Assembly (NCBI GenBank): GCA_009914755.4
Contig: CP086569.2
Span: forward strand, 21,152,001 to 21,216,000
DNA from: the human T2T-CHM13v2.0 reference genome, Homo sapiens
Reading direction: 5' to 3'
Length of the DNA: 64,000 nt
Within the stretch, counting starts at the first letter, position 1. Each line of letters begins with the position of its first letter. A model generated the notes under the pieces. The model was not told the origin of the DNA. It saw only the letters and a program-made list of their open reading frames with translations, and did not search any database. The translations under genes were made by a program, and so were the position numbers. Positions 1 through 64,000 of the stretch are shown here, piece after piece.

Positions 1-3000
1 CAGACCTTACTGGTGAGTGTTACAGCACTTAAAGCTGTTATGTCCAGAGTTTGTTCCTTCAGATGTTTCCAGAGTTTCTTCCTTCTGGCAGGGTCGTGGT
101 CTTGCTCCCTTCTTTAATGAAGCTGCAGACCTTACTGGTGAGTGTTACAGCACTTAAAGGTGTTATGTCCAGAGTTTTTTCCTTCAGATGTGTCCGGAGT
201 TTCTTCCTACTGGTAGGTTCATGGTCTTGGTCACTTCAAGAATGAAGCTGCAGACCTTACTGTTGAGTTTTAAAGCACTTAAAGATGTTATGTCCAGAGT
301 TTGTTCCTTCAGATATGTCCAGAGTTTCTTCCTTCTGGCAGGTTCATGGTCTTGCTCACTTCAAGAATGAAGCTGCAGACCTTAGTGGTGAGTGTTTCAG
401 CAATTAAAGGTGTTATGTCCAGAGTTTGTTCCTTCAGATGTGTCCAGAGTGTCTTCCTTCTGGCAGGTTCATGGTCTTGCTCACTTCACTAATGAAGCTG
501 CAGACCTTACTGGTGATTGTTACAGCACTTAAAGGTGTTATGTCTAGAGTTTCTTCCTTCAGATGTGTCCAGAGTTTCTTCCTTCTAGCAGGTTCATTGT
601 CTTGCTCATTTCAAGAATTAAGCTGCAGACCTTACTTGTGAGTGTTAAAGCACTTAAAGGTGTTGTGTCCAGAGTTTTTTCCTTCAGATGTGTCCAGAGT
701 TTCTTCCTTCTGGCAGGTTCATGGTGATGCTCACTTCAAGAATGAAGCTGCAGAACTTACTGGTGAGTGTTACAGCACTTAAAGGTGTTATTTCCAGAGT
801 TTGTTTCCTCAGATGTGTCCAGAGTTTCTTCCTTCTGGCAGTTTCGTGGTCTTCCTCACTTCAAGAATGAAGCTGCAGTACTTACTGGTGAGTGTTACAG
901 CACTTAAAGGGGTTATGTCCACAGTTTGTTCCTTCATATGTGTCCATTGTGTCCTCCTTCTGGCAGGTTCATGGTCTTGCTCACTTCACTAATGAAGCTG
1001 CAGACCTTACTGGTGAGTGTTACAGCACTTAAAGGTGTTATATCCAGAGTTTTTTCCTTCAGATGTGTCCAGGGTTTCTGTCTTCTGGCAGGTTCATGTC
1101 TTGCTCACTTCAAGAATGAAGCTGCCGACCTTAGTGGTGAGTGTTACAGCACTTAAAGGTGTTATGTCCAGACTTTGTTCCTTCAGATGTGTCCAGCGTT
1201 TCTTCCCTCTGGCAGGTTCATGATCTTTCTCACTTCAAGAATGAAGCTGCAGACCTTACTGTTGAATGTTAAGGCACTTAAAGGCGTTATGTCCATAGTT
1301 TGTTCCTTCAGATGTGTCCAGCGTTTCTTCCTTCTGGCAGATTCATGGTCTTGCTCACTTCAAGAATGAAGCTGCAGACCTTACTGTTGAGTGTTACAGC
1401 ACTTAAAGGTGTTATGTCCAGAGTTTTTTCCTTCAGATGTGTCCAGCGTTTCTTCCTTCTGGCAGGTTCATCGTCTTGCTCACTTCAAGAATGAAGCTGC
1501 AGACCTTACTGTTGAGTGTTAAAGCACTTAAAGGTGTTATCTCCAGAGTTTGTTCCTTCAGATGTGTCCAGAGTTTCTTCCTTCTGGCAGGTTCATGGTG
1601 TTGCTCACTTCAAGAATGAAGCTGCAGACCTTAGTGTTGAGTGTTACAGCACTTAAAGGTGTTATGTCCAGAGTTTGTTCCTTCAGATGTGTCCAGAGTT
1701 TCTTCCTTCTTGCAGGTTCGTGGTCTTGCTCACTTCCTTAATGAAGCTGCAGACCTTCCTGGTGAGTGTTACAGCACTTAAAGGTGTTATGTCCAGAGTT
1801 TGTTCCTTCAGATGTGTCCAGTGTTTCTTCCTTCTGGCAGGTTCATGGTGTTGCTCACTTCAAGAATGAAGCTGCAGACTTTTGTGGTGAGTGTTACAGC
1901 AGTTAAAGTTGTTATGTCCAGAATTTGTTCCTTCAGATGTGTCCAGTGTTTCTTCCTTCTGGCAGGTTCATGGTCTTGCTCACTTCAAGAATGAAGCTGC
2001 AGACCTTACTGGTTTGTGTTACAGCACTTAAAGCTGTTATGTCCAGTGTTTGTTCCTTCAGATGTTTCCAGAGTTTCTTCCTTCTGGCAGGTTCGTGGTC
2101 TTGCTCACTTCTTTAATGAAGCTGCAGACCTTACTGGTGAGTGTTACAGCACTTAAAGGTGTTATGTCCAGAGTTTTTTCTTCAGATGTGTCTAGAGTTT
2201 CTTCCTTCTGGCAGGTTCATGGTGTTGCTCACTTCAAGAATGAAGCTGCAGACCTTACTGGTGAGTGTTACAGCACTTAAAGCTGTTATGTCCAGAGTTT
2301 GTATCTTCAGATGTTTCCAGAGTTTCTTCCTTCTGGCAGGGTCGTGGTCTTGCTCACTTCTTTAATGAAGCTGCAGACCTTACTGGTGAGTGTTACAGCA
2401 CTTAAAGGTGTTATGTCCAGAGTTTTTTCTTCAGATGTGTCCAGACTTTCTTCCTTCTGGCAGTTTCGTGGTCTTCCTCACTTCAAGAATGAAGCTGCAG
2501 ACCTTAGTGGTGAGTGTTACAGCTCTTTAAGTTGTTATGTCCAGAGTTTTTTCCTTCAGATGTGTCCGGAGTTTCTTCCTACTGGTAGGTTCATGGTCTT
2601 GGTCACTTCAAGTATGAAGCTGCAGTCGTTACTGTTGAGTTTTAAAGCACTTAAAGGTGTTATGTCCAGAGTTTGCTCCTTCAGATGTGTCCAGAGTTTC
2701 TTCCTTCTGGCAGGTTCATGGTGATGCTCACTTCAAGAATGAAGCTGCAGAACTTACTGGTGAATGTTACAGCACTTAAAGGTGTTATGTCCAGAGTTTG
2801 TTTCCTCAGATGTGTCCAGAGTTTCTTCCTTCTGGCAGTTTCGTGGTCTTCCTCACTTCAAGAATGAAGCTGCAGAACTTACTGGTTTGTGTTACAGCAC
2901 TTAAAGGGGTTATGTCCACAGTTTGTTCCTTCATATGTGTCCATTGTGTCCTCGTTCTGGCAGGCTCATGGTCTTGCTCACTTCACTAATGAAGCTGCAG

Positions 3001-4169
3001 ACCTTACTGGTGAGTGTTACAGCACTTAAAGGTGTTATATCCAGAGTATTTTCCTTCAGATGTGTCCAGGTTTTCTGTCTTCTGGCAGGTTCATGTCTTG
3101 CTCACTTCAAGAATGAAGCTGCCGACCTTAGTGGTGAATGTTACAGCACTTCAATGTGTTATGTCCAGAGTTTTTTCCTTCAGATGTGTCCAGTGTTTCT
3201 TCCTTCTGGCAGGTTCTTGGTCTTGCTCACTTAGAGAATGAAGCTGCAGACCTTACTGTTGAGTGTTAAGGCACTTAAAGGTGTTATGTCCAGAGTTTCT
3301 TCCTTCAGATGTGTCCAGAGTTTCTTCCTTCTGGCAGGTTCATGGTGTTGCTCACTTCAAGAATGAAGCTGCAGACCTCAGTGTTGAGTGTTACAGCACT
3401 TAAAGATGTTATGTCCAGAGTTTTCTCCTTCAGATATGTCCAGCGTTTCTTCCTACTGGCAGGTTCATGGTCTTGCACACTTCAAGAATGAAGCTGCAGA
3501 CCTTACTGTTGAGTTTCAAAGCACTTAAATTTGTTAGGTGCAGAGTTTTTTCCTTCAGATGTGTCCAGAGTTTCTTCCTTCTGGCAGGTTCACGGTGTTG
3601 CTCACTTCAAGAATGAAGCTGCAGACCTTAGTGTTGAGTGTTACAGCACTTAAAGGTGTTATGTCCAGAGTTTTTTCCTTCAGATGTGTCTAGCGTTTCT
3701 TCCCTCTGGCAGGTTCATCGTCTTGCTCACTTCAAGAATGAAGCTGCAGACCTTACTGTTGAGTGTTAAAGCACTTAAAGGTATTATCTCCAGAGTTTGT
3801 TCCTTCAGATGTGTCCAGAGTTTCTTCCTTCTGAGAGGTTCATGGTGTTGCTGACTTCAAGAATGAAGCTGTAGACGTTAGTGTTGAGTGTTACAGCACT
3901 TAAAGGTGTTATGTCCAGAGTTTGTTCCTTCAGATGTCTCCAGTGTTTCTTCCTTCTGGCAGGTTCATGGTCTTGCTCACTTCATGAATGAAGCTGCAGA
4001 CTTTTGTGGTGAGTGTTACAGCAGTTAAAGTTGTTATGTCCAGAATTTGTTCATTCAGATGTGTCTAGGGTTTCTTCCTTCTGGCAGGTTCATGGTCTTG
4101 CTCACTTCAACAATGAAGCTGCAGACCTTCCTGGTGAGTGTTACAGCACTTAAAGTGTTATGTCCAGTG

Positions 4170-5400
4170 TTTGTTCCTTCAGATGTGTCCATTGTGTCCC
4201 CTTTCTGGCAGGTTCATGGTCTTGCTCACTTCACTAATGAAGCTGCAGACCTTACTGGTGAGTGTTACAGCACTTAAAGGTGTTATGTCCAGAGTTTGTT
4301 CCTTCAGATGTGTCCAGTGTCTCTTCCTTCTAGCAGGTTCATGGTCTTGCTCACTTCAAGAATGGAGCTGCAGACTTTTGTGGTGAGTGTTACAGCACTT
4401 AAAGGTGTTATGTCCAGAATTTGTTCCTTCAGATGTGTCCAGTGTTTCTTCCTTCTGACAGGTTCATGGACTTGCTCACTTCAAGAATGAAGCTGCAGAC
4501 CTCACTGGTGAGTGTTACAGTACTTAAAGGTGTTATGTCCAGAGTTTGTTCCTTCAGATGCGTCCAGAGTTTCTACCTTCTCTCAGGTTCATGGTCTTGG
4601 TCACTTCAAGAATGAAGGTGCACGCCTTAGTGATGAGTGTTACAGCACTTAAAGGTGTTATGTCCAGACTTTGTTCCTTCAGATATGTCCAGAGTTTCTT
4701 CCTTCTGGCAGGTTCCTTGTCTTGCTGATTTCAAGAATGAAGCTGCAGACCTTAGTGGTGAGAGTTACAGCACTTAAAGGTGTTATGTCCAGACTTTGTT
4801 CCTTCAGATATGTCCAGAGTTTCTTCCTTCTGGCAGGTTCATAGTCTTGCTCACTTCACTAATGAAGCTGAAGACCTTACTGGTGAGTGTTACAGCACTT
4901 AAAGGTGTTATGTCCAGAGTTTGTTCCTTCAGATGTGTCCAGAGTTTCTTCCTTCTGGCAGGTTCATGGTGTTGCTCACTTCAAGAATGAAGCTGCAGAC
5001 CTTAGTGTTGAGTGTTACAGCACTTTAAGGTGTTATGTCCAGAGTTTTTTCCTTCAGATATGTCCATCGTTTCTTCCTTCTGGCAGGTTCATGGTCTTGC
5101 ACACTTCAAGAATGAAGCTGCATACCTTACTCTTGAGTGTTAAGGCATTTAAAGGTGTTATGTCCAGAGTTTGTTCCTTCAGATGTCTCCAGAGTTTCTT
5201 CCTTCTGGCAGGTTCATGGTGTTGCTCACTTCAAGAATGAAGCTGCAGACCTTAGTGTTGAGTGTTACAGCACTTAAAGGTGTTATGTCCAGAGATTTTT
5301 CCTTCAGATATGTCCAGCGTTTCTTCCTTCTGGCAGGTTCATGGTCTTGCACACTTCAAGAATGAAGCTGCAGACCTTACTGTTGAGTTTTAAAGCTCTT
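4170..5400 (+). repeat. Older, more diverged duplicated block with partners at about 8420-9500 (offset 4250 = 34 monomers), about 9545-10500 (a further 9 monomers) and partly about 10510-11200
   Basis: ORFs 4138 (tail 'WSCRLLW'), 4296, 4421, 4546, 4796, 4887 (117 aa) match ORFs 8420, 8545, 8670, 8795, 8920, 9011. The set 9545, 9670, 9795, 9932, 10045, 10136 repeats the same order. ORFs 10511 and 10545 resemble ORFs 4887 and 5171. Confidence 0.55.
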
Positions 5401-8400
5401 AAAGGTGTTATGTCCAGAGTTTTTTCCTTCAGATGTGTCCAGAGTTTCTTCCTTCTGGCAGGTTCATGGTGTTGCTCACTTCAAGAATGAAGCTGCAGAC
5501 CTTAGTGTTGCGTGTTACAGCACTTAAAGGTGTTATGTCCAGAGTTTTTTCCTTCAGATGTGTCCAGCGTTTCTTCCTTCTAGCAGGTTCATCGTCTTGC
5601 TCACTTCAAGAATGAAGCTGCAGACCTTACTGGTGAGTGTTACAGCACTTAAAGGTGTTATGTCCAGAGTTTGTTCCTTCAGATGTGTCCAGAGTGTATT
5701 CCTTCTGGCAGGTTCATGGTCTTGCTCCCTTCACTAATGAAGCTGCAGACCTTACTGTGGAGTGTTACAGCACTTAAAGGTGTTTTGTCCAGAGTTTGTT
5801 CCTTCAGATGTGTCCAGAGTTTCTTCCTTCTAGCAGGTTCATTGTCTTGCTCATTTTAAGAATTAAGCTGCAGACCTTAGTGGTGAGTGTTAAGGCACTT
5901 AAAGGTGTTATGTCCAGAGTTTGCTCCTTCAGATGTGTCCAGAGATTCTTCCTTCTGGCAGGTTCATGCTGTTGCTCACTTCAAGAATGAAGCTGCAGAC
6001 CTTACTGGTGAGTGTTACAGCACTTAAAGCTGTTATGTCCAGCGTTTGTTCCTTCAGATATTTCCAGAGTTTCTTCCTTCTGGCAGGCTCGTGGTCTTGC
6101 TAACTTCTATAATGAAGCTGCAGACCTTACTGGTGAGTGTTACAGCACTTAAAGGTGTTATGTCCAGAGTTTGTTTCTTCAGATGTGTCCAGAATTTCTT
6201 CCTTCTGGCAGTTTCGTGGTCTTCCTCACTTCAAGAATGAAGCTGCAGACCTTACTAGTGAGTGTTACAGCACTTAAATGTGTTATGTCCAGAGTTTGTT
6301 CCTTCAGATGTGTCCAGGGTTTCTGTCTTCTGGCAGGTTCATGTCTTGCTCACTTCAAGATTGAAGCTGCCGACCTTAGTGGTGAGTGTTACAGCACTTA
6401 AAGGTGTTAAGTTCCAGAGTTTTTTCCTTCAGATGTGTCCAGTGTTTCTTCCTTCTGGCAGGTTCTTGGTCTTGCTCACTTCAAGAATGAAGCTGCAGAC
6501 CTTACTGTTGAGTGTTAAAGCACTTAAAAGTGTTATCTCCAGAGTTTGTTCCTTCAGATGTGTCCAGAGTTTCTGCCTTCTGGCAGGTTCATGGTGTTGC
6601 TCACTTCAAGAATGAAGCTGCAGACCTTAGTGTTGAGTGTTACAGCACTTAAAGGTGTTATGTCCAGACTTTTTTCCTTCAGATGTGTCCAGAGTTTCTT
6701 CCTTCTTGCAGGTTCGTGGTCTTGCTCACTTCCTTAATGAAGCTGCAGACCTTACTGGTGAGTGTTACAGAACTTAAAGCTGTTATGTCCAGAGTTTGTT
6801 CCTTCAGATGTTTCCAGAGTATCTTCCTTCTGGCAGGTTCGTGGACTTGCTCACTTCTTTAATGAAGCTGCAGACCTAACTGGTGAGTGTTACAGCACTT
6901 AAAGGTGTTATGTCCAGAGTTTCTTTCTTCAGATGTGTCCAGAGTTTCTTCCTTCTGGCAGTTTCCTGGTCTTCCTCACTTCAAGAATGAAGCTGCAGAC
7001 CTTACTGGTGAGTGTTACAGCACTTAATGGTGTTATGTCCAGAGTTTGTTCCTTCAGATGTGTCCATTGTGTCCTCCTTCTGGCAGGTTCATGGTCTTGC
7101 TCACTTCACTATTGAAGCTGCAGACCTTACTGGTGAGTGTTACAGCACTTAAAGGTGTTATGTCCAGAGATTGTTCCTTCAGATGCGTCCAGAGTTTCTA
7201 CCTTCTGGCAGGTTCATGGACTTGGTCACTTGAAGAATGAAGGTGCAGAACTTAGTGGTGACTGTTACAGCACTTAAAGGTGTTATGTCCAGACTTTGTT
7301 CCTTCAGATATGTCCAGAGTTTCTTCCTTCTGGCAGGTTCATTGTCTTGCTCATTTCAAGAAAGAAGCTGCAGACCTCAGTGGTGAGTGTTACAACACTT
7401 AAATGTAGTATGTCCAGACTTTGTTCCTTCAGATATGTCCAGATTTTCTTCCTTCTGGCAGGTTCATGGTCTTGTTCACTTCACTAATGAAGCTGCAGAC
7501 CTTACTGGTGAGTGTTACAACACTTAAAGGTGTTATGTCCAGAGTTTATTCCTTCAGATGGGTCCAGGGTTTCTGTCTTCTGGCAGGTCCATGGTCTTGC
7601 TCACTTCAAGAATGAAGCTGCAGACCTTAGTGGTGAGTGTTACAGCACTTAAAGGTGTTATGTCCAGAGTTTCTACCTTCAGATGTGTCCAGAGTTTCTT
7701 CCTTCTTGCAGGTTCGTGGTCTTGCTCACTTCCTTTATGAAGCTGCAGACCTTCCTGGTGAGTGTTACAGCCTTTAAAGGTGTTATGTCCAGAGTTTGTT
7801 CCTTCAGATGTGTCCATTGTGTCCTCCTTCTGGCAGGTTCATGGTCTTGCTCACTTCACTAATGAAGCTGCAGACCTTACTGGTGAGTGTTACAGCACTT
7901 AAAGGTATTATGTCCAGAGTTTTTTCCTTCAGATGTGTCCAGGGTTTCTGTCTTCTGGCTGGTTCATGTCTTGGTCACTTCAAGAATGAAGCTGCCGACC
8001 TTAGTGGTGACTGTTACAGCACTTAAACGTGTTATGTCCAGAGTTTTTTCCTTCAGATGTGTCCAGCGTTTCTTCCTTCTGGCAGGTTCATGGTCTTGCT
8101 CACTTCAAGAATGAAGCTGCAGACCTTACTGTTGAGTGTTAAAGCACTTAAAGGTGTTATATCCAGAGTTTGTTCCTTCAGATGTGTCCAGAGTTTCTTC
8201 CTTCTGGCAGGTTCATGGTGTTGCTCACTTCAACAATGAAGCTGCAGACCTTAGTGTTGAGTGTTACAGCACTTAAAGGTGTTATGTCCAGAGTTTGTTC
8301 CTTCAGATGTGACCAGAGTTTCTTCCTTCTTGCAGGTTCGTGGTCTTGCTCACTTCCTTAATGAAGCTGCAGGCCTTCCTGGTTTGTGTTACAGCACTTA

Positions 8401-11400
8401 AAGTTGTTATGTCCAGAGTTTGTTCCTTCAGATGTGTCCATTGTGTCCTCCTTCTGGCAGGTTCATGGTCTTGCTCACTTCACTAATGAAGCTGCAGACC
8501 TTACTGGTGAGTGTTACAGCACTTAAAGGTGTTATGTCCGGAGTTTGTTCCTTCAGATGTGTCCAGTGTGTCTTCCTTCTGGCAGGTTCATGGTCTTGCT
8601 CACTTCAAGAATGGAGCTGCAGACTTTTGTGGTGAGTGTTACAGCAGTTAAAGTTGTTATGTCCAGAATTTGTTCCTTCAGATCTGTCCAGTGTTTCTTC
8701 CTTCTGGCAGGTTCATGGTCTTGCTCAGTTCAAGAATGAAGCTGCAGACCTTACAGGTGAGTGCTACAGAACTTAAAGGTGTTGTGTCCAGAGGTTGTTC
8801 CTTCAGATGCGTCCAGAGTTTCTACCTTCTGGCAGGTTCATGGTGTTGGTCACTTCAAGAATGAAGGTGCAGACCTTAGTGGTGAGTGTTACAGCACTTA
8901 AAGGTGTTATGTCCAGACTTTGTTCCTTCAGATATGTCCAGAGTTTCTTCCTTCTGGCAGGTTCATTGTCTTGCTCATTTCAAGAATGAAGCTGCAGACT
9001 TTAGTGGTGAGTGTTACACCACTTAAAGGTGTTATGTCCAGACTTTGTTCCTTCAGATATGTCCAGAGTTTCTTCCTTCTGGCAAGTTCATGGTCTTGCT
9101 CACTTCACTAATAAAGCTGAAGACCTTACTGGTGAGTATTACAGCACTTTAAGGTGTTATGTCCAGAGTTTTTTCCTTCGGATGTGTCCAGCGTTTCTTC
9201 CTTCTGGCAAGTTCATGGTCTTGCTCACTTCAAGAATGAAGCTGCAGACCTTACTGTTTAGTGTTAAAGCACTTAAAGGTGTTATATCCAGAGTTTGTTC
9301 CGTCAGATGTGTCCAGAGTTTCTTCCTTCTGGCAGGTTCATGGTGTTGCTCACTTCAAGAATGAAGCTGCAGACCTTAGTGTTGAGTGTTAAAGCACTTA
9401 AAGGTGTTATGTCCAGAGTTTGTTCCTTCAGATGTGTCCAGAGTTTCTTCCTTCTTGCAGGTTCGTGGTCTTGCTCACTTCCTTAATGAAGCTGCAGACC
9501 TTCCTGGAGAGTGTTACAGCACTTAAAGGTGTTATGTCCAGAGTTTGTTCCTTCAGATGTGTCCATTGTGTCCTCCTTCTGGTAGGTTCATGGTCTTGCT
9601 CACTTCACTAATGAAGCTGCAGACCTTACTGGTGAGTGTTAAAGCACTTAAAGGTGTTATGTCCAGAGTTTGTTCCTTCAGATGTGTCCACTGTCTCTTC
9701 CTTCTGGCAGGTTCATGGTCTTGCTCACTTCAAGAATGGAGCTGCAGACATTTGTGGTGAGTGTTACATCAGTTAAAGTTGTTATGTCCAGAATTTGTTC
9801 CTTCAGATGTGTCCAGTGTTTCTTCCTTCTGCCAGGTTCATGGGCTTGCTCACTTCAGGAATGAAGCTGCAGACCTTACAGGTGAGTGTTACAGAACTTA
9901 AAGGTGTTGTGTACAGAGATGGTTCCTTCAGATGCGTCCAGAGTTTCTACCTTCTGGCAGTTTCATGGTCTTGGTCACTTCAAGAATGAAGGTGCAGGCC
10001 TTAGTGGTGAGTGTTACAGCACTTAAAGGTGTTATGTCCAGACTTTGTTCCTTCAGATATGTCCAGAGTTGCTTCCTTCTGGCAGGTTCATTGTCTTGCT
10101 CATATCAAGAATGAAGCTGCAGACTTTAGTGGTGAGTGTTACAGCACTTAAAGTTGTTATGTCCAGACTTTGTACCTTCAGATATGTCCAGAGTTTCTTC
10201 CTTCTGGCAGGTTCATGGTCTTGCTCACTTCACTAATAAAGCTGAAGACCTTACTGGTGAGTGTTACAGCACTTTAAGGTGTTATGTCCAGAGTTTGTTT
10301 CCTCAGATGTGTCCAGGGTTTCTGTCTTCTGGCAGGTTCCTGGTCTTGCTCACTTCAAGAATGAAGCTGCAGACCTTAGTGGTGAGTGTTACAGCACTTA
10401 AAGGTGTTATGTCCAGAGATTTTTCCTTCAGATGTGTCCAGCGTTTCTTCCTTCTGTCAGGTTCATGGTCTTGCTCACTTCAAGAATGAAGCTGCAGACC
10501 TTAGTGTTGAGTGTTAAGGCACTTAAAGGTGTTATGTCCAGAGTTTGTTCCTTCAGATGTCTCCAGGTTTTCTTCCTTCTGGCAGGTTCATGGTGTTGCT
10601 CACCTCAAGAATGCAGCTTCAGACCTCAGTGTTGAGTGTTACAGCACTCAAAGGTGTTATGTCCAGAGTTTTTTCCTTCAGATATGTCCAGCGTTTCTTC
10701 CTTCTGGCAGGTTCATGGTCTTGCACACTTCAAGAATGAAGCTGCAGACCTTACTGTTGAGTTTTAAAGCACTTAAATGTGTTATGTCCAGAGTTTGTTC
10801 CTACAGATGTGTCCAGAGTTTCTTCCTTCTGGCAGGTTCATGGTGTTGCTCACTTCAAGAATGAAGCTGCAGACCTTACTGTTGAGTGTTACAGCACTTA
10901 AAGGTGTTATGTCCAGAGTTTTTTCCTTCAGATGTGTCCAGCGTTTCTTCCTTCTGGGAGGTTCATCGTCTTGCTCACTTCACTAATGAAGCTGCAGACC
11001 TTACTGGTGAGTGTTACAGCACTTAAAGCTGTTATGTCCAGAGTTTGTTCCTTCAGATTTGTCCAGTGTCTCTTCCTTCTGGCAGGTTCATGGTCTTGCT
11101 CACTTCAAGAATGGAGCTGCAGACTTTTGTGGTGAGTGTTACAGCAGTTAAAGTTGTTATGTCCAGAATTTGTTCCTTCAGATGTGTCCAGTGTTTCTTC
11201 CTTCTGGCAGGTTTATGGTCTTGCTCACTTCAAGAATGAAGCTGCAGACCTTAGTGGTGAGTGTTACAGCACTTAAAGGTGTTATGTCCAGAGTTTTTTC
11301 CTTCAGATATGTCCAGCGTTTCTTACTTCTGGCAGGTTCATGGTCTTGCTCACTTCAAGAGTAAAGCTGCAGACCTTACTGTTGAGTTTTAAAGCTCTTA

Positions 11401-12169
11401 AAGGTGTTATGTCCAGAGTTTGTTCCTTCAGATGTGTCCAGAGTTTCTTCCTTCTGGCAGGTTCATGGTGTTGCTCACTTCAAGAATGAAGCTGCAGACC
11501 TTAGTGTTGAGTGTTACAGCACTTAAAGGTGTTATGTCCAGAGTTTTTTCCTTCAGATGTGTCCAGCGTTTCTTCCTTCTGGCAGGTTCATCGTCTTGCT
11601 CACTTTAAGAATGAAGCTGCAGACCTTACTCTTGAGTGTTAAGGCACTTAAAGGTGTTATGTCCAGAGTTTGTTCCTTCAGATGTGTCCAGAATTTCTTC
11701 CTTCTGGCAGGTTCATGGTGTTGCTCACTTCAAGAATGAAGCTGCAGACCTTAGTGTTGAGTGTTACGGCACTTAAAGGTGTTATGTCCAGAGTTTTTTC
11801 CTTCAGATATGTCCAGCGTTTCTTCCTTCTGCCAGGTTCATGGTCTTGCACACTTCAAGAATGAAGCTGCAGACCTTACTGTTGAGTTTTAAAGCACTTA
11901 ATGGTGTTATGTCTAGAGTTTGTTCCTTCAGATGTGTCCAGAGTTTGTTCCTTCTGGCAGGTTCATGGTGTTGCTCACTTCAAGAATGAAGCTGCAGACC
12001 TTAGTGTTGAGTGTTACAGCACTTAAACGTGTTATGTGCAGAGTTTGTTCCTTCATATGTGTCCAGAGTTTCTTCCTTCTTGCATGTTCGTGGTCTTGCT
12101 CACTTCCTTAATGAAGCTGCAGACCTTCCTGGTGAGTGTTACAACACTTAAATGTGTTATGTCCAGAGT

Positions 12170-13250
12170 TTGTTCCTTCAGATGTGTCCTGAGTGTCTTC
12201 CTTCTGGCAGGTTCATGGTCTTGCTCACTTCACTAATGAAGCTGCAGACCTTACTGGTGAGTGTTACAGCCCTTAAAGGTGTTATGTCCAGAGTTTGTTC
12301 CTTCAGATGTGTCCAGGGTTTCTGTCTTCTGGCAGGTACATGGTCTTGCTCACTTCAAGAATGAAGCTGCCGAACTTAGTGGTGAATGTTACAGCACTTA
12401 AAGGTGTTATGTCCAGAGTTTGTTCCTTCAGATGTGTCCAACGTTTCTTCTTTCTGGCAGGTTCATGGTCTTGCTCACTTCAAGAATGAAGCTGCAGACC
12501 TTACTGTTTAGTGCTAAAGCTCTTAAAGGTGTTATGTCCAGAGTTTGTTCCTTCAGATGTGTCCAGAGTTTCTTCCTTCTGGCAGGTTCATGGTGTTGCT
12601 CACATCAAGAATGAAGCTGCAGACCTTAGTGTTGAGTGTTACAGCACTTAAAGGTTTTATGTCCAGAGTTTGTTCCTTGAGATGTATCCAGAGTTTCTTC
12701 CTTCTTGCAGGTTCGTGATCTTGCTCACTTCCTTAATGAAGCTGCAGACCTTACTGGTGAGTGTTACAGCACTTAAAGGTGTTATGTCCAGAGTTTGTTC
12801 CTTCAGATGTGTCCAGTGTTTCTTCCTTCTGGCAGGTTCATGGTCTTGCTCACTTCAAGAATGAAGCTGCAGAGTTTTGTGGTGAGTGTTACAGCAGTTA
12901 AAGTTGTTATGTCCAGAATTTGTTCCTTCAGATGTGTCCAGTGTTTCTTCCTTCTGGCAGGTTCATGGTCTTGCTCACTTCAAGAATGAAGCTGCAAACC
13001 ATACTGGTGAGTGATACAGCACTTAAAGGTGTTATGCCCAGAGTTTGTTCCTTCAGATGTGTCCAGAGTGTCTTCCTTCAGGCAGGTTCATGGTCTTGCT
13101 CATTTCAAGAATTAAGTTGCAGACCTTAGTGGTGAGGGTTACAGCACATAAAGGTGTTATGTTCAGAGTTTGTTCCTTCAGATGTGTCCAGAGTTTCTTC
13201 CTTCTGGCCGTTTCGTGGTCTTCCTCACTTCAGCAATGAAGCTGCAGACC
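12170..13250 (+). repeat. Older duplicated block with partners at about 15295-16375 (offset 3125 = 25 monomers) and, for its 3' part, about 21640-22300 (offset 8998)
   Basis: ORFs 12152, 12295, 12420, 12670, 12795, 12920, 13045 match ORFs 15295, 15420, 15545, 15795, 15920, 16057, 16170. ORFs 12670, 12795, 12920, 13045 also match ORFs 21668, 21793, 21918, 22043, some amino-acid-identical. Confidence 0.65.
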
Positions 13251-13414
13251 TTACTTGTGAGTGTTACAGCACTTAAAGGTGTTATGTCCAGAGTTTGTTC
13301 CTTCAGATGTGTCCAGAGTGTCTTCCTTCTAGCAGGTTCATGGTCTTGCTCACTTCACTAATGAAGCTGCAGACTTTACTGGGGAGTGTTACAGCACTGA
13401 AAGGTGTTTTGTCC

Positions 13415-14915
13415 AGAGTTTGTTCCTTCAGATGTGTCCAGAGTTTCTTCCTTCTAGCAGGTTTATTGTCTTGCTCATTTCAAGAATTACGCTGCAGACC
13501 TTAGTGGTGAGTGTTTCAGCACTTAAAGGTGTTATGTCCAGAGTTTGTTCCTTCAGATGTGTCCTGAGTTTCTTCCTTCTGGCAGGTTCATGGTGTTGCT
13601 CACTTCAACAATGAAGCTGCAGACCTTAGTATTGAGTGTTACAGCACTTAAAAGTGTTATGTCCAGAGTTTCTTCCTTGAGATGTGTCCAGAGTTTCTTC
13701 CTTCTTGCAGGTTCGTGGTCTTGCTCAGTTCCTTAATGAAGCTGCAGACCTTACTGGTGAGTGTTACAGCACTTAAAGGTGTTATGTCCAGAGTTTGTTC
13801 CTTCAGATGTGTCCAGTGTTTCTTCCTTCTGACAGGTTCATGGTGTTGCTCACTTCAAGAATGAAGCTGCCGACCTTACTGGTGAGTGTCACAGCACTTA
13901 AAGGTATTATGTGCAGAGTTTGTTCCTTCAGAATTGTCCAGTGTTTCTTCCTTCTGGCAGGTTCATGGTCTTGCTCACTTCAAGAATGAAGCTGCAGACC
14001 TTACTGGTGAGTGTTACAGCACTTAAAGCTGTTATGTCCAGAGTTTGATCCTTCAGATGTTTCCAGAGTTTCTTCCTTCTGGCAGGTTCATGGTGTTGCT
14101 CACTTCAACAATGAAGCTGCAGACCTTAGTGTTGAGTGTTACAGCACTTAAAGGTGTTATGTTCAGAGTTTGTTCCTTCAGATGTGTCCAGAGTTTCTTC
14201 CTTCTAGCAGGTTTATTGTCTTGCTCATTTCAAGAATTACGCTGCAGACCTTAGTGGTGAGTGTTTCAGCACTTAAAGGTGTTATGTCCAGAGTTTGTTC
14301 CTTCAGATGTGTCCTGAGTTTCTTCCTTCTGGCAGGTTCATGGTGTTGCTCACTTCAACAATGAAGCTGCAGACCTTAGTATTGAGTGTTACAGCACTTA
14401 AAAGTGTTATGTCCAGAGTTTCTTCCTTGAGATGTGTCCAGAGTTTCTTCCTTCTTGCAGGTTCGTGGTCTTGCTCAGTTCCTTAATGAAGCTGCAGACC
14501 TTACTGGTGAGTGTTACAGCACTTAAAGGTGTTATGTCCAGAGTTTGTTCCTTCAGATGTGTCCAGTGTTTCTTCCTTCTGACAGGTTCATGGTGTTGCT
14601 CACTTCAAGAATGAAGCTGCCGACCTTACTGGTGAGTGTCACAGCACTTAAAGGTATTATGTGCAGAGTTTGTTCCTTCAGAATTGTCCAGTGTTTCTTC
14701 CTTCTGGCAGGTTCATGGTCTTGCTCACTTCAAGAATGAAGCTGCAGACCTTACTGGTGAGTGTTACAGCACTTAAAGCTGTTATGTCCAGAGTTTGATC
14801 CTTCAGATGTTTCCAGAGTTTCTTCCTTCTGGCAGGTTCATGGTGTTGCTCACTTCAACAATGAAGCTGCAGACCTTAGTGTTGAGTGTTACAGCACTTA
14901 AAGGTGTTATGTTCA
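13415..14915 (+). repeat. Two tandem copies of a 750-bp (6-monomer) higher-order unit, essentially identical
   Basis: 13421-14164 matches 14171-14914 by eye. Both carry the rare variants 'gtttattgtcttgctcatttcaagaattacgctgcagacc' and 'gtgtttcagc'. ORFs 13420/13545/13682/13795 have the same peptides as 14170/14295/14432/14545. The match ends at 14920, where 'cttcttgcagggtcgtagtc' begins. Confidence 0.85.
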
Positions 14916-17900
14916 GAGTTTGTTCCTTCAGATGTGTCCAGAGTTTCTTCCTTCTTGCAGGGTCGTAGTCTTGCTCACTTCCTTAATGAAGCTGCAGACC
15001 TTACTGGTGAGTGTTACAGCACTTAAAGGTGTTATGTCCAGAGTTTCTTCCTTCAGATGTCTCCAGTGTTTCTTCCTTCTGGCAGGTTCATGGTGTTCCT
15101 CACTTCAAGAATGAAGCTGCAGACCTTACTGGTGAGTGTTACAGCACTCATAGGTGTTATGTGCAGAGTTTGTTCCTTCAGATGTGTCCAGAGTTTCTTC
15201 CTTCTTGCAGGTTGGTGGTCTTTCTCACTACCTTAATGAAGCTGCAGACCTTACTGGTGAATGTTACAGCACATAAAGGTGTTATGTCCAGAGTTTGTTC
15301 CTTCAGATGTGTCCTGAGTGTCTTCCTTCTGGCAGGTTCATGGTCTTGCTCACTTCACTAATGAAGCTGCAGACCTTACTGGTGAGTGTTACAGCCCTTA
15401 AAGGTGTTATGTCCAGAGATTGTTCCTTCAGATGTGTCCAGGGTTTCTGTCTTCTGGCAGGTACATGGTCTTGCTCACTTCAAGAATGAAGCTGCCGAAC
15501 TTAGTGGTGAGTGTTACAGCACTTAAAGGTGTTATATCCAGAGTTTGTTCCTTCAGATGTGTCCAGCGTTTCTTCTTTCTGGCAGGTTCATGCTCTTGCT
15601 CACTTCAAGAATGAAGCTGCAGACCTTACTGTTTAGTTCTAAAGCTCTTAAAGGTGTTATGTCCAGAGTTTGTTCCTTCAGATGTGTCCAGAGTTTCTTC
15701 CTTCTGGCAGGTTCATGGTCTTGCTCACATCAAGAATGAAGCTGCAGACCTTAGTGTTGAGTGTTACAGCACTTAAAGGTTTTATGTCCAGAGTTTGTTC
15801 CTTGACATGTGTCCAGAGTTTCTTCCTTATTGCAGGTTCGTGATCTTGCTCACTTCCTTAATGAAGCTGCAGACCTTACTGGTGAGTGTTACAGCACTTA
15901 AAGGTGTTATGTCCAGAGTTTGTTCCTTCAGATGTGTCCAGTGTTTCTTCCTTCTGGCAGGTTCATGGTCTTGCTCACTTCACGAATGAAGCTGCAGAGT
16001 TTTGTGGTGAGTGTTACAGCAGTTAAAGTTGTTATGTCCAGAATTTTTTCCTTCAGATGTGTCCAGTGTTTCTTCCTTCTGGCAGGTTCATGGTCTTGCT
16101 CACTTCAAGAATGAAGCTGCAAACCTTACTGGTGAGTGATACAGCACTTAAAGGTGTTATGCCCAGAGTTTGTTCCTTCAGATGTGTCCAGAGTGTCTTC
16201 CTTCAGGCAGGTTCATGGTCTTGCTCATTTCAAGAATTAAGTTGCAGACCTTAGTGGTGAGGGTTACAGCACTTAAAGGTGTTATGTTCAGAGTTTCTTC
16301 CTTCAGATGTGTCCAGAGTTTCTTCCTTCTGGCAGGTTCATGGTGTTGCTCACTTCAAGAATGAAGCAGCAGACCTTACTGGTGAGTGTTACAGCACTTA
16401 AAGCTGTTATGTCCAGAGTTTTTTCCTTCAGATGTTTCCAGAGTTTCTTCCTTCTGGCAGGTTCGTGGTCTTGCTCACTTCTTTAATGAAGCTGCAGACC
16501 TTACTGGTGAGTGTTACAGCACTTAAAGGTGTTATGTCCAGAGTTTGTTTCTTCAGATGTGTCCAGAGTTTCTTCTTTCTGGCAGTTTCGTGGTCTTCCT
16601 CACTTCAAGAATGAAGCTGCAGACCTTAATGGTGAGTGTTACACCACTTAAAGGTGTTATGTCCAGAGTTTGTTCCTTCAGATGTGTCCAGAGTGTCTTC
16701 CTTCTGGCAGGTTCATGGTCTTGCTCACTTCACTAATGAAGCTGCAGACCTTACTGGGGAGTGTTACAGCACTTAAAGTTGTTTTGTGCAGAGTTTGCTC
16801 CTTCAGATGTGTCCAGAGTTTCTTCCTTCTAGCAGGTTCATTGTCTTGCTCATTTCAAGAATTAAGCTACAGATCTTAGTGGTGAGTGTTACAGCACATA
16901 AAGGTGTTATGTCCAGAGTTTTTTCCTTCAGATGTGTCCAGTGTTTCTTCCTTCTGGCAGGTTCTTGGTCTTGCTCACTTCAAGAATGAAGCTGCAGACC
17001 TTACTGTTGAGTGTTAAAGCACTTAAAAGTGTTATCTCCAGAGTTTGTTCCTTCAGATCTTTCCAGAGTTTCTGCCTTCTGGCAGGTTCATGGTCTTGCT
17101 CATTTCAAGAATTGAGCTGCAGACCTTAGTGGTGAGGGTTACAGCACTTAAAGGTGTTATGTGCAGAGTTTGTTCCTTCAGATGTGTCCAGAGTTTCTTC
17201 CTTCGTGCAGGTTCGTGGTCTTTCTCACTTCCTTAATGAAGCTGCAGACCTTACTGATGAGTGTTACAGCAATAAAAGGTGTTATGTCCAGAGTTTGTTC
17301 CTTCAGATGTGTCCTGAGTGTCTTCCTTCTGGCAGGTTCATGGTCTTGCTCACTTCAAGAATGAAGCTGCAGACCTTATTGTTGAGTGTTAAAGCACTTA
17401 AAGGTGTTATCTCCAGAGTTTGTTCCTTCAGATGTGTCCAGAGTTTCTTCCTTCTGGCAGGTTCTTGGTGTTGCTCACTTCAACAATGAAGCTGCAGACC
17501 TTAGTGTTGAGTGTTACAGCACTTAAAGGTGTTATGTCCAGAGTTTGTTCCTCCAGATGTGTCCAGAGTTTCTTCCTTCTTTCAGGGTCGTAGTCTTGCT
17601 CACTTCCTTAATGAAGCTGCAGACCTTACTGGTGAGTGTTACAGCACTTAAAGGTGTTATGTCCAGAGTTTCTTCCTTCAGATGTGTCCAGTGTTTCTTC
17701 CTTCTGGCAGGTTCATGGTGCGGCTCACTTCAAGAATGAAGCTGCAGACCTTACTGGTGAGTGTTACAGCACTCAAAGGCGTTATGTGCAGAGTTTGTTC
17801 CTTCAGATGTGTCCAGAGTTTCTTCCTTCTTGCGGGTTGGTGGTCTTTCTCACTACCTTAATGAAGCTGCAGACCTTACTGGTGAATGTTACAGCACTTA

Positions 17901-19226
17901 AAGGAGTTATGTCCAGAGTTTGTTCCTTCAGATGTGTCCTGAGTGTCTTCCTTCTGGCAGGTTCATGGTCTTGCTCACTTCACTAATGAAGCTGCAGACC
18001 TTACTGGTGAGTGTTACAGCACTTAAAGGTGTTATGTCCAGAGTTTGTTCCTTCAGATGTGTCCAGGGTTTCTGTCTTCTGGCAGGTACATGGTCTTGCT
18101 CACTTCAAGAATGAAGCTGCCGAACTTAGTGGTGAATGTTACAGCACTTAAAGGTGTTATGTCCAGAGTTTTTTCCTTCAGATGTGTCCAGTGTTTCTTC
18201 CTTCTGGAAGGTTCATGGTCTTGCTCACTTCAGGAATGAAGCTGCAGAACTTACTGGTGTGTGATACAGCACTTAAAGGTGTTATGTCCAGAGTTTGTTC
18301 CTTCAGATGTGTCCAGAGTTTCTTCCTTCTGGCAGGTTCATGGTGTTGCTCACTTCAAGAATGAAGCAGCAGACCTTACTGGTGAGTGTTACAGCAGTTA
18401 AAGGTGTTATGACCAGAGTTTGTTCCTTCAGATGTTTCCAGAGTTTCTTCCTTCTGGCGGGTTCGTGGTCTTGCTCACTTCTTTAATGAAGCTGCAGACC
18501 TTACTGGTGAGTGTTACAGCACTTAAAGGTGTTATGTCCAGAGTTTGTTTCTTCAGATGAGTCCAGAGTTTCTTCCTTCTGGCAGTTTCGTGATCTTCCT
18601 CACTTCAAGAATGAAGCTGCAGACCTTACTGGTGAGTGTTACAACACTTAAAGGTGTTATGTCCAGAGTTTATTCCTTCAGATGTGTCCAGAGTGTCCTC
18701 CTTCTGGCAGGTTCATGGTCTTGCTCACTTCACTAATGAAGCTGCAGACCTTACTAGTGAGTGTTACAGCACTTAAAGGTGTTATGTCCAGAGTTTTTTC
18801 CTTCAGATGTGTCCAGGGTTTCTGTCTTCTGGCAGGTTCATGGTCTTGCTCACTTCAAGAATGAAGCTGCAGACCTTAGTGGTGAGTGTTACAGCACTTA
18901 AAGGTGTTATGTCCAGAGTTTATTCTTTCAGATGTGTCCAGCGTTTCTTCCTTCTGGCAGGTTCATGGTCTTGCTCACTTCAAGAATGAAGCTGCAGTCC
19001 TTACTGTTGAGTGTTAAAGCACTTAAAGGTGTTATCTCCAGAGTTTTTTCCTTCAGATGTGTCCAGAGTTTCTTCCTTCTGGCAGGTTCTTGGTGTTGCT
19101 CACTTCAACAATGAAGCTGCAGACCTTAGTGTTGAGTGTTACAGCAGTTAAAGGTGTTATGTCCAGAGTTTGTTCCTTCAGATGTGTCCAGAGTTTCTTC
19201 CTTCTTGCAGGGTCGTAGTCTTGCTC

Positions 19227-21273
19227 ACTTCCTTAATGAAGCTGCAGACCTTACTGGTGAGTGTTACAGCACTTAAAGGTGTTATGTCCAGAGTTTCTTC
19301 CTTCAGATGTGTCCAGTGTTTCTTCCTTCTGGCAGGTTCATGGTGTTCCTCACTTCAAGAATGAAGCTGCAGACCTTACTGGTGAGTGTTACAGCACTCA
19401 TAGGTGTTATGTGCAGAGTTTGTTCCTTCAGATGTGTCCAGAGTTTCTTCCTTCTTGCAGGTTGGTGGTCTTTCTCACTACCTTAATGAAGCTGCAGACC
19501 TTAATGGTGAATGTTACAGCACATAAAGGTGTTATGTCCAGAGTTTGTTCCTTCAGATGTGTCCTGAGTGTCTTCCTTCTGGCAGGTTCATGGTCTTGCT
19601 CACTTCACTAATGAAGCTGCAGACCTTACTGGTGAGTGTTACAGCCCTTAAAGGTGTTATGTCCAGAGATTGTTCCTTCAGATGTGTCCAGGGTTTCTGT
19701 CTTCTGGCAGGTACATGGTCTTTCTCACTTCAAGAATGAAGCTGCCGAACTTAGTGGTGAGTATTACAGCACTTAAAGGTGTTAGGTCCAGAGTTTTTTC
19801 TTCAGATGTGTCCAGCGTTTCTTCCTTCTGGCAGGTTCTTGGTCTTGCTCACTTCAAGTATGAAGCTGCAGACCTTACTGTTGAGTGTTAAAGCACTTAA
19901 AGGTGTTATGTCCAGAGTTTGTTCCTTCAGATGTGTCCAGACTTTCTTCCTTCTGGCAGGTTCATGCTGTTGCTCACTTCAAGAATGAAGCTGCAGACCT
20001 TAGTGTTGAGTGTTACAGCACTTAAAGGTGTTTTGTCCAGAGTTTGTTCCTTCAGATGTGTCCAGAGTTTCTTCCTTCTAGCAGGTTCATTGTCTGGCTC
20101 TTTTCAGGAATGAAGCTGCAGACCTTAGTGGTGAGTGTTACAACACTTAAAGGTGTTATGTCCAGAGTTTTTTCCTTCAGATGTGTCCAGAGTGTCTTCC
20201 TTCTGGCAGGTTCATGGTCTTGCTCACTTCACTAATGAAGCTGCAGACCTTACTGGTGAGTGTTACAGCACTTAAAGGTGTTATGTCCAGAGTTTCTTCC
20301 TTCAGATGTGTCCAGTGTTTCTTCCTTCTGGCAGGTTCATGGTGTTCCTCACTTCAAGAATGAAGCTGCAGACCTTACTGGTGAGTGTTACAGCACTCAT
20401 AGGTGTTATGTGCAGAGTTTGTTCCTTCAGATGTGTCCAGAGTTTCTTCCTTCTTGCAGGTTGGTGGTCTTTCTCACTACCTTAATGAAGCTGCAGACCT
20501 TACTGGTGAATGTTACAGCACATAAAGGTGTTATGTCCAGAGTTTGTTCCTTCAGATGTGTCCTGAGTGTCTTCCTTCTGGCAGGTTCATGGTCTTGCTC
20601 ACTTCACTAATGAAGCTGCAGACCTTACTGGTGAGTGTTACAGCCCTTAAAGGTGTTATGTCCAGAGATTGTTCCTTCAGATGTGTCCAGGGTTTCTGTC
20701 TTCTGGCAGGTACATGGTCTTTCTCACTTCAAGAATGAAGCTGCCGAACTTAGTGGTGAGTATTACAGCACTTAAAGGTGTTAGGTCCAGAGTTTTTTCT
20801 TCAGATGTGTCCAGCGTTTCTTCCTTCTGGCAGGTTCTTGGTCTTGCTCACTTCAAGTATGAAGCTGCAGACCTTACTGTTGAGTGTTAAAGCACTTAAA
20901 GGTGTTATGTCCAGAGTTTGTTCCTTCAGATGTGTCCAGACTTTCTTCCTTCTGGCAGGTTCATGCTGCTGCTCACTTCAAGAATGAAGCTGCAGACCTT
21001 AGTGTTGAGTGTTACAGCACTTAAAGGTGTTTTGTCCAGAGTTTGTTCCTTCAGATGTGTCCAGAGTTTCTTCCTTCTAGCAGGTTCATTGTCTGGCTCT
21101 TTTCAGGAATGAAGCTGCAGACCTTAGTGGTGAGTGTTACAACACTTAAAGGTGTTATGTCCAGAGTTTTTTCCTTCAGATGTGTCCAGAGTGTCTTCCT
21201 TCTGGCAGGTTCATGGTCTTGCTCACTTCCCTAATGAAGCTGCAGACCTTACTGGTGAGTGTTACAGCACTTA
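19227..21273 (+). repeat. About 2.05 tandem copies of a 999-bp (8-monomer) higher-order unit; one monomer is 124 bp
   Basis: ORFs 19261, 19545, 19670, 19779, 19919, 20044 match ORFs 20260, 20544, 20669, 20778, 20918, 21043 at offset 999. The shared 1-bp deletion 'agagttttttcttcag' sits near 19800 and 20799. Confidence 0.8.
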
Positions 21274-24200
21274 AAGGTGTTATATCCAGAGTTTGTTCCT
21301 TCAGATGTGTCCAGAGTTTCTGTCTTCTGGCAGGTTCATGGTCTTGCTCACTTCAAGAATGAAGCTGCAGACCTTAGTGGTGAGTGTTACAGCACTTAAG
21401 GGTGTTATGTCCAGAGTTTTTTCCTTCAGATGTGTCCAGCGTTTCTTCCTTCTGGCAGGTTCATGGTGTTGCTCACTTCAAGAATGATGCTGCAGACTTT
21501 ACTGTTGAGTGTTAAGGCACTTAAACGTGTTATTTCCAGAGTTTGTTCCTTCAGACATGTCCAGAGTTTCTTCCTTCTGGCAGGTTCATGCTGTTGCTCA
21601 CGTCCAGAATGAAGCTGCAGACCTTAGTGTTGAGTGTTACAGCACTTAAAGGTTTTATATCCAGAGTTTGTTCCTTGAGATGTATCCAGAGTTTCTTCCT
21701 TCTTGCAGGTTCGTGATCTTGTTCACTTCCTTAATGAAGCTGCAGACCTTACTGGTGAGTGTTACAGCACTTAAAGGTGTTATGTCCAGAGTTTGTTCCT
21801 TCAGATGTGTCCAGTGTTTCTTCCTTCTGGCAGGTTCATGGTCTTGCTCACTTCAAGAATGAAGCTGCAGAGTTTTGTGGTGAGTGTTACAGCAGTTAAA
21901 GTTGTTATGTCCAGAATTTGTTCCTTCAGATGTGTCCAGTGTTTCTTCCTTCTGGCAGGTTCATGGTCTTGCTCACTTCAAGAATGAAGCTGCAAACCTT
22001 ACTGGTGAGTGATACAGCACTTAAAGGTGTTATGCCCAGAGTTTGTTCCTTCAGATGTGTCCAGAGTGTCTTCCTTCAGGCAGGTTCATGGTCTTGCTCA
22101 TTTCAAGAATTAAGTTGCAGACCTTAGTGGTGAGGGTTACAGCACTTAAAGGTGTTATGTTCAGAGTTTGTTCCTTCAGATGTGTCCAGAGTTTCTTCCT
22201 TCTGGCCGTTTCGTGGTCTTCCTCACTTCAGCAATGAAGCTGCAGACCTTAGTTGTGAGTGTTACAGCACTTAAAGGTGTTATGTCCAGAGTTTGTTCCT
22301 TCAGATGTGTCCAGAGTTTCTTCCTTCTGGCAGGTTCATGTTGTTGCTCACTTCAAGAATGAAGCTGCAGACCTTAGTGTTGAGTGTTACAGCACTTAAT
22401 GGTGTTTTGTCCAGAGTTTGTTCCTTCAGATGTGTCCAGAATTTCTTCTTTCTAGTAGGTTCATTGTCTTGCTCATTTCAAGAATGAAGCTGCAGACCTT
22501 AGTGGTGGGTGTTACAACACTTAAAGGTGTTATGTCCAGAGTTTTTTCCTTCAGATGTGTCCAGAGTGTCTTCCTTCTGGCAGGTTCATGGTCTTGTTCA
22601 CTTGAAGAATGAAGCTGCAAACCTCACTCTTTAGTGCTAAAGCACTTAAAGGTGTTATGTCCAGAGTTTGTTCCTTCAGATGTGTCCAGAGTTTCTTCCT
22701 TCTGGCAGGTTCATGGTGTTGCTCACATCAAGAATGAAGCTGCAGACCTTAGTGTTGAGTGTTACAGCACTTAAAGGTGTTATGTCCAGAGTTTGTTCCT
22801 TGAGATGTGTCCAGAGTTTCTCCATTCTTGCAGGTTCGTGGTCTTGCTCACTTCCTTAATGAAGCTGCAGACCTTACTGGTGAGTGTTACGGCACTTAAA
22901 GGTGTTATGTCCTGAGTTTGTTCCTTCAGATGTGTCCAGAGTGTCTTCCTTCTGGCAGGTTCATGGTCTTGCTCACTTCACTAATGAAGCTGCAGACCTT
23001 ACTGGGGAGTGTTACAGCACTTCAAGGTGTTTTGTCCAGAGTTTGTTCCTTGAGATGTGTCCAGAGTTTTTTCTTTCTAGCAGGTTCATTGTCTTGCTCA
23101 TTTCAAGAATTAAGCTGCAGACCTTACTGGTGAGTTTTACAGCACTTAAAACTGTTATGTCCAGAGTTTGTTCCTTCAGATGTTTCCAGAGTTTCTTCCT
23201 TCTGGCAGGTTCGTGGTCTTGCTCACTTCCTTAATAAAGCTGCAGACCTTCATGGTGAGTGTTACAGCACTTAAAGGTGTTATGTCCAGCGTTTGTTCCT
23301 TCAGATGTGTCCAGCGTTTCTACCTTCTGGCAGGTTCATGGTCTTGCTCACTTCAAGAATGAAGCTGCAGACCTTACTGTTTAGTGTTAAAGCACTTAAA
23401 GGTGTTATGTCCAGAGTTTGTTCCTTCAGATGTGTCCAGAGTTTCTTCCTTCTGGCAGGTTCATGGTGTTGCTCACTTCAAGAATGAAGCTGCAGACCTT
23501 AGTGTTGAGTGTTACAGCACTTAAAGGTGTTATGTCCAGTGTTTGTTCCTTCAGATGTGTCCAGAGTTTCTTCCTTCTTGCAGGTTCGTGGTCTTGCTAA
23601 CTTCCTTAATGAAGCTGCAGACCTTACTGGTGAGTGTTACAGCACTTAAAGGTGTTATTTCCAGAGTTTCTTCCTTCAGATGTGTCCAGTGTTTCTTCCT
23701 TCTGGCAGGTTCATGGTCTTGCTCATTTCAAGAATGAAGCTGCAGACTTTTGTGGTGAGTGTTACACCAGATAAAATTGTTATATCCACAATTTGTTCCT
23801 TCAGATGTGTCCAGTGTTTCTTCCTTCTGGCAGGTTCATGGTCTTGCTCACTTCAAGAATGAAGCTGCAGACCTTACTGGTGAGTGTTACAGTACTTAAA
23901 GCTGTTATGTCCAGAGTTTGATCCTTCAGATGTTTCCAGAGATTCTTCCTTCTGGCTAGTTCGTGGTCTTGCTCACTTCTTTAATGAAGCTGCAGACCTT
24001 ACTGGTGAGTGTTACAGCATTTAAAGGTATTATGTCCAGAGTTTGTTTCTTCAGATGTGTCCAGAGTTTCTTCCTTCTGGCAGTTTCGTGGTCTTTCTCA
24101 CTTCAAGATTGAAGCTGCAGACCTTAGTGTTGAGTGTTACAGCCCTTAAAGCTGTTATCTCCAGAGTTTGTTCCTTCAGATGTGTCCAGAGTTTCTTCCT

Positions 24201-27200
24201 TTTGGCAGGTTCATGGTCTTGCTCACTTCACTAATGAAGCTGCAGACATTACTGGGGAGTGTTACAGCACTTAAAGGTGTTTTGTCCAGAGTTTCTTCCT
24301 TCAGATGTGTCCAGAGTTTCTTCCTTCTAGCAGGTTCATTGTCTTGCTCATTTCAAGAATTAAGCTGCAGACCTTAGTGGTGACTGTTACAGCACTTATA
24401 GGTGTTAGGTCCAGAGTTTGTTCCTTCAGGTGTATCCAGAGTTTCTTCCTTCTGGCAGATTCATGGTGTTGCTCACTTCAAGAATGAAGCTGCAGACCTT
24501 ACTGGTGAGTGTTACAGCACTTAAAGCTGTTATGTCCAGAGTTTGTTCCTTCAGATGTTTCCAGAGTTTCTTCCTTCTGGCAGGTTCATGGTCTTGCTCA
24601 CTTCTTTAATGAAGCTGCAGACCTTACTGGTGAGTATTACAGCACTTAAAGGTGTTATGTCCAGAGTTTGTTCCATCAGATGTGTCCAGAGTGTCTTCCT
24701 TCTGGCAGGTACATGGTCTTGCTCACTTCAAGAATGAAGCTGCAGACCTTACTGGTGAGTGTCACAGCACTTAAAGGTGTTATGTCCAGAGTTTTTTCCT
24801 TCAGATGTGTCCAGGGTTTCTGTCTTCTGGCAGGTTCATGGTCTTCCTCACTTCAAGAATGAAGCTGCCGACCTTTGTGGTGAGTGTTACAGCACTTGAA
24901 GGTGTTATGTCCAGAGTTCTTTCCTTCAGATGTGTCCAGCATTTCTTCCTTCTGGCAGGTTCATGGTCTTCCTCACTTCAAGAATGAAGCTGCAGACCTT
25001 ACTGGTGAGTGTTACAGCAATTAAAGTTGTTATGTCCAGAGCTTTTTCCTTCAGATGCGTCCAGAGTTTCTTCCTTCTGGCAGGTTCATGGTCTTGGTCA
25101 CTTCAAGAATGAAGGTGCAGACCTTAGTGGTGAGTGTTACAGCACTTAAAGGTGTTATGTCCAGACTTTGTTCCTTCAGATATGTCCAGAGTTTCTACCT
25201 TCTGGCAGGTTCATGGTCTTGCTCACATCAAGAATGAAGCTGCATACCTTACTGTTTAGTGTTAAAGCACTTAAAGGTGTTATGTCCAGAGTTTGTTCCG
25301 TCAGATGTGTCCAGAGTTTCTTCCTTCTGGCAGGTTCATGGTGTTGCTCACTTCAAGAATGAAGCTGCAGACCTTAGTGTTGAGTGCTACAGCACTTAAA
25401 GGTGTTATGTCCAGTGTTTGTTCCTTCAGATGTGTCCAGAGTTTCTTCCTTCTTGCAGGTTCGTGGTCTTGCTCACTTCCTTAATGAAGCTGCATATCTT
25501 ATTGGTGAGTGTTACAGCACTTAAAGGTGTTATTTCCAGAGTTTCTTCCTTCAGATGTGTCCAGTGTTTCTTCCTTCTGGCAGGTTCATGGTCTTGCTCA
25601 TTTCAAGAATGAAGCTGCAGACTTTTGTGCTGAGTGTTACACCAGTTAAAGTGGTTATGTCCACAATTTGTTCCTTCAGATATGTCCAGTGTTTCTTCCT
25701 TCTGGCAGGTTCATGGTCTTGCTCACTTCAAGAATGAAGCTGCAGACCTTACTGGGGAGTGTTACAGCACTTAAAGGTGTTTTGTCCAGAGTTTGTTCCT
25801 TGAGATGTGTCCAGAATTTCTTCCTTCTAGCAGGTTCATTGTCTTGCTCATTTCAAGAATTAAGCTGCAGACCTTAGTGGTGAGTGTTACAGCACTTAAA
25901 GGTGTTATGTCCAGAGTTTGTTCCTTTAGATGTGTCCAGAGTTTCTTCCTTCTGGCAGATTCATGGTGTTGCTCACTTCAAGAATGAAGCAGCAGACCTT
26001 ACTGGTGAGTGTTACAGCACTTAAAACTGTTATGTCCAGAGTTTGTTCCTTCAGATGTTTCCAGAGTTTCTTCCTTCTGGCAGGTTCGTGGTCTTGCTCA
26101 CTTCTTTAATGAAGCTGCAGACCTTACTGATGAGTGTTACAGCACTTAAAGGTGTTATGTCCAGAGTTTGTTCCTTCAGATGTGTCCAGTGTTTCTTCCT
26201 TCTGGCAGGTTCATGGTGTTGCTCACTTCAAGAATGAAGGTGCAGACTTTACTGGTGAGTGCTACAGCACTTAAAGGTGTTATGTGCAGAGTTTTTTCCT
26301 TCAGATATGTCCAGAGTTTCTTCCTTCTTGCAGGTTCGTGGTCTTGCTCACTTCCTTAATGAAGCTGCAGACCTTCAAGGTGAGTGTTACAGCACTTAAA
26401 GGTGTTATGTCCAGAGTTTGTTCCTTCAGATGTGTCCAGCGTTTCTTCCTTCTGGCAGGTTCAAGGTCTTGCTCACTTCAAGAATGACGCTGCAGACCTT
26501 AGTGTTGAGTGTTACAGAACTTAAAGGTGTTATGTCCAGTGTTTGTTCCTTCAGATGTGTCCAGAGTTTCTTCCTTCTTGCAGGTTCGTGGTCTTGCTCA
26601 CTTCCTTAATGAAGCTGCAGAACTTACTGGTGAGTGATACAGCACTTAAAGGTGTTATGTCCAGAGTTTCTTCCTTCAGATGTTTCCAGTGTTTCTTCCT
26701 TCTGGCAGGTTCATGGTCTTGCTCACTTCAAGAATGAAGCTGCAGACTTTTGTGGTGAGTGTTACAGCAGTTAAAGTTGTTATGTCCAGAATTTGTTCCT
26801 TCAGATGTGTCCAGTGTATCTTCCTTCTGGCAGGTTCATGGTCTTGCTCACTTCAAGAATGAATCTGCAGACCTTACTGGTGAGTGTTACAGCACTTAAA
26901 GGTGATATGTCCTGAGTTTGTTCCTTCAGATGTGTCCAGAGTTTCTTCCTTCTGGCAGGTTCATGGTCTTGCTCACTTCACTAATGAAGCTGCAGACCTT
27001 ACTAGGGAGTGTTACAGCACTTAAAGGTGTTTTGTCCAGAGTTTGTTCCTTGAGATGTGTCCAGAGTTTCTTCCTTCTAGCAGGTTCATTGTCTTGCTCA
27101 TTTCAAGAATTAAGCTGCAGACCTTGGTGGTGAGTGTTACAGCACTTAAAGGTGTTATGTCCAGAGTTTGTTCCTTTAGATGTGTCAAGAGTTTCTTCCT

Positions 27201-30200
27201 TCTGGCAGATTCATGGTGTTGCTCACTTCAAGAATGAAGCAGCAGACCTTACTGGTGAGTGTTACAGCACTTAAAACTGTTATGTCCAGAGTTTGTTCCT
27301 TCAGATATTTCCAGAGTTTCTTCCTTCTGGCAGGTTCGTGGTCTTGCTCACTTCTTTAATGCAGCTGCAGACCTTACTGATGAGTGTTACAGCACTTAAA
27401 GGTGTTATGTCCAGAGTTTGTTCCTTCAGATGTGTCCAGTGTTTCTTCCTTCTGGCAGGTTCATGGTCTTGCTCACTTCTTTAATGAAGCTGCAGACCTT
27501 ACTGGTGAGTGTTACAGCACTTAAAGGTGTTATGTCCACAGTTTGTTCCTTCAGATGTGTCCAGAGTGTCTTCCTTCTGGCAGGTACATGGTCTTGCTCA
27601 CTTCAAGAATGAAGCTGCAGACCTTACTGGTGAGTGTTACAGCACTTAAATGTGTTATGTCCAGAGTTTGTTCCTTCAGATGTGTCCAGGGTTTCTGTCT
27701 TCTGGCAGGTTCATGGTCTTCCTCACTTCAAGAATGAAGCTGCCGACCTTAGTGGTGAGTGTTACAGCACTTGAAGGTGTTATGTCCAGAGTTCCTTCCT
27801 TCAGATGTGTCCAGCGTTTCTTCCTTCTGGCAGGTTCATGGTCTTCCTCACTTCAAGAATGAAGCTGCAGACCTTACTGGTGAGTGTTACAGCAATTAAA
27901 GTTGTTATGTCCAGAGCTTGTTCCTTCAGATGCGTCCAGAGTTTCTTCCTTCTGGCAGGTTCATGGTGTTGCTCACTTCAAGAATGAAGGTGCAGACCTT
28001 AGTGGTGAGTGTTACAGCACTTAAAGGTGTTATGTCCAGACTTTGTTCCTTCAGATATGTCCAGAGTTTCTTCCTTCTGGCAGGTTCATTGTCTTGCTCA
28101 TTTCAAGAATGAAGCTGCAGACCTTAGTGGTGAGTGTTACAGCACTTACAGGTGTTATGTCCAGAGTTTGTTCCTTCAGATGTTTCCAGAGTTTCTTCCT
28201 TTGAGCAGGTTCGTGTTCTTCCTCACTTCAAGAATGAAGCTGCAGACCTTACTGGTGAGTGTTACAGCACTTAAAGGTGTTATGTCCAGAGTTTGTTCCT
28301 TCAGATGTGTCCAGAGTTTCTTCCTTCTTGCAGGTTCGTGGTCTTGCTCACTTCCTTAATGAAGCTGCAGACCTTACTGGTGAATGTTACAGCACTTAAA
28401 GGTGTTATGTCCAGAGTTTGTTCCTTCAGATGTGTCCTGAGTGTCTTCCTTCTTGCAGGTTCATGGTCTTGCTCACTTCATTAATGAAGCTGCAGACCTT
28501 ACTGGTGAGTGATACAGCACTTAAAGGTGTTATGTCCAGAGTTTGTTCCTTCAGATGTGTCCAGGGTTTCTGTCTTCTGGCAGTTACATGGTGTTGCTCA
28601 CTTCAAGAATGAAGCTGCAGACCTTAGTGTTGAGTGTTACAGCACTTAAAGGTGTTATGTCCAGAGTTTGTTCCTTGAGATGTGTCCAGAGTTTCTTCCT
28701 TCTTGCAGGTTCGTGGTCTTGCTCACTTCCTTAATGAAGCTGCAGACCTTACTGGTGAGTGTTACAGCACTTAAAGGTGTTATGTCCAGAGTTTGTTCCT
28801 TCAGATGTGTCCAGTGTTTCTTCCTTCTGGCAGGTTCATCGTCTTGCTGACTTCCCTAATGAAGCTGCAGACCTTACTGGTGAGTGTTACAGCACTTAAA
28901 GGTGTTATGTCCAGAGTTTGTTCCTTCAGATGTGTCCAGGGTTTCTGTCTTCTGGCAGGTACATGGTCTTGCTCACTTCAAGAATGAAGCGGCCGAACTT
29001 AATGGTGAGTGTTACAGCACTTAAAGGTTTTATGTCCAGAGTTTTTTCCTTCAGATGTGTCCAGCGTTTCTTCCTTCTGGCAGGTTCATGGTCTTGCTCA
29101 CTTCAAGAATGAAGCTGCAGACCTTACTGTTGAGTGTTAAAGCAATTAAAGGTGTTATGTCCAGAGTTTGTTCCTTCAGATGTGTCCAGAGTTTCTTCCT
29201 TCTGGCAGGTTCATGGTGTTGCTCACTTCAAGAATGAAGCTGCAGACTTTAGTGTTGAGTGTTACAGCACTTAAAGGTGTTATGTCCAGAGTTTGTTCCT
29301 TGAGATGTGTCCAGAGTTTCTTCCTTCTTGCAGGTTCGTGGTCTTGCTCACTTCCTTAATGAAGCTGCAGACCTTACTGGTGAGTGTTACAGCACTTAAA
29401 GGTGTTATGTCCAGAGTTTGTTCCTTCAGATGTGTCCAGTGTTTCTTCCTTCTGGCAGGTTCATGGTCTTGCTCACTTCAAGAATGAAGCTGCAGACTTT
29501 TGTGGTGAGTGTTACAGCAGTTAAAGTTGTTATGTCCAGAATTTGTTCCTTTTAGATGTGTCCAGTGATTCTTCCTTCTGGCAGGTTCATGATCTTGCTC
29601 ACTTCAAGAATGAAGCTGCAGACCTTACTGGTGAGTGTTACAGCACTTAAAGCTGTAATGTACAGAGTTTGATCCTTCAGATGTTGCCAGAGTTTCTTCC
29701 TTCTAGCAGGTTCGTGGTCTTGGTCACTTCTTTAATGAAGCTGCAGACCTTACTGGTGAGTGCTACAGCACTTAAAGGTGTTATGTCCAGAGTTTGTTTC
29801 TTCAGATGTGTCCAGAGTTTCTTCCTTCTGGCAGTTTCGTGGTCTTCCTCACTTCAACAATGAAGCTGCAGACCTTACTGGTGAGTGTTACAGCACTTAA
29901 ACGTGTTATGTCCAGAGTTTTTTCCTTCAGATGTGTCTAGAGTGTCTTCTTTCTGGAAGGTTCATGGTCTTGCTCACTTCACTAGTGAAGCTGCAGACCT
30001 TACTGGGGAGTTTTACAGCACTTAAAGGTGTTTTGTCCAGAGTTTGTTTCTTCAGATGTGTCCAGAGTTTCTTCCTTCTAGCAGGTTCATTGTCTTGCTC
30101 ATTTCAAGAATTAACCTGCAGACCTTAGTGGTGAGTGTTACAGCACGTAAAGGTGTTATGTCCAGAGTTTGTTCCTTCAGATGTGTCCAGAGTTTCTTCC

Positions 30201-33200
30201 TTCTGGCAGGATCATGGTGTTGCTCACTTCAAGAATGAAGCTGCAGACCTTACTGGTGAGTGTTACAGCATTTAAAGCTGTTATGTCCAGAGTTTGTTCC
30301 TTCACATGTTTCCAGAGTTTCTTCCTTCTGGCAGGTTCGTGGTCTTGCTCACTCCTTTAATGAAGCTGCAGACCTTACTGGTGAGTGTTACAGCACTTAA
30401 AGGTGTTATGTCCAGAGTTTGTTCCTTCAGATGTGTCCAGAGTTTCTTCCTTCTTGCAGGTTGGTGGTCTTGCTCACTTCCTTAATGAAGCTGCAGACCT
30501 TACTGGTGAATGTTACAGCACTTAAAGGTGTTATGTCCAGAGATTGTTCCTTCAGATGTGTCCTGACTGTCTTCCTTCTGGCAGGTTCATGGTCTTGCTC
30601 ACTTCACTAATGAAGCTGCAGACGTTACTGGTGAGTGTTACAGCACTTAAAGGTGTTATGTCCAGAGTTTCTTCCTTCAGATGTGTCCAGGGTTTCTGTC
30701 TTCTGGCAGGTACATGGTCTTGCTCACTTCAAGAATGAAGCTGCCGAACTTAGTGGTGAGTGTTACAGCACTTAAAGGTGTTATGTCCAGAGTTTTTTCC
30801 TTCAGATGTGTCCAGCGTTTCTTCCTTCTGGCAGTTTCATGGTCTTGCTCACTTCAAGAATGAAGCTGCAGACCTTACTGTTGAGTGTTAAAGCACTTAA
30901 AGGTGTTATGTCCAGAGTTTGTTCCTTCAGATGTGTCCAGAGTTTCTTCCTTCTGGCAGGTTCATGGTGTTGCTCACTTCAAGAATGAAGCTGCAGACCT
31001 TAGTGTTGAGTGTTACAGCACTTAAAGGTGTTTTGCCCAGAGACTGTTCCTTCAGATGTGTCCAGAGTTTCTTCCTTCTAGCAGGTTCATTGTCTTGCTC
31101 ATTTCAAGAATGAAGCTGCAGACCTTAGTGGTGAGTGTTACAACAGTTAAAGGTGTTATGTCCAGAGTTTTTTCCTTCAGAAGTGTCCAGAGTGTCTTCC
31201 TTCTGGCAGGTTCATGGTCTTGCTCACTTAACTAATGAAGCTGCAGACCTTACTGGTGAGTGTTACAGCTCTTAAAGTTGTTATGTCCAGAGTTTGTTCC
31301 TTCAGATGTGTCCAGAGTTTCTGTCTTCTGGCAGGTTCATGGTGTTGCTCACTTCAAGAGTGAAGCTGTAGACATTAGTGGTGAGTGTTACAGCACTTAA
31401 AGGTGTTATGTCCAGAGATTTTTCCTTCAGATGTGTCCAGCGTTTCTTCCTTCTGGCAGGTTCATGGTCTTGCTCACTTCAAGAATGAAGCTGCACACCT
31501 TACTGTTGAGTGTTAAGGCACTTAAAGGTGTTATTTCCAGAGTTTGTTCCTTCAGACGTGTCCAGGGTTTCTTCCTCCTGGCAGGTTCATGGTGTTGCTC
31601 CCTTCCAGAATGAAGCTGCAGACCTTAGTGTTGAGTGTTACAACACTTAAAGGTGTTATGTCCAGAGTTTTTTCCTTCAGATATGTCCAGCGTTTCTTCC
31701 TTCTGGCAGGTTCACGGTCTTGCACACTTCAAGAAAGAAGCTGCAGACGTTACTGTTGAGTTTTAAAGCACTTAAAGCTGTTATGTCTAGAGTTTATTCC
31801 TTCAGATGTGTCCAGAATTTCTTCCTTCTGGCAGGTTCATGGTGTTGCTCACTTCAAGAATGAAGCTGCAGACCTTAGTGTTGGGTTTTACAGCACTTAA
31901 AGGTGTTATATCCAGAGTTTGTTCCTTCAGATGTGTCCAGAGTTTCTTCCTTCTTGCAGGTTCGTGGTCTTGCTCACTTCCTTAATGAAGCTGCAGACCT
32001 TACTGGTGAGTGTTACAGCACTTAAAGGTGTTATGTCCAGAGTTTGTTCCTTCAGATGTGTCCAGTGTTTCTTCCTTCTGGCAGGTTGATGGTCTTACTC
32101 ACTTCACTAATGAAGCTGCAGACCTTACTGGTGAGTGTTACAGCCCTTAAAGGTGTTATGTCCAGAGTTTGTTCCTTCAGATGTGTCCAGGGTTTCTGTC
32201 TTCTCGAAGGTACATGGTCTTCCTCACTTCAAGAATGAAGCTGCCGAACTTAGTGGTGAGTGTTACAGCACTTAAAGGTGTTATGTCCAGAGTTTTTTCC
32301 TTCAGATGTGTCCAGCGTTTCTTCCTTCTGACAGGTTCATCGTCTTGCTCACTTCAAGAATGAAGCTGCAGACCTTACTGTTGATTGTTAAAGCACTTAA
32401 AGGTGTTATGTCCAGAGTTTGTTCCATCAGATGTGTCCAGAGTTTCTTCCTTCTGGCAGGTTCATGGTGTTGCTCACTTCAAGAATGAAGCTGCAGACCT
32501 TAGTGTTGAGTGTTACAGCACTTAAAGGTGTTATGTCCAGAGTTTGTTCCTTGAGATGTGTCCAGAGTTTCTTCCTTCTTGCAGGTTCGTGGTCTTGCTC
32601 ACTTCCTTAATGAAGCTGCAGACCTTACTGGTGAGTGTTACAGCACTTAAAGGTGGTATGTCCAGAGTTTGTTCCTTCAGATGTGTCCAGTGTTTCTTCC
32701 TTCTGGCTGTTTCATGGTTTGCTCACTTCAAGAATGAAGCTGCAGACTTTTGTGGTGAGTGTTACAGCAGTTAAAGTTGTTATGTCCAGAATTTGTTCCT
32801 TAAGATGTGTCCAGGGTTTCTTCCTTCTGGCAGGTTCATGGTCTTGCTCACTTCAAGAATGAAGCTGCAGTCCTTACTGGTGAGTGTTACAGCACTTAAA
32901 GCTGTTATGTCCAGAGTTTGATCCTTCAGATGTTGCCAGAGTTTCTTCCTTCTAGCAGTTTCGTGGTCTTGCTCTCTTCTTTAATGAAGCTGCAGACCTT
33001 ACTGGTGAGTGCTACAACACTTAAAGGTGTTATGTCCAGAGCTTGTTTCTTCAGATGTGTCCAGAGTTTCTTCCTTCTGTCAGTTTCGTGGTCTTCCTCA
33101 CTTCAACAATGAAACTGCAGACCTTACTGGTGAGTGTTACAGCACTTAAAGGTGTTATGTCCAGAGTTTGTTCCTTCAGATGTGTCCAGAGTGTCTTCTT

Positions 33201-36200
33201 TCTGGCAGGTTCATGGTCTTGCTCACTTCACCAATGAAGCTGCAGACCTTACTGGGGAGTGTTACAGCACTTAAAGGTGTTTTGTCCAGTGTTTGTTCCT
33301 TCAGATGTGTCCAGAGTTTCTTCCTTCTAGCAGGTTCATTGTCTTGCTCATTTCAAGAATTAAGCTGCAGACCTTAGTGGTAAGTGTTACAGCACGTAAA
33401 GGTGTTATGTCCAGAGTTTTTTCCTTCAGATGTGTCCAGAGTTTCTTCCTTCTGGCAGGTTCATAGTGTTGCTCACTTCAAGAATGAAGCTGCAGACCTT
33501 ACTGGTGAGTGTTACAGCACTTAAAGCTGTTATGTCCAGAGTTTGTTCCTTCAGATATTTCCAGAGTTTCTTCCTTCTGGCAGGTTCGTGGTCTTGCTCA
33601 CTTCTTTAATGAAGCTGCAGACCTTACTGGTGAGTGTTACAGCACTTAAATGTGTTATGTCCAGAGTTTGTTTCTTCAGATGTGTCCAGAGTTTCTTCCT
33701 TCTAGCAGTTTCGTGGTCTTCCTCACTTCAAGAATGAAGCTGCAGACCTTAATGGTGAGTGTTACAGCACTTAAAGTTGTTATGTCCAGAGTTTGTTCCT
33801 TCAGATGTGTCCAGAGTGTCTTCCTTCTGGCAGGTTCATGGTCTTGCTCACGTCAGTAATGAAGCTGCAGACCTTACTGTTGAGTGTTACAGCACTTAAA
33901 GGTGTTATGTCCAGAGTTTGTTCCTTCAGATGTGTCCAGGGTTTCTGTCTTCTGGCAGATTCATGGTCTTGCTCACTTCAAGAATGAAGTTGCAGACCTT
34001 AGTGGTGAGTGTTACAGCACTTAAAGGTGTTATGTCCAGAGTTTTTTCCTTCAGATGTGTCCAGCGTTTCTTCCTTCTGGCAGGTTCATGGTCTTGCTCA
34101 CTTCAAGAATGACGCTGCAGACCTTACTGTTGAGTGTTAAAGCACTTAAAGGTGTTATCTCCAGAGATTGTTCCTTCAGATGTGGCCAGAGTTTCTTCCT
34201 TCTGGCAGGTTCATGGTGTTGCTCACTTCAACAATGAAGCTGCAGACCTTAGTGTTGAGTGTTACAGCAGTTAAAGGTGTTATGTCCAGAGTTTGTTCCT
34301 TTAGATGTGTCCAGAGTTTCTTCCTTCTTGCGGGGTCGTGGTCTTGTTCACTTCATTAATGAAGCTGCAGACCTTACTGCTGAGTGTTACAGCACTTAAA
34401 GGTGTTATGTCCAGAGTTTGTTCCTTCAGATGTGTCCAGTGTTTCTTCCTTCTGGCAGGTTCATGGTGTTGCTCACTTCAAGAATGAAGCTGCAGACCTT
34501 ACTGGTGAGTGTTACAGCACACAAAGGTGTTATGTGCAGAGTTTGTTCCTTCAGATGTGTCCAGAGTTTCTTCCTTCTTGCAGGTTGGTGGTCTTGCTCA
34601 CTTCCTTAATGGAGCTGCAGACCTTACTGGTGAATGTTGCAGCACTTAAAGGTGTTATGTCCAGAGTTTGTTCCTTCAGATGTGTCCAGGGTTTCTGTCT
34701 TCTGGCAGGTACATGGTCTTGCTCACTTCAAGAATGAAGCTGCCGAACTTAGTGGTGAGTGTTACAGCACTTAAAGGTTTTATGTCCAGAGTTTTTTCCT
34801 TCAGATGTGTCCAGCGTTTCTTCCTTCTGGCAGGTTCATGGTCTTGCTCACTTCAAGAATGAAGCCGCAGACCTTACTGTTGAGTGTTAAAGCACTTAAA
34901 GGTGTTATGTCCAGAGTTTGTTCCTTCAGATGTGTCCAGAGTTTCTTCCTTCTGGCAGGTTCATGGTGTTGCTCACTTCAAGAATGAAGCTGCAGACCTT
35001 AGTGTTGAGTGTTACAGCACTAAAAGGTGTTTTGTCCAGAGTTTGTTCCTTGAGATGTGTCCAGATTTTCTTCCTTCTAGCAGGTTCATTCTCTGGCTCA
35101 TTTCAAGAATGAAGCTGCAGACCTTAGTGGTGAGTGTTACAACAGTTAAAGGTGTTATGTCCAGAGTTTTTTCCTTCAGATGTGTCCAGAGTGTCTTCCT
35201 TCTGGCAGGTTCATGGTCTTGCTCACTTAACTAATGAAGCTGCAGACCTTACTGGTGAGTGTTACAGCACTTAAAGTTGTTATGTCCAGAGTTTGTTCCT
35301 TCAGTTGTGTCCAGAGTTTCTGTCTTCTGGCAGGTTCATGGTCTTGCTCACTTCAAGAATGAAGCTGCAGTCCTTAGTGGTGAGTGTTACAGCACTTAAA
35401 GGTGTTATGTCCAGAGATTTTTCCTTCAGATTTGTCCAGCGTTTCTTCCTTCTGGCACGTTCATGGTCTTGCTCACTTCAAGAATGAAGCTGCAGACCTT
35501 ACTGTTGAGTGTTAAGGCACTTAAAGGTGTTATTTCCAGAGTTTGTTCCTTCAGACGTGTCCAGAGTTTCTTCCTTCTGGCAGGTTCATGGTGTTGCTCA
35601 CTTCCAGAATGAAGCTGCAGACCTTAGTGTTGAGTGTTACAACACTTAAAGGTGTTATGTCCAGAGTTTTTTCCTTCAGATATGTCCAGCGTTTCTTCAT
35701 TCTGGCAGGTTCACGGTCTTGCACACTTCAAGAATGACGCTGCAGACCTTACTGTTGAGTTTTAAAGCACTTAAAGGTGTTATGTCCAGAGTTTGTTCCC
35801 TCAGATGTGTCAGAGTTTCTTCCTTCTGGCAGGTTCATGGTGTTGCTCACTTCAAGAATGAAGCTGCAGAACTTAGTGTTGAGTTTTACAGCACTTAAAG
35901 GTGTTATGTCCAGAGTTGTTCCTTCAGATGTGTCCAGAGTTTCTTCCTTCTTGCAGGTTCGTGGTCTTGCTCACTTCCTTAATGAAGCTGCAGACCTTCC
36001 TGGTGAGTGTTACAGCACTTAAAGGTGTTATGTCCAGAGTTTGTTCCTTCAGATATGTCCAGTGTTTCTTCCTTCTGGCAGGATCATGGTCTTGCTCACT
36101 TCACTAATGAAGCTGCAGACCTTACTGGTGAGTGTTACAGCAGTTAAAGGTGTTATGTCCAGAGTTTGTTCCTTCAGATGTGTCCAGGTTTTCTGTCTTC

Positions 36201-36529
36201 TGGCAGGTTCATGGTCTTGCTCACTTCAAGAATGAAGCTGCAGACCTTACTGGTGTGTGTTACAGCACTTAAAGCTGTTATGTCCAGAGTTTGATCCTTC
36301 AGATGTTGCCAGAGTTTCTTCCTTCTAGCAGGTTCGTGGTCTTGCTCACTTCTTTAATGAAGCTGCAGACCTTACTGGTGAGTGTTACAGCACTTAAAGG
36401 TGTTATGTCCTGAGTTTGTTTCTTCAGATGTGTCCAGAGTTTCTTCCTTCTGGCAGTTTCGTGGTCTCCCTCACTTCAACAATGAAGCTGCAGACCTTAC
36501 TGGTGAGTGTTACAGCACTTAAAGGTGTT

Positions 36530-37950
36530 ATGTCCAGAGTTTGTTCCTTCAGATGTGTCCAGAGTGTCTTCCTTCTGGCAGGTTCATGGTCTTGCTCACT
36601 TCACTAAAGAAGCTGCAGACCTTACTGTGGAGTGTTACAGCACTTAAAGGTGTTTTGTCCAGAGTTTGTTTCTTCAGATGTGTCCAGAGATTCTTCCTTC
36701 TAGCAGGTTCATTCTCTTGCTCATTTCAAGAATTAAGCTGCAGACATTAGTGGTGAGTGTTACAGCACGTAAAGGTGTTATGTCCAGAGTTTGTTCCTTC
36801 AGATGTGTCCAGAGTTTCTTCCTTCTGACAGGTTCATGGTGTTGTTCACTTCAAGAATGAAGCTGCAGACCTTACTGGTGAGTGTTACAGCACTTAAAGC
36901 TGTTATGTCCAGAGTTTGTTCCTTCAGATGTTTCCAGAGTTTCTTCCTTCTGGCAGGTTCGTGGTCTTGCTCACTTCTTTAATGAAGCTGCAGACCTTAC
37001 TGGTGAGTGTTACAGCACTTAAAGATGTTATGTCCAGAGTTTGTTTCTTCAGATGTGTCCAGAGTTTCTTCCTTCTTGCAGTTTCGTGGTCTTGCTCACT
37101 TCCTTAATGAAGCTGCAGACCTTCCTGGTGAGTGTTACAGCACTTAAAGGTGTTATGTCCAGAGTTTGATCCTTCAGATGTTTCCAGAGTTTCTTCCTTC
37201 TGGCAGGTTCGTGGTCTTGCTCACTTCTTTAATGAAGCTGCAGACCTTACTGGTGAGTGTTACATCACTTAAAGGTGTTATGTCCAGAGATTGTTTCTTC
37301 AGATGTGTCCAGAGTTTCTTCCTTCTGGCATTTTCGTGGTCTTCCTCACTTCAAGAATGAAGCTGCAGACCTTAGTGTTGAGTGTTACACCACTTAAAAG
37401 TGTTATGTCCAGAGTTTGTTCCTTCAGATGTGTCCAGAGTGTCTTCCTTCTGGCAGGTTCATGGTCTTGCTCACTTCACTAATGAAGCTGCAGACCTTAC
37501 TGGGGAGTGTTACAGCACTTAAAGGTGTTTTGTCCAGAGTTTCTTCCTTCAGATGTGTCCAGAGTTTCTTCCTTCTAGCAGGTTCATTATCTTGCTCATT
37601 TCAAGAATTAAGCTGCAGACCTTAGTGGTGACTGTTACAGCACTTATAGGTGTTATGTCCAGAATTTGTTCCTTCAGATGTGTCCAGAGTTTCTTCCTTC
37701 TGGCAGGTTCATGGTGTTGCTCAATTCAAGAATGAAGCTGCAGACCATACTGGTGAGTGTTACAGCACTTAAAGCTGTTATGTCCAGAGTTTGTTCCTTC
37801 AGATGTTTCCAGAGTTTCTTCTTTCTGGCAGGTTCGTGGTCTTGCTCACTTCTTTAATGAAGCTGCAGACTTTACTGGTGAGTGTTACAGCACTTAAAGG
37901 TGTGATGTCCAGAGTTTGTTTCTTCAGATGTGTCCAGAGTATCTTCCTTC
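36530..37950 (+). repeat. Duplicated multi-monomer block, copy 1 (its partner lies 1875 bp = 15 monomers downstream)
   Basis: ORFs 36541, 36666, 36791, 36916, 37166, 37291, 37416, 37553, 37666, 37791 are identical or near-identical to ORFs 38416 ... 39666. Confidence 0.8.
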
Positions 37951-38404
37951 TGGCAGTTTCGTGGTCTTCCTCACTTCAAGAATGAAGCTGCAGACCTTAA
38001 TGGTGAGTGTTACAGCACTTAAAGTTGTTATGTCCAGAGTTTGTTCCTTCAGATGTGTGCAGAGTGTCTTCATTCTGGCAGGTTCATGGTCTTGTTCACT
38101 TCGCTAATGAAGCTGCAGACCTTACTGGTGAGTCTTACAGTACTTAAAGGTATTATGTCCAGAGTTTCTTCCTTCAGATGTGTCCAGGGTTTCTGTCTTC
38201 TGGCAGTTTCATGGTCTTGCTCACTTCAAGAATGAAGCTGCAGACCTTAGTGGTGAGTGTTACAGCACTTAAAGGTGTTATGTCCAGAGTTTTTTCCTTC
38301 AGATGTGTCCAGCGTTTCTTCCTTCTGGGAGGTTCATGGTCTTGCTCACTTCAAGAATGAAGCTGCAGACCTTACTGTTGAGTGTTAAAGGACTTAAAGG
38401 TGTT

Positions 38405-39830
38405 ATGTCCAGAGTTTGTTCCTTCAGATGTGTCCAGAGTGTCTTCCTTCTGGCAGGTTCATGGTCTTGCTCACTTCACTAAAGAAGCTGCAGACCTCAC
38501 TGTGGAGTGTTACAGCACTTAAAGGTGTTTTGTCCAGAGTTTGTTTCTTCAGATGTGTCCAGAGATTCTTCCTTCTAGCAGGTTCATTCTCTTGCTCATT
38601 TCAAGAATTAAGCTGCAGACCTTAGTGGTGAGTGTTACAGCACGTAAAGGTGTTATGTCCAGAGTTTGTTCCTTCAGATGTGTCCAGAGTTTCTTCCTTC
38701 TGACAGGTTCATGGTGTTGCTCACTTCAAGAATGAAGCTGCAGACCTTACTGGTGAGTGTTACAGCACTTAAAGCTGTTATGTCCAGAGTTTGTTCCTTC
38801 AGATGTTTCCAGAGTTTCTTCCTTCTGGCAGGTTCGTGGTCTTGCTCACTTCTTTAATGAAGCTGCAGACCTTACTGGTGAGTGTTACAGCACTTAAAGA
38901 TGTTATGTCCAGAGTTTGTTTCTTCAGATGTGTCCAGAGTTTCTTCCTTCTTGCAGTTTCGTGGTCTTGCTCACTTCCTTAATGAAGCTGCAGACCTTCC
39001 TGGTGAGTGTTACAGCACTTAAAGGTGTTATGTCCAGAGTTTGATCCTTCAGATGTTTCCAGAGTTTCTTCCTTCTGGCAGGTTCGTGGTCTTGCTCACT
39101 TCTTTAATGAAGCTGCAGACCTTACTGGTGAGTGTTACATCACTTAAAGGTGTTATGTCCAGAGATTGTTTCTTCAGATGTGTCCAGAGTTTCTTCCTTC
39201 TGGCATTTTCGTGGTCTTCCTCACTTCAAGAATGAAGCTGCAGACCTTATTGTTGAGTGTTACACCACTTAAAAGTGTTATGTCCAGAGTTTGTTCCTTC
39301 AGATGTGTCCAGAGTGTCTTCCTTCTGGCAGGTTCATGGTCTTGCTCACTTCACTAATGAAGCTGCAGACCTTACTGGGGAGTGTTACAGCACTTAAAGG
39401 TGTTTTGTCCAGAGTTTCTTCCTTCAGATGTGTCCAGAGTTTCTTCCTTCTAGCAGGTTCATTATCTTGCTCATTTCAAGAATTAAGCTGCAGACCTTAG
39501 TGGTGACTGTTACAGCACTTATAGGTGTTATGTCCAGAATTTGTTCCTTCAGATGTGTCCAGAGTTTCTTCCTTCTGGCAGGTTCATGGTGTTGCTCAAT
39601 TCAAGAATGAAGCTGCAGACCATACTGGTGAGTGTTACAGCACTTAAAGCTGTTATGTCCAGAGTTTGTTCCTTCAGATGTTTCCAGAGTTTCTTCTTTC
39701 TGGCAGGTTCGTGGTCTTGCTCACTTCTTTAATGAAGCTGCAGACCTTACTGGTGAGTGTTACAGCACTTAAAGGTGTGATGTCCAGAGTTTGTTTCTTC
39801 AGATGTGTCCAGAGTATCTTCCTTCTGGCA
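38405..39830 (+). repeat. Duplicated multi-monomer block, copy 2 of 36530-37950
   Basis: Same as copy 1. Identity is lost after the shared 'MFLQMCPEYLPSG' start of the ORFs at 37916 and 39791. Confidence 0.8.
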
Positions 39831-41950
39831 GGTTCATGGTCTCCCTCACTTCAAGAATGAAGCTGCCGACCTTAGTGCTGAGTGTTACAGCACGTGAAGG
39901 TGTTATGTCCAGAGTTCTTTCCTTCAGATGTGTCCAGCGTTTCTTCCTTCTGGCAGGTTCATGGTCTTCCTCACTTCAAGAAGGAAGCTGCAGACCTTAC
40001 TGGTGAGTGTTACAGCAATTAAAGTTGTTATATCCAGAGTTTGTTCCTTCAGATGTTTCCAGAGTTTCTTCCTTCTGGCAGGTTCGTGGTCTTGCTCACT
40101 TCTTTAATGCAGCTGCAGACCTTACTGGTGAGTGTTACAGCACTTAAATGTGTTATGTCCAGAGTTTGTTTCTTCAGAGTTGTCCAGAGTTTCTTCCTTC
40201 TGGCAGTTTCGTGGTCTTCCTCACTTCAAGAATGAAGCTGCAGACCTTACTGGTGAGTGTTACAGCACTTAAAGGTGTTATGTCCAGACATTTTTCCGTC
40301 AGATGTGTCCAGGGTTTCTGTCTTCTGGCAGGTTCATGGTCTTGCTCACTTCAAGAATGAAGCTGCAGACTTTAGTGGTGAGTGTTACAGCACTTAAAGG
40401 TGTTATGTCCAGAGTTTTTTCCTTCAGATGTGTCCAGCGTTTCTTCCTTCTGGCAGGTTCATGGTCTTGCTCACTTCAAGAATGAAGCTGCAGACCTTAC
40501 TGTTGAGTGTTAAAGCACTTAAAGGTGTTATATCCAGAGTTTGTTCCTTCAGATGTGTCCAGAGTTTCTTCCTTCTGGCAGGTTCATGGTGTTGCTCACT
40601 TCAACAATGAAGCTGCAGACCTTAGTGTTGAGTGTTACAACACTTAAAAGTGTTATGTCCAGAGTTTGTTCCTTCAGATGTGTCCAGAGTTTTTTCCTTC
40701 CGGCAGGTTCGTGGTCTTGCTCACTTCCTTAATGAAGCTGCAGACCTTACTGGTGAGTGTTACAGCACTTAAAGGTGTTATGTCCAGAGTTTGTTCCTTC
40801 AGATGTGTCCAGTGTTTCTTCCTTCTGGCAGGTTCATGGTGTTGCTTACTTTAAGAATGAAGCTGCAGACCTTAATGGTGAGTGTTACAGCACTTGAAGG
40901 TGTTATGTGCAGAGTTTTTTCCTTCAGATGTGTCCAGAGTTTCTTCCTTCTTGCAGGTTCGTGGTCTTGCTCACTTCCTTAATGAAGCTGCAGACCTTAA
41001 TGGTGACTGTTACAGCACTTAAAGGTGTTATGTCCAGAGTTTTTTTCCTTCAGATGTGTCCTGAGTGTCTTCCTTCTGGCAGGTTCATGGTCTTGCTCAC
41101 TTCACTAATGAAGCTGCAGACCTTACTGGTGAGTTTTACAGCACTTAAAGGTGTTATGTCCAGAGTTTGTTCCTCCAGATGTGTCCAGGGTTTCTGTCTT
41201 CTGGCAGGTACATTGTCTTGCTCACTTCAAGAATGAAGCTGCCGAACTTAGTGGTGATTGTTACAGTATTTAAAGGTGTTATGTCCAGAGTTTTTTCCTT
41301 CAGATGTGTCCAGCGTTTCTTCCTTCTGGCAGGTTCATGGTCTTCCTCACTTGAAGAATGAAGCTGCAGACCATACTCTTTAGTGTTAAAGCACTTCAAG
41401 GTGTTATGTCCAGAGTTTGTTCCTTCAGATGTGTCCAGAGTTTCTTCCTTCTGGCATGTTCATGGTGTTGCTCACTTCAAGAATGAAGCTGCAGACCTTA
41501 GTGTTGAGTGTTACAGCACTTAAAGGTGTTATGTCCAGTGTTTGTTCCTTCAGATGTGTCCAGAGTTTCTTCCTTCTTGCAGGTTCGTGGTCTTGCTCAC
41601 TTCCTTAATGAAGCTGCAGACCTTACTGGTGAGTGTTACAGCACTTATAGGTGTTATGTCCAGAGTTTGTTCCTTCAGATGTGTCCAGTGTTTCTTCCTT
41701 CTGGCAGGTTCATGGTCTTGCTCACTTCAAGAATGAAGCTGCAGACTTTTGTGGTGAGTGTTACAGCATTTAAAGTTGTTATGTCCACAATTTGTTCCTT
41801 CAGATGTGTCCAGTGTTTCTTCCTTCTGGCAGGTTGATTGTCTTGCTCACTTCAAGAATGAAGCTGCAGACCTTACTGGTGAGTGTTACAGTACTTAAAG
41901 CTGTTATGTCCAGAGTTTGATCCTTCAGATGTTTCCAGAGTTTCTTCCTT
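39790..41950 (+). repeat. Duplicated ~2.16-kb block, copy 1 (its partner is 2626 bp = 21 monomers + 1 bp downstream)
   Basis: ORFs 40041, 40148, 40303, 40428, 40541, 40666, 40791, 40907, 41417 and minus-strand 41154-41399 match ORFs 42667, 42774, 42929, 43054, 43167, 43292, 43417, 43533, 44043 and minus-strand 43780-44025. The 7-T run variant 'cagagtttttttcc' is shared at about 41040 and 43670. Confidence 0.8.
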
Positions 41951-42415
41951 CTGGCAGGTTCGTGGTCTTCCTCACTTCAAGAATGAAGCTGCAGACCTTA
42001 GTGTTGAGTGTTACAGCACGTAAAGGTGTTATGTCCAGAGTTTGTTCCTTCAGATGTGTCCAGAGTTTCTTCCTTCTGGCAGGTTCATGGTGTTGCTCAC
42101 TTCAAGAATGAAGCTGCAGACCTTACTGGTGAGTGTTACAGCACTTAAAGCTGTTATGTCCAGAGTTTGTTCCTTCAGATGTTTCCAGAGTTTCTTCCTT
42201 CTGGCAGGTTCGTGGTCTTGCTCACTTCTTTAATGAAGCTGCAGACCTTACTGGTGAGTGTTACAGCACTTAAAGGTGTTATGTCCAGAGTTTGTTCCTT
42301 CAGATGTGTCCTGAGTGTCTTCCTTCTGGCAGGTTCATGGTCTTGCTCACTTCACTAATGAAGCTGCAGACATTACTGGTGAGTGTTACAGCACTTAAAG
42401 GTGTTAAGTCCAGAG

Positions 42416-44575
42416 TTTGTTCCTTCAGATGTGTCCAGGGTTTCTGTTTTCTGGCAGGTTCATGGTCTCCCTCACTTCAAGAATGAAGCTGCCGACCTTA
42501 GTGGTGAGTGTTACAGCACTTGAAGGTGTTATGTCCAGAGTTCTTTCCTTCAGATGTGTCCAGCGTTTCTTCCTTCTGGCAGGTTCATGGTCTTCCTCAC
42601 TTCAAGAATGAAGCTGCAGACCTTACTGGTGAGTGTTACAGCAATTAAAGTTGTTATATCCAGAGTTTGTTCCTTCAGATGTTTCCAGAGTTTCTTCCTT
42701 CTGGCAGGTTCGTGGTCTTGCTCACTTCTTTAATGCAGCTGCAGACCTTACTGGTGAGTGTTACAGCACTTAAATGTGTTATGTCCAGAGTTTGTTTCTT
42801 CAGAGGTGTCCAGAGTTTCTTCCTTCTGGCAGTTTCGTGGTCTTCCTCACTTCAAGAATGAAGCTGCAGACCTTACTGGTGAGTGTTACAGCACTTAAAG
42901 GTGTTATGTCCAGACATTTTTCCGTCAGATGTGTCCAGGGTTTCTGTCTTCTGGCAGGTTCATGGTCTTGCTCACTTCAAGAATGAAGCTGCAGACTTTA
43001 GTGGTGAGTGTTACAGCACTTAAAGGTGTTATGTCCAGAGTTTTTTCCTTCAGATGTGTCCAGCGTTTCTTCCTTCTGGCAGTTTCATGGTCTTGCTCAC
43101 TTCAAGAATGAAGCTGCAGACCTTACTGTTGAGTGTTAAAGCACTTAAAGGTGTTATGTCCAGAGTTTGTTCCTTCAGATGTGTCCAGAGTTTCTTCCTT
43201 CTGGCAGGTTCATGGTGTTGCTCACTTCAACAATGAAGCTGCAGACCTTAGTGTTGAGTGTTACAGCACTTAAAAGTGTTATGTCCAGAGTTTGTTCCTT
43301 CAGATGTGTCCAGAGTTTTTTCCTTCTGGCAGGTTCGTGGTCTTGCTCACTTCCTTAATGAAGCTGCAGACCTTACTGGTGAGTGTTACAGCACTTAAAG
43401 GTGTTATGTCCAGAGTTTGTTTCTTCAGATATATCCAGTGTTTCTTCCTTCTGGCAGGTTCATGGTGTTGCTCACTTTAAGAATGAAGCTGCTGACCTTA
43501 ATGGTGAGTGTTACAGCACTTGAAGGTGTTATGTGCAGAGTTTTTTCCTTCAGATGTGTCCAGAGTTTCTTCCTTCTTGCAGGTTCGTGGTCTTGCTCAC
43601 TTCCTTAATGAAGCTGCAGACCTTAATGGTGACTGTTACAGCACTTAAAGGTGTTATGTCCAGAGTTTTTTTCCTTCAGATGTGTCCTGAGTGTCTTCCT
43701 TCTGGCAGGTTCATGGTCTTGCTCACTTCACTAATGAAGCTGCAGACCTTACTGGTGAGTTTTACAGCACTTAAAGGTGTTATGTCCAGAGTTTGTTCCT
43801 CCAGATGTGTCCAGGGTTTCTGTCTTCTGGCAGGTACATGGTCTTGCTCACTTCAAGAATGAAGCTGCCGAACTTAGTGGTGATTGTTACAGTACTTAAA
43901 GGTGTTATGTCCAGAGTTTTTTCCTTCAGATGTGTCCAGCGTTTCTTCCTTCTGGCAGGTTCATAGTCTTGCTCACTTGAAGAATGAAGCTGCAGACCAT
44001 ACTCTTTAGTGTTAAAGCACTTCAAGGTGTTATGTCCAGAGTTTGTTCCTTCAGATGTGTCCAGAGTTTCTTCCTTCTGGCATGTTCATGGTGTTGCTCA
44101 CTTCAAGAATGAAGCTGCAGACCTTAGTGTTGAGTGTTACAGCACTTATAGGTGTTATGTCCAGTGTTTGTTCCTTCAGATGTGTCCAGAGTTTCTTCCT
44201 TCTTGCAGGTTCGTGGTCTTGCTCACTTCCTTAATGAAGCTGCAGACCTTACTGGTGAGTGTTACAGCACTTAAAGGTGTTATGTCCAGAGTTTGTTCCT
44301 TCAGATGTGTCCAGTGTTTCTTCCTTCTGGCAGGTTCATGGTCTTGCTCACTTCAAGAATGAAGCTGCAGACTTTTGTGGTGAGTGTTACAGCATTTAAA
44401 GTTGTTATGTCCACAATTTGTTCCTTCAGATGTGTCCAGGGTTTCTTCCTTCTGGCAGGTTCATGGTCTTGCTCACTTCAAGAATGAAGTTGCAGACCTT
44501 ACTGGTGACTGTTACAGTACTTAAAGCTGTTATGTCCAGAGTTTGATCCTTCAGATATTTCCAGAGTTTCTTCCT
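42416..44575 (+). repeat. Duplicated ~2.16-kb block, copy 2 of 39790-41950
   Basis: See copy 1. Confidence 0.8.
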
Positions 44576-47500
44576 TCTGGCAGGTTCGTGTTCTTGCTCA
44601 CTTCTTTAATGAAGCTGCAGACCTTACTGGTGAGTATTACAGCACTTAAATGTGTTATGTCCAGAGATTGTTTCTCCAGATGTGTCCAGAGTTTCTTCCT
44701 TCTGGCAGTTTCGTGGTCTTCCTCACTTCAAGAATGAAGCTGCAGACCTTAGTGTTGAGTGTTACAGCACGTAAAGGTGTTATGTCCAGAGTTTGTTCCT
44801 TCAGATGTGTCCAGAGTTACTTCCTTCTGGCAGGTTCATGGTGTTGCTCACTTCAAGAATCAAGCTGCAGACCTTACTGTTGAGTGTTACAGCACTTAAA
44901 GCTGTTATGTCCAGAGTTTGTTCCTTCAGATGTTTCCAGAGTTTCTTCCTTCTGGCAGGTTCGTGGTCTTGCTCACTTCTTTAATGAAGCTACAGACCTT
45001 ACTGGTGAGTGTTACATCACTTAAAGGTGTTATGTCCAGAGTTTGTTCCTTCAGATGTGTCCAGAGTGTCTTCCTTCTGGCAGGTTCATGGTCTTGCTCA
45101 CTTCACTAATGAAGCTGCAGTCCTTACTGGTGAGTGTTACAGCACTTAAAGGTGTTATGTCCAGAGTTTGTTCCTTCAGATGTGTCCAGGGTTTCTGTCT
45201 TCTGGCAGGTTCATGGTCTTCCTCACTTCAAGAATGAAGCTGCCGACCTTAGTGGTGAGTGTTACAGCACTTGAAGGTGTTATGTCCAGAATTCTTTCCT
45301 TCAGATGTGTCCAGCGTTTCTTCCTTCTGGCAGGTTCATGGTCTTCCTCACTTCAAGAATGAAGCTGCAGACCTTACTGTTGAGTGTTACAGCAATTAAA
45401 GTTGTTATATCCAGAGTTTGTTCCTTCAGATGTTTCCAGAGTTTCTTCCTTCTGGCAGGTTCGTGGTCTTGCTCACATCTTTAATGAAGCTGCAGACCTT
45501 ACTGGTGAGTCTTACAGCACTTAAAGGTGTTATGTCCAGATTTTGTTTCTTCAGATGTGTCCAGAGTTTCTTCCTTCTGGCAGTTTCGTGGTCTTCCTCA
45601 CTTCAAGAATGAAGCTGCAGACCTTACTGGTGAGTGTTACTGCACTTTAAGGTGTTATGTCCAGAGTTTGTTCCTTCAGTTGTGTCCAGAGTGTCTTCCT
45701 TCTGGCAGGTTCATGGTCTTGCTCACTTCAAGAATGAAGCTGCAGACCTTACTGGTGAGTGTTACAGCACTTAAAGGTGTTATGTCCAGAGTTTGTTACT
45801 TCACATGTGTCCAGGGTTTCTGTCTTATGGCAGGTACATGGTCTTGCTCACTTCAAGAATGAAGCTGCAGAGCTTACTAGTGAGTGTTACAGCACTTGAA
45901 GGTGTTATGTGCAGAGTTTTTTCCTTCAGATGTGTCCAGAGTTTCTTCCTTCTTGCAGGTTCGTGGTCTTGCTCACTTCCTTAATGAAGCTGCAGACCTT
46001 ACTGGTGAGTGTTACAGCACTTAAAGGTTTTAGGTCCAGAGTTTGTTCCTTCAGATGTGTCCAGTGTTTCTTCCTTCTGGCAGGTTCATGGTCTTGCTCA
46101 CTTCAAGAATGAAGCTGCAGACTTTTGTGGTGAGTGTTACAGCAGTTAAAGTTGTTATGTCCAGAATTTGTTCCTTAAGATGTGTCCAGTGTTTCTTCCT
46201 TCTGGCAGGTTCATGGTCTCGCTCACTTCAAGAATGAAGCTGCAGGCCTTACTGGTGAGTGTTACAGCACTTAAAGGTGTTATGTCCAGAGTTTGTTCCT
46301 TCACATTTGTCCAGGGTTTCTGTCGTATTGCAGGTACATGGTCTTGCTCACTTCAAGAATGAAGCTGCCGAACTTAGGGGTGAGTGTTACAGTACTTAAA
46401 GGTGTTATGTCCAGAGTTTTTTCTTTCAGATGCGTCCAGCGTTTCTTCCTTCTGGCAGGTACATGGTCTTGCTCACTTCAAGAATGAAGCTGCAGACATT
46501 ACTGTTTAGTGTTAAAGCACTTAAAGGTGTTATGTCCAGAGTTTGTTCCTTCAGATGTGTCCAGAGTTTCTTCCTTCTGGCATGTTCATGGTGTTGCTCA
46601 CTTCAAGAATGAAGCTGCAGACCTTAGTGTTGAGTGTTACAGCACTTAAAGGTGTTATGTCCAGGGTTTGTTCCTACAGATGTGTCCAGAGTTTCTTCCT
46701 TCTTGCAGGTTCGTGGTCTTGCTCACTTCCTTAATGAAGCTGCAGACCTTACTGGTGAATGTTACAGCACTTAAATGTGTTATGTCCAGAGTTTGTTCCT
46801 TCAGATGTGTCCAGTGTTTCTTCCTTCTGGCAGGTTCATGGTCTTGCTCACTTCAAGAATGAAGCTGCAGACTTTTGTGGTGAGTGTTACAGCAGTTAAA
46901 GTTGTTATGTCCACAATTTGTTCCTTCAGATGTGTCCAGTGTTTCTTCCCTCTGGCAGGTTCATGGTCTTGCTCACTTCAAGAATGAAGCTGCAGACCTT
47001 ACTGGTGAGTGTTACAGTACTTAAAGCTGTTATGTCCAGAGTTTGATCCTTCAGATGTTTCCAGAGTTTCTTCCTTCTGGCAGGTTCGTGGTATTGCTCA
47101 CTTCTTTAATGAAGCTGCAGACCTTACTGGTGAGTGTTACAGCACTTAAAGGTGTTATGTCCAGAGATTGTTTCTTCAGATGTGTCCAGAGTTTCTTCCT
47201 TCTGGCAGTTTCGTGGTCTTCCTCACTTCAAGAATGAAGCCGCAGACCTTAGTGTTGAGTGTTACAGCACGTAAAGGTGTTATGTCCAGAGTTTGTTCCT
47301 TCAGATGTGTCCAGAGTGTCTTCCTTCTGGCAGGTTCATGGTCTTGCTCACTTCAAGAATGAAGCTGCAGACCTTACTGGTGAGTGTTACAGCACTTAAA
47401 GCTGTTATGTCCAGAGTTTGTTTCTTCAGATGTGTCCAGAATTTCTTCCTTCCGGCAGTTTCGTGGTCTTCCTCACTTCAAGAATGAAGCTGCAGACCTT

Positions 47501-49200
47501 AGTGTTGAGTGTTACAGCACTTAAATGTGTTATGTCCAGAGTTTTTTCCTTCAGATATGTCCAGCGTTTCTTCCTTCTGGCAGGTTCATGGTGTTGCTCA
47601 CTTCAAGAGTGAAGCTGCAGACCTTACTGTTGAGTTTTAAAGCACTTAAAGCTGTTATGTCCAGAGTTTGTTCCTTCAGATGTGTCCAGAGTTTCTTCCT
47701 TCTGGCAGGTTCATGTTCTTGCTCACTTCACTAATGAAGCTGCAGACCTTACTGGTGAGGGTGGCAGCACTTAAAGGTGTTATGACCAGAGTTTGTTCCT
47801 TCAGGTGTGTCCAGGGTTTCTGTCTTCTGGCAGGTTCATCGTCTTGCTCACTTCAAGAATGAAGCTGCCGACCTTTGTGGTGAGTGTTACAGCATTTGGA
47901 GTTGTTATGTCCAGAGTTTTTTCCTTCAGATGTGTCCAGCGTTTCTTCCTACTGGCAGGTTCATGGTCTTGCTCACTTCAAGAATGAAGCTGCAGACCTT
48001 ACTATTGAGTGTTAAAGCACTTAAAGGTGTTATATCCAGAGTTTGATCCTTCAGATGTGTCCAGAGTTTCTTCCTTCTGGCAGGTTCATGGTGTTGCTCA
48101 ATTCAAGAATGAAGCTGCAGACCTTAGTGTTGAGTGTTACAGCACTTAAAGGTGTTATGTCCAGAGTTTGTTCCTTCAGATGTGTCCAGAGTTTCTTCCT
48201 TCTTGGAGGTTCGTGGTCTTGTTCACTTCCTTAATGAAGCTGCAGACCTTACCGGTGAGTGTTACAGCACATAAAGGTGTTATGTCCAGAGTTTGTTCCT
48301 TCAGATGTGTCCAGGGTTTCTGTCTTCTGGCAGGATCATGGTCTTGCTCATTGAAGAATGAAGCTGCCGACCTTAGTGGTGAGTGTTACAGCATTTAAAG
48401 GTGTTATGTCCAGACTTTGTTCCTTCAGATATGTCCAGAGTTTCTTCCTTCTGGCAGGTTCATTGTCTTGCTCATTTCAAGAATGAAACTGCAGACTTTA
48501 GTGGTGAGTGTTACAGCACTTAAAGTTGTTATGTCCAGAGTTTGTTCCTTCAGATGTGTCCAGAGTGTCTTCCTTCTGGCAGCTTCATGGTCTTGCTCAC
48601 TTCACTAATGAAGCTGCAGACCTTACTGGTGAGTGTTACAGCACTTAAAGATGTTATGTCCAGAGTTTGTTCCTTCAGATGTGTCCAGGGTTTCTGTCTT
48701 CTGGCAGGTTCATGTTATGGCTCACTTCAAGAATGAAGCTGCAGACCTTAGTGGTGAGAGTTACAGCACTTAAAGGTGTTATGTCCAGAGTTTTTTCCTA
48801 CAGATGTGTCCAGCGTTTCTTCCTTCTGGCAGGTTCATAGTCTTGCTCACTTCAAGAATGAAGCTGCAGACCTTACTGTTGAGTGTTAAGGCACTTAAAG
48901 GTGTTATGTCCAGAGTTTGTTCCTTCAGACGTGTCCAGAGTTTCTTCCTTCTGGCAGGTTCGTGGTGTTGCTCACTTCCAGAATGAAGCTGCAGACCTTA
49001 GTGTTGAGTGTTACAACACTTAAAGGTGTTATGTCCAGAGTTTTTTCCTTCAGATATATCCAGCGCTTCTTCCTTCTGGCAGGTTCATGGTCTTGCACAC
49101 TTCAAGAATGAAGCTGCAGACCTTACTGTTGAGTTTTAAAGCACTTAAATTTGTTATGTCCAGAGTTTGTTCCTTCAGATGTGTCCAGAGGTTCTTCCTT
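43530..49200 (+). repeat. Long (~5.7-kb, about 46-monomer) intra-array segmental duplication, copy 1
   Basis: Collinear ORF and peptide matches: 43533<->56293, 44543<->57294, 44650<->57419, 44793<->57544, 45168<->57919, 45418<->58169, 45527<->58260, 46543<->59419, 46668<->59544, 47043<->59919, 47418<->60419, 47525<->60526, 47793<->61044, 48168<->61401, 48417<->61669, 48542<->61794, 48804<->62056, 48917<->62169. The offset grows from 12,751 through 12,876 to 13,252, i.e. whole-monomer indels between the copies. Confidence 0.7.
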
Positions 49201-52200
49201 CTGGCAGGTTCATGGTGTTGCTCACTTCAAGAATGAAGCTGCAGACCTTAGTGGTGAGTGTTACAGCACTTAAAGGTGTTATGTCCTGAGTTTGTTCCTT
49301 CAGATGTGTCAAGAGTTTCTTCCTTCTTGCAGGTTCGTGGTCTTGCTCACTTCCTTAATGAAGCTGCAGACCTTACTGGTGAATGTTACAGCACTTAAAG
49401 GTGTTATGTCCAGAGTTTGTTCCTCCAGATGTGTCCAGGGTTTCTGTCTTCTGGCAGTTTCATGGTGTTGCTCACTTCAAGAATGAAGCTGCAGTCCTTA
49501 GTGTTGAGTGTTACAGCACTTAAAGGTGTTATGTCCAGAGTTTGTTCCTTCAGATGATTCCAGAGTTTCTTCCTTCTTGCAGGTTCGTGGTCTTGCTCAC
49601 TTCCTTAATGAAGCTGCAGACCTTACTGGTGAGTGTTACAGCACTTAAAGGTTTTAGGTCCAGAGTTTGTTCCTTCAGATGTGTCCAGTGTTTCTTCCTT
49701 CTGGCAGGTTCATGGTCTTGCTCACTTCAAGAATGAAGCTGCAGACTTTGTGGTGAGTGTTACAGCAGTTAAAGTTGTTATGTCCAGAATTTGTTCCTTC
49801 AGATGTGTCCAGTGTTTCTTCCTTCTGGCAGGTTCATGGTCTTGCTCACTTCAAGAATGAAGCTGCAGGCCTTGCTGCTGAGTGTTACAGCACTTAAAGC
49901 TCATATGTCCAGAGTTTGTTCCTTCAGATGTTTCCAGAGTTTCTTCCTTCTGGCACGTTCGTGGTCTTGCTCACTTCTTTAATGAAGCTGCAGACCTTAC
50001 TTGTGAGTGTTACAGCACTTAAATGTGTTATGTCCAGAGTTTGTTTCTTCAGATGTGTCCAGAGTTTCTTCTTTCTGGCAGTTTCGTGGTCTTCCTCACT
50101 TCAAGAATGAAGCTGCAGACCTTACTGGTGAGTGTTACAGCACTTAAAGTTGTTATGTCCAGAGTTTGTTCCTTCAGATGTGTCCAGGGTTTCTATCTTC
50201 TGGCAGGTTCATGGTGTTGCTCACTTCAAGAATGAATCTGCCGACCTTAGTGGTGAGTTTTACAGCACTTAAAGGTGTTATGTCCAGAGTTTTTTCCTTC
50301 AGATATGTCCAGCGTTTCTTCCTTCTGGCAGGTTCATGGTCTTGCTCATTTCAAGAATGAAGCTGCAGACTTTTACGGTGAGTGTTACAGCACTTAAAGG
50401 TGTTTTGTCCAGAGTTTGTTGCTTCAGATGTGTCCAGAGTTTCTTTCTTCTGGCAGGTTCATGGTGTTGCTCACTTCAAGAATGAAGCTGCAGACCTTAC
50501 TGGTGAGTGTTACAGCACTTAAAGCTGTTATGTCCAGAGTTTGTTCCTTCATATGTTTCCAGAGTTTCTTCCTTCTGGCAGGTTCGTGGTCTTGCTCACT
50601 TCTTTAATGAAGCTGCAGACCTTACTGGTGAGTGTTACAGCACTTAAAGTTGTTATGTCCAGAGTTTGTTTCTTCAGATGTGTCCAGAGATTCTTCCTTC
50701 TGGCAGTTTCCTGGTCTTCCTCACTTCAAGAATGAAGCTGCAGACTTTACTGGTGAGTGTTACAGCACTTAAAGTTGTTATGTCCAGAGTTTGTTCCTTC
50801 AGATGTGTCCAGAGTGTCTTCCTTCTGGCATGTTCATGGTCTTGCTCACTTCACTAATGAAGCTGCAGACCTTACTGGTGAGGGTTACAGTACTTAAAGG
50901 TGTTATGTACAGAGTTTGTTCCTTCAGATGTGTCCAGGGTTTCTGTCTTCTGGCAGGTTCATGGTCTTGCTCAATTCAAGAATGAAGCTGCCGATATTAG
51001 TGGTGAGTGTTACAGCACTTAAAGGTGTTATGTCCAGTGTTTGTTCTTTCAGATGTGTCCAGAGTTTCTTCCTTCTTGCAGGTTCGTGGTCTGGCTCACT
51101 TCCTTAATGAAGCTGCAGACCTTAATGGTGAGTGTTACAGCACTTAAAGGTGTTATGTCCAGAGTTTTTTTCCTTCAGATGTGTCCTGAGTGTCTTCATT
51201 CTGGCAGGTTCATGGTCTTGCTCACTTCACTAATGAAGCTGCAGACCTTACTGGTGAGTGTTACAGCACTTAAAGGTGTTATGTCCAGAGTTTGTTCCTT
51301 CAGATGTGTCCAGGGTTTCTGTCTTCTGGCAGGTACATGGTCTTCCTCACTTCAAGAATGAAGCTGCCGAACTTATTGGTGAGTGTTACAGTACTTAAAG
51401 GTGTTATGTCCAGAGTTTTTTCCTTCAGATGTGTCCAGCGTTTCTTCCTTTTGGCAGGTTCATGGTCTTGCTCACTTCAAGAATGAAGCTGCAGACCATA
51501 CTCTTTAGTGTTAAAGCACTTCAAGGTGTTATGTCCAGAGTTTGTTCCTTCAGATGTGTCCAGAGTTTCTTCCTTCTGGCATGTTCATGTTGTTGCTCAC
51601 TTCAAGAATGAAGCTGCAGACCTTAGTGTTGAGTGTTACAGCACTTAAAGGTGTTATGTCCAGTGTTTGTTCCTTCAGATGTGTCCAGAGTTTCTTCCTT
51701 CTTGCATGTTCGTGGTCTTGCTCACTTCCTTAATGAAGCTGCAGACCTTACTGGTGAGTGTTACAGCACTTAAAGGTGTTATGTCCAGAGTTTGTTCCTT
51801 CAGATGTGTCCAGAGTTACATCCTTCTGGCAGGTTCATGGTGTTGCTCACTTCAAGAATCAAGCTGCAGACCTTACTGGTGAGTGTTACAGCACTTAAAG
51901 CTGTTATGTCCAGAGTTTGTTCCTTCAGATGTTTCCAGAGTTTCTTCCTTCTGGCAGTTTCGTGGTCTTGCTCACTTCTTTAATGAAGCTGCAGACCTTA
52001 CTGGTGAGTGTTACAGCACTTAAAGGTGTTATGTCCAGAGTTTGTTCCTTCAGATGTGTCCAGAGTGTCTTCCTTCTGGCAGGTTCGTGGTCTTGCTCAC
52101 TTCACTAATGAAGCTGCAGACCTTACTGGTGAGTATTACAGCACTTAAAGGTGTTATGTCCAGAGTTTGTTCCTTCAGATGTGTCCAGGGTTTCTGTCTT

Positions 52201-52689
52201 CTGGCAGGTTCATGGTCTTCCTCACTTCAAGAATGAAGCTGCCGACCTTAGTGTTGAGTGTTACAGCACTTGAAGGTGTTATGTCCAGAGTTCTTTCCTT
52301 CAGATGTGTCCAGCGTTTCTTCCTTCTGGCAGGTTCATGGTCTTCCTCACTTCAAGAATGAAGCTGCAGACCTTACTGGTGAGTGTTACAGCAATTAAAG
52401 TTGTTATATCCAGAGTTTGTTCCTTCAGATGTTTCCAGAGTTTCTTCCTTCTGGCAGGTTCGTCTTCTTGCTCACTTCTTTAATGAAGCTGCAGACCTTA
52501 CTGGTGAGTGTTACAGCACTTAAAGGTGTTAGGTCCAGAGTTTGTTTCTTCAGATGTGTCCAGAGTTTCTTCCTTCTGGCAGTTTCGTGGTCTTCCTCAC
52601 TTCAAGAATGAAGCTGCAGACCTTACTGGTGAGTGTTACAGCACTTTAAGGTGTTATGTCCAGAGTTTGTTCCTTCAGATGTGTCCAGA

Positions 52690-55600
52690 GTGTCTTCCTT
52701 CTGGCAGGTTCATGGTCTTGCTCACTTCACTAATGAAGCTGCAGACCTTACTGGTGATTGTTACAGCACTTAAAGGTGTTATGTCCAGAGTTTGTTCCTT
52801 CAGATGTGTCCAGGGTTTCTGTCTTCTGGCAGGTTCATGGACTTCCTCACTTCAAGAATGAAGCTGCCGACCTTAGTGGTGAGTGTTACAGCACTTGAAG
52901 TTGTTATGTCCAGAGTTCTTTCCTTCAGATGTGTCCAGCGTTTCTTCCTTCTGGCAGGTTCATGGTCTTCCTCACTTCAAGAATGAAGCTGCAGACCTTA
53001 CTGGTGAGTGTTACAGCAATTAAAGTTGTTATATCCAGAGTTTGTTCCTTCAGATGTTTCCAGAGTTTCTTCCTTCTGGCAGGTTCGTGGTGTTGCTCAC
53101 TTCTTTAATGAAGCTGCAGACCTTACTGGTGAGTGTTACAGCACTTAAAGGTGTTATGTCCAGAGTTTGTTTCTTCAGATGTGTCCAGAGTTTCTTCCTT
53201 CTGGCAGTTTCGTGGTCTTCCTCACTTCAAGAATGAAGCTGCAGACCTTACTGGTGAGTGTTACAGCACTTTAAGGTGTTATGTCCAGAGTTTCTTCCTT
53301 CAGATGTGTCCAGAGTGTCTTCCTTCTGGCAGGTTCATGGTCTTACTCACTTCAAGAATGAAGCTGCAGACCTTACTGGTGAGTGTTACAGCACTTAAAG
53401 GTGTTATGTCCAGAGATTTTTCCTTCAGATGTGTCCAGGGTTTCTGTCTTCTGGCAGGTTCATGGTCTTGCTCACTTCCAGAATGAAGCTGCAGACTTTA
53501 GTGGTGAGTGTTACAGCACTTAAAGTTGTTATGTCCAGAGTTTTTTCCTTCAGATGTGTCCAGCGTTTCTTCCTTCTGGCAGGTTCATGGTCTTGCTCAC
53601 TTCAAGAATGAAGCTGCAGACCTTACTGTTGAGTGTTAAAGCACTTAAAGGTGTTATATCCAGATTTTGTTCCTTCAGATGTGTACAGAGTTTCTTCCTT
53701 CTGGCAGGTTCATGGTGTTGCTCACTTCAACAATGAAGCTGCAGACCTTACTGTTGAGTGTTACAGCACTTAAAAGTGTTATGTCCAGAGTTTTTTCCTT
53801 CAGATGTGTCCAGAGTTTCTTCCTTCTGGCAGGTTCGTGGTCTTGCTCACTTCCTTAATGAAGCTGCAGACCTTACTGGTGAGTGTTACAGCACTTAAAG
53901 GTGTTATGTCCAGAGTTTGTTCCTTCAGATGTGTCCAGTGTTTCTTCCTTCTGGCAGGTTCATGGTGTTGCTCACTTCAAGAATGAAGCTGCAGACCTTA
54001 CTGGTGAGTGTTACAGCACTTGAATGTGTTATGTGCAGAGTTTTTTCCTTCAGATGTGTCCAGAGTTTCTTCCTTCTTGCAGGTTCGTGGTCTTGCTCAC
54101 TTCCTTAATGAAGCTGTAGACCTTAATGGTGAGTGTTACAGCACTTCAAGGTGTTATGTCCAGAGTTTTTTCCTTCAGATGTGTCCTGAGTGTCTTCCTT
54201 CTGGCAGGTTCATGGTCTTGCTCACTTCACTAACGAAGCTGCAGACCTTACTGGTGAGTGTTACAGCACTTAAAGGTGTTATGTCCACAGTTTGTTCCTT
54301 CAGATGTGTCCAGGGTTTCTGTCTTCTGGCAGGTACATGGTCTTGCTCACTTCAAGAATGAAGCTGCCGAACTTAGTGGTGAGTGTTACAGCACTTAAAG
54401 GTGTTATGTCCAGTGTTTGTTCCTTCAGATGTGTCCAGAGTTTCTTCCTTCTTGCAGGTTCGTGGTCTGGCTCACTTCCTTAATGAAGCTGCAGACCTTA
54501 ATGGTGAGTGTTACAGCACTTAAAGGTGTTATGTCCAGAGTTTTTTTCCTTCAGATGTGTCCTGAGTGTCTTCCTTCTGGCAGGTTCATGGTCTTGCTCA
54601 CTTCACTAATGAAGCTGCAGACCTTACTGGTGAGTGTTACAGCACTTAAAGGTGTTATGTCCAGAGTTTGTTCCTTCAGATGTGTCCAGGGTTTCTGTCT
54701 TCTGGCAGGTTCATGGACTTCCTCACTTCAAGAATGAAGCTGCCGACCTTAGTGGTGAGTGTTACAGCACTTGAAGTTGTTATGTCCAGAGTTCTTTCCT
54801 TCAGATGTGTCCAGCGTTTCTTCCTTCTGGCAGGTTCATGGTCTTCCTCACTTCAAGAATGAAGCTGCAGACCTTACTGGTGAGTGTTACAGCAATTAAA
54901 GTTGTTATATCCAGAGTTTGTTCCTTCAGATGTTTCCAGAGTTTCTTCCTTCTGGCAGGTTCGTGGTGTTGCTCACTTCTTTAATGAAGCTGCAGACCTT
55001 ACTGGTGAGTGTTACAGCACTTAAAGGTGTTATGTCCAGAGTTTGTTTCTTCAGATGTGTCCAGAGTTTCTTCCTTCTGGCAGTTTCGTGGTCTTCCTCA
55101 CTTCAAGAATGAAGCTGCAGACCTTACTGGTGAGTGTTACAGCACTTTAAGGTGTTATGTCCAGAGTTTCTTCCTTCAGATGTGTCCAGAGTGTCTTCCT
55201 TCTGGCAGGTTCATGGTCTTACTCACTTCAAGAATGAAGCTGCAGACCTTACTGGTGAGTGTTACAGCACTTAAAGGTGTTATGTCCAGAGATTTTTCCT
55301 TCAGATGTGTCCAGGGTTTCTGTCTTCTGGCAGGTTCATGGTCTTGCTCACTTCCAGAATGAAGCTGCAGACTTTAGTGGTGAGTGTTACAGCACTTAAA
55401 GTTGTTATGTCCAGAGTTTTTTCCTTCAGATGTGTCCAGCGTTTCTTCCTTCTGGCAGGTTCATGGTCTTGCTCACTTCAAGAATGAAGCTGCAGACCTT
55501 ACTGTTGAGTGTTAAAGCACTTAAAGGTGTTATATCCAGATTTTGTTCCTTCAGATGTGTACAGAGTTTCTTCCTTCTGGCAGGTTCATGGTGTTGCTCA

Positions 55601-56576
55601 CTTCAACAATGAAGCTGCAGACCTTACTGTTGAGTGTTACAGCACTTAAAAGTGTTATGTCCAGAGTTTGTTCCTTCAGATGTGTCCAGAGTTTCTTCCT
55701 TCTGGCAGGTTCGTGGTCTTGCTCACTTCCTTAATGAAGCTGCAGACCTTACTGGTGAGTGTTACAGCACTTAAAGGTGTTATGTCCAGAGTTTGTTCCT
55801 TCAGATGTGTCCAGTGTTTCTTCCTTCTGGCAGGTTCATGGTGTTGCTCACTTCAAGAATGAAGCTGCAGACCTTACTGGTGAGTGTTACAGCACTTGAA
55901 TGTGTTATGTGCAGAGTTTTTTCCTTCAGATGTGTCCAGAGTTTCTTCCTTCTTGCAGGTTCGTGGTCTTGCTCACTTCCTTAATGAAGCTGTAGACCTT
56001 AATGGTGAGTGTTACAGCACTTCAAGGTGTTATGTCCAGAGTTTTTTCCTTCAGATGTGTCCTGAGTGTCTTCCTTCTGGCAGGTTCATGGTCTTGCTCA
56101 CTTCACTAACGAAGCTGCAGACCTTACTGGTGAGTGTTACAGCACTTAAAGGTGTTATGTCCACAGTTTGTTCCTTCAGATGTGTCCAGGGTTTCTGTCT
56201 TCTGGCAGGCACATGGTCTTGCTCACTTCAAGAATGAAGCTGCCGAACTTAGTGGTGAGTGTTACAGCACTTAAAGGTGTTATGTCCAGTGTTTGTTCCT
56301 TCAGATGTGTCCAGAGTTTCTTCCTTCTTGCAGGTTCGTGGTCTGGCTCACTTCCTTAATGAAGCTGCAGACCTTAATGGTGAGTGTTACAGCACTTAAA
56401 GGTGTTATGTCCAGAGTTTTTTTCCTTCAGATGTGTCCTGAGTGTCTTCCTTCTGGCAGGTTCATGGTCTTGCTCACTTCACTAATGAAGCTGCAGACCT
56501 TACTGGTGAGTGTTACAGCACTTAAAGGTGTTATGTCCAGAGTTTGTTCCTTCAGATGTGTCCAGGGTTTCTGTCT
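52690..56576 (+). repeat. About 2.07 tandem copies of a 1876-bp (15-monomer) higher-order unit at about 99.8% identity (the youngest-looking duplication in the window)
   Basis: ORFs 52792, 53042, 53133 (117 aa), 53429, 53554, 53917, 54008 (117 aa) are amino-acid-identical to ORFs 54668, 54918, 55009, 55305, 55430, 55793, 55884. The ORFs at 53667 and 53804 differ from 55543 and 55668 by single substitutions. Identity continues from 54566-54700 into 56442-56576. Confidence 0.85.
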
Positions 56577-59500
56577 TCTGGCAGGTACATGGTCTTGCTC
56601 ACTTCAAGAATGAAGCTGCCGAACTTAGTGGTGAGTGTTACAGTACTTAAAGGTGTTATGTCCAGAGTTTTTTCCTTCAGATGTGTCCAGCGTTTCTTCC
56701 TTCTGGCAGGTTCATGGTCTTGCTCACTTCAAGAATGAAGCTGCAGACCATACTCTTTAGTGTTAAAGCACTTCAAGGTGTTATGTCCAGAGTTTGTTCC
56801 TTCAGATGTGTCCAGAGTTTCTTCCTTCTGGCATGTTCATGGTGTTGCTCACTTCAAGAATGAAGCTGCAGACCTTAGTGTTCAGTGTTACAGCACTTAA
56901 ACGTGTTATGTCCAGTGTTTGTTCCTTCAGATGTGTCCAGAGTTTCTTCCTTCTTGCAGGTTCGTGGTCTTGCTCACTTCCTTAATGAAGCTGCAGACCT
57001 TACTGGTGAGTGTTACAGCACTTAAAGGTGTTATGTCCAGAGTTTCTTCCTTCAGATGTGTCCAGTGTTTCTTCCTTCTGGCAGGTTCATGGTCTTGCTC
57101 ACTTCAAGAATGAAGCTGCAGACTTTTGTGGTGGGTGTTACAGCATTTAAAGTTGTTATGTCCACAATTTGTTCCTTCAGATGTGTCTAGTGTTTCTTCC
57201 TTCTGGGAGTTTCATGGTCTTGCTCACTTCAAGAATGAAGTTGCAGACTTTACTGGTGAGTGTTACAGTACTTAAAGCTGTTATGTCCAGAGTTTGATCC
57301 TTCAGATGTTTCCAGAGTTTCTTCCTTCTGGCAGGTTCCTGGTCTTGCTCACTTCTTTAATGAAGCTGCAGACCTTACTGGTGAGTATTACAGCACTTAA
57401 AGGTGTTATGTCCAGAGATTGTTTCTCCAGATGTGTCCAGAGTTTCTTCCTTCTGGCAGTTTCGTGGTCTTCCTCACTTCAAGAATGAAGCTGCAGACCT
57501 TAGTGTTGAGTGTTACAGCACGTAAAGGTGTTATGTCCAGAGTTTGTTCCTTCAGATGTGTCCAGAGTTACTTCCTTCTGGCAGGTTCATGGTGTTGCTC
57601 ACTTCAAGAATCAAGCTGCAGACCTTACTGGTGAGTGTTACAGCACTTAAAGCTGTTATGTCCAGAGTTTGTTCCTTCAGATGTTTCCAGAGTTTCTTCC
57701 TTCTGGCAGGTACGTGGTCTTGCTCACTTCTTTAATGAAGCTGCAGACCTTACTGGTGAGTGTTTCAGCACTTAAAGGTGTTATGTCCAGAGTTTGTTCC
57801 TTCAGATGTGTCCAGAGTGTCTTCCTTCTGGCAGGTTCATGGTCTTGCTCACTTCACTAATGAAGCTGCAGACCTTACAGGTGAGTGTTACAGCACTTAA
57901 AGGTGTTATGTCCAGAGTTTGTTCCTTCAGATGTGTCCAGGGTTTCTGTCTTCTGGCAGGTTCATGGACTTCCTCACTTCAAGAATGAAGCTGCCGACCT
58001 TAGTGGTGAGTGTTACAACACTTGAAGTTGTTATGTCCAGAGTTCTTTCCTTCAGATGTGTCCAGCGTTTCTTCCTTCTAGCAGGTTCATGGTCTTCCTC
58101 ACTTCAAGAATGAAGCTGCAGACCTTACTGGTGAGTGTTACCGCAATTAAAGTTGTTATATCCAGAGTTTGTTCCTTCAGATGTTTCCAGAGTTTCTTCC
58201 TTCTGTCATGTTCGTGGTGTTGCTCACTTCTTTAATGAAGCTGCAGACCTTACTGGTGAGTGTTACAGCACTTAAAGGTGTTATGTCCAGAGTTTGTTTC
58301 TTCAGATGTGTCCAGAGTTTCTTCCTTCTGGCAGTTTCGTGGTCTTCCTCACTTCAAGAATGAAGCTGCAGACCTTACTGGTGAGTGTTACAGCACTTTA
58401 AGGTGTTATGTCCAGAGTTTGTTCCTTCAGATGTGTCCAGAGTGTCTTCCTTCTGGCAGGTTCATGGTCTTGCTCACTTCAAGAATGAAGCTGCACACCT
58501 TACTGGTGAGTGTTACAGCACTTAAAGGTGTTATGTCCAGAGATTTTTCCTTCAGATGTGTCCAGGGTTTCTGTCTTCTGGCAGGTTCATGGTCTTGCTC
58601 ACTTCAAGAATGAAGCTGCAGACTTTAGTGGTGAGTGTTACAGCACTTAAAGGTGTTATGTCCAGAGTTTGTTCCTTCAGATGTGTCCAGAGTTGCTTCC
58701 TTCTGGCAGGTTCGTGGTCTTGCTCACTTCCTTAATGAAGCTGCAGACCTTACTGGTGAGTGTTACAGCACTTAAAGGTGTTATGTCCAGAGTTTGTTCC
58801 TTCAGATGTGTCCAGTGTTTCTTCCTTCTGGCAGGTTCATGGTGTTGCTCACTTGAAGAATGAAGCTGCAGACCTTCCTGGTGAGTGTTACAGTACTTGA
58901 TGGTGTTATGTGCAGAGTTTTTTCCTTCAGATGTTTCCAGAGTTTCTTCCTTCTTGCAGGTTCGTGGTCTTGCTCACTTCCTTAATGAAGCTGCAGACCT
59001 TAATGGTGAGTGTTACAGCACTTAAAGATGTTATGTCCAGAGTTTGTTCCTTCAGATGTGTCCTGAGTGTCTTCCTTCTGGCAGGTTCATGGTCTTGCTC
59101 ACTTCACTAATTAAGCTGCAGACCTTACTGGTGAGTGTTACAGCACTTAAAGGTGTTATGTCCAGAGTTTGTTCCTTCACCTGTGTCCAGGGTTTCTGTC
59201 TTATGGCACGTACATGGTCTTGCTCACTTCAAGAATGAAGCTGCCGAACTTAGTGGTGAGTGTTACAGTACTTAAAGGTGTTATGTCTAGAGTTTTTTCC
59301 TTCAGATGCGTCCAGCGTTTCTTCCTTCTGGCATGTTCATGGTCTTGCTCACTTCAAGAATGAAGTTGCAGACCTTACTGTTTAGTGTTAAAGCACTTAA
59401 AGGTGTTATGTCCAGAGTTTGTTCCTTCAGATGTGTCCAGAGTTTCTTCCTTCTGGCATGTTCATGGTGTTGCTCACTTCAAGAATGAAGCTGCAGACCT

Positions 59501-62450
59501 TAGTGTTGAGTGTTACAGCACTTAAAGGTGTTATGTCCAGTGTTTGTTCCTTCAGATGTGTCCAGAGTTTCTTCCTTCTTGCAGGTTCGTGGTCTTGCTC
59601 ACTTCCTTAATGAAGCTGCAGACCGTACTGGTGAATGTTACAGCACTTAAAGGTGTTATGTCCAGAGTTTGTTCCTTCAGATGTGTCCAGTGTTTCTTCC
59701 TTCTGGCAGGTTCATGGTCTTGCTCACTTCAAGAATGAAGCTGCAGACTTTTGTGGTGAGTGTTACAGCAGTTAAAGTTGTTATGTCCACAATTTGTTCC
59801 TTCAGATGTGTCCAGTGTTTCTTCCTTCTGGCAGGTTCATGGTCTTGCTCACTTCAAGAATGAAGCTGCAGACCTTACTGGTGAGTGTTGCAGTACTTAA
59901 AGCTGTTATGTCCAGAGTTTGATCCTTCAGATGTTTCCAGAGTTTCTTCCTTCTGGCAGGTTCGTGGTCTTGCTCACTTCTTTAATGAAGCTGCAGACCA
60001 TACTGGTGAGTGTTACAGCACTTAAAGGTGTTATGTCCAGAGATTGTTTCTTCAGATGTGTCCAGAGTTTCTTCCTTCTGGCAGTTTCGTGGTCTTCCTC
60101 ACTTCAAGAATGAAGCTGCAGACCTTAGTGTTGAGTGTTACAGCACGTAAAGGTGTTATGTCCAGAGTTTGTTCCTTCAGATGTGTCCAGAGTGTCTTCC
60201 TTCTGGCAGGTTCATGGTCTTGCTCACTTCACTAATGAAGCTGCAGACCTTACTGGGGAGTGTTACAGCACTTTAAGGTGTTTTGTGCAGAGTTTCTTCC
60301 TTCAGATGTGTCCAGTGTTTCTTCCTTCTGGCAGGTTCATGGTCTTGCTCACTTCAAGAATGAAGCTGCAGACTTTTGTGGTGAGTGTTACAGCAGTTAA
60401 CGTTGTTATGTCCACAATTTGTTCCTTCAGATGTGTCCAGTGTTTCTTCCTTCTGGCAGTTTCGTGGTCTTCCTCACTTCAAGAATGAAGCTGCAGACCT
60501 TAGTGTTGAGTGTTACAGCACTTAAATGTGTTATGTCCAGAGTTTTTTCCTTCAGATATGTCCAGCGTTTCTTCCTTCTGACAAGTTCATGGTGTTGCTC
60601 ACTTCAAGAGTGAAGCTGCAGACCTTACTGTTGAGTTTTAAAGCACTTAAAGCTGTTATGTCCAGAGTTTGTTCCTTCAGATGTGTCCAGAGTTTCTTCC
60701 TTCTGGCAGGTTCGTGGTCTTGCTCACTTCTTTAATGAAGCTGCAGTCCTTACTGGTGAGTGTTACAGCACTTAAAGGTGTTATGTCCAGAGTTTGTTTC
60801 TTCAGATGTGTCCAGAGTTTCTTCCTTCTGGCAGTTTCGTGGTCTTCCTCACTTCAAGAACGAAGCTGCAGACCTTACTGGTGAGTGTTACAGCACTTAA
60901 AGTTGTTATGTCCAGAGATTGTTCCTTCAGATGTGTCCAGAGTGTCTTCCTTCTGGCAGGTTCATGGTCTTGCTCACTTCACTAATGAAGCTGCAGACCT
61001 TACTGGTGAGGGTGGCAGCACTTAAAGGTGTTATGACCAGAGGTTGTTCCTTCAGATGTGTCCAGGGTTTCTGTCTTCTGGCAGGTTCATGGTCTTGCTC
61101 ACTTCAAGAATGAAGCTGCCGACCTTTGTGGTGAGTGTTACAGCACTTGGAGTTGTTATGTCCAGAGTTTTTTCCTTCAGATGTGTCCAGCGTTTCTTCC
61201 TACTGGCAGGTTCATGGTCTTGCTCACTTCAAGAATGAAGCTGCAGACCTTACTATTCAGTGTTAAAGCACTTAAAGGTGTTATATCCAGAGTTAGATCC
61301 TTCAGATGTGTCCAGAGTTTCTTCCTTCTCGCAGGTTCATGGTGTTGCTCAATTCAAGAATGAAGCTGCAGACTTTAGTGTTGAGTGTTACAGCACTTAA
61401 ATGTGTTATGTCCAGAGTTTGTTCCTTCAGATGTGTCCAGAATTTCTTCCTTCTTGGAGGTTCGTGGTCTTGCTCACTTCCTTAATGAAGCTGCAGACCT
61501 TACCGGTGAGTGTTACAGCACTTAAAGGTGTTATGTCCAGAGTTTGTTCCTTCAGATGTGTCCAGGGTTTCTGTCTTCTGGCAGGATCATGGTCTTGCTC
61601 ACTTGAAGAATGAAGCTGCCGACCTTAGTGGTGAGTGTTACAGCATTTAAAGGTGTTATGTCCAGACTTTGTTCCCTCAGATATGTCCAGAGTTTCTTCC
61701 TTCTGGCAGGTTCATTGTCTTGCTCATTTCAAGAATGAAACTGCAGACCTTAGTGGTGAGTGTTACAGCACTTAAAGGTGTTATGTCCAGAGTATGTTCC
61801 TTCAGATGTGTCCAGAGTGTCTTCCTTCTGGCAGCTTCATGGTCTTGCTCACTTCACTAATGAAGCTGCAGACCTTACTGGTGAGTGTTACAGCACTTAA
61901 AGATGTTATGTCCAGAGTTTGTTCATTCAGATATGTCCAGGGTTTCTGTCTTCTGGCAGGTTCATGTTATGACTCACTTCAAGAATGAAGCTGCAGACCT
62001 TAGTGGTGAGAGTTACAGCACTTAAAGGTGTTATGCCCAGAGTTTTTTCCTTCAGATGTGTCCAGCGTTTCTTCCTTCTGGCAGATTCATAGTCTTGCTC
62101 ACTTCAAGAATGAAGCTGCAGACCTTACTGTTGAGTGTTAAGGCACTTAAAAGTGTTATGTCCAGAGTTTGTTCCTTCAGACGTGTCCAGAGTTTCTTCC
62201 TTCTGGCAGGTTCGTGGTGTTGCTCACTTCCAGAATGAAGCTGCAGACCTTAGTGTTGAGTGTTACAACACTTAAAGGTGTTATGTCCAGAGTTTTTTCC
62301 TTCAGATATGTCCAGCGCTTCTTCCTTCTGGCAGGTTCATGGTCTTGCACACTTCAAGAATGAAGCTGCAGACCTTACTGTTGAGTTTTAAAGCACTTAA
62401 AGTTGTTATGTCCAGAGTCTGTTCCTTCAGATGTGTCCAGAGTTTCTTCC
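56290..62450 (+). repeat. Long intra-array segmental duplication, copy 2 of 43530-49200 (contains about 4 extra monomers)
   Basis: See copy 1. Rare shared variants include 'gaccatactctttagtgttaaagcacttcaaggtg' (43981 / 56741) and 'gtgagtattacagcacttaaa...ccagagattgtttctccagatg' (44631 / 57381). Confidence 0.7.
60540..61370 (+). repeat. Duplicated ~0.83-kb block, copy 1 (its partner is exactly 2500 bp = 20 monomers downstream); related to 47.4-48.1 kb
   Basis: 60541-60660 matches 63041-63160 by eye, including 'ctgacaagttcatggtg/ctgacaggttcatggtg' and 'caagagtgaagctgcagaccttactgttgagttttaaagcacttaaagctg'. ORFs 60669, 60794, 60919, 61044, 61058 match ORFs 63169, 63294, 63419, 63544, 63558. Confidence 0.8.
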
Positions 62451-63039
62451 TTCTTGCAGGTTCCTGGTCTTGCTCACTTCCTTAATGAAGCTGCAGACCT
62501 TACTGGTGAGTTTTACAGCACTTAAAGGTGTTATGTCCAGAGTTTGTTCCTCCAGATGTGTCCAGATTGTCTTCCTTCTGGCAGATTCATGGTCTTGTTC
62601 ACTTCACTAATGAAGCTGCAGACCTTACTGGTGAGTGTTACAGCACTTAAAGGTGTTATATCCAGAGATTGTTCCTTCAGATGTGTCCAGGGTTTCTGTC
62701 TTCTGGCAGGTTCATCGTGTTGCTCACTTCAAGAATGAAGCTGCAGTCCTTAGTGTTGAGTGTTACAGCACTTAAAGGTGTTATGTCCAGTATTTGTTCC
62801 TTCAGATGTTTCCAGAGTTTCTTCATTCTGGCACTTTCGTGGTCTTCCTCACTTCAAGAATGAAGCTGCAGACCTTACCGGTGAGTGTTACAGCACTTAA
62901 AGGTGTTATGTCCAGAGTTTGTTCCTTCAGATGTGTCCAGGGTTTCTGTCTTCTGGCAGGTTCATGGTGTTGCTCACTTCAAGAATGAAGCTGCCGACCT
63001 TAGTGGTGAGTTTTACAGCACTTAAAGGTGTTATGTCCA

Positions 63040-63870
63040 GAGTTTTTTCCTTCAGATATGTCCAGCGTTTCTTCCTTCTGACAGGTTCATGGTGTTGCTC
63101 ACTTCAAGAGTGAAGCTGCAGACCTTACTGTTGAGTTTTAAAGCACTTAAAGCTGTTATGTCCAGAGTTTGTTCCTTCAGATGTGTCCAGAGTTTCTTCC
63201 TTCTGGCAGGTTCGTGGTCTTGCTCACTTCTTTAATGAAGCTGCAGTCCTTACTGGTGAGTGTTACAGCACTTAAAGGTGTTATGTCCAGAGTTTGTTTC
63301 TTCAGATGTGTCCAGAGTTTCTTCCTTCTGGCAGTTTCGTGGTCTTCCTCACTTCAAGAACGAAGCTGCAGACCTTACTGGTGAGTGTTACAGCACTTAA
63401 AGGTGTTATGTCCAGAGATTGTTCCTTCAGATGTGTCCAGAGTGTCTTCCTTCTGGCAGGTTCATGGTCTTGCTCACTTCACTAATGAAGCTGCAGACCT
63501 TACTGCTGAGGGTGGCAGCACTTAAAGGTGTTATGACCAGAGGTTGTTCCTTCAGATGTGTCCAGGGTTTCTGTCTTCTGGCAGGTTCATGGTCTTGCTC
63601 ACTTCAAGAATGAAGCTGCCGACCTTTGTGGTGAGTGTTACAGCACTTGGAGTTGTTATATCCAGTGTTTTTTCCTTCAGATGTGTCCAGCGTTTCTACC
63701 TACTGGCAGGTTCATGGTCTTGCTCACTTCAAGAATGAAGCTGCAGACCTTACTATTGAGTGTTAAAGCACTTAAAGGTGTTATGTCCAGAGTTTGTTGC
63801 TTCAGATGTGTCCAGAGTTTCTTTCTTCTGGCAGGTTCATGGTGTTGCTCACTTCAAGAATGAAGCTGCA
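63040..63870 (+). repeat. Duplicated ~0.83-kb block, copy 2 of 60540-61370
   Basis: See copy 1. The match ends before the ORFs at 61401 and 63794, which differ. Confidence 0.8.
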
Positions 63871-64000
63871 GACCTTACTGGTGAGTGTTACAGCACTCAA
63901 AGCTGTTATGTCCAGAGTTTGTACCTTCAGATGTTTCCAGAGTTTCTTCCTTCTGGCAGGTTCGTGGTCTTGCTCACTTCTTTAATGAAGCTGCAGACCT

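What the first reader, a model, noticed from the sequence alone, without database searches (positions are those of the whole stretch)
43530..62450. Long-range (~12.8-13.3 kb apart) duplication of a ~5.7-kb, about 46-monomer segment with whole-monomer indels
43.53-49.2 kb and 56.29-62.45 kb are collinear over about 46 monomers. The offset steps from 12,751-12,760 through 12,876 to 13,252, so one copy has gained or lost about 1 and about 3 further monomers since the duplication. Between them lies the 52.7-56.6 kb young tandem unit. So the 3' half of the window is built from a large unit of about 13 kb (100+ monomers) that was subsequently remodelled, i.e. nested HOR layers.
Basis: seen in the sequence. 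Interest (0 to 1): 0.55.

Follow-up and report, generated by a model that had tools for sequence, protein, structure and literature searches.

The report
Old block duplication inside satellite array
A roughly 7-kb block of a 125-bp satellite array was copied about 12.5 kb downstream long ago and later reshaped by whole-monomer gains or losses and local re-duplications, which is ordinary satellite-array turnover and not a proven 13-kb repeat unit.

Summary
The whole 64-kb window is one 125-bp satellite array of 511 monomers with 90.1% mean pairwise identity. The best long-range collinear path in the window joins 42,242-49,116 (copy A) to 54,492-62,368 (copy B). It covers 55 monomer pairs and 6,875 aligned bases at 97.6% identity. 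The offset steps through 12,251, 12,376, 12,751, 12,876, 13,001 and 13,251/2, and every whole-monomer difference is extra sequence in B. The path score is 147, against at most 16 for monomer shuffles and at most 69 for 10-monomer-block shuffles.

There are two partial copies, not a repeating 13-kb unit. Collinearity stops sharply at 49,116/62,368, there is no third copy upstream, and 55 of about 102 monomers are shared. The layering is real: monomers at about 90%, a ~21-23-monomer unit at 96-97%, the large block at 97.6%, and young local tandem copies at 98.8-99.7%.

The monomer is homologous to the ERV-9 (LTR12) R-U5 repeat, so this is probably a SATR1-type primate satellite, although that name could not be tested. 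The mechanism, out-of-register recombination or template switching, is inferred.

One oddity remains unexplained: substitutions are transversion-rich (transition fraction 0.33).

The parts
1..64000 (+). Uninterrupted 125-bp satellite array, all monomers in one orientation (511 complete monomers; 491 of 125 bp, 13 of 124, 7 of 126). GC is 0.43-0.44, the consensus has no CpG, and CpG observed/expected is 0.109.
   Evidence: TRF (period 125, 512.1 copies, 89% matches); monomer cutting; composition; consensus and CpG; no Rfam family; one chance ORF of at least 120 aa.
42242..49116 (+). Copy A of the large block duplication (monomers 337-391).
   Evidence: Top Smith-Waterman path; band of the distance matrix; base-level alignment.
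54492..62368 (+). Copy B of the large block duplication (monomers 435-497). It is 1,002 bp longer than A.
43595..46122 (+). Longest gap-free block of A. It pairs with 56,346-58,873 at offset 12,751 and 97.51% identity.
   Evidence: k-mer span.
47743..49116 (+). Tail of copy A (monomers 381-391). Its only run of 5 or more similar monomers on any diagonal is with 60,994-62,368 (2.27 edits per monomer). It is not part of the ~21-monomer unit, so it anchors the long-range duplication.
   Evidence: Strict diagonal runs; structural map.
55097..55221 (+). One monomer present in B and absent from A (placement approximate within the repeat). The same monomer type (364-type, following the 341-type) is present in sub-units A3 and B2, so this difference is most simply a loss in A.
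   Evidence: Gap list; map (440, 466 and 425 all match 364).
55971..56345 (+). Three monomers present in B and absent from A, at the boundary of the young 15-monomer tandem unit.
58874..59002 (+). One monomer extra in B. The aligner splits it as 46+79 bp, so the placement is approximate.
60254..60378 (+). One monomer extra in B.
60695..60944 (+). Two monomers extra in B.
49117..54491 (+). Interval between the copies that has no counterpart after copy B. It holds about 15 monomers with only scattered matches (49,117-50,990), a partial copy of the ~21-monomer unit (50,991-52,616), and the first unit of the young 15-monomer tandem.
52617..56743 (+). Young tandem duplication: 15-monomer (1,876-bp) unit, 2.2 copies, 99.2% identity, with a longest exact match of 1,035 bp. 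It overlaps the 5' end of copy B.
39866..44492 (+). Tandem pair A1/A2 of the ~21-monomer (2,626-bp) unit, 1.44 edits per monomer (98.8%). It is younger than the A/B duplication, which is why A1 also aligns to B at offsets near 15,377.
60494..63743 (+). Young 20-monomer-offset duplicate: 60,494-61,243 pairs with 62,994-63,743 at 1.67 edits per monomer. It re-copies part of the end of B just beyond B's 3' edge.
   Evidence: 318-bp exact match at offset 2,500.

Best explanation
This is one old duplication inside a satellite array. A block of at least 55 monomers (about 6.9 kb) already held two diverged copies of a ~21-23-monomer unit plus a tail found nowhere else. That block was copied once to a position about 12.3-12.8 kb downstream in the same orientation. 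Both copies then diverged by about 2.4%. They came to differ by five whole-monomer indels totalling 8 monomers, at least one of which is a loss in the 5' copy. Both were partly overwritten at their edges by younger local tandem duplications with 15-, 20- and 21-monomer units. Shown here: the two copies, their boundaries, their identity, the indels, and the order of events. Inferred: the mechanism. It is most likely out-of-register homologous recombination (unequal sister-chromatid or homologue exchange) or replication template switching between monomers, which are the standard turnover processes of tandem arrays. The feature has no evident function. The array itself is a primate satellite whose monomer derives from the tandem repeat in the R-U5 part of the ERV-9 (LTR12) long terminal repeat.
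For: The path is the top-scoring one in the window and lies far beyond the shuffles. Identity is 97.61% over 6,875 columns. Divergence is homogeneous across the seven aligned blocks (chi-square 6.0, 6 df, p=0.42), as expected from a single event. Corresponding sub-units (2.5-2.7 edits) are closer than sub-units within a copy (3.6-4.3 edits). The tail 47,743-49,116 has its only run of similar monomers with 60,994-62,368. Younger events sit on top: 15-monomer tandems at 99.2-99.3%, the 21-monomer pair at 98.8%, and an 8-monomer pair at 99.7%. A shared 1-bp insertion (TTT>TTTT at consensus position 50) marks the same position of the ~21-monomer unit in monomers 327, 348, 408, 435 and 450. For the origin of the monomer, 7 of 14 published ERV-9 lncRNA ChIRP probes (PMC5416847) match the + strand consensus at 15-18 of 20 bases. 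Six of them were never reached in 1,000 probe shuffles and the seventh in 0.1%. They land at two cyclic positions, as expected for a repeated unit.
Against: A simple unequal exchange gives two adjacent copies as long as the offset (~100 monomers). Here only 55 monomers are shared and 43 monomers lie between the copies, so either later remodelling erased the rest or the copy was never tandem. The sequence 5' of both copies has been overwritten by young duplications, so the 5' breakpoint cannot be placed. Only one haplotype and one window are available. The transversion-rich differences (51 transitions, 113 transversions) are not what ordinary primate point mutation gives, so divergence may not be a clean clock.
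Confidence: 0.8

Rival explanations
1. It is a true very large higher-order repeat. A unit of about 100 monomers (12.8 kb) repeats in tandem, and the window happens to catch one full unit and part of the next. The unmatched parts were remodelled later.
For: The offset is stable at 98-106 monomers over 55 monomers. Of the 103 testable monomers from 310 onward, 73 have a partner within 5 edits at 98-106 monomers downstream. The window ends only 1.6 kb after copy B, and 0.75 kb of that is a young re-duplication, so the test of continuation is short.
Against: There is no third copy upstream (best-in-band 5.9 edits against 2.7 downstream). Collinearity ends abruptly in both copies. Only 55 of ~102 monomers are shared. 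Many of the 73 partners are same-phase matches of the ~21-monomer unit, not matches between corresponding positions. No diagonal is periodic across the array.
Confidence: 0.1
2. The collinearity is a by-product of both regions being built from the same ~21-monomer unit. It would be phase coincidence and not one long duplication.
For: Much of 39.9-47.4 kb and 51.0-60.2 kb consists of copies of one ~21-23-monomer unit. These align in several registers: diagonals 78-84, 98-106 and 119-124.
Against: The collinear register is clearly the best one, at 2.5-2.7 edits against 3.6-4.3 in the other registers. The 11-monomer tail lies outside the unit and pairs only between A and B. Shuffles that keep 10-monomer blocks reach at most 69 against the observed 147.
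Confidence: 0.03
3. It is an assembly artefact: a false duplication or two haplotypes stitched in series.
For: Satellite arrays are prone to misassembly. The macaque T2T preprint 10.1101/2025.08.04.668424 reports that most SATR architectures were unresolved in earlier assemblies.
Against: The copies differ at 164 sites and by five monomer-scale indels, far more than a false duplication would give. Younger duplications are nested on each copy independently. The 43 monomers between the copies are not duplicated.
Confidence: 0.04
4. The two copies are real, but the copy was made in a different way. A 7-kb tract was pasted into a non-adjacent position by long-tract gene conversion or break-induced, template-switching replication, and there never was a tandem 12.8-kb duplication.
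For: Both copies have sharp 3' edges with unrelated flanks. The shared length (55 monomers) is about half the offset. Substitutions between the copies are mildly clustered: 22 gaps of 3 bp or less against 11.3 expected, and a dispersion index of 1.77.
Against: A tandem duplication whose junction lies at 49,116/49,117 also predicts sharp 3' edges. Its expected 5' collinearity would have been erased by the young duplications seen at 36.5-44.5 kb and 52.6-56.7 kb. Substitutions are not enriched near the indel junctions.
Confidence: 0.3

Closest known systems
Intra-array segmental duplications and 'layered expansions' in primate satellite arrays, as seen in identity heat maps of complete centromeres (established knowledge from T2T centromere studies, not re-read here)
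   Same: Same-orientation blocks of many monomers are copied within one array. There is a gradient of identities from old to young layers, whole-monomer indels, and local tandem re-amplification.
   Different: The monomer here is 125 bp and ERV-9-LTR-derived, not 171-bp alpha satellite. There is no regular array-wide HOR. Nothing in the window indicates a centromere.
[quoted passage not shown]
   Same: A multi-monomer unit (~21-23 monomers here) has copies that are more alike (96-97%) than neighbouring monomers (~90%).
   Different: HOR arrays repeat head-to-tail many times at 95-100% identity. Here the ~21-monomer unit has about 8 ragged copies and the ~100-monomer 'unit' has two partial ones. 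Titles in the held library give 59 monomers as the largest primate alpha-satellite HOR (orangutan chromosome 13, PMC11276891) and describe a 52mer in human chromosome 21 (PMC12385485). A 100+ monomer HOR would therefore be exceptional, and that is a reason not to accept it on two partial copies.
SATR1 satellite of catarrhine primates. It is enriched in macaque p-arm subtelomeres (10.1101/2025.08.04.668424), is the most abundant satellite found in hoolock gibbon and co-localises with the centromeric LAVA repeat there (PMC3606032), and occurs in human acrocentric junction regions and 8p23.1 core duplicons (PMC8997349, PMC5088589).
   Same: GC of 0.44 equals the 44% reported for macaque SATR1. 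It is a primate satellite. In 8p23.1 SATR1 lies beside ERV1-class repeats. My recollection, which is not a test, is that the SATR1 consensus is this ERV-9-LTR-like repeat.
   Different: No SATR1 consensus sequence or monomer length was available in any tool or paper read, so the name is unverified. Macaque SATR1 arrays are mostly short and mixed with SATR1v or SATR2, whereas this is at least 64 kb of pure array.
Tandem repeat in the R-U5 region of the ERV-9 (LTR12) long terminal repeat
   Same: ERV-9 lncRNA probes 4, 5, 7, 8, 12 and 13 match the consensus at 15-18 of 20 bases on one strand. They fall at two cyclic positions, so the LTR carries about three copies of the homologous unit.
   Different: Here the unit is amplified to more than 500 copies without the rest of the LTR: probes 1-3 match no better than shuffled probes. 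CpGs are replaced by TpG/CpA in the consensus. From memory, the period is 125 bp against roughly 130-135 in the LTR.

Membership tests
Higher-order repeat with a ~100-monomer (12.8-kb) unit | The unit repeats head-to-tail in three or more copies, or at least two full adjacent copies. | tested here: not met
   There are two partial copies sharing 55 of ~102 monomers, with 43 unmatched monomers between them. There is no third copy upstream and no continuation after 62,368.
Higher-order repeat with a ~100-monomer (12.8-kb) unit | Identity between units is far above identity between neighbouring monomers. | tested here: met
   97.6% against an array mean of 90.1%.
Higher-order repeat with a ~100-monomer (12.8-kb) unit | Periodicity at the unit length across the array. 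| tested here: not met
   Mean edit distance on diagonal 102 over the whole window is 11.8 against an overall 12.3. The signal comes only from 42-49 kb.
Single intra-array block (segmental) duplication | Two collinear same-strand copies with homogeneous divergence. | tested here: met
   Seven blocks at 96.5-98.4% identity; heterogeneity chi-square p=0.42.
Single intra-array block (segmental) duplication | Sub-repeats inside the block are closer to their counterpart in the other copy than to each other. | tested here: met
   2.53 and 2.67 edits against 3.57-4.31 edits per monomer.
Single intra-array block (segmental) duplication | Defined breakpoints with unrelated flanks. | tested here: inconclusive
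   The 3' edges are sharp in both copies. The 5' edges are obscured by the young 15- and 21-monomer duplications.
ERV-9 / LTR12 R-U5-derived tandem repeat | Sequence homology of the monomer to the ERV-9 LTR R-U5. | tested here: met
   Seven of 14 published probes match at 15-18 of 20 bases on the + strand only. Six were reached by none of 1,000 shuffles and one by 0.1%. This test uses 20-mers, not a full LTR alignment.
SATR1 satellite (Repbase/Dfam) | Match to the SATR1 consensus sequence. | not testable with these tools
SATR1 satellite (Repbase/Dfam) | Base composition as reported for SATR1 (GC about 44% in macaque). | tested here: met
   The window has GC 0.43-0.44 against 44%. This is weak, non-specific support.
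Alpha satellite | Monomer of about 171 bp. | tested here: not met
   The period is 125 bp.

The most novel reading that the evidence does not exclude
The two copies are the first one-and-a-half units of a genuine super-HOR of about 100 monomers (12.8 kb) that continues beyond the 3' end of the window. It would be nested over a ~21-monomer HOR. That would be larger than the 59-monomer unit described as the largest primate alpha-satellite HOR (PMC11276891), and it would sit in a non-alpha, retroviral-LTR-derived satellite.
Probability: 0.08. Interest if true: 0.4.

Novelty: already known. Interest (0 to 1): 0.15.

Why it matters
It matters little beyond annotation. The finding shows the usual turnover of a tandem array: block duplication, monomer-scale indels and local re-amplification. 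It gives a relative chronology for this stretch. The ~21-monomer units amplified first (about 3-3.4% apart). The 7-kb block duplication came next (2.4%). Then came the A1/A2 pair (1.2%), the 15-monomer tandems (0.75%) and the 8-monomer pair (0.3%). It is useful as a caution: two partial copies at a fixed offset should not be called a 100-monomer HOR. Two side points may interest repeat specialists. A retroviral LTR sub-repeat has been amplified to at least 64 kb, and its substitution spectrum is transversion-rich.

Tried and rejected
(1) The repeat finder on 38-64 kb was swamped by 206-copy monomer families and could not show the long pairs. I used my own k-mer offsets and a monomer distance matrix instead.
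(2) The first probe comparison used wrong end-gap settings and was meaningless. It was redone as an ungapped sliding match.
(3) Two scripts failed on trivial errors, as did one paper reading.
(4) A mistyped pattern wasted one metagenome scan and one genome scan. The corrected pattern hits 148 monomers in the window. A shorter version found nothing in metagenome, prokaryotic-genome or viral collections, as expected for a primate satellite, so no related loci could be compared.
(5) A literature search for a SATR1 consensus, monomer length or primer gave locations and abundance only, with no sequence.
(6) I considered that the window might be simulated with uniform random substitutions, because the transition fraction is 1/3. 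A uniform spectrum is rejected (chi-square p=1e-26). All 22 indels are 1 bp and about two-thirds lie in short base runs. The retained ancestral CpG at consensus positions 95-96 differs in 10 of 83 close pairs, against a 1.8% per-site baseline. So simple simulation is not supported, but a non-natural origin cannot be excluded.
(7) The fixed-offset difference count for the 52.6-kb block is inflated by a 1-bp register shift and is not used.
(8) Coding or RNA content: no Rfam family and one chance 141-aa ORF.


Full report
WHAT THE WINDOW IS. The whole 64,000-bp window is one tandem array of a 125-bp monomer in a single orientation. TRF reports period 125, 512.1 copies, 89% matches and 0% indels. 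GC is flat at 0.43-0.44 and the + strand is T-rich. I cut the array into 511 complete monomers: 491 of 125 bp, 13 of 124 and 7 of 126. I then computed all pairwise edit distances. The mean is 12.4 edits, or 90.1% identity. There is no Rfam family and no meaningful ORF.

CHECK OF THE OBSERVATION.
- 12,751 over 43,002-46,092
- 12,876 over 46,247-47,355
- 13,001 over 47,319-47,712
- 13,251 over 47,717-48,350
- 13,252 over 48,351-49,538

A Smith-Waterman alignment on the monomer distance matrix, with whole-monomer gaps allowed, ranks this path first in the entire window. It joins monomers 337-391 (42,242-49,116) to monomers 435-497 (54,492-62,368). It has 55 pairs at 97.5% identity, on diagonals 98>99>102>103>104>106. 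The band of the matrix shows the path plainly, with cells of 0-5 edits against a background of 10-18.

The base-level global alignment gives 6,875 aligned columns, 97.61% identity and 164 substitutions. The whole-monomer gaps are all extra sequence in the 3' copy:
- +125 at 55,097
- +375 at 55,971
- +125 near 58,874-59,002
- +125 at 60,254
- +250 at 60,695

The path score of 147 compares with 12.4+/-1.5 (max 16) when monomer order is shuffled. It compares with 53.6+/-4.4 (max 69) when blocks of 10 monomers are kept intact.

The 'young tandem unit' is a 15-monomer (1,876-bp) unit in 2.2 copies at 52,617-56,743. It is 99.2% identical and contains a 1,035-bp exact match. It overlaps the 5' end of copy B.

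ANATOMY. I mapped every monomer from 290 to 510 onto the monomers of copy A. The map shows that 39.9-47.4 kb and 51.0-60.2 kb consist of about eight ragged copies of a ~21-23-monomer unit. These are A1 318-338, A2 339-360, A3 361-380, a partial copy at 407-419, the two young 15-monomer units 420-434 and 435-449, B1 450-470 and B2 471-480. A 1-bp insertion (TTT>TTTT at consensus position 50) marks the same unit position in monomers 327, 348, 408, 435 and 450.

The tail of copy A (monomers 381-391, 47,743-49,116) is not part of that unit. Its only run of similar monomers is with 60,994-62,368.

Corresponding sub-units of the two copies are closer than sub-units within a copy. A2-B1 differ by 2.53 and A3-B2 by 2.67 edits per monomer. 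A2-A3 differ by 3.57, B1-B2 by 3.80, A2-B2 by 4.31 and A3-B1 by 4.22. A block that already held diverged units was therefore copied as a whole.

Divergence is even along the block (chi-square p=0.42), as one event predicts. A1/A2 (1.44 edits, 98.8%) and the 15-monomer tandems (0.92-0.94 edits, 99.2-99.3%) are younger.

At least one indel can be polarised. The monomer extra in B at 55,097 is of the '364 type' that also follows the '341 type' in A3 and B2. Its absence from A2, and from A1 which is a copy of A2, is most simply a loss.

WHAT IT IS NOT. It is not shown to be a 13-kb HOR.
- After 49,116/62,368 the next 13 monomers on diagonal 106 average 10.8 edits against a null of 12.4+/-0.96. The best-in-band mean is 6.5 against a null of 6.3.
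- The monomers after both copies have only scattered best matches. Those at 504-508 are a young re-copy of 484-488.
- No third copy lies 95-111 monomers upstream, where best-in-band is 5.9 edits against 2.7 downstream.
- No diagonal is periodic over the whole array.

Only 55 of ~102 monomers are shared. The window ends 1.6 kb after copy B, so continuation further 3' stays untested.

It is not a phase coincidence of the ~21-monomer unit. The tail, the closer match between corresponding sub-units, and the block-shuffle control all argue against that.

It is not a likely assembly duplicate. The copies differ at 164 sites and by five monomer-scale indels, and each carries independent younger events.

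MECHANISM (INFERRED). The standard processes of tandem arrays suffice. These are out-of-register homologous exchange between sister chromatids or homologues, or replication template switching or long-tract conversion. Monomer-scale slippage or exchange and local tandem re-amplification would follow.

A tandem duplication with its junction at 49,116/49,117 explains the sharp 3' edges. Its expected 5' collinearity would since have been overwritten by the young duplications at 36.5-44.5 kb and 52.6-56.7 kb. A non-adjacent 7-kb copy explains the data equally well. One haplotype cannot separate the two.

IDENTITY OF THE SATELLITE. From memory, the monomer looked like the reverse complement of the tandem repeat near the 3' end of LTR12, the ERV-9 LTR. 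I tested this against published sequence. A full-text search for monomer 13-mers found PMC5416847. That paper lists 14 probes against the ERV-9 lncRNA, a transcript it describes by its R-U5 sub-regions. Seven probes match the + strand consensus at 15-18 of 20 bases. Six were never reached in 1,000 shuffles and one was reached in 0.1%. None match the - strand. Probes 4, 7 and 12 land at consensus positions 8-14 and probes 5, 8 and 13 at 106-111, as expected if the LTR carries about three copies of the unit. Probes 1-3 match no better than shuffled probes, so only the repeat unit was amplified.

The consensus has no CpG and the window has CpG observed/expected of 0.109. An ancestral 'TTCGTGG' survives in 129 monomers.

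I recall that this is the SATR1 satellite. SATR1 is reported in macaque subtelomeres with GC 44%. It is reported as the most abundant satellite in hoolock gibbon, co-localising with the centromeric LAVA repeat there. It also occurs in human acrocentric junctions and 8p23.1 duplicons. No paper read gives the SATR1 sequence, so the name is untested. The monomer pattern has no match in the metagenome, prokaryotic-genome or viral collections.

UNEXPLAINED. Substitutions are transversion-rich at every level. There are 51 transitions and 113 transversions between A and B. The transition fraction is 0.33 among 650 differences between nearest-neighbour monomers and 0.34 for rare derived alleles. The spectrum is not uniform (chi-square p=1e-26). 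G on the + strand mutates most per site, and T>A is the commonest class after collapsing complements. All 22 indels against the consensus are 1 bp, and about two-thirds lie in short base runs. Differences between A and B are mildly clustered but not enriched at the indel junctions. I cannot tell whether this reflects an unusual mutational or repair process in this heterochromatin, micro-conversion, or the provenance of the sequence.

VERDICT. It overreaches in calling this a ~13-kb unit that builds the 3' half. This is ordinary satellite-array turnover of a known kind, and interest is low.

Noticed in passing
window 1-64000: The substitution spectrum is transversion-rich. The transition fraction is 0.33 in 650 nearest-neighbour monomer differences and 0.34 for rare derived alleles, and A and B differ by 51 transitions and 113 transversions. 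It is not a uniform spectrum (p=1e-26): G on the + strand is the most mutable base per site, and T>A is the commonest class after collapsing complements. This is unexpected for primate DNA.
   Followed up: partly
window 1-64000 (consensus monomer): The monomer is homologous to the repeat in the R-U5 region of the ERV-9/LTR12 LTR. Seven of 14 published ERV-9 lncRNA probes match at 15-18 of 20 bases, all on the + strand, so the window's + strand is antisense to the LTR transcript. This is probably the SATR1 satellite, but the name is untested.
   Followed up: partly
window 8,029-8,268 / 40,400-40,639; 17,923-18,135 / 56,422-56,634; 30,750-30,982 / 42,998-43,230; 29,303-29,519 / 44,178-44,394: There are exact matches of 213-240 bp (about two monomers) between places 12-38 kb apart, in an array whose monomers average 90% identity. 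They may be remnants of an older dispersed unit or long-range conversion.
   Followed up: no
window 36,491-39,865; 19,245-21,242; 13,414-14,955: Other young local tandem duplications have different unit sizes: 15 monomers (99.3%), 8 monomers (99.7%) and 6 monomers (792-bp exact match, five monomer pairs at 100%). The array has no single HOR period and is a patchwork of local events.
   Followed up: partly
consensus positions 95-96 in 129 monomers across the window: A CpG ('TTCGTGG', the ERV-9-like state) is retained in about a quarter of monomers, and the rest have CA. Close monomer pairs differ at position 96 in 10 of 83 cases against a 1.8% per-site baseline, which suggests CpG hypermutability. 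Two other CpG-bearing positions (2 and 73) show no such excess.
   Followed up: partly
monomers starting at 40,991, 43,617, 51,116, 54,492 and 56,368: A shared 1-bp insertion (TTT>TTTT at consensus position 50) recurs at the same phase of the ~21-monomer unit. It is a convenient marker of that unit.
   Followed up: yes
window 26,904-26,952; 35,279-35,327; 45,654-45,702: TRF reports a weak internal 25-bp sub-repeat ('GTTATGTCCAGAGTTTCTTCCTTCA' x2) within some monomers. It reflects the two similar halves 'GTCCAGAGTTTGTTCCTTCAGAT' and 'GTCCAGAGTTTCTTCCTTCTGG' of the monomer.
   Followed up: no
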